Notes under the pieces: generated by a model | The model's database searches: none | Told to the model about the DNA's origin: nothing | What the model saw: only the letters and a program-made list of their open reading frames with translations | Position numbers and translations under genes: made by a program | Assembly: GCA_050084515.1 (NCBI GenBank) | Contig: CM114271.1 | Coordinates: forward strand, 11,842,001-11,906,000 | Reading direction: 5' to 3' | Length of the DNA: 64,000 nt | From: Blasia pusilla | Taxonomy: Eukaryota | In this document: one piece after another, positions 1-64,000 of the stretch | Layout: every line of letters begins with the position of its first letter | Numbering within the stretch: the stretch's first letter is position 1

Positions 1-137
1 TGACACATGAGAAGACTATAAACCTGAGAAGAAAATTTACGAACAAAAGAATTTCAAAGCACTTGTCCTCAAGGCATGAAAGAATCCCATTTCAACAAAT
101 CAGGAGTGACTAATATGACGCCTATTTGATTCACTCA

Positions 138-960
138 CACTAGAACAAATCATGGTTTTAATAATTGGCTCATATGACTCATTTTAGTCATATATAACCA
201 TAAATGACTGGCCATGACTTGTGACTCATGAAGTCACAAAAGCCTATTCATGTACCATATCATGATTGGAGTCATTTAGAGATGACTCATGGAGTCATTT
301 TGTTATATGACTAACAGGTCATCAAGCCATTGCACGTGTGAAACCATAGTCATATAGTATGATTGCTATGTCATCATGTGACGTGGCAACTACATAAAGT
401 GAACGAGGTATGTATGGACACGTGCTTATGAAGTTTTATGACTAAGTCATATTCATAAATTAACTTATGTATATGAATGAGTCATGAAGCATGACTTAGT
501 CATATTGATCATTGTGACTTGATTAAATAAATGGATATGATTGAGTCATACCATACAATTCAGTCATATTGATCAATTTAAATTGTCAAAATTACGTGAG
601 ATTATTGAATCAGAAGATTCTACTGAGTCATATTGATCACCTTAATTTATCTAAATGACTTGAGATTATTGAATCATAAGTTTATATTGAGTAATATTGA
701 TCACCTTAAGTTGTCTTAATGATTGGAGATTATTGGGGAAAAATTTTATACCGAGTCATAATGATCACTCTAGTTTGTCTAAATGACTAAATGTGGATGA
801 GTCATAGAGTATGACCAAATCATATTGATGAGTTTGGCATGGATAAATAAATGTATATACGAGTCATAAAATATGACCAAGTCATAATGATGAGTTTGCA
901 ATACTTAAATGACTGATTGACATTAGTCATAAAATATGGACGAATCATACTGATGGAGTT
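138..960. repeat. CACTA-1 left subterminal repeat array
   Basis: Dense TGACT/AGTCA motifs in both orientations, with ~60-bp degenerate tandem units (gagtcatattgatca...) at ~480-960. Confidence 0.85.
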
Positions 961-1504
961 GTTGCATTCAAATGGCTATATTTGCTTTAGTTGATTCTTG
1001 TTAATGGTGTTTTGAGCTTTAGTGTCAAAAAGAGCTTTTTTTATAGTATGTTTGAATTGTAGTGATTTTTTTTTAAAGATTTAGAAGATAGGAGTTGTCC
1101 CACTAACAAGCTAGTCTTACAATAATTTAGATTGAGCTATAATAAATAATGTTGTAGCATGTAGCATGAATAAGTCTAATCTGAAATATTGAGAAAGTGC
1201 TAACATAACACTAAAATCTCGAAAATGCATCAGTAAGCTTTTGTTTTCATAGTTTAGCCCTTTGAAAAGGTTAATCCCCTTCAAAATTGCTTGTGAAACA
1301 TCAATCATGAAGAGAAGTTGCAACAATAGGAAAAAAACCAATAGATCAGATAGAAAGTGGAAGAAAGAAAGTGCAAGCACAAACCATTTTCATTATTGTA
1401 ACCAAGTGATGTAAAGAGTAAAGCACTTTCAAAATCGAATGTCCAGAAAGAGACACATAATAAATATCAACAATAGAAGTTGGGTTTAGAATGAACCAAG
1501 ATAT

Positions 1505-6634
<5,130 letters not shown>

Positions 6635-6824
6635 TGAGAATGTTTATGCTGGAAAATATCTGTCAAGGAGCTCAATTAGGGCTCAGTATAAGGTAGATAC
6701 TCAAATGCAAAAATTTGATACTCAATATAGTCCAGACTTGATATACCATAGCTTATACTTCAAACTCACTACTTAAAGCAAGACATATATGCCAATTTAC
6801 AATATGTTAGACATTACACTGTAA

Positions 6825-9800
6825 TCAAAGATGTACATCGCCTTCTGTAATTTCATCTTCACAAACCACTTCCGTGGAAATATGGATGATATGGACATTG
6901 TTAACATCTCTATTTGCAATCACTAGCTCCTCATCTATGAGCTGTATGGCGCCGATAGTGTTTTCTTGTGGTATCCTATGGGGCATGGCTTCCAGGTGAT
7001 TAAGGCCAATTGAATGGGTTTCCACCATCATAGATATCAAAAATCACCCGATGAGATCTAGCCTCTTTCCTCAAAATTACATTCCATCCACTTCCCTCTT
7101 TTTCATCTCCAAAGAAAACTTGTTCCACTTGAGATGGGAACACAAAGTGTTGGTGGTCCAGTGGCTCATAAGATTGAAGATTCACGAGTAGGAAACCTTC
7201 ACGATCTCGCTTCATTGAGGGCATGCGAGAGTCCCAATCTTCCCTCACCCCCCTCCCTCTCATTAATATTATAGGTCTTTCTAAAATCCCATAATCAAAT
7301 GCAAGAATATCAACTAGGACTCCCACATATGAATAGGCATAATTTTGGTCCTCCTTCTCTTCATCCAAAAATATGGCTCCAATTCCACTATCATAAGTTG
7401 AATATGCATTTCGTTCATCCTCTCCCTCTACTCTGAAGTGATTTCCATAAGCCTTCATAAACTTATATGATTTTACTTTGGGTTGCGGAGGGGTTGACAA
7501 GGCCAATGCCTCTTCATCCACCTTCCCATCATTCTCCCTAGCATCTTGAAGGATGGCTGGTCGAATCCACTCTTGGAAAGGAATTGATGCCCTCTCCCTT
7601 TCATATTTCTTGGAAGGAAGAAAATAACATCACCAATAAATAGGGTGGCCTTGAAGATTAGAAAAAATAGTAGGATTTAGGATCAAAGTTGATTATACTT
7701 GGAGAATGAGGTGACAGATTGAAAATGTACGTGTGCCATACAACCATGGCCTGGGTAATATGTAAGACATAATGGTGTGCCAAGAGTAGCATCTCTCGAG
7801 ATAATCAAACTTTCTATCCTACACCTTCCAACTCCTCACCTGCAACTCCTTCTTCTTCAGCGTCATCCCAAATACGGGTCCTCACATGCTCAAATCTCTT
7901 CATATACTCAGTCACAAATCCCAATGCTTCATCTTTGACATAACCCTTGGCCATGCATCCCTCAGGACAAGCTTTAGATCTCACATATTTTTTCAAAGTA
8001 CCCATGTATCTTTCCATCGGATATATCCATCGGCAAGCTAATGGCCCATATATATCCAATTCTTCTATTACATGGATTAAGATATGTGTCATCACATCAA
8101 AAAAAGATGGTGGAAAATGCATCTCTAAGAGACATAGGGTTATGGCTGCATCTTGATGCAACTATTCATAAGATGTAGGATCATACACTTTACAACATAA
8201 TGACTTAAATATCTTGCTCAAGCGCATGACAATAGAGCGGACTGACTCCTTCATAAGGCCGCGAAGGGCAAAAGGAAGGATTTGGTAACTGAGCACATGA
8301 TAATCATGTGACTTCATGTTACCCAATTTTTGTTTCACCACATGTTTCCTTAACTCCCCACTATACCCTATCGGCACTTTCAAAGACTCAATCCTAGACA
8401 GGAATATGCTCAGATCTTGAGGTGATAAAACATAATCACATTGAGGTTTCACTAGTCCTTGAGCCCTACTTGCATGTGGTTGTAACCACAAGCTTCCATA
8501 TCTCTTCTACACTTCATTGTATCCTTCATACCAAGCAGAGTCTTCACCATGTTTTCACATATATTTTTTCCCATGTGCATAACATCTAATGTATGTCGAA
8601 TAAGAAGATGCTTATCTTCTGTTAAGGAAAATAGATTCCAGCATGCAAACTAAACTTCACAAAAAACATAATGTGAACTTTTGCAAATATAAATGGATCA
8701 AGTGGATACTCTCTCATATGGCAAATCAAACAAAAGACTTCGCCTCTTCACTCTTGTTTTCTTGTAAGGATCATTAGGAGCATCATCTCGTCCCCCATGC
8801 TCCTCATATATTCTTTTTTCCTTGGCCCATCTTAGAATGTCATCAGTTGTAACCCTCTCAGGTGCTACTCTAGATTCCCCTAAGCCATTAAATTGGGACC
8901 TATAAGCTCTTCCTCTCCAAGCATGATCTAATGGAAGGTGTTTATGATGACAACCAAAAATAGGCTTTCCGCATTTCTTGGAGAAGTCTGAATCCACATA
9001 AGGTCCACATTTTCTACATGCAAGTTTTCCACCATGGCTTTGCCTTGAGATTGTGCCATATGATGGATAATCATTTATATTCCACAAGATCATGGCTCTA
9101 AACTTGAACTCCATCTCTCCCAAAGGTCTTCGGACATCAATGAAATCTACCCCATTCCACAACTCCTTAAACTCATCCACTAAGGGAGCTAGGTATGTGT
9201 TGATATTCTCTCCATTCACACTCTCCTTACCAGGAATGATTAAAGCCAACATGACAAAGAACTTCTTTGTTTGAAGCCAAGGTGGAAGGTTATAGTTTAG
9301 TAATAGGATTGGCCATGTCGACCATGAACTGACCTTATCAGAATATGGATTCACACCATCAAGTGCTAAACCAAACCTACAATTTCAACTCTCCATTGCA
9401 AAATCATGATACGAATGATCGATATGATCCCAAGCCTTGATGTCTCCTGCATGTCTGACCATGCCATCTTTGCTTTTGTTTTCAAAAGACCAAGTCAATA
9501 ACTCTGACAAAGTCGTGCATCTATACATACGATGCATCCTAGGGATAATAGGGAAGTGTCTTAAGACCTTGTTTGGTACCAAAGACCTTCCTACTTGCTT
9601 AAACCTAGAATTCCCACACTTTGGGCATGTATCTTTCTCTTCCAAGTTCCCACGAAAGAGAACACATCCTCTAGGACATGCATGGATAGAGTTGTAGCTC
9701 ATACCAAGTTTACTGATAAGTTTATTTGCTGCATAGTATGATGGCGGCACAAGATTATCAGATGGGAGTACCATCTTACGTAAAAGTTTTCAAAATCTCA

Positions 9801-10429
9801 TCAATTGCAATGTTGGGAACGTTGTGCGTAGCACCAATATTGAAAATGAGCATGACAAAAGCAAGTAAGGATGTCTTAGCTCCCGAGAAGAGAGGCTTGC
9901 ATGCTGATGTGAGGTCATGGAAATTAGACTCCATACTGGGATCAGATGTGGCATTAGGATTAAGATTCTCAACCCTTTCCTCTTCAATGATGCCATCCTC
10001 ATCATGGATCTGATCATACTCTCTGAAAATATCATGAAGCATTTGAGGAACATCAATTTCAACATCCAAACATGGATTTTCATGTTGAGAGAAAGTAGGA
10101 ACAAGCTTCGATTTTATGATCTATTTGCGTTGCTCCTTCTCATTGCTCTCTTCATGTGCCAACCACTCCTCGTCTGATGAGTCCCACTCTTCCCTACTTT
10201 TTGGGACTCTACATAGATGAGATCTCCCATTTTTCCTCAAATGCTCTTCCATCTTGCCCAATCCCAAGGAAGTCCCACCCTTACACTCAGTACAAGGGCA
10301 TCGAGCCCTCTTCCTTCCCAATGTACGACACTCCGCACATTCCCTTTGCCACAACTTGTAGTAGTGTGCATGGATTCTATCAGGATGGCTAATATCCATT
10401 CGTATGCAAGTAGTTCTTTGTGGTATCAT
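6825..10429 (-). pseudogene. CACTA TnpD-like transposase (Transposase_21/DUF4218/DUF4216-type regions), frameshifted with stops
   Basis: Motifs in order: RCPCTEC, IHACPRGCVLF..CPKCG, LRHFPIIPRM, WSTWPILLLNYNLPPW, LDVMH, MKSHDYH, LEMHFPPSFFDVMTH, WIYPMERYM, FVFPSQVEQVFF. Confidence 0.92.
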
Positions 10430-11981
10430 GGCCCCTACGTCAAGTTAATAAGAGCAAAAATAAAAAGCATACATAGGACTTTGATGCTTGTTGCATGATT
10501 ATTTCATTGCAAATCAGCAATTATCGTGTAGATATGAGCGTACCTTCTTATCTCAAGATTCTCTTTTTTTTTTTTTTGAGAATCAAGCCTCCCCTTGAAC
10601 TCTTTTTCCTATCTGATATAGGTTGAACGCAAACACCCGGCTCACATATCCCACCTTCATAACATAAAAAGGCACACATTTATTGTTATTCTCATATTAT
10701 TGATCCTACCCACTATTGTTGCTTCTTAAGATCTCACGTAGTTATGAACCAACATAAATCGATGTCAGCATACAAACAATGTAAGATTCTATTTATCTTT
10801 GTAAAATGTGAACAATCTTAATTCATTGGTATAATATAATTCATCTCATGTATAGAAAGGGTTCTATCTGAATCTATGAAAGGTTAAATGGAATGAGTGG
10901 TGATTAATTTTGTTTTCCTTGCTTATGCGTTTTAGGCTGATCAAGAATGGGTATCATGTATAATGCAAAATGATAATTTTTTAAATTATATTTCTAAAGG
11001 TTCACACTATCTTTTTAATGGATATGAATGTATGTTATTAAACTACTTTGGCTGTTACACCCTTTGATTAATATCTACACCATGTGAAATGATGCGATGG
11101 CATCCTATTTGTACATTGTTAATATTACTGTTCCATGAAATCCACCATTTTTAACATGACAATAGACTTGATCTACTATAACATTGAACAACTACAATTT
11201 GTACATGTATTCATACCCATTGAATTAATCATGTAGGTTAGAAGTTCTTTATAATTATTTAAAAAATGTTATATTAAAGATCATAGCCTCACTAGTATGA
11301 AAAAACCTAGATTAGAAAAGAGCTCAGAGGTCCAAAATTCCAACCTTATGTTAACAATATGGTCTAGCTCACTCATAATTCTTCAACAAAAAACCTAGAT
11401 GCAAAATTCAAAAAACTCCTGGTTGGCCTAAATACTGTTACTAGTGTCAAGTCCCACTTCAAATCACAAAATTGGCTTCAAACGAGCAGACCTACCAAGT
11501 TGCTCTATTCCAACGCCACCAAATAGGGCCACAAAAAAATGAGTACAACAAGGGCAGAGTCTACCACTCAGGTTCTCCCTACAAAAGCATGTCGCCATGC
11601 ATATCCTCTCACCAGGTAGTCTTCCCATCCTCACAGATGAGTTCTCAAATCTAACACTACATGCTTTTCCAGAATAGGAAATAGCAGCACGGATAAGAGC
11701 CAATTCCTTCCTTAGACTTGGTGAGGAATCCTCACCAAGAACTATACCATCTAAATCATGGCAAAGATGAACGGTGATGATGTGTGCAACACCCATCATC
11801 AGCCATAGAATGATGGAATAGCGATCCTCATGCCTACATACAAAATCGGAGAAGGTAACATATAGATGCCGCGCCTTTGTATGAAAGTTCCAATTCTCTA
11901 CTCGTTCGTGCCAAGTCCAATACCAATAGTGGCGTATTTTAGCTTTAAATCAACACATTAATCCATATTTGAGATCACTAT

Positions 11982-12626
11982 TGTCACGTCTTTTAGGATA
12001 GATCGGTGAGATCTAGTAGAACGCCTTCATGAGTAGTGGAGGTCAAGCTTAGTAGGTTGAGGATGACTTGCTGAGGCCCTGGGAAACCTACTCTCTCAGG
12101 TTTTCCCTTCGTTTCGGCTCATTTGGAGCTATATTGAGAAACTTACTATTTTAGGTAAGTGCCATTTTTAGTATATGATCTACTTTATAATTTTGGTAAG
12201 TGGCCCTTGACCTCCTACATCAGGTCAAGAGCCAAGGAGATGAATTGGGAGCATAGATTACCATGAAGAGAGCTTGGGAGAGGGGAGGGGTATATCTCAA
12301 GGAGAGAGAGCTTGAGAGCTCATTCTCTCTTTGTTGAACCTCTTGGCATGAGGCTGCGGAGCTATGGTCTTGTTTGCCTTGTGTGTGTAATCCAAGCCTC
12401 TCATTAGGAGAGTGGATTTGGTTTTACATTGAGAGAGACATGTGAGAGTGCACACATGTGAGAACTATGGTGTTATGAGAGAGATTGGATCTTATTTTAT
12501 TGAAGATATTTTGGTACTTCTTGTCTCGTTGTTTGGATGCCATGAGTTAGCATGGGATTGTGCATGTTTGTGTGTGTATTCGATGACAGCGATGTATGTT
12601 GTGTAGGGATGTGTATGCGCACGACA
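11982..12626 (+). mobile_element. Solo-LTR-like insert
   Basis: TGTCA...CGACA termini with CTAT duplicated on both flanks. Colinear with 53416-54056 and with the reverse complement of ~32102-32612. Confidence 0.85.
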
Positions 12627-13411
12627 CTATTGTATCTACATACAACTATAGTATTATAAGCATTCTACTAGTTCAGGAGTATAACAACTTATTTCAGCTA
12701 GCATCTCCTCTAGTTCATGAATGTAGACCCTAAGCCATTCTGATACAAACTCAATTGCCAAATTATCGAAAAACTTTCTTGCAAACATGAAAATTTTGAT
12801 TCATCCTTGCAAAGAAAACAAGAATCCCAATGTGGAATACCTTTGTTGTATTTGTCTCCTGGTGTGAATGCAATGTTTGTTTAAACCATTGAGGAGCTGT
12901 TGATATCTGGAAATGATAGCAAAGAGTTGTGTTATCAACATATTCTAAAGTTACGCATTGAGCAACGAAATCTATGGTTGATGGAACTTCAATCTAAAAT
13001 TCGGGATGAAGTAGAGGAGCAGAAATATGAGATTATGGCTATGGGAGAAAGCGCGAATTCGCAAGTTTGTCCATTTGTGTGAATGGTCGCGGCTAGATCT
13101 GGCAAGACATGTCATGATAATGCAAAAGAATGTAAGGGAGAAGCTGCACACCAAAGTCGTAACATGGCTTGTCAACCTGCTATGTCTGATTGAGATGTCA
13201 GTTCAGTATTTGGTTCTTTAGCCTCTTCATTGACTGGAACCCCAATATCGACTAAACAAAAAGAAGACAATTCACGAGTGGCACGATTATCTTTGAGACT
13301 ATCTTCTACTGGGAAGGAGGGAGAAGCCCTAGTGAGTAGGGAGACAAAAAAGATCCAAAGTCACTGATCTACTTCGGATGCCAACATTCTTAACAAACAA
13401 GATAAGTCACA

Positions 13412-14083
<672 letters not shown>

Positions 14084-14917
14084 ATTAGCTCCTCTCCCCT
14101 CTCCCAAAAAAGGTATAATTGGTCTCCCTCATCTTCTCTCCTCTGAAGTTTTCGCGACCGCGATCTTCTCTTTTTGCTCAAGTACAAAAAGTGCACAATG
14201 GAGGACCAAACTTGCTTTAGCCTAATCTCACCCACACTTACATCACCTAAACGATAACTCTCAAATCTCTGAAACACCTTGAGTTGGTGCACACATGAAA
14301 GCAATGTAATCACACTAAACCCTATCTCAATCCTTTTCCCTTCCGCGCACGAGTCATTTGTCTCTAAGTTTGCACCGAGTTCCTTAGTTCGCGCGCGCCG
14401 CTTTGTTTTCCGGGGTCTAGTATGTACTCTCTCTTCCTTGGTTTCTCCAAGCTTCTCGCCTTCTTAGTTAGGCCCTATTAATTTTTGCTCCGCTTCATAT
14501 TGTCCTCCCATAGTAGGAATAAAATCTATCATCCAAATTTATTTATTTTCAGTTTGTGGTACAAAGTAGTGTGAGTTTATATCTATATTTATATCCAATT
14601 AAAAAGTATGTTAAAATTAATAACAAACTAGAAAAATCCATTTCATTGAGTCATATTTTTATCTTACATGACTAGAAGTTGAGATATCTTGCTTATATAT
14701 CACTAAAAGATTACTAAGTCATTTCATATATTACTAAGCCATCACTCAGACTTATTGTAGGACTTAGTAATATTCTAATATGACTAATATTTCCTTCTTT
14801 TATGGAAATATATGACTACTATATGACTAGGGGACATTATAGTCATATATTCAAGTCCTGAAGAACCTCAATCATTTTAATTATAGTCATAAAAACCATT
14901 GTTTTCTTCTAGTGTCA

Positions 14918-17900
14918 CCCTTAGCTATCGATGCACCTGCACCATCTTCATTCGAGATGAATACTGTTGGGGTCTTCCTTTTCTTATTCAACCCTTCATG
15001 AGAAATACATGTGAGTCTTTTGTGTAAGCTTTGAAAAGAAACATGACTAAACCTCACTACTACGTAGTAAACATTTGCATAAGACACTATGGGAAAAATC
15101 TACCCATATACTTACATGTTTCAAGGTGCATATACTTTGAACCCTTATGAATCTTGGTGGGATCGATAATTTGATTCAAGAACACCTGAACATCTCATAT
15201 ATCTTAGACTCCGACACTAGATGAAAAAACCTGATATTGGAAAACTTGCAAGCTTAAACTACTTTATATGTGGCTCTACAACAAAAATACTAAAGATTGG
15301 GAATATCACAACAATCTCCAACCATTTTATGCAAAGACATTCAAGTTTCCCAAGAAAAAATCCTACAAGTTTCTATCTCTAAGTGGTGTGGTGCTCTGTC
15401 ATGTCAATCTGACCTGAATTATTTTGAGTGACCATCTTTGCCAAATCAGCCACCAACTTTGCAAGGTCGGTCAAGTGTGTAGTCAAAGTACTCATTTGCT
15501 CTCTCTAATTTTCTTCCACCTTCTCCTCGATCGATGTTCGCATTGCTTGCAACTCTACTGTCCATCGCCTCTCTTGGGACTCCAATGCCCTTTCATAGGT
15601 TACATTAGATTCCACCGCCTGCACAAATTACAGATCAGCAGATTACCGCACCTATTTCTCAATTGAGTGATAAGGACATGAACAAACCATAGCATGAAAA
15701 TTTGAACTCAAATAAGCTATAGATTTGTATTTTGTGTACATAATAACATACCTTTGCACCTACGCTTATTTGAGTTCCACTAGCCTCAGGTGTAGGAGCG
15801 TCCAACTCCTTGGAAGTCGTAGATATTATGCCCTCCTATTTGTGTCAGAGATTTAGAACACGAAGGAATGTGTGAAGGCAAAAATAAAGTAGTAATGGCA
15901 TTTGTGTAGCATGTAAATCAAAAAACCTAATATAAAGTGCTAAATTGTTACAAGCAACCAAAAAAACAGCAAGACCTTTAGCATGGTATGCATGTTCTCT
16001 TGAAATCAAAATCAGAAGTCTTGTCTACGGTTAGATGGACGAATGAAAAAGGAAACTTACAACCCCACCATAACCATGTGCACTAGAACGACCAAAAGGA
16101 TTGGTCTTCTCCACTTGTTGCTTTGCAGCCCTCATCACCTTGGCTTTTGTTTGAGTTGCATATGACAACCAGTAATCTACCAACCGCTCCCATTGTTGGA
16201 GCTCTTGCTTCGGGATGGCATTCAAATGAATGCAAAATCCCTTTGTTTACCCAATAACTCTTCATTACGTACCTCTCTGTCTTCAACAAGGTTGCAATCT
16301 TCTTCCTCAAGCAATCTGGAGATAACCTTGATGCTCCAACATACTCCCAAGACTCCTTCATCTGGTTTAGGACAGTGGCCATACTGAGAGGGTCTTGTCT
16401 ATCTATATCCACACAAGAGATGTCCAAATATCGCATGGTCCATACCTTCAAGTTTGAGAGCCACGTTTCATAACCATGAGCATTTGTATCAGTCCACCCC
16501 GTCTCCAACAACTCACACTTTGGAAGTAGATTGCGCAAGGTCCTCTCCCTAGTCTCTTTCTGCCATAAGTCTCGCTCAGTGCGACGAGATCCATTTCCTC
16601 GTTTACCTACATGGATCATAGTCAAGATCAAGCAAACAAGGGTTCATCAAGAACATCATATTGTAACAATATTCGAATAATCTGTTACTCTTGAAGAAAC
16701 TAGTTTGCAGTGAAGGGCATTACCTTGTTTTGCGTGGTTATCACCTGAAATATGAATGGAATCTGTACCAGGTGGAGTAGTACATGATTCACTCCAACTG
16801 GTTGTAAACTCCATAGATCTCTAAAAAAATAAACAAGAAAGAATTTTAAATACTAACATTTGGAAACTTGTAAATTAGGTCTAATCCAATCAAGGATTTT
16901 GAATTTACTCAACATCAACATATGCAAGGTTTTAAAACAACAAGGAAACCTTTACCTAAAATCAGATAGTACTTACATGATACGGTGGGCATTTAGAGCA
17001 TTTCCACTCAATATATCCATGGGGTGCTTGACTAGTCTCTACTCGATCTTTGTTATGACCAGAATTCTGATATGGCTGTGAGATGCCTTGACTATGATAT
17101 ATGTAGTTTGGAATGAAGTCCCTACTACCTCCTTGCTGGTTCCTCACATTATAACTTTCCGAAGATCCAAATCCAATGTTTCCTCGATCACTTCCATGTA
17201 CATGGCTTTGGAAACCATAAGGATCTGATCCTTTGGGATATCCCGCATACATTTCCAAGCTTGGTTGTGGAAAGTTCCCAAGCATATGAGGTTGAGATCT
17301 TCCCTCCCTTGCCCAATTTGAACTCATGTTATGGGGCAAGCCCATACCATTAAACCCAATCCCATATGGATGGGGAGTTTCTCTTCCTCTCCACCCATCA
17401 TCCCATTCCCTTCTTGAGGAGGTCTCATCATGGGGTGCGTGACCTTCATATCCCGGAGGGGGGAACTGATATACCAAACCAACCATCTGCTTGTGAACGC
17501 CATTGATCCTCATGCCATTTCTCTGAGTTCTCAAAAGAAGCACGTTGCGAACCACTACTCCAAGACGTGTTGCGTGCTTGTGGGGGAAACATGACTGATG
17601 GACTCTCGGACCCTATGGGTGAGGGTCGTCTAGATGTGGAGACGGGTTTGTAAGCTTTACCTCCCACATACATTGGATTTGAAGAATCCAGACCTGATGT
17701 ATGTGGTGCTTTTGGACCCACTCCAGGTTAATGAACATAATTGGGATATCCACAAATTTAATCAATTAGAATGAAGCAAAAAATACTAGTATATCTGAAA
17801 GTGTCAACCTGATATTTTGAAACTACATGATGTAATTGAAGACAATCTGAGTTCATAGTTTTAAGGTAACAAGGAAATAAGAGCAAGAAAACTTACATTT

Positions 17901-19297
17901 CTAGGGTCTACCACCCCGGATCTACCATGAGTTAACCGGAATGAATCTGAACCAGGAGCAATTGATCAAGTCCTTCTAGATCAATTGCTCCTAGAAGGAC
18001 TTGGTCCAAGGGAAACCTGTATATCCAGCCAACTCATAAAACAATCAAAAATTAATTTGGATTCCACAAAGTAACTTTTTCAAGTGAAAATATCAATAAA
18101 TGACAAAATAATACAAATGGAAGGGATAATTACATACTTGCGGGGGAAGATTTGGGCTATCTTCTTCACCTCCACTTGAACACATGGATTCTTCTTCCAT
18201 CTTGTAGTTTGGATCCACGTCCTCATTCTCATGCATTGTAGATCCCTCCTCAATGAAATTCTGTGGTTGTGAGGATGAGGAAATTCTGCACTTCGCCGAG
18301 GAGTTAATGTAGGATCCACCACCACCAAGCTAGGCCTCTTTTTGGAGGACTCTGTTTTATGGCAGAGATCACCGCTACCAACATATGCAACATGTATAGA
18401 CTTTTCAGCACTATGGATAATACACTTGCAAGTCTTCAACCTTACCTAAACCCTAATCTACTTTCAAAATGAAACAGAAAGCCCAATAATAAGCAAACAA
18501 TAACCATAAAGAACACCACAAGAAAAAACACAATATAGGTTGTGTAGAAGCTATACAATTCCTTGAACCCTTGAACAAGGCTTGCCTCAAGCTCCTTCCT
18601 TTGTATGATCTTGTGGGCACGTAATTTTGCGTATGAGTTAGTATCAGAATCATAAGCAGAAACAAGGTCAGAATTTAAGCCTACTCCTTTGTCTGGTCCT
18701 CTATTGGCCATTTGAATTTTTGGTTTTTCAACCAACAAGGTTTTTTCAATGGAGTTAGTCAAGTGTGCAGCGACGTCCAAACGCCCATCTTCACATTGAT
18801 CCTCCCGACTTGATGCTCTCTCTGCACAATATGCAAAAACTAAACGAGCCTTTTCGTCGCCCTCTTCAAATGTTTCTTCAAGATTTACCTTTGTAATTGC
18901 ACCATCCAACATTGCATCATAAGAGTCACTTCGTTCCATCTCCTGAGTGGCATGTTATATTTTACGTGTGTCTTTTGAGAAACATGCAACCTGAATGTCA
19001 TATTTTTTCTCTTCCGCGCTTCCTTCTCAGAAACCAGATTTGTTGTTCTTTTCCATAGGGTAACTCCCCTTGAGCATCACATTTTCCATCACTACGTAAG
19101 ATTGCTTCCAGATCTCTTCTTGTCTCTCCCACTTTTGCAATTCTAGTACCATCACAAGTCCACTCACGGGACTTGTTAGCTGAGTCAATGCCTTTGTCAT
19201 TGTCTTCCTTGAAGGGTTGCCAACATGGGTCACTAACATCATTGTACCTCCCAAAAAAATTCAGTTCTAAAGCACTCATGGTTTTACTCCTTTCCAT
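14918..19297 (-). pseudogene. CACTA-2 TnpA-like gene, decayed, 3' part cut by CACTA-1
   Basis: 16083-16631 (WLSNLKVWTMRYLDISC) matches 3697-4068. The exon at ~15420-15620 (AVESNVT...) matches ~2830-2900 (SVESNIT...). Confidence 0.7.
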
Positions 19298-19899
19298 TCT
19301 AAGAACCCAAATATAATGTTCTGTCCCATCTAGTAACTCGCCTTGAGCATCATAGAATCCCTAGAAGGGCATCCAGATCTACCTTCCCCTAAGTCGTTCG
19401 AACACTACAAGTAGCATCCCAGGTCCATTCAAAGTCCTTGGTACTCACTGCCAATCTATTGTCCCTTCCCATAACATCACATAGGGAATGTTATCAACAA
19501 CTACCATACAACGTACACTAATAAGAAGCATAAATGAATAATAAAATTAGGAACATCCTTCTATGAGAGGAAATTCATTGCAAACACACTACTTACCTCT
19601 ACATGACAGAAATTGACTTCAATTAAATTTATGAGATGAAAAAGTCAACAAAGTGCATTACATCAAGTGATCAAACTACAATAGGTATTATTCAGAATCA
19701 TAGTTTTCAGAATTATGTGAGTCTGAACTCTCATGTCCTAGATTTACAGATGTTAACACTACATCCACAGTACACAAATCCTTCATTGAGATATTAATTT
19801 CAGTATCACTTAACTCTATACTATAAGCTACATAAGGAGATTTTTTAATTGTAGGAAAATTCATAGGAATTTCTTATCCAGAGAAATCCAAATTATTTT

Positions 19900-22800
19900 C
19901 ATTGGATGCATCTTCGTCTCTCACAAAACATCTACGAGATCGGGCTTCTTTCTTCAATACCACTCTCCATCCACTTCCATCACCAACATCACCATAAAAA
20001 AGGTTCACAATCTTCTGGCTCCACATCTCTCAAATTGGCAAGGAGAAACCCTTCGTTGTCTCGCTTCATAGATGGTCTACGAGATGACCAATCTGCCCTA
20101 GTCCAATAGTCTCTCATAAGAACTACTGGCTCCCAAATAATCTAATAATCAAAAATTAAAATTTCAACCAAAACTCCCACATTAGAATAAGAGCACCTTG
20201 GGCGGGATGGATTGAAATCATCATTGCCCACAAACATGGCTCCAATGCCACTATCATATGTAGAGTAGGGTGTAGTTCCAACATTGTCTATCCTATAATG
20301 ATTACCATAAGCTCTCATGCTTTTGTACAATCGCACTTTGCTCATTGGGGATATAGAGAAGGCAAGAGCCTCTTGGTCAAGAGGTTGTTTTAGTCTATGA
20401 CATATGTGGATGATGGCTGGTCGTACCCAATCCAAAAATGAGATATTTTCTCAGGTGTTGTCTCTCTTCTTTTCCTGTTCGAATAACCTATAAAATATAA
20501 GCCTCTATCAATGTATGTGGATGAGGGTTGGACATGGACATTACAAGTTGGAAATGCAAGAAAGCTAGCCACTATGTGTTGAAGGGTTTGAGGCCTTACT
20601 TGTGCCACTTCACCATACATTCGGTATTATGCAAAATGTATTGATATGCCATGTCGATAGTAGATCGCGAAAGTCAAACTTAGACTCATGCACCCTCTAA
20701 TTATTCCCCCGAAACACCACCTTGCTTACCATCATCCCATACTCGAGTATGAATTGGCTCAAACCTTTTCATATATTCTGTCACAAATCCCATATCTTCA
20801 TCTAAAATGTAGGCCTCGGCCATACATGCTTATGGGTGGGCTTTTGACCTCACGTATTTCTTCATAACTCTCATATACCTTTCAAAAGGGTACATCCATC
20901 TACATGCTACTGGCCCACACATGTCTAAGTCCTCCAGTAGATGAATGACCAGATGGGTCATTACATTAGAAAAGGTTGGAGGAAAATGCATCTCAAGCAA
21001 ACACAAGGTGATAGCTAGGTCTTCATGAAGTTGGGGATCATTTGTACGGTCCCAAACTTGTTGTGAAAGATTCCTCATAATGCTACATTATCTTAGAACC
21101 GTGGTCCTCACATCTTTGCTCATGAGACCTCGAAGACAGAAAGGTAGAATTTGTTGGATAAATACATGGTAGTCATGAGACTTCATGTTTCCCAATCTTT
21201 TCTTCACCACAAGTTTTTTCAACTCACCACTATAGCCAGTTGGCACTTTCAAAGATTCAACCCTTCCCAAGAAAATGGACATTTCACCAGCGGTGAGAAC
21301 ATAGTTAGCTACAGGTTTGGCAATACTTCCACTTCTAGAAGGATGAGGTTTAAGCCATAAATGGGATCGAATTTGTCTTTTTTCCATATCTCGCCTGACT
21401 TTCACTGTATCATGTATCTCAAACAACTTTTTCACAATATTTTCAAAAATATTCTTCTCTACATGCATGAAGTCTAAGGTATGTTGAATCAATAAATGCT
21501 ATCGAATTAGATATAGTTAAGCAAAAATCTAGTGTACTTCGATATACCGAAAATAAAGCTTCCTTCTATAATGCAAAAACTTATAATCAAGTAGGATACT
21601 TCCCAATAGGGCAATGAAAATAGGATTCCTCTACGCTTAACTATGGTTTTCTTGTAAGGGTCATCAGGACCGTCTTCTCTACCCCCTCTCTCATGGTATT
21701 TTTGTTTATCCTCTGCCCATTGAATATGCTCCATTGCTGTAATCCTTCTGGGAGGTGGCCTAGACTCTCCTTTCCCATTGAAAAGTGATCCATACTTCCT
21801 TCCTCGCCAATGATGGTTTTGTTTGAGATAACGATGATGACCAAGAAATATTGGTTTGCCACATTCTTGAGAGAAGTCAGAATCTACTTAAGGCCCACAC
21901 ACTATGCACGCTAGCTTTCCACCATGGCTTTGTCCTGAGATCAATCCATATGCACGGTAGTCATTGATGGTCCACAAAATCAAGACTTTGAAGGTGAATT
22001 TCACATGTCCATCCAATTTCCTCACATCATGGAAATCAACAGCTTCCCACAACTTTGCAAACTCCTCTACCAAGGGAGCCAAGAAAGTGTCAATGTTCTC
22101 GCTATTGACACTCTCTTTTCCACGGATGATCAAAGCCAACTAGATACAAAACTTTTTTTTTTGCAGCCAAGGAGGTAAATTGTAATTCACTAATAACACT
22201 GGCCAAGTTGATCATGAACTCGCCTTCTCCGAGAATGGATTCACCCCATCTAATGCTAATTCAAATCTACAATTTCTCTTCTCACTCCTAAAATCAGGAT
22301 ATATATGGTCTACATACCCTAGAGTCTGTTGTATGTCAAACTAAACCATCTCTGATTTGGTTAAGAGGACCCCAACACATCTACTCCGACAAGATGTCGG
22401 ATTTGAACATGCGTCGCAATCTAGGAATGATGGGTAAATGACAAAGAACTTTGCAAGGTACTAATGACTTTCCAACTTGTCTAAATCTTTCTGCATAGCA
22501 CTTTGGACATTGATTAAGAGCATGGTAGTCCCCTCGGAATAATACGCAACCACATGGATAAGCATGGATGGTATCGTAACTCAACCCCAACTTCACCATG
22601 AGTCTCTTAGCTACATGATGACTTTGCGGCACATTGTTTTTGAGTGGCAAGACATGCTTCCTAAGCAACTTCAAAAGTTAATCTATAGCTATGTTGCGTA
22701 AATTATGTGCTCTTGCAATATTAAATAGGTGCATAACAAATGCCAACATTGATACTCTAGCACCAGAATAAAGAGGCTTACATGCATCAGCATATCGTCA

Positions 22801-23351
22801 TCTACATTTTTAGGGTCTTCATCCATGTCAACCTGATCATTGTTCCCGTCTATTTCCCCACTATTCGATCTGCCTTCTTCGTCATGAAGATCATCGCATT
22901 GGGAAAAAACTTCATTCAACATTTTGTGCACATCAACTTGGTTATCTACGCCTTCTTGGTTTGCTAGAGGTTGAGATTTGGTGAGATTTGTTGGCCCATC
23001 ATAGGTCTGCATATTCACAGGTTTAGCAAAATTCATGACAATGGCTTCATGTACTATCCTCTCATGCTCATCTTGTTTCAACCACTTATCATCAGATGAG
23101 TCCCATTCTTCTCTACCTTTCCATATCCTACATAGAGAGAAACATTGGTTTTTTTGTAAATATTCCTCCACTTTGGGCAAGGAAATACTTTTTTGTCCTT
23201 TGCATACACTACAAGGACACCTAACTTGCTTTACACCATCCCTTCTAGCACGAGCTTGCTCTCGGCGCCAAAGTTTGAAGTCATGTCATGAAATTCTATC
23301 CGGATGATTAAGTGGTTGTCTACCCTTGCTGGCGCTCAGCGATTGGCTCAT
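19900..23351 (-). pseudogene. CACTA-2 TnpD-like transposase, decayed
   Basis: TIHAYPCGCVLF..CPKC, GQSHGGKLAC, HTLDFMHVEKN, MKSHDYH, LEMHFPPTF, WMYPFERYM and MRAYGNHYR, colinear with the CACTA-1 transposase. Confidence 0.9.
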
Positions 23352-24783
23352 GGTGATTTTGGCTAGTCAGTAGGGGATGCAGAGTTCCTAATGAACCACA
23401 AAATAGAAAAGAAAATGATGATTCGCTCTATTGATCATATGGAATTTTATGGTTTCAATGACTTAAACATTCATCAATTTCGGATTTCGATAGAATTATA
23501 AAAGAATGAAAGTACCTGTATATTTTTCAGAGACTATAAGCTCCACTTGTCAATTGCAATTGCACAAGATACATACATTATCCAATCAATTTCAATGATT
23601 GTTATGTCTGGTATCTACAAACATGAAATGAGTCTACTCCTTATACAATGTATTTTTTAAAAACAAACTTATTTCTTAGGAGACCAATCCTTAAGGTTTC
23701 TGTACAACCACTCGTCCTCCGATTTTATATGCTTTGTATAGGCTGCTCATACTTTTTCCCAACTACAATCCTAGCAATAAGCTAATGCTCTAGCCTCTTC
23801 AAGCCATCTTTGTTCCTCCTCTAGAGCAGCAATAGCCTCATGAATGTAATGTTGCGGAGACTCTTCTTCTTGCTTCCTCAAATTTTCTTCAAATTTCACG
23901 ATTTTCTCTAACTCAATCTCCTCCTCTTCTAGAGCCAATCGAATTGTAGACTTTTGAGGCTGATCACTCAAAGTCTTTCCATTTACACTCTTTTCCATAT
24001 GTCTTCATCCTCCTGTCTGAACATGAAACGTGGTTATCACCTTACCATCAAAATCAACTAACACCAGCAACCCTATGAGGGGCCCATCGCTACTTGTGAA
24101 ACCCATAACCAAAGCAGTGCTAGCTATAGCAGAACAACATGGGAGAAGCAATGAAAACAAGAAGAATACCAAGATGGGAACTCAACTAAACTTTTGCACC
24201 TTGACACATTTTGGGGATGAAACCTATGGTCACTACTAAGGCTCTTGCACAAAATTTATAACACAAAGAGCAAGAAAGCAAGAGCATATGCTGATATTGC
24301 TAAGTAGGTGACACCATAATTGATAGTGTGAGCACTCACACTCTGTCATGCACTACCATGTGAGTACAGTCTCATTCTCTCTCTATATGTAGGGCCTGAA
24401 CTATGGGAGCAAGATGAGAAACTATTAGTGGATACCAAAACCAAAGCAGTGAGCAAGTTGAACAACATGGAAGAATCCATGAAACTACTTGGTCTACTTT
24501 GCACAAAATTCATGATACAGAGAGCAAGCTCTCTTTTGCGACATATAGACATGATCAATAAATTCTGCAATGGCAATCATCAAAAATTTGAGAATGCAGG
24601 ATGTATATTCTTCAACATAGCTTAGAAACAAGGCTACACTTTAGCGTACATGTGAACTTGCCTTCTTTACCTTCTTCACCTGCAAAACACATCCAATGTG
24701 TTTAAATACTTGTTGCTTTAGATCAAGCTAAACTTCACAGAGTTTCTAAATAGACACAAGAAGATCTTTTGGTATCTGATACA

Positions 24784-25258
24784 TGTCGTGCGAATCCACA
24801 TCGTCATACAACATACATTGCTGACATACCATAATCACATACATGCATAACATAGACGAGAGCATCCACAAACACAAATGTACCACAACTCAAAATCCGT
24901 GAAAGACCTACTGTCATAAAATACGTATAGAATCACATACAATCAAGCCAAACCCTCTCCACGATGGGAGAATCCAGGTCAAAGCTTGCGGGAACCACCA
25001 TAGCCAAGAGCTCTACTCACTACCAAGGCTAACTCCCAACGCAACAAGCTCAACTCAAAGAACTAATTGTTCTTTGAGTGTACTCCACACTACATCCTCC
25101 AACCTAAGAGCGGGCCCTACTCGAAAAGTCATCCTCAACGGAGTAACCCCCAACCCTATGTATGAAACCGCATCTCTACCTAGACACTACGGCCCTAAAT
25201 AAGGTATGGCCTCTACTAGCACACTATACTCTACGACACAATCCGTATGGTCATGACA
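24784..25258 (-). mobile_element. Solo-LTR-like insert of a related family
   Basis: TGTCG...TGACA termini with TACA/GACA flanks. The first ~50 bp match the reverse complement of the 3' end of 11982-12626. Confidence 0.65.
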
Positions 25259-25989
25259 GACACAAAGTAAGAGTCTTACTTTATGTATCAGGAAAAAAAG
25301 TATTTGCTTGAGTACAACCAATAGTCAATACTGCTATTAATTAAGACCAGAATAGTTTGCCACACTCCCTACCCTGCCAACCCTTATTTGGAGACTATAT
25401 ACCCTAAATCCTTCCAGAAATCTGTTGCATTCAAAGCATATCAGCAAGTCACATTACCTCAACATAGATTCTATACTTCTTATCAAACATAATGCTATCT
25501 GAGATGATACTTCTCAGAGCTACTCAATGTTAATTAGTCTACAATAGGTTCTGGTTTCTTGAGTACGTATAGCCGATCTAAAATGTAGTCAGAATTGAGG
25601 AAAATAGTGCTTCTACGTTGAGTGTGGATGATGTTGCATTGAGAAGTAAACAAGAGATCTGAAGTGTTTATAGATGGGAAACATTTATAGTTCTTCAGTC
25701 TAGCATTAACCGCGTAACATCCATTCTGGATCAACTGATAGCTGTTGGGACTAACACCAATGCAGAAGAGAATGTGTTAGATCTAATGCATAGCATGCCT
25801 CAAAGTCATAAAGGATTTTTTTTTATTTCTATTCAGGTTCAAACCCAATTTGACAAATGATAACTCTCATTCCTCAAGTTTTGCAAGAGGAAACTCATAT
25901 GAAAAATATGGATGGGGGTGCAAATTCATCAAAAACACTCTATACTAGGGGGAAGCAAAGATTCAATCAAGGCAGAGGAAACTAGAAGA

Positions 25990-27815
25990 AGATTTGTATC
26001 ACATCAATGCCCTATTTCTATTGTAAGCAGTTAGGACACATGTTCAAGAACTGCCCTAAAAGACTGCAGAAACTAGAGTAGAGTAATATTGTTGAGTCTC
26101 AACTCTACGCAACAGCAATGACTACCTAAAATACTCTAGATACAGCTTTGTATGTGGATAAAGGAGCTACTTAGCATATGGCTCACTACCTCCGCACACG
26201 TTTCAAGCCAAAAATGCAGATCAACAATTACTGGTGTACTTGGGAGATGACACATCCCAGCCTATTCAAGGAATATGGTCTGTGTGCATCAAGCTTCTGA
26301 ATGGAGTACAAACTGTTATCCCGGATGTGCTGTTTGTCTCTAGTCTGAAGAAGAATCTGTTTTCAGTGGATCACTTTGATCAAACAGAGAACATGTCATA
26401 ATTAAGAATTGTCGCTGTACCTTGAAATACAAAGTTGGGGTAACAAAAGTAGAAAAGTAGATGCAAAATCAGAAGAAGGTACTCTTCTTAGTTACGACAA
26501 GCAAAGATAAGCATACAGGTTGCAGAAGAAATTCAACAAGATTATCATTATCTGTAGGGATGTAAGATTTATAAAGGGGAACATGGCATATGCTTGTCTA
26601 TGTGAAGAGAAGGACAAAGATACCTTGTTTGAGTTCGTGAAGGCTTAGGGAACAAGTTTAGTGGGATCCTTACCAACTCCAACATGGACTACCACTAGAG
26701 GAGTACATCTACAATCACCAAGTATGATCACTCCAAGCACTAGTACAATTGCTAATGTGATTCCAAAATATAACACGCTTATTGATGCTGCACTAGAACA
26801 AGTTCAGATGGAGCCACGGATTGTTCACAAAGAGTCCAACAACAGAATTCCAACAGAAGCAAGACTTGGACCAAGAAGATTGAATCTGAAAGGGTTTCAA
26901 GGTAAGTGCTGAATATGATCTAGCACATCAAGAATTGCAGGCAAGGAATGTAGAGAAGGAGAAGTTGACTCGTGTGTTATTGAGTCAATTAGAGAAGAAT
27001 GTCCATATTGAAGAACCCAAGACCTATGAAGACCCTCTTTGTGCAACAAGTAGTTCATTGGAGGGATGCAGTGGAGGAAGAGTTTAAATCCATGAAGTTG
27101 AATTGTTAAAACATGATCATTCACCTCACTCCCACCAAGTAGAAAGACCTTGGGATGTAAATGGGTTTTCAAAATCAAGTACAAGGCATATGGGAGCATT
27201 GAAAGGTACAAAGCCAAATTAGGTTCAATAGCCTACTCACACATTTATGGTGTGGACTACACCAAGCCATCCTCCCCTACAGTGAACACAACTTCAATTT
27301 GAGCTATGCTTGCTCTGGCAACACAATTTTATCTTGAAGCACATTAGATGGATGTAAAGACAACATTTCTGAATGGTAAATACTTGAAGAGGAAGATACA
27401 TGGAGACGCCTAAGGGGGCATCAGATCCTACTTGCCAAGATCAAGTATGTAGACTATACAAGTCCATTTATTGACTCAAGTATTTGCCAAGACTGTCATC
27501 AAATGATGGATAGTTTTTGGATCAAAGTAGGATTTTGAAGATCTGATAATGTCACAAATGTATACATTCTGAACAAGCAGGAAACGTTTGCTCAATTGGC
27601 ATGATGTACAGATGATGCTAGACTGATTAGCAATTGTACACCATTGCTAAATCTGTTCAAGACTTGATGAAGAAGGAGTTGAAAATGATAGATCAAGGAG
27701 AAATCCTTCGTTTCTTTTAGATGGAAGCAACAGAAGGAAGGATGGATGGATTAGACTATCTTGTAATGGGTATGTAAATAATGTACTTGCACAAGTTAAA
27801 ATGTGTGATTACAAC
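25990..27815 (+). mobile_element. Ty1/Copia retrotransposon remnant, internally deleted
   Basis: Degenerate zinc knuckle (FYCKQLGHMFKNCP), protease YVDKGAT*HM, LKKNLFSV, the integrase tail (DAKSEEG...RDVRF), and RT motifs EEPKTY, LGCKWVFKIK, IERYKAKL and MDVKTTFLNG. Confidence 0.85.
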
Positions 27816-27816
27816 A

Positions 27817-28450
27817 TTGCAATTGCAGGACTTCCAAAAATACTTGGTTCCCAATCTCCCGTGGAATTTTCAAACTCGGCTGATTGTTATGAAGTGATAG
27901 AGAAGTCAGCTTGTGGTAGTCGAGGAGTTCTCCTGAAATCGGTTCAATAAGGGACTTATTATTCAGTGCTAATGTCTATAGAGCAGTCAACCTTCTCAAT
28001 TTGGTGGAAATTTCCTAATTTAGGTCCCGTAAGCTTGTTCCCGGAAAGGTTGAGTCCCTCCAATTTTACAAGTCCTACAAAAGAAGAAGGCCAAAACTCT
28101 CCATTGAACTGATTCTTCGACGCTTTCATTGAAATTATGTTTGATAGATTACCAAATAACTCCAAAATATTTTGGTGAAAATTATTCTTGTCCAGAGATA
28201 AATTGTGAAGTCGTAAAGATAGAATCCAAAATGCTTCTCAACTTATTCCTACTCAGATTGAAAATTTTCAGTTATTTCAACTTAAAGAGAGACGAAGGAA
28301 TAGAGCCTTTCAAATCATAGTATGAGAAGTCCACATTCTTCAAGCTACTAGAGTTTCCTATCTCATCAGGGATCGTTCCCACCAAACCTGTCACACCAGA
28401 TAGATTCAGAAATCGTAGATTTCTGATCTAGTCAAATGCAACAAGCTACA
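27817..28450 (-). pseudogene. Plant extracellular LRR (RLK/RLP-type) gene fragment
   Basis: Reads LNLSGVTGLVGTIPDEIGNSSSLKNVDFS...LKGSIPSSLFKL, LEGLNLSGNKLTGP and LSLHNNQ..KIPREIGN, with stops and frameshifts. Confidence 0.8.
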
Positions 28451-28548
28451 ACAGATAAATCTAAGCAGGAATGAGATTGGAGGTGAGCTTTCGAGGGGGT
28501 TGAGTACGCTCGCCATTCTTAGGCGTCTCCATTTGTCATAGAAAAAGC

Positions 28549-28721
<173 letters not shown>

Positions 28722-29436
28722 CATGCAAGCTCTCATTCGCCAAAACAACTTCCGCAAGAACATGTACGACCAAATTCCTTTCCACGCAAGACTATGAAGA
28801 ATGTTGGGTGTGAGCAAGAACGAAGAATGTTGGATGTGAGGAGGAGCGGGATATTAGCCTTAGTGTATTGCAAAGCAAATGCTAGGTAGGTTGGGTGGGA
28901 TGGAGAGAAAGTGAGATGTGTCCGACTTTCAAGCAACTATATCGAAGGCAATTAGAGAACCAGAGGGTGTGTGCAATGCCTGAACAATTTCTTCATAAGT
29001 TTCGTTGTTAATTTCCACAGATGTGATTACCTCCTCGACATCTCCTAAAATTGTATTCAAGTGCTGGTCGTACGCCTGCCGATTACAGTCCGTTATCATT
29101 AGAACGATATCTCCTCACTATCCTCTCCCACAGTTTGGGAGCCTCGATATCATCACAACCCTCCTTCCCGACCCTTAGAGAAATCTTGGGCTCTTAGCGC
29201 GAAACCACAAATCCTACCGGCCACATCATCATGCCTTATAATCCAAATGGGAGCATTTCTTTTAACTCCCACTTATTTGAAAACCTTGACTAGATAACAA
29301 TGACTTAGTGTGCCCTCAATGACTAAACAAATGACTCTATATGAAGCAAAAGGATTAATAATGACTCCAAGAGTCATTGTTATGATTTTTGAGTCATTAG
29401 GTATTGAGTCATAAAATGGGGTATTTCCTTCTAGTG

Positions 29437-32400
29437 TGAGGTGTTCAAAAGAAGCACCCCCTCCCGTGTCTGCAGGTTCTGGTTGGAGATGTCGGTGGGA
29501 GAACTCAAAGTAATCGTCCATGGGTGCCCCCTCTAAATGCTGGAACATTTCGTTCCATGCTATAAACGGGTTGAACTCTCTGGAGTTCCTAGCCCGTTGT
29601 GAGTCACACCAACTCCTAAACTATATAATAAAGTTGTGCAACTCTATCGTGCCTATAGCACCCAAAAACCTACGCGGTCCTCTACCCCGGTTGTCCATCT
29701 CGTACTCCCAATCGATAGGACCACTAACTATGTGCGATGATGCACTAACAAACTCCTCTATGCTCTCCCCCTTGTCTGAAGAAAACACAAAAGGAGGTTG
29801 AGGCAGTCCCTCATGTGGAGACCCTCAAAACCTCGTGCCACTCCATGTAAACCCTCTGAAGCTACTCTAAAGTCCACCACCGTGCCTCTCAAAGTCCCGA
29901 AAGGACGCTTTGATGACCCCCGTGCCCCTCTCATGTAATCACTCTCAATCTTGCAAGTAATCACTCAATCACTCAACCCAAATATGCGGCACTCAATCTA
30001 CACTCTCTCTCATTAAGCCGTGTACTGTGTGGCAACAAGTTGCGTGGTACGGCAAATCAGATGATCTATCGTCTCATGAATAACACATACCCTCAACTCT
30101 AGACATCCCATACATGTCTATGTCCCCTAAACCCATACATCAATGATGCTCTTAGCATCTGCACAAAACCCAATATCCCAAATAACTGCCCAATGCCTGC
30201 AATTCCCTAACACGTGGAGGGCAAAAGACCATAATGAATAACCTGAACAAATGTCGATCGCTCCTCAACAACTACAAACCTCGAACCCAACTCGGTTGTA
30301 AAGAAAAAACTCCTCAAAATAGCATGTCGTACTCCCCTGGTATTGACGATGCTCAGATCTCCTCGATGTGCGGTGTGGGTCCAACGGTACAGTGCGGCAC
30401 TGGCAGCACGGAACGGCTACAAACGACATGGCACTCCGAAATGGGGTGCAGTACTCAGCGGCATATCCTCCTCCATAGCAAAATACGCTCTACTCCCAAT
30501 AATGGTGCGGCTCCGCGACCGAGACAGTGTGGTGCGGCCACAAGCGACAAGACGTGGCAATCGGCGGCACGTTGTGATTACGGGCGTCACAACACGATAT
30601 TCAATCGTCGTCGAGCTGCTACTAATCATGACATAGCAACACGAAAAGAAAACTCGGACCCCATCAATCCAAAAAGGTCACATGTCATAGTTGAGCGGCC
30701 TGTCTTCAATCGGTCAGTGTGTCGGTGGCTGCCAAAAAATCAGAATCAACGGTATTGGATGGTGGCCTCCACGATCGGGACCGCACGATAGTGGACGCAA
30801 CGGCAAGGAAGGCGCAAGGGCGGCAAGTCTGTTCAGAAGCACGGAAACACAGTCGGACGTGCGGAATAGGCAGGAGACCACCACGAATTGCGGAGCTGGC
30901 ACAAACAACGGACAGGGTCAAAGGCAACACGTTGGTGTTGAGGGTCGCGCCTACCCTACAATGGAGGGCATCGGCAGCTAAGGTTGGTGACGCACTAACA
31001 AAATTGAGCGAGGGCGCGAGAAATCCGGAAGCGGCGGAACTACGGCAGCCATAGTAGAACTCGCAGCAAGTCGAAGCCGATGAAGGGCTATGGAGGGCCG
31101 GTGCGAGGAACAAGGCCGGAAATACTAGCTCAGAGCAAGAATGTTGGGCCCGTGTTTAGCTTGAAACACCCGAGCCAGGATAGAACGGGGACATTTGGCG
31201 TGAGCAGCAAGCCGCGACTCCATAGAAGGCGCATAGGGTATAGGCTTGGGTACCTACTCAGACGTAGGTACCCAAGCCGGTCAGCATGCACATGCGGCTG
31301 CATGGCGGAAAACAACCCGACAATAGCGCGACAGACGGACAGCGTGCCCCTTCCCCATAATTTTCCTATTTTTACTCAAATATCCCCCTAACTATCCGGG
31401 TCTCCACTCACACATTTTCCCACTAACTCCACAATTGGTGGGTCAATTCCCCCAAGATTTTTTTTCACTCAACCTCCCTTCAAATAAAGCTTTTTCACAT
31501 GCTAGTCCTCTAGAAATAAATATCCTTTTACTTTTCTATCCCAAGTGTGGAGTTACCCTCAAGAATTTTTTGAAATTTCACTCACATATTGGAATGGTGG
31601 CTATGGCAACCCAACAAAAATTGTTGTAACTCCACGCTGAGATGATGAAATTGCACAAAATTTCTTCCATAGCGTACACAGCTTCTTGATCTACGAGAAA
31701 GTCAACAAATTTTCTTCATTCAACCTTCCAAGAAAAACTGACAAGGATTGTCATGCAACTCCCAATCTCTTTCTCCTACGCAAATTTTGGCACCGCTTCC
31801 GCGTTGATTTCTACCAAAAAAATTGAAAAATTATAAAAAAAACAACCAAAAAGCTATAAGGTACTCCCGAGTGCACTGGTATGGGGCAACTTGCCCCCAT
31901 ACTCAATCTCTAAAGAAATTTGGGAAGTGCTTCTGCGCGCCACTCTTCCATACGAAAAATCGGCAAAGGAAATAATCCCAACAAGCGCTCTTGCTCCGGT
32001 GAGCACTCCAATGAACCGCTAAACGGGGAATGTGGTCCCCATCAACGAGTGACCAGCAAGCTCCCCCATTGAAACTCTCTTACTCGCTCACTCATTCTCT
32101 CTTTGTAAATCAATGATATCTCTCTCAACATCTCACACCAAGCTCTCCATGGTGTGCACTCTCTCTCATGTCAAACTGAACCCACTCTCCTAATGAGAGG
32201 CTTGGGTTACATACACAAAGGAAGGAAGACCATAGCTCCGTTATCTCATGCCAAGAGGTTCAACAAAGAGAGAATGAGCTCTCAAGCTCTCTCTCTTGGA
32301 GGTTACCCCCTTCCCTCTCCCAAGCCCTCTCCACGGTAACCTATGCTCGCACGTCACCTCCTTGGTTCTTGACCTGCTATAGCGGATCAAGGGCCAATTC

Positions 32401-32612
32401 CCAAAGTGGAAAGTCAACTATGCCATAATGGTAATTTACTTGAAATAGTAAGTTCCTCAATATGGCTCCAAATGAGCCAAAACGTAGGGGAAATCTGCTC
32501 TCACAAGTTACCCGTGGCCTCAACAGGTCATCCTCGACCTCCTGAGGTTTTCCTCTAGCATCTCCAAAGGCGCTCTATTAGATCTCGCCGATCTATCCTA
32601 AAAGACATGACA
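29437..32612 (-). mobile_element. 5' part of a Ty3/Gypsy element (Gypsy-A): terminal repeat, long leader and gag start
   Basis: The terminus TGACA at 32608-32612 begins ~510 bp matching the solo repeats. The gag fragment at ~29437-29710 (FLGAIGTIELHNFI*FRSWCD...FNPFIAWNEMFQHLEGAPMDDYFEF) is homologous to gag at 57515-57720. It is truncated by the CACTA-2 TIR. Confidence 0.8.
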
Positions 32613-35600
32613 AAGTCGATGTGGCTGACGCATTGAATTCAGTTTCCCGTGCGGCCATGTTTGAGGAGTTATGCTATGTAGGAGGAAAACTTGCAAGTCT
32701 CATTCCATTTTTTCGTTCCTTTTATGCCTATGATACGCTCATTATCTATTCTCATCATGCTTCTTCCAGAGCATATTATATTCTCTAATCAGCTTGTGGC
32801 ATGTGTCGAGGTGATCCCATGAATGGCCTACTCTTTGCCATTGCATATTTTCGTGCCATTCAAGCATCATCCCAAGTAGTTCCATCTTGTCTTTTCCTTC
32901 TATTTCTCATGATACTCACATTATAGGTCCTCCTTCTGATGTGGTTCATGCTTATACCCATTTTCTAGAGCAACTCTCTTTCTTAAACCTTAAAGTCCAA
33001 CCTAGTAAATGTTGGGTATGGTCTCTTTCATGCCTTCCCTCAACATTCATCCGAATTACTTCTGCTTTTCCCATCTGCATTGAAGGGGTTAAGATTCTTG
33101 GGGTCCCAATTGGCTTCATCAACTATGTCTCCAAGTTCTTGGATAAGGCCCTTTTGAAAGACATAGAATGGCTTCATTTGTTACCGCATCTAGGGGATCT
33201 CCAAGTGGCTTATGGGATTCTCTTCCAGTATTTTCTACAACGCCCCTCCTACCTTTTTCTCACTTGTCCTCCCACTTCAACATTCTTGCATCAATTGGCC
33301 TCTTTTGATGCTTCTATCTTGGAAACTTTTGGTCAACTTCTTGGCTCGAATACATTTGAGGGAGAGGATGGTGTCTTGGCTTCATGAAAAGCTATCTTGC
33401 CTATTTCTTTTTGAGGGATAGGGCTTTCCTCCATAGTCATATTTGTTCCAACACTTTTTTGGGGGAGTTGGACATTGGTAGCATCGATTATGACTTCAAG
33501 GTTTCTCCAAGAAGATACACCTATCTTGATGGATCATGTCGCCCGTGTAGATTTCGTGACCCTCATAGCCAAACATGCGCCAAAGAGAAACATCCAAACT
33601 CTAGCGGGCTCACGCTAGGATGGTTTGCGCGTTGGAGTGGTCTCTTGGAAGAGACACGAGAGATGAGATGCAAACAAGGTTGAGAATTTCATGTGTTTAT
33701 GGTCGCAACTAGGAAACCTAGACCAAACGTGAACCAAGGCTTGAGGGAAGTCAAATCTAGGAAGGTTGGTTGCCAAAGAGGTGAGAACTCGATTTGGAAC
33801 GTGGCTATCGTTTGGGATTTCGACTGTATTTTGGACCATGAAGTTTAGTCCCAAGATAAGTTTGGGACAAGTAAGGCGGTGTTGGAAATCTTATGCAAGG
33901 TCAGTTCCAATGCGCCAAAGATATCAGAAAACACTCAAGCAAAGGATGAGATATTGGCTGAAAATGACTATACATGTAGTCGAGTTGAGGGCCAAAAAGA
34001 GGGGCCGAAGGTCTTTTCCCCGAAGGTACGGGGAGGGCAGAGATCCCTAGAAGTACTAGTAAGGGGGAGGTCTCCAAGAGTGCTTGGGACTCAAACCCCA
34101 CTTTAGGGCGTTGCAGGGCGACTCTAGGGCACAAAATGGATCGGGAGTTTTAGCGTTGGGATTCGAAACCCGAACCAGATCCAATAAATTAGATTTCGGA
34201 GGTCCCTATTGGATCCAAACCCGCGACTCATATTTTTGGATCTTGGTTTGGAGGCTCATGCGAGGTCCCTTGGAGAGTTGGTACTGCGAGGCACGCAAAC
34301 ATCATTTTAGGTGCGTGGACTAACTAGAAATTTGTCCCAAGTCTTGGAAGACTTGCCCATGTTGGTAAGCTAGGAATTATGGAAGGTTGAGCTTAATGAG
34401 GTTCTGAGTTGAGAACTCGGTGGGTTGGAAGGCTGATTGAACCAGACCAGACTAACGTTATTGTGTTTGGGTATAGATTGGCGATGAGAGCATGTCCTAC
34501 TGAACGTAGGCTTCCGCAACACTAAAGATGACGTTTAAGAGGAGTAGGCGCATGACACTAGTGGGCTCACACTGTGATGCTTGCGCATTGGAGAGGTCTC
34601 TTGAAGGAGACACAAGATATGAGATGTGAATAAGGTCAAGCGTTTCACGCATTTATGGTCGCGACTAAGGAAACCTGAACCTTAAGCAGACCAAGACTTA
34701 AGAGGAGTCAAGTCCAGTTGAGAATGAGACTTGGAATAGAACTAGCGTTTGGAACAAATAAGGTGGTTTTAGAAAGCTTATGCAAAGTCAGTTCCATCAC
34801 ACTAAATATCCTAGCAAACTCACAATTAGAGATTGAGAAAATGCCCAAAAACAATTGTATAGGGAGATGGGTTGAAGGCCAAAAGGAGCGGCCCAATATT
34901 ATTTTCCCAAAGATAGGCAGAGGGCGGAGAACCCCAAAAGTACTAGTAAGGGGGAAAGTCTCCAAGGATACTTGGGACCTTAACTACACTTTGGGGTGCC
35001 ATGAGGCAAACCAAGGGCACAGAATGGATCAAGAGGTTGGCGTTGAGATACGAAACCCAAGCCAAGTCCAACAGACTAGGTTTCAAAGGTCACTCTTGGA
35101 TTCCAAGCCGCGACTCATTTATGTGGGTCTTGGTTAAGGGCTCATCCAAGATGCATTGGATAGTTGGGACCGCCAATCGTGCCAACGCCAATTTAGGTGA
35201 CAGTCTATCCCAAGTCTTGGAAGACTTGCCATGTTGAGAAGTGAGGAACTAGGAAGGTTGAGCTTGATGAATGGGCCGAGGTGAGGACTCGGGGAGTTGG
35301 AAGGCTGATTGACCCAGACCGTACTAACGTGAGGGTATTTGGGTACAGATATGTAGTGAGAGCGTGTCCTACTAAACACACGCTTCCGCAACACTAGAGA
35401 TTGATGCTCAAGAGGAGTAGGCACACGACAATAGAAGAGGGGGGCATGTTATTTAAAAAACAATTGAGATTTTCTTGAGGTCTTCTTACTCTCGCTACAC
35501 AAGCAATTCTACCCCCTTTCAATTAATTAATTACAAAAGGGCTTGATCGAATTCAAGAGCATATCTCCAAGAATTTGCATCAAATCAACTTTTCCAGCAT

Positions 35601-36400
35601 TCTCTCTGAGGCATCCTCTAACGCTCATTGAATCGTCTGTGTTCATGTGCGGGTACAAGAGCAGGGGCATAGTTTATTGCAATTCCTCTTCTTCTTCCAT
35701 TTCGTCTTCCTCAAACTATATTCTCAAATGCTTTGCGGTTACGATTTGGACTTCCCGATCCTTCTTTTTTAGGTTTGTCAAATTATGTATGCGAGGATCC
35801 CATTGATGCAAAGGATATCCACATTCTCCGATGTGCACATGGTGGAGAACAAACGGCCACACATGATGTCAGTAGAGATGCGGTAGCATTGGTGGCTCGT
35901 ACTGCTGAGTACACCGTTGGGCAAAAGAAACTCCATGTACTACCTTCAACTACACAAGAAATCTCTTGGCGGAGAGTTGATCTTTTTATGTCTCGAGGTA
36001 GATTCCGAACACTAGGTGATGTGGTGGTTACCGATCCAACACATTCTAACTTGGCGTGTCGAGCCGCACAAACCAAGGTTCGTCAACCAAAGCAACAACA
36101 AGAATCAAGGAGTTAAGTTATGTTGTGAAACATGCGAGCAATGAATTTATTCCTTTTGCAGTGGAAATATTTGGTCATTTACGTGTGTATTTTGATACTT
36201 TCCTAAAAACATGTGTTCACCACTCTCTCGAGAATCATTATCTTGCCCCTTCCCGTAGTCCTTCTCTCTGTAGCCACTACTTATTTTCAGAAATGCGTCT
36301 CAGTGGCCTTACAAGATGCACAAGCTTTGGCATGATACGTCGTGTGGAAGTGATGAGGGTCGCTCACCTGGTCGTCCGTTCACGTTTGACCAACTACTAG
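32613..36400 (+). mobile_element. CRE-like non-LTR retrotransposon (RT plus C-terminal zinc finger and restriction-like endonuclease), 5'-interrupted, decayed
   Basis: RT motifs VDVADALNSVSR, GMCRGDPMNGLLFA, PSISHDTHIIGP and GVKILGVPIG. C-terminal region: RFGLP..CEDPID..HILRCAHGGEQTATHD..RRVDL..DVVVTDPT..K..Y..FIPFAVEIFG. Confidence 0.8.
33552..35430 (+). mobile_element. Tandem pair of diverged LTR-like units inserted in the CRE ORF
   Basis: Termini TTTCGTG...CACGACA with GTAGA/ATAGA flanks. Unit 1 (33552-34557) and unit 2 (34558-35430) are colinear. Excising the insert restores the CRE frame DHVARVEEGGMLF. Confidence 0.7.
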
Positions 36401-39400
36401 TGTTCTTGTCATATTTGTTTCGAATTATCAATTGTATAACTCATTGAGTTGATACTGTACTAGTTAGTTTTCATTTTCTCTTTTTATTCCACTATGTATT
36501 TTTAAACTCGTTTTTCAGCACATTATTAACTTTCTTTATTGTCTTTTAAAATTTGTTACCATAATGAAATGGAATTTTTTTTACTCGTTACCAATCCCCC
36601 GCCACCGTTCCTTCAGCCTTTCCTCCATCTTCGGCCAACCTCAATTGCTTGACAATCGCTGCTCAGAGTCGCATAACGCATGGCGGTATCTGTCCTGGGT
36701 CGATCCTGCACATCCTACCCTAATACACGCCGCGTGTCCGACGACTCCGATCTTTCCACCGGTTGCACCTGGTAATGAGAGCAGATGGTGGATCACGTGT
36801 GTTGTATACGGGAACTACACTGTCAGACAGTCAGAAGATGAATGGAGGAGGCAGCACACAGAAACGCAACCGTGTGTAACTGTTCCGGACAGACGTGCCC
36901 TCATTTCTGGATCTTCCCAAGTTCCCAATCCCCAGGCCGTGAGTTATCTCGCCCCTGTGCATGTGTCGTGACACGAGAGGTTCACAATTTTGCTTTCGGG
37001 TACGTTAGTACGTGGCACCGGAGTGCTTCTCTGTGTCCTGTCCTAGCCGCCGCCAAACTATCGACGGACCAGCCTGCTGCCTGCCTCCTCTATTCGAGTG
37101 GCCAAGCCAAAGCTGCCCAACTGCGTGGTAACTACTGCGGTTTTGCAGTGTCTACTGGGTTAGAGATCAACTTCCTCCTCGCGTACCCCCATGCGCGGAA
37201 TTAGTGTCCGCCATAGCCAGACTCCAACTCGAGCTTGTTCCAGATCCCAGAAGTGGACGGTCAATAAAGCCCACACGAATTCCATGAGCCCAACTTCCAG
37301 CCCTACACGGGAGTATATATATTGATTGATTGAGATGTTCGCCTAGCCTATTGAGAGGCGAGAGACGAAAGGATGAGGAAAACCGGGCGCGAGAAAGGGA
37401 GAAGGGGACGGGCAGGAGGTGGACCAGACAGATTTTTATGGAACGGGGAAGGAGGAGGAGGCGGGCGTAGATGTCATGAGAGCCTGTTATTAGGATATCG
37501 CCAGATCTTGCCGGGTATGAATGGAGAAGCGTTGCCTGCCACTGCGTCCGGGTGATACGAGGGAATAGTTTTATTTTTCTTTTCACAGAGCGTCATTCGT
37601 CAGCTGGACTAGAATAAGAAGAGAAAGGGTGATTGGGGAAAGAGCACTGAGCTCAAACAGGTCCTTCGCCACTGCTTTTACATGGAATCCTCATGCTGTA
37701 ACACGTCAAAGCCTGTGCACTATCCACTCAACTGCCAACGCACCTCCGACTTCGTTTGCTTGGCTTACACCTCTATCTACCTTGCTGGATAATTTTTTGC
37801 GTACCCGATGATGCCTCACGTCCTCTTCCTCATTCTCTTCCTTCTTCTGCGCTGACTGACTGAGTGACTGGTAGTACGAACACTAGACTCCAATCTTTCG
37901 GCTTTGAGCTTGACGATTCCTGCATCCCAAGCAAACGACGAGGTTTTTCGGCTGGCTAAGGCTTCCAAATGTGCGTTCTGATGCTCTCTTCTTCTCCTTT
38001 TCTGCTTTTGCGACCCAAACCTACCGCGTTCCGAGATGGCGTTCTGATGGATTTCTGATGGCGTTCGGGCTTGTCTCTGCCCTGCGTTATGGTGGTTTCC
38101 TCATGCTAGGACGTTCCTGTTTTCGCTAGGAAAGCTGACACAGTTATGCTCTATTTTCTTAGGTTATGGGTCGATCTTTTCTCCTTCTTTCCCACTTCAC
38201 TAGCACTTAGTCTACGGTCGTAGCCAACAACACCGGCAACATCTGAGTGATTGAAACCTCTGCGCAACCTGTTTGATAGTTGAAATTTGGGGCGGAGTTT
38301 CCCTAGCGAATCCTCAGCGAATTGGGCTGTCGGCAATTCTGGTTGCGTTTGCCCAGATCGCGCGAAGGCTTTGAGTTAGTCATGCCTCAATTGCAACAGC
38401 TCTTGTAAGACCTGAATGTGCTCAGTCCTGCTGCGTAAACCTGCGCTTCATCTTCATCCGATGTTGCATTGCGCAGAGTCCCTGCTGCTCTCCTACATGA
38501 GCCCTACGACATCACTCATTCAGGTCAGGCTACACCTCAAGGAAGGAATCGTCACTTCTGCAGTAGAATATGTGGCGCATCACTGGACGAAACGATTACA
38601 TAAAACGGGAAAAGTCGTTGAGCCTCCCTGCAAACTTTCCCCGGTGGATTGCCATGGATATTTTGGCTGGAATATGCGTCGGGTCTGCACCATGCAGCCT
38701 CCGGATGGGCTGGCTACACCATCACAACCCCTCACCAGATCAGAACCAACCCATCAATGTCGGAAGCACACGCATTGTGTCCAGGTCAACGCATTAGAAA
38801 ATGCAACCGTCTCAAAGCTCTCGTGAAAAAGACTCGACACAACTCCTCGCTTAACCTTGAACCTTGTCCCAGACAGGTTGAGCCGTCCACATGTCCGACT
38901 TTCCAGATTTTCTCGCCAGGTGCTTCTGTCCCTGCCAGTGATGACGGTGCCTGCGTCAATCTGCAGGCGTCTTCGTGAATGATAGAAACCGCTTGTTATC
39001 GTTTGCGAGGTTCTAACCAGCTGTCTCTCATCGCAGTTAATGAGCTGATAATGCGACGGTGAGGATGCACCCTGGGCGGACAGAGGTAAACTTTAATTGT
39101 TATTTCGTGGAGCTTTCATAGTGGTAGTTTATTTCTTCTTCGTGTGGTTGTGGATGGCCATGATTTTGAATCGCCTGCTTCGATGAATGGAATGGAGTCA
39201 TTGCATGATTTTGCTGTTGTTGTGAAGAATCACGGAAGGGTTAAAAGGTTAAGGGGTGGTTGTGAAGTGGTCATGCACTATGGGCTGGTGAAGTGCATGA
39301 GCTTCAATATAGGGTCAGGAGGCAGTGTTGGGCAAAAAAATTGAGATCATATCAAAGGGTACATCAATACAACAGGTTTTTCGAGCTGGTAAACCCCCGA

Positions 39401-39628
39401 GACAACCGGCTGTTTATATTTTTCGGTTCTCTGAGGCGTGCCCCTCAGGTTAGTTGAGAGGAGAGCTAACTTCAACCGGCCGATAACCAAAGCATAATCG
39501 ACCAAAGATTGGAAGCAAAACCCAACGTTCTAGTCTATTCCCGAAGAATATTGCCAAGTCCTTTCCCACGAGACGGAGGATCACTGAGGTCATGTTCTTT
39601 TTGCTTGCCCAAGAGGGATAGTATAGGA

Positions 39629-42600
39629 ATGAGGTTTCTGAAAGGGTGTCGGTGCACACCGGTCCTCACATTACTTGACGACGAGATTTTAAAACGGTCT
39701 GTCCAATTTGTTTTTGTCAGTTGGTGTAACTTTCCAATTTCCAAGTGCCGATCATGAATTTATTCAAACTTAAAGGGTACAACTCTCTGCATACTGGACA
39801 GTCACAGCATACATCCTCTTCAGACGACCTGTGGGTTGATTGCGGAAGTGTATTCGGCTGTCGATGCCTGCAGTTGTTCTGGCCTCGCCAGTTGGTGAGG
39901 AAGTGGCTCCAGTTCAAACCTACTGGAGATGACTTCAATTCCGATCGAATCGAACATGATGCTACCGTTCCATACGAGACAGGTGCGGCTGTTGAGTTTT
40001 GTGATGGATGGATTCTCCCTTCATTCGTACGATCGAAACCCGTGTCTCCTTTGATTGATGTAGATCTTCAGTTCAACATACTATGGGGTAGATTTTTCTT
40101 GTTGCCCTTTTTGCCTGTAGCCGTATTAGCTTCCCACTGTGTATGTGCGTAGCTGTCTGTTTGAAGGCAATCACTTCTACAAGCTGTCGAAACTGAGCAT
40201 GATTCATACCCGCAGAGGAGGAGGCTGAGGATGAAAAGGAGGGTCGTGGCTCCTTTTCAGAGACGCTACCTGAGCTCACAACAATAGGTAAGACGTAGAG
40301 ATTGGCTCTGGGAACCAGCTAGCGGTTGTTCTACGGTTACAATCTATACGGGGAGGTATTGGATCAATCATCTGCGGATATCTAGAGTTCTCTCGAGGTG
40401 ATGTCATTGAACAAATCTCGAGGTTCTGTAAATTAAAGGCTAAACCACGTCGAGATTTACCTGTTTTGTTTCAAAGTGGTCCACACCACTGCTTGAGTCT
40501 TGTCATCAAATGAAGATTGAGGGTGCGCTAAGTCTAGTGTTAGCGCTCATCTATTTCAATTTTGTGGCAAGTTTCTGGACAGATATGAGGTGTGATACGT
40601 CATTTGTGAAATTTCTTCTTATTGATGTCTTGAGTGATTGAAAATCTGGTCAACTGTGCGCTAAAGTCTCCTTGATTGATCGATAATCTAGTTTAACTAT
40701 GCGCGAAAGTCTTACTGTTGCTCGTTTACATCATACCAGAGGAGCCCCAACCACTGAGTAGGCCTCCACGGCCACTCATCCGAGGTCAATCAGAGACATT
40801 GCGGAAACAATATGTGGATACCAAAGATTACCGGTATGTCCGAGCTCTTGCCACAGAGCTGCTGTAGTCCATGTCCCACTCAAGATTCCACAACTCAAGA
40901 TTCTTCTTTCTGCTGCTTCTAACTTGGGGAACTGACATATCTGGATCAGTATTGCGGTAGGAACATGGAATGTCGCTGGTAAGCTGCCTCCTGAAACATT
41001 GGAACTGGACGAGTGGCTCGACAGCTGTCAGGAAGCTGATATTTATGTTCTTGGGTGGGTGTGAACGAACCCTGCACCTTTTCTTGAATCGCCGAGCCAC
41101 CTCTTAAGACCAGTCTCCTGGTGGCGACTAAGCTGCGAAAAGATAGAGATGTCGTTTGAAGCAAGTTGAACATAATAAATAGGAATCTTTCTGCACTTAT
41201 GTCGATTGTTTGCAGTGGAAAATAATCTGTGTTTATCTTGCGCTGCAATTGGCTGCAGCTTCCAGGAAATTGTCCCTTTGAATGCGGGAAATGTGCTGTG
41301 CGTCGAGGATGATGGACCAGCTGCTAAGTGGGAGAATCTGATACGAGAAGCTCTCAATGAAAGGTGCCAATCTTACAGGGGAATGAGCCAGAGTGCTCCC
41401 CACTCACCTTGGAAGGACCTGACAATGGCGGATGTTCCTGAAATCGTTATCGACGAAATTATTGAAGGAGTTGCCAGCGAAGACAAAATTTGTTCAATGA
41501 TGGAAGGCGACCTACCAGAAGTTCGTAACATCAAGCAAACACGAGTGGGCGCAAGCTCTAAACATAAGGCAAAGAAGCAGTACCGAATTATGCCCGATGT
41601 GAGATTAACCCCCGAAGCAAGACTGTCATTAGATTCTAAAGCAACCCCACGAGGGCTTTCAGTTGACCGGAATTTTGCATCGGAACGGAGAAAATCGTCA
41701 TCAGATCAAAACTTCACACAAGACGCGATAATTCCCACTGACTGCAACAATTTTTATGACTGGTCGCGGAACGGAGCTGGACTTGCAGAGAGTTTTCATT
41801 CCTTCGCTGACCAAGAGGAATCTCTCCAAACTCCCCTTTTCCCTCCAGACTCTCAAAGTGGATTCACTGACGAATCCAGTCACAGCAAGGCACGCTACTC
41901 AAGGGTTGCCAGTAAGCAGATGGTCGGGATATTCATCACAGTTTGGGTTCGAACAGAGCTTCGGCGTCATGTACACAACGTAAAAGTGTCTTGCGTGGGT
42001 TGTGGCCTTATGGGGTATTTAGGCAACAAGGTCCGTTTTAGTCCTAACCCCCCCTATGCAGCCTAAAGTGTTGGAAAGCTCAAAGATTTCCAACACTTGA
42101 GTTTTAAGTCCTCTATTCAGCCTGGTCTGGTAGACAGTAAGAACGTGTGCGAAGTTTAAATTTGCTCGGTGACTAATACAATCTGTGTGAGTGTATAGGG
42201 ATCAGTTTCAGTCAGCATGAGTCTTCACCAGACGTCTTTTTGTTTCGTTTGTTCCCACTTAACTTCTGGGCACAAAGAGGGCGACGAACTTCGTCGCAAC
42301 TCCGATGTTGCCGAAATCCTGCGCCGGACCCAGTTTCCTCGTTCTTCAAAGTTACTACAGCTACCGGAGAACATCATGTCACATGAGTATGCTTCTCACC
42401 ATCTGTTAAAGCTATTAGTAGTTGACGATGTACGATTGGGTGCTACTTGCTCATGGATAGTCTGGTGCGAATATTTTGCACTGCTTAGAAATATTTGTCT
42501 CCATCGCTCATGACCTTAACCGTCAAATAATTTCAATCTTCCTAGAAATTGAGCAGTATGTCTCGAATATTCCAGTTGACCACCGTTGTGACAAATTAGT

Positions 42601-43959
42601 TGCAGGATTTGGCTTGGGGACTTGAATTATCGCCTTGCCATGCCTGATCATGAAGCGAGAACCTTGATTGCCAGGGAGGATTGGGAGTTACTTTTAGAAA
42701 AGGATCAGGTACGTGAGAATAACTCACCAACCTTTACATCTGCACATCTACAGAAACCGCCCCGTCATCCTCGACACTTGAAATTTGCCAGAAATTTCTT
42801 TCCATTGCTGGTTTCTTCCATCTACGTGCAGTATCGGAGCTTCTTCTCTCAAATACAGTAGACTGGCAGATTTGCCAGCAACTAGGATGAAAGCGTTCTA
42901 AGGCGTTAAATGTTGAAACCTACAGTTAAGAGTTGGCAAGTGAGAACTAGGGTTCCTTGGAGCCCATAAAATGAATGGATACTGATTACTGTCCCCAGCT
43001 GATGTGGGCTCCAGTTAAAGCTTGAGCAAAATGGAAGGCGTGTGTTTGATGGCTGGGAAGAGGGTCGTATTGATTTTCCGCCCACGTACAAGTATTGCTT
43101 CAACTCGGATCAATATTCTGGCCAAAATCTCAAGGCAGGAGAAAAGAGACGAACTCCAGCCTGGTAAGGATATAGTGGATAGATCTGAATAATTATCCTG
43201 AAGAGTCAAATCTGCAATTGGGATATTTCTATACATAATATTAGTCCGCGAAATATCAACGTGGGGAGGAATCGTTGTGCACTAAAGCCAGAAAGTCTGC
43301 ACTCCCATCGAAGATCCAGTTCCGGTTTGGTAGTGACATCAGAAAGTTCTTTGAAATCGTTTTCGGACATTCGTCGTTCGTCATTTGAATGCAGGTGTGA
43401 TCGGATCTTGTGGCTGGGGAGGAACTTAAGAGTGACTTCATATGTGCGCACAGAGTCGAGACTGTCAGACCATCGACCAGTAAGTGCTGTATTTACAGCC
43501 GAAGTAGAGCGACTCAGTCGGCACAAGTTAAAGAGGGCTGTAACATTCGCCAAGCCGATTCACAAAATGCAACCCGAAGATATATCTCCACACCTTTCAT
43601 CATTGCGAGGGTTGCACAAGGTTCCCCTCGACGAGGTAAATTCACTTCGACAATTTTTTTTGGAAGAAACGCCTACATCATACCTGGATTTGAATCCCTG
43701 AAGCATTCTTTATCCTAGGTGAGGATCTACTGCACTGAAAGACCCGATACTGATGGTGCCTTTTCCATGCTATCATTTGCAGACGAGATATCCAAATCCA
43801 GGAAATGTACAAACACTGCCGTTGCCATCGTCTGCAAAGTTGACGGTTTCTCAATCCTTCAAACTTCGAAAGGAACGGTCAATGCCGGGTGGGTGCATGA
43901 AAGTTGAAGACATGGAGGTGAGAAGAGTTTCACACCACAGAGCGGTGTTCGACACTTAA
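39629..43959 (+). CDS. Type I inositol polyphosphate 5-phosphatase (IP5P1/CVP2-like family), multi-exon
   Basis: GT-AG exons join in frame: (39629-39661 or ATG 39754), up to 39982, 40216-40287, 40740-40833, 40950-41054, 41259-42030, 42199-42386, 42600-42708, 43015-43163, 43395-43635, and a last exon to 43907 or 43959. Motifs: [86 protein letters not shown]. First and last exons are uncertain. Confidence 0.93.
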
Positions 43960-46100
43960 TCTCCGTTGTCTTGCCAATTTGATGAAATAATTCTTGCTCG
44001 TCCTCGACCGCCCAAAATTGCCCTCCTGTCCTGCGATTACTTACCCACCAACTCAAAGTAGGACTCGAGCACCCATATCTGATCGGGAGATTGTGGATGT
44101 GAACAGAATATGTCTAATCAAAGACTCGCGCATCCCAACTTCTTGTCAGCGTTCTGAATTTTTGACCGGTGCTACAAGAGCCTTCCTCATGGGGTTCTAT
44201 TGAACTAACGTTCCCTCGCAGCCACTAAATGTCCGGGGAATCCGTCCCTAGGTACCATCAATTCTCTGGAGCCATCAACTGACCTAGGCATTAGAAGATT
44301 CAGAGCATTCACTCAGCTAAGGTTAACGTTGGCTCTTCAATTTTCTATTCACAAAGTGCCGAAAACAATTCGATACAGTTTACCGACTTACTAGAGATGG
44401 GAATGAATGTCGGGTCTCGTAGATGACATCTGGTGCTACTACACCTCGACAGCTGGCTTTCCCAGCAATTTGTATTTGCTTATACCCACTCATATGCAGG
44501 CGTAAATACTCGTAGTGAACAGATGGTCCGGGATGGAGGCCACGATGGAGAAATCCGTCGGGTGGTGGAATGAAGGGGAAGTCTCATAAATGTTGGAGTC
44601 GACCCTAATCGATAAGCAGTTGATTGCTCTTCCAGTCGGTTCCGGAGGTACGTTCTCTGCTTCTTTCCCAGATGAGTTTACAATTGAGAATCATCAAAGT
44701 TCGCCAATACCGTTTCTCCTTTCCTCCTCGTTCAGCATCCTGTTGGAGTGATTGGTTGTCGGATGCTGAACGACAGCTGATCACTCAAACACTCTGAATA
44801 CTGACGCTGAAGTTGAATACATGTCTCTGCGATAATTCAGTTGACATGGCCAGTCATCTTCTTGGCAGGGAGGGAGTTTAAACAGGGAGACTCATCATCA
44901 CTTCGTCTGATTGCTCGTCGGAGGAAGTTGCGGTTCTCAAAAGCTGGTACCTCGTCGCTTCGGATTATTAAAACGCAAACATTGTGTCGGAAAATCCCTG
45001 TGTCTCACACGCACTCGTCAGCCGCCATCAGACTCCCTACAATGCTTTGTATGTCAACGTCGAGTGTGGTGAATTTCTCGGTTGGTTCCATGGGTCCAGC
45101 CACTCCTGCACCGATTTTGAGCATAAATCATCGCAGTGGGATATAATCGGACTTTGTCACCTTCGCATGTCCAAGGCATCCAACATCCACTGAATCAAGC
45201 CCCGTTAAGGAAAGGACTAGGTACATGCTCCGATATTCATTTTGGAGATTGACTCCAATACGCGAACCATTCTGACGGCCCTTATACTGGCAGGAGGGCC
45301 ACAACTTAAACGCGAGTACTTAGGAATTCTCCAAGTGGCTAAAGTCATGCTTCACGATTTGAGCATGTGTCGAAAACTAGCACCTCAGCATGTTTTCATA
45401 GTAGTCCCTTGTTAGATTTGTATATATGGTAAAGTTGATCTACGAAGTGATCACAATCGTATGTCACATTTAAGAAGCTACAGCGAATGCCTAGCGGAAA
45501 TTTTATAAATTTCACCAAAATGGTTTTAACGAGCAAATTGGTTAATACTTTAAGAAAATTTGTAAAGTGAAAAATCCTTGTCTTCCAAATAAAATCTTTA
45601 TCATGAAATTGTCTAAATCTCACTTATGTTCAATTCAAAATTCAAATTATGGAAAAAAACTAGGTCTGTGAAAGATGATTTGAATTTTTTTGTTTGAAGT
45701 GAGGGTGGAAGTTACACGTCTATGTAAGGTTTTGGATTTAGTATATCAGGCATACAGTAACCAGTTGTGCAAAAATGTGATTTTACTTTTTAAATATTTT
45801 TAGGAAATGTGAAATTTCAATTGTATATAAATACTTTAAATACTTTTTCCCACCTCCTAATAATTTACTCCATTCCCGAACCTTCTCACCATTCTATTTT
45901 GTTGAAAAAGTAGTAACGTGAGCCTCCCTTAAAGAACCCCACTCTACAATAATTGTTGAAGAAACTCCCCTCCCCCAATTGAAACTACACCTACCTCTTC
46001 TATAAAGATTGAAGCCTCTTTCTTAAAACTAACATTCACTCTTCATTAATTATATCAATCCCCTCTCCCCAAGTTTGTTTAGGGAATTTGTTTTCCCTCC

Positions 46101-46620
46101 CGTCACATCTTAGTTGACCCACTTGTAAAGTTTTTGCCGTGGGGATGGCATACAGGCTTGACTCAGTCAACTGGTATCAGTGTGCTCATAGGTTACCATT
46201 GGAGAGGCTATTTTTTGGGGGAAGACTTTTTGGTTCTTCCCAATGCTATAAGAGAGGGAGATATGGCTTTCCCAAACCATCTTTCTCATGTTGGGCCTTA
46301 GGAGCACCTTTGTTGCTTTGTATATAGTAGGAATTAGGGTACAGGCGTACGGATTCCCTCATAACGGAGGGTGAATGTAGTTCGATATACTGATGTAGAT
46401 TTGAAAGTGGAGTTGGCCGTGTGAGTTATTTTTACTCTGATTTTACTTGAGAAAGATGTGAAGGGGAAGAGGGGAATTCGTTGTATGCATGTAGGCAAGC
46501 GAGTTGCCTTGATGGGGAGCCCCTGGAGACGATGTTTGGCGTATGTGTTGTCTTTTTTCCGTTCGGAAGACTGTAAGCAGACACGCTGCTCTTTTTTTAT
46601 TGATTTTCGTTGGTAGTATG
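46101..46620 (+). mobile_element. 5' terminal-repeat and leader fragment related to Gypsy-B
   Basis: 46190-46620 aligns by eye with 56010-56450 (gatggctttcc..ccatctttctcatgttgggcc; gtaggcaagcgagttgcctt..ggagcccctggagacg). The fragment may extend to ~47480. Confidence 0.7.
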
Positions 46621-48464
46621 CTAGGGTAGAGCAGTAGTAGAGTCACAAAGAGGAACGTTTGGGTGTAGCGTGTATATAACAACATCAAGGTAGTGGCTTG
46701 TATCGAGAGAGAAGAGAAAGAGCTTTAGAGCTTGCAACCATTGGGGGGGCTGCCAAGTAAAAGCGGCTAAAGTAGGTCGTAGCAGTTTAGATTAGGTTGT
46801 GAAGGCTCTTGGGTCAAATAGCCACTTAGGTCGTGCAAGTAAAGAGTGGAGACCATCTTAGGGAAAGAATGGGGCTAGAGAGAGTAGTAGGCGTGCAACA
46901 AGCGTTGAGCCGATATAAGGCAGTAAGAGCCTTAACTAGAGTGGGTAGTATCCGAAGTTGGGGAAATGCGTGTCAAACCAGGCGAGCTTCGCGAGTTGAG
47001 GACTGGACCCATAGAAATATGTACATCAAGAAGTAAGTGGAGGTAGGGAGGCACAGAAGGCCCAAGGAGGAGCGTTGAAGGGGCGGAAGGGTTGCCAAGC
47101 ATAGCCGCGGCAGGGTAGAGCGCGCCTAACAGGGTCATGAGGGAGCCATTGCGGGTCTAGTAAGGTAAAGTTACATGCAAGAGGGGAGGGAAAAATTAAT
47201 GTGGAGCAAGATGGGCGTACAGGAGGTGATGCCCGAGTGAGAAGGAATCGGGCTCCATAGGGAGTTTTGTGGGCTCTATATCATCCATTGAGCTTCACAT
47301 AGCTAGGTATAAACGAGCATAGGGAGGTAGGGTGTGCAAGCTTGTGTGGAGACGGAGTGAAGGTGGGGGTGCGTTTAACCAGGGTTGAGCGGCCTCGCGT
47401 AAAAAACTAGAGCCCTGGCATTAACTACGCCAAGTAACCCTCCCTGTGCAAACAGGTTAGGGGGTTCCACTCGGGATACTGCCACAGTGATTCAGGATGC
47501 ACCGATGCTGTAATATGAGTTTTGGGGAGCACTAGATATCCTGTCCACCGCATACGCAGTGTCTTCCATCAATCACAATGAGGCATGGACATGATGTCAT
47601 GTCATGGCCCTGCATGCAATGCCGTCAATAGGAATTCCCCATGATGGAATCATGGAATATGATGCTATAACCTTATAGGGGGCTGGTATTTTGGCGGGAG
47701 AGAAGAAGAAAGGAGAGTCTCTCTTCCAAAAAAAGGGCCAAATCCTTAACCTCTCTTCAAAACTTTCTTCAATTTTTGAGGTTTCTCCCCTACTTTAAAT
47801 GCAAGAAATTTTTAAAAGTGAGTAAGAAGTGCACCACTTTGGGGGAAAAACAAACCATATTTTTTCAGACCAAGATGTGAAGATGGAAATGTAACGTCAA
47901 CAATCAATCATGAAAGTGAATGAGAGTTCATCATCTCTCTCTAGAGAGACCAACCCCCCATCATCAATGAATTTATAGGTGGAATTCCGATATTGTAGGG
48001 CAAAACAGGGAAGATGAAATATGACAGAGCAGACAAAGTAAAGGTGATTTGTGGCAACATATTGGCGGAAATAAGCAGAGGTCGCCAACTCATGTGAGAA
48101 GAGGTCTTTGATATGTCAACAAGTAGTCATGAACTTAAAGGAGCTCAGGTGCACTTGGTCGTGGAGGCGACTAGTAAACTCCCAACTGCTTTCTCGTAAT
48201 CTGCCTTTGCTTCCTAGCAGAGTGCAAATAGTTGCTTCCTCTTCCCCTCCAATAGAAGAATGTTTCTTCCACTCTGGCATATCGCTCTGAACTCGCCCCA
48301 GAAAGTCTCACCAGATCTAGGATCAAGTCTCCGATTCTTGAGCAGAGCTTCACGAGGGTCTTTCTCAATGTCGGGGACTTTTCCCTCCCTCCAAGCACAG
48401 ATTCATGAAAAGTCTTGGGGAAAATTGTAGAGACGTATTCTGATATGAGTTGGTGACCTCTACT

Positions 48465-49540
48465 GCGACGGGTTGCACCGAAATTTGTTCAAAAACCTCT
48501 TTTGGTATGAGTTGGCGGCCCTCAGAAGCAGTCCTCCACATGCTTCCTCTAGACATGCAACCCGTCGGAAATCGATGGGTTGCAATAGCGGAAAATCCGG
48601 ACGTGCTACATGTCGGATACCGATAGGTTGCATGATAGGATTGAGATTCATAAGGGTAACAATAAAAGAACAAATTATCAAGACGTTTAATGTTTCAAAA
48701 ATTTTGTTACTCATGACATAACCTTGGTAGGTACAAAAAAATTGAAAGAGGGAAGTCATCTAAAATTCACAGAAGTGAAAAATCCGAACTTGCAACTTGT
48801 CAAAATCCGACAAGTTGAATGACATCATGAAAAAAAAAGGGCTCAGAGGGAGACCTCCACTGGCTGCCTCTAGACAAGAAACCCATGGATTGGAGTAGCA
48901 GACAATCATCTGGACCTGCAACCAACCAATCATCCGAACCTCCAACATGTTGGATTCAGAGAGGTTGCATGACAGGATTGAGATTCATAAGGGTTAAAAA
49001 ACAAGGCATGTTATGAAGACCTATCCTGTTTCAATTTTGTCACCTTAAAGGTGGAATTATCCTGCAATCTGTCCGAAACCGATGGGTTGCTCTCCAGATA
49101 GTGACATAATTTGTAGCGCTCGCTGATTGCAACATGTCAGATACCGACGGGCTACTCATTAGGCTAGACAAAAGAGCAACATGTCGGAGTCCAACGGGTT
49201 GCTCTACAACTTAGACCGAAACTTGCTTGCAACCCGTCGGGGTCCGACGGGTTGCAAGTAGAATTGTGCCTTACCTATAAGCAACCCGTCACTTTCCGAT
49301 GGGTTGCTTATCATCTTAGGCACAATTCTACTTGCACCCCATTGGGTTCCGATGGGTTTTAATGATCGAAAATAGAAAATTGGATTTGCAACCTGTTGGG
49401 TTCCGACGGGTTGTAAATCCAGTTATCTGTCTCCGCTGATGAGCAACCCGTCGATCTCCGACGGGTTGCACTTCATGTCACTACTATCACTATCTGTCTC
49501 TGCTGACATGCAACCCGTCAGAATCCGACGAGTTGCATGT
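48465..49540. repeat. Array of ~27-bp palindromes GCAACCCGTCGGANTCCGACGGGTTGC
   Basis: About 14 degenerate copies. Perfect 15-bp arms at 49226-49258. Confidence 0.9.
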
Positions 49541-51552
49541 CTGAACCTAGTGTCTAAAATATGGACAAAAATACGAAACCAGCAACTTGGAACTTACCCG
49601 AACTTGATTTGTCGTGGGTACTCATTTTTTATCATCCATGATTGCGTCGTCCGCCAATTGAGTGACCTCTTCACGCACTGAAGGTTGAAGAGCTTGTCTT
49701 CACTCCCTACAGTCAGCACCAAGAAACACCCCTTGTCACTGAGATATGTGTCCGCGAAAGAAAATAGGAGAGCGATCTGGTCATTGGAAAGTGGGATATT
49801 CCAGTCTGGGACAATGTCAGACGGATTGTCGCCCCACAAAAAAAATCTAGAAGGAAAATCGGCTATGAGGAGGTCCGCCGCCACCTCCTCAACGATCCCA
49901 TGGACCGTCCATGGGATGTGCCCATTTTGGATAAGTTTACGCCCTAGCACGGTCAACTTCTCGACGACAGCTGTCAACTCTTGAGTTGAAAAACTTTGCA
50001 ATTTATCGACAAGATCAGTCGGGTGGAGAAGGACAGTAATCCTACTTGTTGTTTCCCTATGCCTGCCCAAGGATGATGGAGTGTATTCCACATCCTTATC
50101 TCCTCCCTCAGACGATCCTGGCGCCTCTCGCTTTCGCTTCTCGCGAGTCTGGTGTCGGCTTGTTGGTGTCTCGGTTACCTTAGACTCCACAGGCATTTTC
50201 TTGGACGAGGATCTTGTCTGCCCCTCTAGCCTTGAAGACTCGGCCTCAGAATGCCTCGACCCCTTCGCCTTGGCTTTCAAATTTTTCCTTGGCGGTGAGT
50301 ACCTTGGACACCAACTGAGCTGTCTCGATGGCTTGCTCCTCCACATCTCCTTCAAAATATTTGTCACTCTTCACAAAGTTGGGGATGTCGTCCTCCGAGT
50401 TGTTGAAGTCCAACCAGATTGGACAATTCAAGACCTCCTACTCGAACATGTCCTGCCCCATCTCCATGTCGTACATGGAGAATCCCTCTCCATCAAGAGG
50501 AGAAGCCCAAATTTTGCAAGCTGCCAGATTTTTGCGCCAGGTACCTGCATTCACACAATAGATGAGGTACCTGTATACCATCCATTGGGCAGCTCTTTGC
50601 CGTGACTCGACCTCTTGTTCCTGAAGATCTCGCTTCCTCTTTACGAAATCCCGTTTTCTCGCTTCTATTTCTTTGTCCAGATCGGCCTGAGGGAGGATGT
50701 GATTCTTGAACATCGTTTGAAAGCCTAGGTTTTTTGCTAACTTATCCCTGATCTCATCAAGCCACAATTCATAATCTTTTGAAGCCTCGAGGTTGGCCTC
50801 CTCCGGAACTAACTCAATCTTTTTGAGCTTCGCTTGTAGACCCAAAATCATCAACTTCCCGAGAAGCCGTAGTGCGTCCCAGAAGAACCATTCTCTAAGG
50901 CAATGGGAGATCACTGGGTCTGATACTCTTGGATCGGAGGGTGGTGTGTCACCTGCTTCTGCGCATCAGTCCCCTCGGGACTGATTTTCATCGGTTAGAT
51001 CCGCCTAAACTCAGATATCTCGGAAAGCGCAAACCTGTGCACGCGCGCAATCCATTCCCTTCTCTCCGATCCGACCCTGTGGGTCTTCGTCCCTCTTCTG
51101 CTGGCGCTTGATTATCACCTTCAACTCCTTGTAGAACTCGTGTCCAAGTTTGGGGTTGAGAATTGCAATGTACCGCTGCATCTTGCTCGTAGTGAACTTT
51201 GTGGCTGTAGACACGACAATCTAAATGAATTTTTCCCACTTCGACATCAAGATGTTTTCCCTTCACTCCACTTCCAATGTGGCGCTCTCCTTGGCTGCCA
51301 AGATTTTGGACCAGCAGAGAATCGTGACCGCTGCATCTTGGGAGATGAAGGTATTCGCCCAAGTCTTCTTAATTTGAGCTCCCTTCGCGAGCATCTCATC
51401 GACCAGATCCTCACCGAGGAATCCCTTATACTGCGATGGGTGCCTTGTAAGCACCTTTTTGACACTATTGCATTCTTGGATCCAATGGTGGGTCAAGCTC
51501 CGCTCGGATACAATCCTCCAAATGCGAAAACAAAGTTAGAATAATGATCCAC

Positions 51553-52545
51553 TTCAACCCGTCGATTTCCTTCTGGTTGCACCACAAAGTATGAAAGAAA
51601 AGATCATGTGAAGAGTCAGTGGAACCCGTCGGAATCTGATGGGTTGCACCACTCTCTACAGATTGCAAGGATGCGCAACACGTCAGACTCCGGCGGGTTG
51701 ATACAAACTCTTGCAGGCCCAATTAATGTAGTTTTTGCAACCCGTCGGACTTCAACGGGTTGCACCACTATTCGCAGATGGCAACGATGTGCAACCCGTT
51801 GGGGTCCGATGGGTTGCACATGCATGTCCATCGGCATGAAGTGATGCATCCCATCGAACTCCAATGAGTTGCACCATCTCAGAATATTGTAAGGATGCGC
51901 AACCCGTCGGACTATGGCGGGTTGCCACAATCTCTTGGAGATGCAATATCTTGGAGGCCCAATTAATGTAGTTTCTGGAACCGGTCGGACTTCGACAGCT
52001 TGCATCAGTGTCCGCAGATGGAAACCATGTGCAACCCATCGGGGTCCAATGGGTTGCACATGCATATCCATCCGCATGAAGTGATGCAACCCGTTAGAGT
52101 CCGACGGGTTGCAAGGAGGCCTGAGAAGCACAAATCTTACCCTACTTTTGAACCAATTTACCAAAAACAAAGAGGTGGTTGCAACTTGTCGGATTTGGAC
52201 CGGTTTCTTTTTCTCCAAAGTGCCTCCTACTTGGTCATTATTTCACCTTTTGTAACCCGTTGGACTTTGATGAGTTGCTTTTAGGCCTCCAATGACTAAT
52301 TTACTAGACCATTCTGCAACCCGTCAGATTGCAGAACACATGTTTCATCCAGAAACTTCACTAGAAATATGTTTATTTTGCAATCCGTCGGACTCTGACA
52401 GGTTGCAGTAGCCAGGTTTCATCCAGAAATCCAAGCTACAAATTACTCATTTTGCAACCCGTCGGAGTCCCAGAGGCTGCAGGACGGTCTAGCGAAATCT
52501 GATAGAAGATGTAAATTCAACCCCCTAAACTCCAACGGGTTGCTG
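51553..52545. repeat. Second palindrome array (intronic), including a 240-bp tandem duplication
   Basis: About 16 copies. AATTAATGTA recurs at 51721 and 51961 with colinear flanks. Confidence 0.9.
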
Positions 52546-53415
52546 GACTATATCCTAAATTGCCCATGGAAGGTCAAAAAGGCTTATGTCTATCATCAAC
52601 TCCTATCATTATTTCCAATCTATATTCTGAACATTTCAGCGACCAACGGGTTGAAGCAATCAAAAAATATTCAGAGAGAAAGATTAACTTACGTATTCAT
52701 TGAATGCATCGCCATCTCCATCATTGCCATGTGATGCGGAAAGGCATGGAGGACAAATTCCCTCACGTAGAAATGCACCTCCAATGAATTTGGGCACTCC
52801 TCTGCAAACCGTGACCATGGCATGAACGTGTGGTTCCCATCCCAGATAAAGAAATAGAGATTCTACATCCAGCTGAATTGGGTTTTTTCAATAGCTCTTC
52901 TGAACTCCTCGTCTCTGATCCTCCAGAATATGTGTCCAAGGCCTCCAGGTCTTCTTCCGTCACCAGAGCCTGCGTTCCATGTTCATCATAAGGCTAAACA
53001 TAGAACGGAGGGAAGTTGTTGATAAAAGATATTGTGGCAACCGACTACTTCAGCTTTGCGATGTCCTCGTCTGACTGAATTTTGCGGACGTAATCCATGG
53101 TCCGCAGTTGACAAAGTGGAATTCTTGGGGACTTGTGATTGTCCACCACTGCAATCTGCTTTACAACCCACAATAATGTCAAGAATGTCAACACGCTGCT
53201 CTTTCATATATGCCGATTAAGAAAGGAATTAAGAAAGCTCTTTCAGATATGCAGATGTCTGCTTACCCTCTAAAAAATTGGGTTGGTGTCGAGGTCGGCC
53301 AGTTGCTCTGGGATAGGAGGTGGCAAGTCTATAGGAAATTCATCCATGTGGAAGAGGTCAATTTCTTCCACCAGGCTGAAGGATGACGACGACTCTTCTC
53401 CTCCTTCTTCAAAGA

Positions 53416-54056
53416 TGTCACCACTTTTTAGGATAGATTGGAGAGATCTGGTAGAATGGCTTCGCGAGTAGAGTAGGACAGGCTCATGACGTCAAGGATG
53501 ACCTGCTGAGGTCCCGGAAAACTTGAGAGAGGAGGTTTCCCCTTTGTTTCGGCCCATTTGGAGCCATATAGAGAAACTTACTATTTTGGGTAAGTTTCCA
53601 TGTTTGGTAGCATTGACTTTCCACTTTGGGAAGTGGCCCTTGACCTGCTAGAGCAGCTTAATAGCCAAGGAGGTGACCTACGAGCAAAGGTTACCGAGGA
53701 GAGAGCTTGGGAGAGGGAAGGGGGTATACCTCAAGGAGAGAGAGCTTGAAAGCTCATTCTCTCTTTGTTGAACCTCTTGGCATGAGGCGGCAGAGCTATG
53801 GTCTTCCTTGCCTTGTCAATGTAACCCAAGCCTCTCATTTGGAGAGTGGGTTTGGTTTGACATTGAGAGAGAGTGCACACATTTGAGAGCTATGGTGTTG
53901 AGAGGGATTGGATCTACTTGATTTACAAATTGGAGATATTTTGGTACTTCTTGTCTTGTTGTTTGGATGCCATGAGTTAGCATGGGATCGTGCGTGTTTG
54001 TGTGTATTTTTTTTGACAGCGATGTATGTTGTGCAACGATGTGTATGCGCATGACA
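53416..54056 (+). mobile_element. Solo-LTR-like insert, same family as 11982-12626
   Basis: TGTCA...TGACA termini with AAGA/GAGA flanks. Removing it restores the minus-strand frame EIVDIS-EEGGEESSSSFSLVEEIDLF. Confidence 0.87.
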
Positions 54057-54814
54057 GAGATGTCCACTATCTCCACACTTTCAGTCCTCATCACCTCCTC
54101 GTCGGTCTTTTGAACTTTTGCGGTCTCTTCAGAAGATTTTAAGTTCATCGTGTCCCCAAACCTCATCGGGTAGATATCCTCCATCTCAACGTTGTCTGTA
54201 GGAAAAGTGGGGCTTTCTTCCATGGCAATAGCCTTTTCCCTCTGCCCTCATGATAGATGCGTCGAGACGCTTCTTCTCTCTCTTCTTGTCCGCGCCTCTT
54301 TTCTTCAAGGCCTTTGATGCCTCGGCCTCTGCGTTCCGCCTTGCAAGCTCCTCTAGCGCAAGCTTTGCCTCAACCTCCTGCGTGTGTATTTTTGCTTCCC
54401 TCTCCCGGTCCTCTATCTCTAATTGCCTAATTTCTGCCGCCGAGCGAGGGCTGGGAGATGGCAACAAAGGAGTCCTTATGGACTTGGGACTGACGCTCCT
54501 AACCTTCGTTGCTTGTGTTTTTTTCCTTGTCATTGTGAATGTCAAAGATCTACACATGTGCACTCCTGAAACTATACTTAAACATAATCGACTATGTCAA
54601 CTCCTGAAGCGCCGTCACTCGGAGCGTCGTAACCTTCCAGCAAAGGGGCTTTGAGTAATCATCGTGTTCAGTAGACGCGGGGACCTCAACTGTCGAGAGG
54701 ACTCAGTGGAGGACAAAGAGAGCCAACTGAAATTATGGAGTGAAAAAGAGAAATGAGCAAAATTTGTGCCTAAAATAGTTTTTGAGCCATTGAGCTGACC
54801 ATTGGGTCTTGGGA

Positions 54815-55590
54815 ACCATTGGATCGACAGGTTGCACGGTTCCCTCGTCGAGGAAAATTGATGGGAGATCCCCGTGCAACCTCGTCAGACTCTGACGGGT
54901 TGCACGGTTCACTCGTAGTAGGAAATCAATTCGAGGTCCACGTGCAACCCGTCAAACTCCGATGGGTTGCACGGTTCCTTCGTAGTAGGAATACGATGTG
55001 AGGTCCCCGTGCAACCTGTTGGACTCTGACAGGTTGCAAGGAAGAAGCCGACCATCATGCAACCTGACGGAACCAAATAGGTTGTACGGGCAGGGGATAC
55101 GTATCGAGAACCCCGTGCAACCCCACAAACTCCGATGGTTTGCCTAGGGTCCATGCATCCTAGAGGGAAATCATTGCCGTGCAACCTGTCAAACTCCGAC
55201 GGGTTGCAAGGACGAAGGTGGGCAACGGGTTGCAAGTTTTCCGATTCGGACAGGTTGCAGTCATCGTCGGGACTTCCTAAGACCCCATGCAACCCTTTGG
55301 ACTCCGATGGGTTGGAGGAGGAGGAGATCAAATTGGGCCATCCCCAGGGTTGGCGGGGAACATAATGAGGGGTTGCGACAGGGAAATCCACCCCGGCTAT
55401 CCGCATGCAACCCGTTGGACACCGAGGGATTGCACTAAGGAAATCCTCTTCACTTTCTCACCCACCATTACGAATGATGGGTGAGAAAGTGAGAACCCCA
55501 TTGGATTGCAACTTGACGGAACCCGACGGATTACAACCGAACGGATTCCAAAATTTTGCAACCTGTTGAACTCCGACGCGTTGCAAATTT
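54815..55590. repeat. Third palindrome array, upstream of the ParB/MTase-like gene
   Basis: About 12 degenerate copies, e.g. GCAACCCGTCAAACTCCGATGGGTTGC at ~54944. Confidence 0.88.
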
Positions 55591-55611
55591 TTGGAGTCAG
55601 ACAATTTGCAA

Positions 55612-55794
55612 CACTAGAAGAAATGTGTGGTTTTTATGACTAGGCTTTAAATGACTCACCGAAAGAATGACTCAAATTATGACTAAAATGGTTTACTCCT
55701 CAATTTATGTTTGCACAACTCACATAATCATCCACTTATTCCTAAAGTAGTTATTAATACCCTTTAGTCAAGACTAGTCGTACTTGTTGCACTT
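55612..55794. mobile_element. CACTA-3 terminus, interrupted by Gypsy-B
   Basis: CACTAGAAGAAATGTGTGGTTTTTATGACTAGG followed by TGACT repeats, matching the other CACTA TIRs. Preceded by CAA, the predicted TSD. Confidence 0.8.
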
Positions 55795-57322
55795 TGTCAT
55801 ATCTAAGTAGCCGATAGGCCGAGATCTATCGTGGATAGGGCATAGGAGCCAGCGGACTATCTTGAGTGTAACTTTGTCCTACGATGTCGGATGAGGTTGA
55901 GGATAGGTCCATTATGTCAGGAATGTCATTTCTGACAACTTTCATGTTGAGATCTTTTACAGTCGGGTGACTTGTTGACCAGGTCACCCGCCCCTAGTAA
56001 CCTGTGCGTGCACGTTACCAAGGGGAGGGCTATTTTTAGGGAAAGAGCCTTTTGGCTCTTCCCAACCCTATATAAGAGAGGAAGATGGCTTTCCTAAGCC
56101 ATCTTTCTCATGTTGGGCCGTTGGAGCACCTCCCTTGTATGTGTGTGAGCTAGGACTAGGGTGCTAGCGTCCGGATTCCTTGATAGCAGAGGGTGGATGA
56201 GGCTCGATATGCCGATGTAGATTGAGGAGTGGAGTTTTAGGCCGGGTGTGCCATTTTTACTACTCTTTATTTTTACATGAGAAACATGTCAGGGGGCTGG
56301 TGGGAATTCGTTGTTTGCAGGTAGGCAAGCGAGTTGCCTTGGTCGGGAGCCCCTGGAGACGCGTGTGTTGTGGGTGTTTGTCATTTTTCTATTTGGAAGG
56401 CCGTGGGCGGAAGCGCTGTCCGCTTTTCTCATATTTTTGTTGGTACGGATTGACGCGGGACAACAGCCGAGTGTATAGTGTGTGGTGGAGCGTCGGGTGT
56501 ACGCGAGTGAGGGTGTCGAGAGAGAGAAGAAAAGAGAGCTGACGGACGGCGGCGGGCGGCGGGCGACGAACGGCGCGCCCCCCTCTCCCCCCATAGGACC
56601 GCCGGCCAAAGTCCCCCAACGTGGTAGGATTGGAGCGGCCGTGGTTGGTAGGACGGACGAGGTCAATCCGGCGAACGTGAGTTGAGATTTGCCGGACATG
56701 ATTGGGAGCCGACCAGGGTGAGTCACGTAACATGCCGCGCGTGAGGATAGACAGAGAAGTTTGCGCGACATGATGTTTTTGGGCACAGGCGTTGCAGTAT
56801 GTAAGAGAGCGATGGATGGAGGGGTGTGCATGATGCCGACGGGTTGTCCGCATCTCTTGACGGGAGGATTGACGTGTTGGTCGAGGAGAGTGTTGTGTTG
56901 CGGAGATTGTCATATCATGTGGAGGAGTGCATGTTGACGGTGCAACAGGTTGGAGGGCGTGATCAGGTTATCCATTCGAGTCCCTTTTCCCGCACTTGTC
57001 GTGTGTGATTGAGAGTGCTGGGTATTGGGTAGTAGCTAGTGCTAGGTGGGTGCAGTGATGGTGATGAGTGTAGATTCTTTTCATGTGTAGCATGTTGGTG
57101 GATATACGACGGTTGCCGAGTAGGGGTCACGGGTATGACCCGAGAGAGTGTCGCTAGGTTAGTTGAGTCAGTTGGGAGGCTCATGGTGAGCCCGAGTGTT
57201 GAGCGTGCGTGAGGCCGAGTATGTCATCACAGGATTGATGTTAGCATAGGTGAGCTAGTGAGGAGTGTGGGAGACTCTTGGTGAGTCTGAGTGCTTGAGC
57301 GGGTGAGACAGGGTTTGTCATC

Positions 57323-58995
57323 ATGACGTTCTTCCAGGGTTCGGAAGAATGGGGTAGTGCAAGCAGTAGTAGTGGTGTGACACGGAGTGGAGTGAGGTAC
57401 CGAGGGGTTACTAGTGAGGAGCTACCTCGACATCCATCCGTGGCTGGATCGTCATCACTAGACACTGGGTCTAGTGACCAGATCTCAGACAGAGACAGTA
57501 GTACTTGGTAGGAGATGGACGACATGAGCCATGAGGGCATGCGTTGTTTCTCGGGTGCAGTGGGCACCATCGACTTAGATGATTTTATCCAGGAGTTTGA
57601 CACATGGTGCGACTTCTAGGAGATACGGACCCCGACACGGTTCAACCCTTTCATGGCATGGAAGGGGTTATTCCAGCACTTGGAGGGTCCTCCGATGGAT
57701 GACTACATGGAGTTTCGATCATTATATTCAGTAGAGATCGATGCCTGGAGGATGTATTGGGCTCCAGGGTATGTGTTCACTAGTGGTCGCGAAGCATATG
57801 ATGGGATTGTGAGAGGAGAGAGATCACACCATCGGCCGGAGACTAGATGGAGAGGAGGGGTGAGACAAAGCGATGTGGCGAGAGACCTCGGTGGTAGAGG
57901 GCCACCCAGCATTTCACAAAGTGGAGTTCTTCCGGCAGTTGGGGAAGAGCTACCAGGCGTACCCACCGACAAGTGAAGAGTCTCTGATTTTCAGCGACGA
58001 TCGGTTGAGAGTCTGAGAGAGGCATTCACACGCATGAGGCGCCTGATCATTGCTACGTTTGGAGTGACTGAGGCGCAGTCAGTCCAATATTGGTACGGGG
58101 TTCTGGACCAAGAACTACGGAGGAGAGTCCGAGATGCGGTGCTGATTCACATAGCGAAGCCCACATTGAAGGTGGTCTTTGAGTTGTCTGAGCGTATTTA
58201 GCTCAACATGAGTGAGGAGCAGGTAGTGATCGATGGATTTTCTTGAGAGTCGACGGGTCCACGAGCGATGGTGACCCCACAGGTGCCACAACGAGCACCA
58301 GTGCCATGGGAGCGGGCCAGTGTGCCTAGAGAGCAGGGCGGATACCGTGAGCCTATGAGGCAACGACCCGCACCTACATATGTTGCCTAGCAGGGACCGA
58401 TGTGGTCTTGTTGGACGTGTGGAGGGTTCCATAGGCAGAGAGACTGCCCACAGCATGGGAGAGGACCACCAGCGCCTCCGATTGCTCAGGAGCCACATAG
58501 GATGGCCCCACCATAGCACCAGTGTGACCATTGCCATAGATATGGTCACACTAGGGATAGATGTTTTGACCTTTGCCGAGGGGCACGTCCAGAGGTAGGC
58601 CGAGGGCCAGGGGGCGGTCGTCCTGGAGGAGGTCGGGGAGTTCTTCCTGGATGTGTTGGTAGAGACCATCACCAGCCAGAGGAGATGGAGCAGGAGCACC
58701 AGAGCCGGCACTTCTCTCACGCATCGATCAGTTGGAGCAGAGGATTGCTGCCATGATGATGATGCAGCTTAGGGAAGGCACGGAGCTGCGAGTAGCTAGT
58801 GTGACTCCAGCTTCTACCTCTTACCCTGACCCGGGTGAGGATCTCGCCAGTATGGGATTTATGTATAGTGCAGCCCAGGTTGAGGCAGCTGCAGTGGTGA
58901 CTCGGGGTGCTGCGAGAGGCAGCGAGCCATCGAGAGGTGGAGTTGAGATTGACCCACCAGAGGGGACCGATGGGCGGCAGGCTAGGGTTCCATAG
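57323..58995 (+). pseudogene. Gypsy-B gag with two zinc knuckles
   Basis: FSGAVGTIDLDDFIQEFDTWCD; ESLREAFTRMRRL; CWTCGGFHRQRDC at 58409-58447; CDHCHRYGHTRDRC at 58523-58564. Contains in-frame stops. Confidence 0.8.
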
Positions 58996-59399
58996 TCGTT
59001 CACATTGTCGGAGGCACTACACACACCATTGATGGTGCCTCGACGACCAAGGTGCCTACAGTTCAGGCACCTACGTCGACGTCACGAGGAGTTGGAGTGA
59101 CAACTCCTATGCCGGCTCAAGTGGAGTCAGTGTCGACCATATTGTTGGAGGTGACCACCAGAGTGAGTCAGACTCCGCTATTTTCCGCCATAGAGTTGGC
59201 GACGTTGGGAGTTGGACCAGCTGAGGTGTTTGTTGGCGCCACGTTGTGTGAGCGTGGAGAGATGATCGCTTGTTGTTGAGGTAGTTGAGGAGGTGGTGGA
59301 CTTGCCCTCGAGCGGTGCTTGGGACGTTCCCCACAAAGTCATGGCATGCGGCGGCGGCGGCGAAGTTGGTAGATATGCCAGCTCGACCGGCCATAGAGC

Positions 59400-59800
59400 G
59401 AGCAGTGGTGACACCTGGAGTAGTGTTACTCGATAATCGAGTTGGAGTATTTCGCTTGGTTAGTCGGACGGGGACAATATACCACCCGCAGCGCGTCCTA
59501 CTTGATTCGGGAGCGCAACCCTTGATGTTAGGGACGACGGCGTGTTTAGCGTTGGGGTTACGAAAGGCCGACATTGAGCCTTGTTCCTTCTTGATATAGA
59601 CCTCGATTGGAGGCATATCACCCACTCAGTATATGACTCGACGGGAGATTGTTGTCAGAGTCCAGCCAGAGCATGCAACGGATAGTGCTATGGTGCGCAC
59701 ACGTGCGATTACGACACCAGCTCAGTCGTACGATGTGTTGGTGGGGAGTACAATGTTATATCCCCTAGGATTCATCCTTGACTTCTGGGAGGAGACCGTT
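59400..59800 (+). pseudogene. Gypsy-B aspartic protease (retropepsin)
   Basis: RVLLDSGAQPLMLG with DSGA at 59504-59515, and downstream YDVLVGSTML. Confidence 0.85.
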
Positions 59801-60221
59801 GCTTATCGGCCAGGATGGCGGTCAGGTGATGGCTGGATGAGTCAATTACCCGTGCAGTTTGCAGGACGAGGTGGTCAATCACAAGGCGAGTCTGTGACCA
59901 CGTTGGCAGCTTTCACAGGTAGTGTTAGCTGGCCAGGAGAGTTGTTGGAGGGGAACGCACATGTGGAGGATGTCCTAGTAGCGGATAGTCCCACGGAGAG
60001 ACATGCCATGGCGGGTGTCTCTTCCCATGTTGGCGAGGCCTCTTCACCATTGTCGGGTACGACTCGAGAGCTACAGAGGAGTGCCAACGATCTCGTGAGG
60101 CAAGCGTGGAGTCATGTTTTTGTCCCAGAGCAACGAGAGTCACGTGGCGATCGGGCTCTTGGAGTGGAGACGTTGACCCCACTGGATATCACACCTGTTG
60201 TGTGGCAGTGCCCAGAGGAGG

Positions 60222-61165
60222 GTGTTAGATCTCTTCGGAGGGATTAGCACTGGATTGGCTGCACTATTGCAGGCGGGCATACGGGTGCATCAGTATCTTT
60301 ATGTGGAGAGAGATGAGACCGCGCGGCGAGTATCATTACGTCACGTGGCGAGATTGGTCCAGAGGTATCATGAGTTATTTCCGGTATCTGCAGTACGGGT
60401 ATATCAGCATACGCTACCCACCGACATCTCTTTGGTGGGGGCGCAGGATGTGGATAGACTTGGCACCATTCATTTGGTGATTGCTGGATGGCCATGTCAG
60501 GGTCATTCATCAACTGGCCGAGGATTTGGATTGCAGGATCCGAGCTCAGGGATGTTTTGGGAGATGCTGCAAGTAGTACGACACTTGCAGGAGAGTCAGA
60601 CATGTTCTCCAACGTACATTTTGGAAAACGTGCCCTTGTTGGGAGACACTTGTGCACGTGTGATGACAAGTGTACATCAGGTGAGGTCCTGGTTGGGACC
60701 TGCTGTATTGTTAGATGCAGCGAGAGTTGGGTCACGTGCCCATCATCCATGACTATGGTGGACGAACCTGATACCATCAAAGGTACTAAGTCGAGCATAC
60801 AGTGGAGTCTAGAGAGCACCACATCTCACAGTGGATGCTATTTTGGGCTCAGGGCGTCGATCTCAGGTGGTGACACGGGATGATAGACCACCGTTGGCCA
60901 TGGCCAATAGGGTGGGGGAGTTGAGGGTAGCCTTACCTACCTTGGTGAGCTTCCCAGCATCCCATGCCTTTCGTCAGGGAGGGCGAGGCATGATTTGGGA
61001 TGAGGTGATTGGAGCATTGGAGGAGCCTACAGCAAATGAGCGCGATCGTGCCATGGGGTTCACTACCGGTACTACGGCGGTGCCAAGGATGACTGAGGCA
61101 TCACGGAGACAGGTGTTGGAGCAAGCGATGGACCTCAACTGTCTCACATGGATAGTCAACCTAGG
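60222..61165 (+). pseudogene. DNMT3-like DNA (cytosine-5) methyltransferase domain within pol
   Basis: Motif I VLDLFGGISTG, II YVERD, IV LVIAGWPCQGHS (PC at 60492-60497), VI YILENV (ENV at 60624), VIII LLDAARVGSRAHHP*LWWTNL, and IX-X ERDRAMGFTTGTT..RRQVLEQAMD. Intronless, with stops at 60750 and 60810. Confidence 0.9.
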
Positions 61166-61554
61166 TATGGCTGAGCAGAGACGGATGTGAGTGTCATCCA
61201 TGCCGTCACGTCCACGAGTTGGACCATTGCCTACAGGGTCTGTACAGGCATTGGTTGGGGGCGAGACGAGGAGAGATAAGCACCCATGGACTTCTTGGGA
61301 CGTGGTTCGAGCAGAGAGTGCGAAGGCGGCTAGAGTAGCACATGTTCATTTTTCGGATGTGGAGCATGGTGTAGGAGGTCAGAGTGGAGGAGTGGCTGTT
61401 GCGGAGGTGGCTAGGGTTGCTACGTAGCAACCAAAGCCGGAGGTTGCGTCCTCTCCGAGTGAGGTCACGATGGAGACTTGGGAGCCTGTGATAGGTCTCA
61501 AGTTGATAGGAGGAGAGCGACGTCGAGTTCATAGGTTTCTGAGAGGGCATGTCG

Positions 61555-61720
61555 AGTTGTTTTGCCTTCAGTATGAGAGACTTGGGTATGTTGAAGGATC
61601 CCGGGATACGGATTGAGTTGGCTAGTGATACGCCGATCTTTCGTCGACCCTACAGGTATTCTGATATGGAGTGAGCCTTGATTCAGAGCAGGAGTCAAGC
61701 CTTGTTGGAGGCAGGACTTG
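61555..61720 (+). pseudogene. N-terminus of a Ty3/Gypsy reverse transcriptase
   Basis: CFAFSMRDLGMLKDPGIRIELASDTPIFRRPYRYSDME*ALIQSRSQALLEAGL, cut by the CACTA TIR at 61721. Confidence 0.82.
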
Positions 61721-64000
61721 CACTAGAAGAAATCCTTGGTTTTATGACTAGGTTATATGACTCATATGAGTCATATTTTACATACCACGACTAACAATGA
61801 CTAACGACTACTTTAGACACAAAAGCCAAGTCATATTTGTTTGGCGACTAGGCTAACTAGGATGGTCAGCTTAGATGGAGGTTGGTATATGACTAGAGGG
61901 TGTAGTCATGAGGCCATGACTAACACGTCACTCAGATGACGTGGAATAATGACACATCATCAATGACATGGACTATTTAGTGTGATGTGTCACTGATGAC
62001 ATGGACTATTGCTGTGACATGTCACTGATGATGTGGACTTGAGTACGACTCATCTAGTCATATGTGTATATTTTTCTAGTTACCACCAACGACTCCTTTA
62101 GTCATGGTTGGTGTGCAAAATTTCAGGATATCCTATCAAAATGCACCAAGTATACTCCATTGAGTTATAGTTGGCAACTCATGTAGTCATTTTATTTTAT
62201 TGAAATGTTGGTATGGACTCATGTAGTCATGTACTATGACTAGAAGAGTAGAGTTACATGACTACTATAAAAGAGGACACAACTGGTTTAGTCGTGAAGA
62301 TATGACTATATGAGTAGCGGAAATTATATAGCCATTGCAACAGAACTGCATGAGTCATACAATTATGACTAGAGAGAACTTGAAGCTTACTACTTTAGTT
62401 TTTGAAGAGTACTATGCAAGTTATATTGATATGACTAATGGGAATATAAATTTTTGATATTTTGGAATATTTATTATGCCTTTTGAACGGTGCAAGAATG
62501 AATGGATCTGAATTATTGAAATCCTCTTTTGAAAACAGATTTTGAGGGGTGGAATGTCACTTAAGAGTAGCTTCCATACACCAAATTACAAAATTAATCA
62601 TTATTACATGGGGTTGTCATTCAAAAATAGATAAAAATACAAATATCAAATATAATAGGGTTTATGATCTCATCTTGAAAGAGCAAGAGAGATTATGCCA
62701 TCCATGAAAACAAAGTTATTGCACCTTAGATAGTTGGGTGCCAAAAGAAAAGACTATTCTATTGATTCATCTTTCTCATATGCATCTCTGGCCAGAGCAT
62801 GCTTGAACCAAGAGCATCACCAAATGTTTCCTATGCAAGTTTGTCTATCAAATTCGGCATCCACAAAGCATGTTGTGGTTGAACACCTCGTTTAGATCAA
62901 CCCTCACCATGCCTAAGGGGATGTCTTTGGCATGGAAACCCCACCAAAACCTGATATAACTCCTGACCCAAGCACCATCCTACTCAACTTTGGCTTGGTG
63001 AGTAATACGTGATCACCAATTCGTAGCTAAAAAAATACACATGCATTTAGTTAGTACCAATTCAAATTCTTTCCACATGCATTTGCACCATTGATCTGAA
63101 AATAAAAAACTGCTATGATATACCTGTTTGAAAGACCATCCCCATTTCGGAAGATGACGTGAAAAGTTCACAAGTCCTAGACGACCATTTGACTGTCCAC
63201 AACAAGAATTATCAGTGTCGTCATATAAACCTTGAATAGAAGAGGCCATTATAGATGAGATAAATTACCTTAGTTATTTTCTTAGACGGGCCTGATCTGA
63301 TTTCACTTTCTGCTCATTCAAACCATCAGTTGTAGCCTAGACTTGTCTTTTGGATGGTGATGATTTGGCTTGGCTATCCATACTCACGTTTTCTGCACAT
63401 TATGCACGACAAAGTCCATTGAAGGTTGTAGGAAGAAATGAGTTTTGTTTCGTGGATAGTTTGAAAACTATGCCACAGATAAATTCATTATGCCAAGGAT
63501 GACATACTTACGAGTGATTCGAGTATCACCGTCTACACTTTCTGTGGAACTTCTCCTTTTGTTGCTCCGTTCTCGCACTTCAACAAACAACCCAAGTATT
63601 GAGAAATGAATTGTAAAACCAGATTCTTCACTTCAACAAGTAATTATATTATACGACCCTACATGTAGTGAAGCTAAACTCTCTACTTACCACAGTTGTG
63701 TAGTTGGCATTGCCTCTTTTTGTGTGGAGATCTTCCTCTTCCTTAATTTTCATTTGTCAGAGCGTTGGTATAGGTTCAACACTGATCTGTAAGTTACTCA
63801 AAACAAAGAAAGTCAGGTTGTGAAATGCTCATCTTTGGAAAGGACAAGTAGTTATAACCATTGAAAACCAAGGGCGGAAGAATGAGAATGGGCTACCTGA
63901 TGTGAGTTTCTCATCTGTTGTTGCATATGGTTGAGAATTGGATGGCGTGGAACTAGAAATCTGGTGTGGTGTTGAAGACACATCCTTTGAAGTAAGTTTG
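61721..64000 (-). mobile_element. CACTA-4 left portion, continuing beyond the window
   Basis: CACTAGAAGAAATCCTTGGTTTTATGACTAGG at 61721 (predicted TSD TTG), subterminal TGACT repeats to ~62440, and a TnpA-like last exon at ~62759-63010 (IPLGMVRVDL..FGDALGSSMLW) homologous to 1505-1775. Confidence 0.87.

Follow-up and report, generated by a model that had tools for sequence, protein, structure and literature searches.

Fusions of a ParB/Srx-like domain with an amino-methyltransferase (MTase) are found in bacteria, phages and plasmids. In the 12 that we compared (L143-L155), the ParB/Srx-like domain is N-terminal and a permuted amino-MTase is C-terminal, about 100 residues lie between the two, and motif IV of the MTase reads DPPY or SPPY. 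The arginine motif of ParB/Srx domains is GxxR, as in GERR, GHGR and DGHHR. In amino-MTases, motif IV has the consensus (D/N/S)PP(Y/F/W/H), the aromatic residue of which stacks on the flipped base, and motif I is the glycine-rich, FxGxG-like SAM loop. The MT-A70 (Ime4/METTL) clade consists of permuted MTases as well, with a motif IV of the DPPW type.

To our knowledge, the 4mC writer of Marchantia sperm is the only such case characterised in a land plant. Land plants are in fact thought to be poor in prokaryote-type amino-MTases, according to the accessible part of one source (PMC4738411). The Marchantia enzymes, MpDN4MT1a and MpDN4MT1b, have demonstrated activity and are encoded by two tandem single-copy genes of a liverwort; they are prokaryote-type amino-MTases with the prokaryotic motif order and a TSPPY motif IV, and ParB goes unmentioned in the accessible text of the paper (10.1101/2021.02.12.428880). 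The N4CMT of bdelloid rotifers is a bacterial amino-MTase that was domesticated in an animal lineage; it is active and tied to transposon control, with no ParB domain reported in the accessible text (PMC8885841). The MTase domain of DIRS1 elements is borne by a transposon, has substitutions at its catalytic residues in every copy and is believed to work through binding alone; it derives from PCIF1, is unpermuted, and lies in a retrotransposon polyprotein that has no ParB domain in the accessible account (Iyer et al. 2016, PMC4738411).

Here we describe a decayed gene from the liverwort Blasia pusilla, found in a stretch of 64,000 nt that was analysed as a whole (the window). Our preferred reading, to which we give a probability of roughly 60%, is that this is a defunct member of a multi-copy, intron-bearing gene family of plants, encoding a ParB/Srx-like domain and a non-catalytic beta-class MTase-like domain, probably mobile and of prokaryotic or phage descent.

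Gene structure and decay

The strings quoted in the first-pass annotation of this DNA all occur in its minus-strand translation: YFFIWDGNHTF in 52862-52692, DLLIADFPS and LSDKGCFLVLT in 50370-49597, REKSPTLRKTLVKLCSRIGDLILDLVRLSG in 48488-48174, and GRNILLLE in 48402-48217, the last in a frame neighbouring that of REKSPTLRKTLVKLCSRIGDLILDLVRLSG. A single minus-strand gene of four exons holds all of them, running from an ATG at 54533 to a stop near 48171 or 48214 (Table 1). As read from the minus-strand sequence, its three introns are all GT..AG, keep the reading frame and have consistent phases; splicing according to this model is plausible. The first-pass annotation had implied more introns, but 53203-52766 and 51535-50249 are each a single frame broken by stop codons, two in the former and six in the latter.

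In total the gene is interrupted by 9 in-frame stops, by 3-4 frameshifts and by a repeat insertion of 645 nt. Exon 1, for which Pfam gave no family match, has a frameshift near 54250, the insertion, and a stop at 53272-53270, one codon ahead of its donor. The linker of exon 3 is frameshifted near 50300-50250, and exon 4 is legible in one frame but fits better if the frame is changed once, near 48340. This copy is dead and has no function; an intact form of the gene would be some 1,070-1,090 residues long. No further copy of the gene was found elsewhere in the window.

The segment 53416-54056, which had been proposed for removal before splicing, is a genuine insertion. The same repeat recurs in the window at 11982-12626 (81.5% identity) and, in reverse complement, at 32102-32603, and the 7-bp duplication GACATCT stands at its edges (54064-54058 and 53419-53413). 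Since the two heptamers are spaced 645 nt apart, the frame is kept once the insert and one heptamer are taken out. Very many contigs from the organism's DNA sequencing runs carry this repeat.

Table 1. Features of the gene and its surroundings, in window coordinates
Feature	Position	Strand	Description
Direct repeat, left copy	46192..46615	+	pairs with 56014-56445
Exon 4	48171..48388	-	second half of MTase-like domain; stops 48173-48171 or 48216-48214
Intron 3	48389..49597	-	GTAAGT..AG, phase 2; acceptor 48389 or 48385; about 8-10 palindromic hairpin units
Exon 3, last part	49598..50249	-	basic/Ser-rich linker, then first half of MTase-like domain
Exon 3, first part	50250..51515	-	about 420 aa, fold unassigned, conserved with Riccia proteins; 6 in-frame stops
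Intron 2	51516..52692	-	GTAAGT..AG, phase 2; hairpin array, about 15 palindromic units
Exon 2	52693..53158	-	ParB/Srx-like domain; 2 in-frame stops, 1 frameshift near 52865
Intron 1	53266-53159	-	donor GTAAGC, AG acceptor
Exon 1	53267..54533	-	ATG at 54533, then Lys/Arg/Glu-rich charged N-terminal region; donor GAGG|GTAAGC
Inserted repeat of about 640 bp plus one GACATCT target-duplication copy	53413..54057		645 nt in all
Upstream array	54815..55620		about 9-10 more units of this palindromic kind; those at 54815-55016 are tandem units of 67 nt
Direct repeat, right copy	56014..56445	+	pairs with 46192-46615

Relatives of the gene

Among 1.84 billion representative proteins, the last part of exon 3 matched three relatives at E<=0.001: a Riccia sorocarpa protein (P0001, E 5.8e-9), a Riccia fluitans protein (P0002, E 2.1e-5) and a metagenome fragment (P0003). 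None is named as a family, and such genes evidently escape annotation. P0001 is colinear with 51187-50297 (tblastn, E 2e-5) and with 49983-49615. Further homologue searches, with a 258-aa piece, with P0001 and with alignment A1, returned nothing beyond P0001 itself. The ParB and MTase parts are seen together in one copy only, the one described here; the Riccia models lack the ParB exon and exon 4. The only named relatives, those from Riccia, are also from liverworts.

One metagenome locus (L001) was rejected as a relative; it is a bacterial RelA/SpoT gene with one 8-residue word in common. Phage records searched by tblastn gave chance Microviridae matches only (E of 2 or more), viral contigs scanned for the protein and for the palindromes described below yielded nothing, and no Rfam family was found in 46000-57000. 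A literature search, with subscription journals and bioRxiv supplements outside its scope, found no paper in which a family of this ParB-MTase-like kind is described from land plants or their transposons. The gene family seems undescribed.

A probable ParB/Srx-like domain in exon 2

In sequence order, exon 2 contains RIPL..L, then ..DIAKLK-x-SVATISF.NN.PP.YV, an insert of about 37 residues, and finally YFFIWDGNHT. Using hhalign with reference alignments assembled for the analysis, we obtained scores of 25.7-25.9 for exon 2 against the ParB_N profile (probability 22-31%, E 5e-4 to 1e-3). None of 100 shuffles of the query reached 25.7 (mean 11.6, sd 2.2, maximum 18.7), and reversed exon 2 scored 10-12. 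The alignment is colinear over the whole ParB domain only with the 37-residue insert left out. With the ParB parts of the bacterial fusions as reference the same query scored 25.0, with chromosomal ParB it scored 16.5, and off target it reached 19-20 against the unrelated YhdJ profile. Pfam gave no match to the ParB/Srx N-terminal domain (PF02195) on the exon 2 pieces.

The first-pass annotation had recognised a ParB/Srx-like domain by its DGNHT. The exon 2 match as a whole gives the domain weak but specific support, and the signal comes from the residues upstream of DGNHT; that segment alone matches the ParB profile at chance level (12 of 100 shuffles reach its score). In this decayed copy it also departs from GxxR, with Thr at the expected Arg position. 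Short motifs by themselves are little proof.

A probable split, permuted MTase-like domain

The C-terminal domain would be a circularly permuted, beta-class N6_N4-like amino-MTase-like domain split by an intron. Its first half, in exon 3, has ADFPS as the equivalent of motif IV, followed by VPDW, LSDKGCFLVLT and W.IKNEYP; exon 4 has K-S-P, a helix, GD.ILD / LDPRSGET, and GRNILLLE. Against N6_N4, hhalign scored the first half at 19.3-23.5 (0/100 shuffles reach the score; shuffle maximum 18.5) and exon 4 at 19.4-20.5 (0/100), with E of 0.005-0.05 for the two halves and HH probabilities of 1-7%; exon 4 scored 21-23 against a YhdJ-like profile (again 0/100, for a score of 21.1). The permuted order is preserved, with the first half (49598-50049) on columns 8-151 of the 323-column template and exon 4 on columns 188-260. 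The sole HMMER match was that of PADLOC MTase_II to exon 4 (13.5 bits, E 0.0066, on positions 188-260 of the 302 in the profile). The halves scored poorly, at 13.5-17.9, when the reference was the fusions' own MTase part. The beta-class domain that had been proposed for exons 3 and 4 is therefore backed by weak but specific profile matches and by no curated profile: neither the 13 window pieces nor the three relatives matched N6_N4_Mtase (PF01555) in Pfam at E<=1.

Reversed queries scored lower in all seven hhalign pairs, and overall HH probabilities were low, at 1-31%, with pairwise E from 5e-4 to 0.05. Given such values, the gene family could be real and its ParB and MTase resemblances a product of chance, in which case this would be a lineage-specific repeat gene with an unassigned fold. 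The databases agree with such a reading, as Pfam matched 0/13 ORF pieces of the window and 0/3 relatives, NCBIfam and PHROGs matched 0/12 ORF pieces and relatives each, and sequence searches of the PDB returned designed repeat proteins, SRY and DnaK only, with no MTases or ParB. The off-target score of 19-20 may mark the height of the noise. Structure prediction was of low confidence throughout. AF2 gave a pLDDT of 39.1 for the 151-aa first half (4 sequences) and 45.3 for P0001 (5 sequences), and both models are unusable; the profile and fold comparison suggested in the first-pass annotation yielded weak local profile-profile matches and nothing on the side of structure. The ESM Atlas gave no usable feature match for P0001 residues 1-340, whose own model had a pLDDT of 0.33, with no TM value above 0.33. 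We nonetheless consider chance unlikely, since each of three separate segments (exon 2, the end of exon 3, exon 4) beats 100/100 shuffles, in the expected family and at the expected colinear positions, the independent HMMER match lies where it should in the type II MTase profile, in its C-terminal part, an ESM feature search leads towards permuted MTases, and the domain order is that of known bacterial ParB-MTase fusions.

That feature search, run with the first half, put three MT-A70 clusters on top (0.84-0.86) and N6_N4 at rank 22 (0.82), values that fall under the tool's own bar of 0.9 and serve as a lead only. The MTase-like domain might then belong to the MT-A70 clade instead of N6_N4_Mtase, and the end of exon 4, read in the other frame, gives R.G...FWGE, which by eye recalls what we take to be the MT-A70 C-terminal signature. 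Profile-profile support for such a placement is absent, however: the first half scored 16.3 against 26 bacterial MT-A70 domains, a value reached by 9 of 100 shuffles, exon 4 scored 11.5-12.5, and Pfam gave no match to MT-A70 (PF05063). We regard this assignment as improbable.

Loss of the motif IV aromatic residue

In the window the motif IV equivalent is ADFPS; P0001-P0003 have MDLPT, VDLPK and VDIPN. The N6_N4 consensus is absent from all four members, which keep the D and one P; the aromatic residue is missing because D-hydrophobic-P-x takes the place of the consensus in each of them. The first-pass annotation had called the catalytic motifs degenerate and had left a pseudo-enzyme and simple decay side by side. 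The degeneracy of motif IV is confirmed, and since all four members have it in common, a pseudo-enzyme is likelier than mere decay of this copy. In the region of motif I, LDPRSGET appears only if the frame is switched near 48340; without the switch, this one copy reads LVRLSGASS.

It could still be argued that the family comprises active DNA or RNA amino-MTases (6mA or 4mC writers) with an unusual motif IV, and that only the present copy has decayed. All four members retain the D of motif IV and its second P, exon 4 keeps LDP..G..T and GR....E, comparable to motifs I and II of YhdJ-like enzymes, and prokaryote-type 4mC writers do occur in liverworts, as the accessible part of the Marchantia work describes (bioRxiv 2021.02.12.428880). 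The fourth position of motif IV is never aromatic, being S, T, K or N, and the same accessible text gives the Marchantia enzymes a TSPPY; on these motifs an active family would be very improbable. Returning to the non-catalytic reading, the MTase module has probably lost methylation, as the missing aromatic residue suggests, and may have a DNA- or SAM-binding role instead.

Architecture and descent

The intact protein would consist of a charged N-terminus, the ParB/Srx-like domain, a conserved region of about 420 residues, a basic linker and the MTase-like domain. Its most likely ancestor is a ParB-MTase fusion of a prokaryote or phage, and the family is probably a new eukaryotic variant of such fusions. 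It differs from the known fusions in having about 700 residues between the two domains, in its spliceosomal introns and multi-copy state in a plant genome, and in its D-hydrophobic-P-x motif IV. It resembles MpDN4MT1a/b, compared here by description only, in type, motif order and liverwort lineage, and is multi-copy where those genes are not; with N4CMT, likewise compared by description, it would share a bacterial amino-MTase taken up by a eukaryote, and with the DIRS1 domain the substituted catalytic residues. If true, a second family would mean that a plant lineage has once more, independently, acquired a DNA-modification gene from prokaryotes, and an intron-bearing, multi-copy ParB-MTase architecture with the catalytic aromatic lost family-wide would be a natural example of a repeat in which an MTase has been put to new use as a binding module.

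Copy number and mobility

The exons are multi-copy, with many diverged contigs lying on them in 4/4 of the organism's DNA runs. Single exon positions have 8 to 28 distinct contigs per run (3-4 DNA runs); in runs X1-X3 the counts are 28, 22 and 14 at 49797, 21, 15 and 12 at 51195, and 13, 15 and 10 at 52885. Contig cover is sparse on the hairpin-rich introns and exon 4, an observation from which we draw no inference.

A multi-copy state fits a mobile element, and the family may be carried by, or may itself be, a repeated and probably mobile unit. The many diverged exon copies agree with the transposon-borne gene proposed in the first-pass annotation, but the marks of a transposon are missing: no inverted termini were found between 46600-48500 and 54500-56100, and no target duplication of the whole unit. 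The accompanying statement that no transposase is visible holds for 46-56 kb, where 0/13 ORF pieces matched transposase families in Pfam; CACTA transposase ORFs lie more than 25 kb from the gene.

These absences, together with contig cover that is essentially that of the exons, would suit a host multigene family spread by segmental duplication, or the relic of an integrated virus, ParB-MTase genes being typical of phages and plasmids in the accessible part of the literature (PMC4738411). Dozens of diverged contigs on single exon positions and a heavily decayed copy among other repeats speak against this; a recent viral relic would also be at odds with the conserved spliceosomal introns, and no relatives were found in viral contigs. 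We give such a non-transposon origin little credence and continue to favour a probably mobile unit.

The direct repeats that flank the gene are 424-432 bp long, 76% identical and 9822 nt apart. They were set aside as LTRs, being without TG..CA ends, a primer-binding site or a polypurine tract. A joint of 46318 to 56155 (3 contigs, with 12 other letters between the sides) reads as one more copy of the flanking repeat instead of an empty site.

Palindromic hairpin arrays

About 30 palindromic hairpins are present, confined to the non-coding parts of the gene. A speculative reading, which we think has only a slim chance of being right, is that plants have a DNA element of an undescribed class whose only protein is this family; its ParB/Srx-type nuclease or NTPase domain and a dead beta-class MTase serving as sequence reader would act on the palindromes, with which the element's promoter and introns are packed. 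Such a parS-like system would go back to the ParB-MTase of a phage or plasmid and would have become a mobile unit that recognises itself, or one that marks itself. The palindromes are 28-30 bp long, with arms TGCAACCCGTCGG / CCGACGGGTTGCA.

Structure and decay of the gene

The minus-strand region 54563-48145 accommodates a single four-exon gene that opens with an ATG at 54533, and its ParB-like part lies in exon 2 while its methyltransferase (MTase)-like part is divided between the end of exon 3 and exon 4. The reading frames join unadjusted across introns 1 and 2. At intron 3 there are two candidate AG acceptors, 4 nt apart, which give rise to two exon-4 frames that the first-pass annotation had mixed. 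All of the motif strings quoted in that annotation are found in the minus-strand translation; the number of introns it implied was too high, since 53203-52766 and 51535-50249 are each a single frame with stop codons.

Coordinates of the gene, its repeats and other features of the window
Feature	Position	Strand	Details
Palindrome array	54815-55620		upstream of ATG
Intron 1	53266-53159	-	donor GAGG/GTAAGC, AG acceptor, phase 0
Intron 2	52692-51516	-	donor AC/GTAAGT, acceptor ..ttggag/G, phase 2
Palindrome array	51550-52545		intron 2
Intron 3	49597 to 48389 or 48385	-	donor GG/GTAAGT, phase 2
Palindrome array	48460-49560		intron 3
Repeat insertion in exon 1	53416-54056		about 640 bp
Target duplication GACATCT	54064-54058 and 53419-53413		645 nt apart
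Copy of the inserted repeat	11982-12626		81.5% identity
Copy of the inserted repeat	32102-32603		reverse-complemented
Flanking direct repeat, left	46192-46615		424-432 bp, 76% identity between copies
Flanking direct repeat, right	56014-56445		9822 nt from left copy
CACTA-type transposase region	7796-9606		ORF 8701-9384
CACTA-type transposase region	20665-22488		65% identity to the other over 1.85 kb
Tandem duplication	13412-14090		344 nt, 96.5% identity
Recurrence of its microsatellite	28551-28723		
Inositol polyphosphate 5-phosphatase type exons	41179-43698	+	Exo_endo_phos2
GC-rich stretch	55425-61000		52-56% GC
C-5 cytosine DNA methylase ORF	60177-60749	+	PF00145, profile positions 5-115 of 324

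This copy of the gene is dead. Exon 1 carries a frameshift near 54250, a stop at 53272-53270 and a repeat insertion; exon 2 is broken by a frameshift near 52865 as well as two stops; six stops within 51515-50249 interrupt exon 3, along with a frameshift in the linker; and the best fit of exon 4 needs one further frame change. The insertion in exon 1, a segment whose removal had been proposed from the sequence, is real: it is flanked on both sides by a 7-bp target duplication, and given the spacing of the two heptamers, excising the insert together with one of them restores the reading frame. The inserted repeat, a candidate SINE or MITE, occurs three times in the window at 78-82% identity, and it has by far the highest contig cover in four DNA runs.

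A repeat family without recognizable termini

Parts of this stretch are present in five DNA runs of one organism. When contigs were placed on the window at 80% likeness, many diverged contigs fell on the exons in each of the four runs compared in this way, and the gene is therefore a member of a repeat family. In three sequencing runs (X1, X2 and X3, respectively), cover reaches 28, 22 and 14 contigs at 49797, 21, 15 and 12 at 51195, 13, 15 and 10 at 52885, and 14, 10 and 6 at 50637. The 64-kb window holds no second copy. A direct repeat brackets the gene, with no LTR-type ends on its copies, and no inverted termini were found around the gene; the right copy of the direct repeat lies in a stretch with far more contigs than the left. 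As had been remarked from the sequence alone, the element has no visible transposase, none being found in 46-56 kb.

Relatives

A search with the 258-aa ORF among 1.84 billion representative proteins (E<=0.001) returned three matches: a 488-aa hypothetical protein of the liverwort Riccia sorocarpa (P0001; E 5.8e-9, 31% identity), a 305-aa protein of Riccia fluitans (P0002; E 2.1e-5) and a 104-aa metagenome fragment (P0003; E 1.6e-4). Two stretches of the window, 51187-50297 (E 2e-5) and 49983-49615 (E 2e-14), align colinearly with P0001, and both Riccia protein models lack the ParB exon and end at the position of intron 3. Word-indexed protein searches added no further relatives, viral contigs gave no match to the gene's protein, and the sole metagenome locus matched was a false positive. 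In the literature we found no description of a ParB-MTase-like plant family.

The methyltransferase-like domain

Pfam, NCBIfam and PHROGs hold no relevant match for any piece of the gene or for any relative, and sequence searches of the PDB were empty. Structure prediction was poor, with an AlphaFold2 pLDDT of 39.1 for the 151-aa first half of the domain and 45.3 for P0001, of which the ESM Atlas model is likewise poor. By ESM features, residues 108-258 come closest to MT-A70 clusters (0.84-0.86), and an N6_N4 cluster ranks 22nd (0.82); all of these values are under the tool's bar of 0.9, so that this proximity is a lead only. In PADLOC, the uninterrupted frame of exon 4 aligns to MTase_II at E 0.0066, residues 6-78 covering profile positions 188-260 of 302.

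In local hhalign comparisons, the window was translated straight through its breaks, each of them marked by X, to give the queries, and 100 composition shuffles were the controls; the reference sets, drawn from bacterial genomes, comprised 26 MT-A70 domains, 30 CcrM-like N6_N4 enzymes, 79 YhdJ-like enzymes, 13 ParB-MTase fusions and 30 chromosomal ParB_N domains. Aligned with its three relatives, the first half scores 19.3-23.5 against N6_N4 (E 0.01-0.05; 0/100 shuffles, maximum 18.5), pairing ADFPS with DPPY, LSDKGCFLVL with the LKPxGxxxV block and W.IKNEYP with the W.K.N..P block. Exon 4 scores 21.1 against the YhdJ-like set and 19.4 against N6_N4, scores reached by no shuffle in either case, and pairs K-S-P with QKP, GD.ILD/LDP..G..T with GDxVLDPFxGSGTT, and GRNILLLE with GRxxIGIE. 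The beta-class motif order proposed earlier holds, as the first half maps to template columns 8-151 and exon 4 to columns 188-260 of 323. Against the MT-A70 set the first half scores 16.3, within background (reached by 9/100 shuffles). When set against the MTase portion of ParB-MTase fusions, both halves score poorly (13.5-17.9). HH probabilities are low for the domain matches, and reversed queries score lower in all seven hhalign pairs.

The ParB-like domain

Against the ParB profile the exon-2 query scores 25.7 (probability 22-26%, E 7e-4 to 1e-3), a value that none of 100 shuffles reaches (mean 11.6, sd 2.2, maximum 18.7). It scores 25.0 against the ParB parts of fusions and 16.5 against chromosomal ParB; it also scores 19-20 against the unrelated YhdJ profile. 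The aligned stretch lies upstream of the DGNHT motif (RIPL..L, ..DIAKLK-x-SVATISF.NN.PP.YV), and the DGNHT segment on its own is at chance level (10.4, reached by 12 of 100 shuffles). Without a 37-residue insert, the whole ParB-like domain can be aligned in colinear order, DGNH falling on the GxxR motif, at a score of 25.9 (shuffles 0/100).

Motif IV and the likely mode of action

The first-pass annotation left it open whether the degenerate catalytic motifs marked a pseudo-enzyme family or merely the decay of this copy. The equivalents of motif IV in the four members are ADFPS, MDLPT, VDLPK and VDIPN, in which the Asp and one Pro are kept and an aromatic fourth residue is found in none; because all four lack it, the degeneracy of motif IV is a trait of the family, and an accident of the window copy does not account for it. 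In amino-MTases the target base, once flipped, stacks against this aromatic residue, and loss of the residue suggests that the MTase-like domain would be a non-catalytic binding module. We judge that the gene probably works, if at all, in that way. A like case is described by Iyer et al. (PMC4738411) in DIRS1 elements, whose MTase domain has substituted catalytic residues and would act by binding.

Comparison with known systems

The closest known counterparts of the gene are the bacterial and phage ParB-MTase fusions, which have the same domain order and to whose ParB part that of the gene is closest. Unlike them, the window gene has about 700 residues between its two domains, contains introns, is multi-copy in a plant genome and has a degenerate motif IV. 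The 4mC writers of Marchantia, set beside the gene by description only, have TSPPY and are two tandem genes (bioRxiv 2021.02.12.428880). We do not file the gene under PF01555, PF05063 or PF02195: none of these curated profiles matches it, and it lacks defining motifs. The proposal of a ParB-MTase fusion borne by a transposable element thus stands in part: the repeat family and the colinear, weak profile matches speak for it, while there is no curated profile match, no transposase in 46-56 kb and no inverted termini. We judge that the gene probably descends from a ParB-MTase fusion.

Palindrome arrays

A palindrome of 28-30 bp with arms TGCAACCCGTCGG / CCGACGGGTTGCA, absent from the first-pass annotation, is present in about 30 copies (32 copies in repeat family D1). 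The copies form three arrays of about 1 kb each, which within the window occur only in non-coding parts of the gene. With at most one mismatch allowed, 28 of the 29 matches to a 12-mer in the 64-kb window fall inside 48465-55584 (chance expectation 0.08). Every one of the eight units tested folds as a DNA hairpin (-10 to -19.7 kcal/mol), matched by 0/200 shuffles of each. The variants GTTGG, CCGAT and CCCATC look like CpG decay, and the palindrome matches neither Rfam families nor viral contigs. We speculate that the palindromes are putative binding sites for the element's protein.

Other features of the window

The window is eukaryotic and plant-like, with many repeats. One of two diverged CACTA-type regions contains a transposase ORF (Transposase_21, E 1.9e-48). 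A probable host gene, whose exons are of the inositol polyphosphate 5-phosphatase type (E 9.9e-9 and 2.2e-5), is separated by about 4.5 kb from the decayed gene's 3' end. The PF00145 ORF (E 1.1e-8) contains PCQ and ENV motifs and sits in a GC-rich stretch of which the part up to 57500, the limit of the contig comparison, is under very many contigs; 14 ORFs next to it contain no match to an RT or integrase family. By analogy with the DNMTs reported in charophyte and dinoflagellate retrotransposons (PMC5890265), the PF00145 ORF may be a repeat-borne DNMT. Finally, the tandem duplication contains a dinucleotide microsatellite that recurs elsewhere in the window, the matches being offset in 2-nt steps.

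Follow-up and report, generated by a model that had tools for sequence, protein, structure and literature searches.

A DNMT3-like cytosine methyltransferase domain between protease and reverse transcriptase in a Ty3/Gypsy retrotransposon family of liverworts

Retrotransposon-borne methyltransferases and related proteins

Gypsy retrotransposons that carry a DNA methyltransferase (DNMT) are already known from Klebsormidium nitens, in which KnitGypsy-Dnmt3 was described as a Gypsy LTR element with a Dnmt3-type domain (de Mendoza et al. 2018, PMC5890265). In yeast, that domain had no detectable activity, a result its authors considered inconclusive. [quoted passage not shown] A PHD finger has been described in another Gypsy element, Gypsy-7a_cRei of Chlamydomonas (bioRxiv 10.1101/2022.06.16.496473).

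We analyzed a stretch of 64,000 nucleotides (the window) from a liverwort genome, in which a decayed Ty3/Gypsy LTR retrotransposon is represented by its 5' part on the plus strand at 55795-61720. On the published description, KnitGypsy-Dnmt3 and the window family have in common an intronless, non-rearranged Dnmt3-type domain within the polyprotein, conserved catalytic residues, evidence of purifying selection and a streptophyte host. The host here differs in being a land plant, and relatives of the element occur in other liverworts and in Sphagnum. Set beside that description, the window family is marked by a DNMT between protease and reverse transcriptase (RT), upstream of a conserved stop, and by a PHD finger C-terminal to the integrase in at least one intact relative. 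The Symbiodinium elements, as described, belong to other retrotransposon classes (DIRS with a tyrosine recombinase, and LINE) and to a host from another kingdom. Like the window relatives, Gypsy-7a_cRei has a Gypsy Gag-Pol in which a PHD finger is the accessory chromatin reader, although a DNMT is unmentioned in the description of it that we compared and the PHD finger is listed before the integrase.

Among host enzymes, animal DNMT3A/3B/3C gave the best profile and fold matches of the window family, and their motif order is likewise not rearranged; in alignment, AHR.R..W.NL after motif VIII of the window domain resembles DNMT3A. Plant DNMT3 is exemplified by that of Physcomitrium (Yaari et al. 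2019, PMC6453930). In contrast to host DNMT3, the window family's domain forms part of a retrotransposon polyprotein; neither PWWP nor ADD, the reader domains of the host enzyme, was present in the polyproteins scanned. Plant DRM, whose motifs are described as rearranged (PMC5890265), scored lower than DNMT3 against the window-family profile.

A decayed Gypsy copy cut by a CACTA element

The element reads LTR, gag, protease, DNMT and the first ~50 RT codons (Table 1), and residues 1-1295 of the Marchantia polyprotein P0008 are colinear with window positions 57515-61719 (tblastn, order kept). A reading made from the sequence alone had proposed a Ty3/Gypsy-type element of a land plant, and both parts of that proposal hold: every listed part lies on the plus strand, and a host exon at 41179-42066 had its best matches in Marchantia (59%), Calypogeia (54%) and Riccia (47%), with Sphagnum (38%) next. 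The organism is therefore placed among the liverworts.

Table 1. Features of the retrotransposon copy and adjoining CACTA sequences, in window coordinates.
Feature	Position	Strand	Basis or remark
CACTA terminus, same kind as at 61721	55612..55794	+	exact CACTAGAAGAAAT at 55612
5' LTR	55795..56440	+	start firm; end approximate, +/- about 15 nt
TATA-like CTATATAAGAGAGG	56068-56081	+	inside 5' LTR
Leader, LTR to gag	56441..57514	+	G+C-rich
gag	57515..59270	+	tblastn to P0008 residues 1-542, 43-45% identity, frames 2, 1, 3
CCHC zinc knuckle 1, CWTCGGFHRQRDC	58409-58447	+	ORF list
CCHC zinc knuckle 2, CDHCHRYGHTRDRC	58523-58564	+	ORF list
Aspartic protease region and linker	59351..60226	+	50% identity to P0008 residues 569-863
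Predicted DNMT3-like C5 cytosine methyltransferase	60222..61187	+	PF00145, alignment, PDB profile search, relative's fold
Post-DNMT tail	61188..61433	+	ends in in-frame TAG 61425-61427, then CAA CCA
RT frame start	61428..61720	+	70-75% identity to Marchantia RT N-terminus
CACTA-type transposon	61721..64000	+	terminus CACTAGAAGAAAT (exact match); interrupts RT, extends to window end

The LTR start was fixed by RNA reads from paralogues, which lose their match exactly before 55795 (8-11 reads per run). Summed DNA contig depth was 8857-14717 at 55814-56241, compared with about 600 in the flanks. The segment 56014-56445 is 76% identical to 46192-46615, with the likeness stopping at ...TTGTTGGTA. 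A primer-binding site and the exact 3' end of the LTR were looked for in the window sequence and neither was found; the 3' half of the element and the 3' LTR fall outside the window. In the leader, tblastn with the Marchantia polyprotein gave no protein match, and family contig depth was low at 56456-56883 (71-339).

The gag with two zinc knuckles, the DSGA protease and the Gypsy RT start were all located where the sequence-only reading had put them. Taken singly, gag, protease and the 43-residue RT pieces fall below the Pfam threshold, and their identity was assigned via homologues: zf-CCHC (PF00098) is present in relatives P0024 and P0224, and Asp_protease_2 (PF13650) occurs in relatives at the position matching the window protease, whose active site reads LLDSGAQ (DSG at 59504-59512, D codon 59504). 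The RT start, PIFRRPYRYSDME..LLEAGL, lies at 61633-61720 and is cut off at 61720. Paralogue RNA reads cross this junction into further RT codons (VELSHGEYAS). The CACTA insertion at 61721, where G+C drops from 0.516 to 0.370, is later than the retrotransposon and cut the copy inside RT. The retrotransposon itself appears to have inserted into the CACTA element whose terminus precedes the LTR.

The window copy is dead, as had been claimed, because its aligned pieces (tblastn against P0008) contain 12 in-frame stops and at least five frame changes. Seven of the stops and two frame changes are in gag, and the protease region has a single in-frame stop (59597). RT has an in-frame stop at 61672 and one frame change near 61554, where eight family contigs have a one-base length difference. 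Relative to the family, C-to-T and G-to-A differences are over-represented in the window copy: of 209 listed kinds of difference from source-organism DNA contigs, 134 have A/T in the window and G/C in the family (A>G 65, T>C 69), with 35 in the opposite direction.

The methyltransferase domain and its putative activity

The DNMT frame (60177-61190) contains DLFGGISTG, AGWPCQGHS, ILENVP, DAARVGSRAH, ERDRAMGF and QAMDLN, so that motifs I, IV, VI, VIII, IX and X are present in ordinary order. A profile search supported a C5 methyltransferase, with Pfam DNA_methylase (PF00145) matching 60177-60752 (E 1.1e-8, 35.3 bits, cut-off 22). The frame is interrupted by stops at 60750, 60810 and 61188, and several residues that are invariant in relatives are altered. 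Identity to the Marchantia and Calypogeia domains is 61-69%. Over nine domains at 37-69% identity, LF.G, AGWPCQ, ENV, DAA..GS.AH, W.TN and ER.RAMGF are invariant.

By profile and predicted fold, the domain is DNMT3-like, as the sequence-only reading had proposed for an intronless, in-frame domain between protease and RT. In a profile search of PDB sequences, the top 29 of 57 matches were DNMT3A/3B/3C (E 2.5e-24 to 1.6e-19), followed by DRM (6.9e-15 to 5.2e-12) and by bacterial and DNMT2 enzymes (5.6e-9 or weaker). The window domain itself was compared by sequence, and the fold evidence comes from an AlphaFold model (pLDDT 89.5) of P0086, a relative 69% identical to it. The best 50 Foldseek matches of that model were all DNMT3A/B/C (E down to 1.4e-19, target TM up to 0.84); in these structural alignments, DNMT3A/B were only 20-24% identical to it.

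The domain could have been kept without methylating DNA, either as a DNMT3L-like partner or DNA binder, or for DNMT2-like methylation of RNA (the genomic RNA or the tRNA primer, for example). We consider this improbable, although the yeast result reported for the Klebsormidium Gypsy DNMT (PMC5890265) would fit it, as would DNMT2 and tRNA methylases among the weaker PDB profile matches (about 1e-7) and the absence of PWWP and ADD, the targeting domains of host DNMT3. However, the profile score was 89 bits for DNMT3 and about 35 bits for DNMT2, and the nearest folds are DNA-bound DNMT3A/B/C. A non-catalytic partner such as DNMT3L is not expected to retain catalytic and S-adenosylmethionine-binding (SAM) motifs, whereas here the catalytic PCQ cysteine motif, ENV and motif I, which binds SAM, do not vary over the whole range of identities. 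We lean toward the view that an intact enzyme would have acted on DNA.

The family, its conserved stop and proposed expression

The DNMT between protease and RT is a regular domain of the family, maintained by selection. In a set of 80 metagenome loci, with counts restricted to those having the relevant flank, protease lies directly upstream of the DNMT in 69 of 71 and RT directly downstream in 60 of 63; an integrase is present in 28 of 31 with a long flank. Among longer proteins there were 45 matches to the window domain, 16 of them named Marchantia polymorpha and others Calypogeia fissa, Sphagnum and Closterium, and several also bear RVT_1, RT_RNaseH or rve. Summed depth of source-organism DNA contigs (>=90% likeness), which is not equivalent to copy number, was 2734-3979 in DNMT bins and 1388-3644 in gag-to-RT bins, with flanks at about 600. 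Copies consistently lacking the methyltransferase, the case that would have told against the sequence-only reading, were thus not what we found.

The family-wide order and the contig depth contradict a one-off capture, in which part of a host DNMT3 gene, or of a DNMT3 cDNA, came to lie between protease and RT in a single copy. Such an event might be suspected because the first reading saw no other copy and the window holds just one further family match, a short gag fragment at 29489-29701. It is, however, very unlikely, since the same order occurs in Marchantia, Calypogeia and Sphagnum proteins, the DNMT has the same contig depth as gag, protease and RT, and the in-frame domain aligns colinearly with its homologues. 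Equally implausible is domestication, with the DNMT frames being host genes of retrotransposon origin and the window copy a pseudogene of one: Marchantia gene models exist (e.g., Mp_4g09160, Mp_8g17980), but the window copy has LTR, gag, protease and RT in element order and is one of many at >=90% likeness, relatives bear full RT-RH-INT, and each genome holds many degenerate copies.

Estimates of dN/dS (NG86), a check suggested with the sequence-only reading, gave a DNMT median of 0.58, with values below 1 in 166 of 171 pairs, alongside 0.47 for gag, 0.41 for RT-RH and 0.80 for protease; the window gave 0.14 against L018 and 0.17 against L028. Among closely related copies the DNMT and protease values are moderately below 1 and on their own are weak evidence; a mostly dead set of copies would be expected to give only moderately low values. 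In the source organism the family has many copies and is transcribed. Three RNA runs gave 310, 262 and 286 reads, most of them 90-95% alike and therefore from paralogues, and such reads cover the element; inside it the first mate was minus-strand in nearly all, the library strand type not being on record.

A second arrangement, type B, has polyproteins of the order RT-RH-DNMT-INT-PHD. It is exemplified by "pol" of the chlorophyte Scenedesmus sp. PABB004 and was found in only one of the 80 metagenome loci (L063). Type B shares with the window family the DNMT family (full-length matches) and Gypsy-type RT, RNase H and integrase, and its PHD finger recurs in at least one intact window-family relative. 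It differs in having the DNMT between RNase H and integrase and forms a separate clade (support 100/99) in a DNMT tree built without Klebsormidium or host plant DNMT3 sequences.

In the window family and its sister clade, a conserved UAG in what, by its sequence, is a tobamovirus-type leaky context parts Gag-PR-DNMT from RT-RH-INT. A homologous stop is present in 13 related loci, and RT continues in the same frame wherever it is readable. L013 has intact frames of 1369 and 1047 codons divided by the TAG alone, and the Marchantia and Calypogeia proteins P0005, P0006 and P0003 terminate at this stop. In tobamoviruses, the type I read-through signal is UAG_CAR_YYA (Firth and Brierley 2012, PMC3542737); as quoted there, it is fitted exactly by TAG CAA CCA of the window and TAG CAG TTA of L013 and L014, and in both systems the stop parts an upstream product from the polymerase. 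The comparison is of sequence context, and of a retrotransposon with an RNA virus. The 11 Sphagnum-like loci have TAG (10) or TAA (1) at the same codon, but then CAA CCC or CCT, without the final A of the consensus. No such stop occurs in a clade whose identity to the window is about 39%, and in L021 the frame is open from DNMT to RT-RH. Because the stop lies between DNMT and RT, the DNMT closes the gag-protease frame; the earlier placement of the domain in pol therefore stands as to its position between protease and RT, and not strictly as to frame.

We propose that Gag-PR-DNMT would be the main translation product and that occasional read-through of the UAG would extend it into the full-length fusion that also contains RT, RNase H and integrase. 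Lying ahead of the UAG, the DNMT would be made in amounts like those of Gag and not those of Pol. Once released by the protease, it could use S-adenosylmethionine to methylate cytosines de novo in the element's own cDNA or in DNA at the insertion site, and the resulting methylation state could favor persistence of the element. Self-methylation of new copies as the main role is a tentative suggestion. The sequence-only reading had the enzyme expressed in the polyprotein and packaged, which may be so. As a whole, the reading of a decayed liverwort Gypsy element with a family-wide DNMT3-like domain and a UAG before RT is highly probable.

We found no paper naming a DNMT-carrying Gypsy element from a land plant, and the sequence-only reading had set the domain outside the standard Gypsy set of embryophytes. 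The type is nevertheless not rare, as database proteins attest it in Marchantia, Riccia, Calypogeia and Sphagnum. A DNMT-bearing kind of Gypsy element, described so far only from an alga, turns out to be common among liverworts and peat mosses.

A DNMT3-like domain in a decayed Gypsy element

Translation of the element (window 55795-61720, +) between stop codons revealed gag, an aspartic protease, a complete cytosine-5 methyltransferase (DNMT) and the start of a Gypsy reverse transcriptase (RT), in that order, within 57515-61720 on the plus strand. Residues 1-1295 of the Marchantia polymorpha polyprotein P0008 were colinear with 57515-61719 in tblastn, the match passing through reading frames 2, 1, 3, 2, 3 and 1, and the aligned pieces contained 12 in-frame stops. 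The copy is therefore dead, and both its death and the order of its coding parts agree with the sequence-only reading. When scanned alone, the gag, protease and RT-start pieces each gave nothing above the Pfam threshold. The RT, RNase H and integrase of this copy lie outside the window, and the complete order of gag, protease, RT, RNase H and integrase is present in relatives. By its coding order, with gag, protease and RT start seen in the window and the rest taken from relatives, the element is a Ty3/Gypsy LTR retrotransposon.

Features of the element and of its surroundings, ordered by position in the window
Feature	Position	Strand	Remarks
CACTA-type 13-mer match	138		
Long (TG)n/(TA)n microsatellite	4370-4596		
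Repeat in three copies	12098-12626; 32168-32554 (inverted); 53475-54056		~80-90% alike; two direct, one inverted; ~20-41 kb spacing
12-base periodic repeats	13461-14102; 28549-28857		mutually similar
CACTA-type 13-mer match	14902-14914	-	
CACTA-type 13-mer match	15215		
CACTA-type 13-mer match	26791		
CACTA-type 13-mer match	29424-29436	-	
Second family remnant, gag N-terminus	29489-29701	-	57-58% identical to residues 9-73 of Marchantia P0008 and P0005
Host inositol polyphosphate 5-phosphatase-like gene, exons	~39730-43701	+	
LTR-like piece	46192-46615	+	
Tandem repeat, three copies of a 67-base unit	54815-55016		immediately left of a CACTA terminus
CACTA-type 13-mer match	55612		183 bases ahead of the LTR
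5' LTR of the element	55795 to ~56440	+	start backed by paralogue reads and by alignment with 46192-46615
gag CCHC knuckles	CWTCGGFHRQRDC 58409-58447; CDHCHRYGHTRDRC 58523-58564	+	stop-to-stop frames
Aspartic protease, LLDSGAQ	D codon 59504	+	stop-to-stop frames
Cytosine-5 methyltransferase, complete	60177-60752 (PF00145 match)	+	DLFGGISTG, AGWPCQGHS, ILENVP, DAARVGSRAH, ERDRAMGF, QAMDLN; stop-to-stop frames
Stop after the methyltransferase, TAG	61425-61427	+	
Gypsy RT start, PIFRRPYRYSDME..LLEAGL		+	stop-to-stop frames
Right end of the element	61720		
CACTA-type 13-mer match, terminus	61721		

The Pfam model DNA_methylase (PF00145) matched the domain with an E value of 1.1e-8 and a score of 35.3 bits (cut-off 22), and relatives scored up to 53 bits. 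An alignment of nine domains had motifs I (F.G.G-type), IV (PCQ), VI (ENV), VIII, IX and X all in the ordinary order, unlike plant DRM enzymes, in which the motif order is rearranged. In the window copy an arginine of AHR.R has become histidine, a stop follows, and the glycine of LGQAMD has become glutamate; its DNMT is therefore non-functional. A profile built from the nine domains and run against PDB sequences gave 57 matches, the first 29 of which were DNMT3A, 3B or 3C (E 2.5e-24 to 1.6e-19, 89-73 bits). Plant DRM took six rows (E 6.9e-15 to 5.2e-12, 58-49 bits), HaeIII one (E 5.6e-9, 39 bits), and HhaI and DNMT2 several (E about 1e-7, about 35 bits); no chain named DNMT1 was among the 57. 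The classes ranked the same when the window sequence was the sole query of the PDB sequences. An AlphaFold model of the related protein P0086, which has 368 aa and 69% identity with the window domain, was made from a 28-row alignment and had a mean pLDDT of 89.5 and a pTM of 0.88, and its Foldseek ranks listed to 50 were all DNMT3A, 3B or 3C, with E values down to 1.4e-19 and target TM scores of 0.80-0.84 against catalytic-domain chains. By profile and by predicted fold, then, the domain appears closer to DNMT3 than to DRM, DNMT1, DNMT2 or bacterial enzymes, which bears out the DNMT3-like C5-methyltransferase first proposed from its motifs. Matches in the protein atlas were to generic DNA-methylase clusters only, one of them mostly Streptophyta. 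The PWWP and ADD domains of canonical host DNMT3 were both absent from Pfam scans of the polyproteins P0009, P0024, P0043, P0209, P0219, P0224 and P0227 and of the metagenome locus L013, several of which carry a PHD finger at the far C-terminus.

The right end of the element abuts a CACTA transposon terminus, CACTAGAAGAAAT, and the same 13-mer precedes the LTR. RNA reads from paralogues lose their match just left of 55795 and continue beyond 61720 with the codons VELSHGEYAS, the Marchantia RT continuation; these read breakpoints confirm both ends of the surviving element. LTR positions 56014-56445 are 76% identical to the LTR-like piece, an alignment that does not fix the 3' end of the LTR, and no primer-binding site was recognised in the element. 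Its 3' half, including the 3' LTR, lies beyond the window, and the 9317-base contig of the relative L013 showed no LTR pair. The LTR-like piece has in common with the element LTR a TATA-like CTATATA/AGAGAG region and the same end, ...TTGTTGGTA. It may be a solo LTR, or a foreign LTR from a related family, because no coding part of the retrotransposon family adjoins it.

Matches to CACTAGAAGAAAT with up to 2 mismatches numbered seven in the window against 2.62 by chance, and seven was reached in 2 of 100 shuffles. This suggests that several nested CACTA elements occupy much of the window. The second family remnant lies ~50 bases from a CACTA-type terminus on the same strand, so that each of the two family remnants in the window adjoins a CACTA end.

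The methyltransferase as a regular part of the family

The DNMT is a regular part of this retrotransposon family on four independent lines: related proteins, metagenome loci, contig depth and sequence constraint. A search among longer proteins gave 45 matches at 33-73% identity to the window domain, sixteen of them from Marchantia polymorpha and others from Calypogeia fissa, Sphagnum troendelagicum, S. fallax and Closterium; several also carried RVT_1, RT_RNaseH or rve. Among shorter proteins a profile search gave 465 matches, in which Marchantia paleacea, Riccia sorocarpa, Sphagnum tenellum and S. jensenii were new. A full HMMER search returned 489 of 1.84 billion cluster representatives at E <=1e-30; the best 150 of these all align with the DNMT domain, in most cases along its entire length, and proteins of 1000-3456 residues are frequent among them.

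For flank analysis we took 80 metagenome loci that carry the DNMT domain. The protease lay directly upstream in 69 of the 71 loci with an upstream flank, RT lay directly downstream in 60 of the 63 with a downstream flank, and 28 of the 31 with a long flank had an integrase. Other copies thus do have the methyltransferase between protease and RT, and among the 80 loci only L063 had a differing domain order. DNA contigs of the source organism, aligned at >=90% likeness, gave summed depths, which are not copy numbers, of 2734-3979 in the DNMT bins, 1388-3644 over gag, protease and RT, 8857-14717 over the LTR and ~600 in the flanks. The even depth over the element shows DNMT-like sequence and the other element parts to be equally common.

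The domain evolves under constraint. Motifs I, IV, VI, VIII, IX and X were invariant across the nine aligned domains, which are 37-69% identical. The median dN/dS of the DNMT was 0.58, with values below 1 in 166 of 171 pairs; pairs with <60 shared codons or dS <0.03 were left out. The corresponding values were 0.47 for gag, 0.41 for RT-RNase H and 0.80 for the protease. The window DNMT gave 0.14 and 0.17 in its two usable deep pairs, its comparisons with 17 of 19 loci being left out for dS > 2. Because most copies are degenerate, a dN/dS near 0.5 is a value diluted by neutral decay.

Two layouts were distinguished by Pfam. In type A, that of the window, the order is CCHC, protease, DNMT, RT, RNase H, integrase (P0224, P0024, P0009); in type B it is RT, RNase H, DNMT, integrase, PHD (P0043, P0209, P0219, P0227 and locus L063). 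P0227 is a chlorophyte protein with the name 'pol [Scenedesmus sp. PABB004]', and the Closterium protein P0047 has the same DNMT type fused with a Copia-type RT. In a tree of 34 DNMT domains, all retrotransposon-borne and with two Closterium rows omitted as too short, types A and B split with support of 100/99. The window fell in a 16-row clade (support 100/100) with Calypogeia, Marchantia and Sphagnum, and its nearest row was from Calypogeia, at 69%.

A conserved stop ahead of the reverse transcriptase

After the DNMT, the window frame reaches a TAG followed by CAA CCA and, continued past it, enters ETWEPVIGLKLIGGERRRV, where the RT reading frame starts. A homologous stop is present in eleven Sphagnum-like loci (10 TAG, 1 TAA; followed by CAA CCC or CCT), and the more distant L013 and L014 read TAG CAG TTA; RT is in frame after the stop in every readable case. 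The Marchantia and Calypogeia proteins P0005, P0006 and P0003 terminate at the homologous place. L013 (976-8229) is apparently intact and has two open frames with a single TAG between them, the first of 1369 codons (gag, protease, DNMT) and the second of 1047 codons (RVT_1, RT_RNaseH, Integrase_H2C2, rve and, after the integrase, a PHD finger with Pfam E 6.8e-10). A later frame change in the window, near 61554, falls where the window and eight family contigs are one base apart in length. In a third clade, ~39% identical, the stop is lacking: the frame of locus L021 is open from DNMT into RT-RNase H.

The type I read-through signal of tobamoviruses is given in a passage of PMC3542737 as UAG_CAR_YYA. 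The window and L013/L014 fit it exactly, whereas the Sphagnum-like copies share UAG CAA only. From these sequence comparisons we infer that the conserved UAG is probably a site of programmed read-through. The methyltransferase had been described as built into pol between protease and RT; the position between the two stands, but the conserved stop leaves the DNMT on the gag-protease side and not within pol.

Transcription, possible working and meaning

Aligned RNA reads numbered 310, 262 and 286 in three runs of the source organism, and 234, 201 and 217 of these were just 90-95% alike to the window. At this likeness, the reads derive from paralogues. For nearly all reads inside the element the first mate was on the minus strand, which would denote sense transcripts if the libraries were of the usual stranded type. 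Comparison of the window with the DNA contigs listed 209 kinds of difference, 134 of which had A/T in the window against G/C in the family, and 35 the reverse. Deamination of methylated cytosines in a silenced copy would be expected to leave such an A/T excess.

The phosphatase-like gene in the window bears on the host. Its exon at 41179-42066 is 59% identical to Marchantia polymorpha, 54% to Calypogeia fissa, 47% to Riccia sorocarpa, 38% to Sphagnum and ~35% to vascular plants; the host is therefore a liverwort not close to Marchantia, Calypogeia or Riccia.

For the family, architecture, conservation, abundance and transcription were observed, and for the window copy its decay; a working cycle can be proposed beside them. 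Transcription would begin in the LTR, Gag-protease-DNMT would be the main translation product, and extension by UAG read-through would give the full fusion with RT, RNase H and integrase. Cleavage by the protease would release the DNMT, which may methylate the element cDNA or the DNA of the insertion site, and the PHD finger of the integrase would read chromatin. We hypothesize further, as a tentative reading that we consider rather unlikely to hold in full, that this is a bryophyte (liverwort and moss) Gypsy lineage with its own epigenetic kit, in which a DNMT3-like enzyme is the writer and, for some members at least, a PHD finger on the integrase is the reader. The writer would be made in Gag-like amounts because it is placed upstream of a leaky stop, and the lineage, transcribed today, would methylate its own newly made DNA, perhaps along with host DNA nearby, and so add substantially to the de novo methylation of bryophyte genomes.

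Part of this is known already. The relevant section of PMC5890265 (de Mendoza 2018) describes a Gypsy element of Klebsormidium nitens with a Dnmt3 domain in its polyprotein, reports that this enzyme, the sole Gypsy DNMT to have been put to experiment, had no activity in yeast, a result its authors called inconclusive, and reports de novo CG methylation by DIRS-type DNMT3s of Symbiodinium. The window family resembles KnitGypsy-Dnmt3 in having an intronless Dnmt3-type domain in a Gypsy polyprotein, conserved among copies; no Klebsormidium protein was among the matches listed (45 rows, and 120 of 465). Possible variant features are the conserved stop of leaky type and the PHD finger. In the open-access main texts searched, no DNMT-bearing Gypsy element was named in any land plant, liverworts and mosses included. 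Passages of the later papers PMC12344493 and bioRxiv 10.64898/2026.05.21.726589 mention 'streptophytes' only, and the trees or tables of these two and of de Mendoza 2018 may already include Marchantia sequences. Several of the Marchantia sequences are in EukProt, so specialists may have met the Marchantia elements.

Cytosine methyltransferases encoded by transposons pose a paradox, since they write the very mark by which hosts silence transposons. Such enzymes have so far been described from dinoflagellates and one charophyte alga. Here an element of this kind proves abundant in a liverwort, where it is also transcribed, and is found in Marchantia, Riccia, Calypogeia and Sphagnum; its enzyme is placed in the gag-protease frame, which would be highly expressed, and in an intact relative a PHD chromatin reader is attached. 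This occurrence in liverworts and Sphagnum therefore shifts the problem to land plants, including Marchantia, for which transformation, genome editing and published methylomes are available. It also carries a warning for annotation, in that many bryophyte gene models named 'DNA (cytosine-5)-methyltransferase' are retrotransposon copies. If the proposed reading is true, the role of transposon DNMTs would be directly testable in a tractable plant, because Marchantia polymorpha has many copies.
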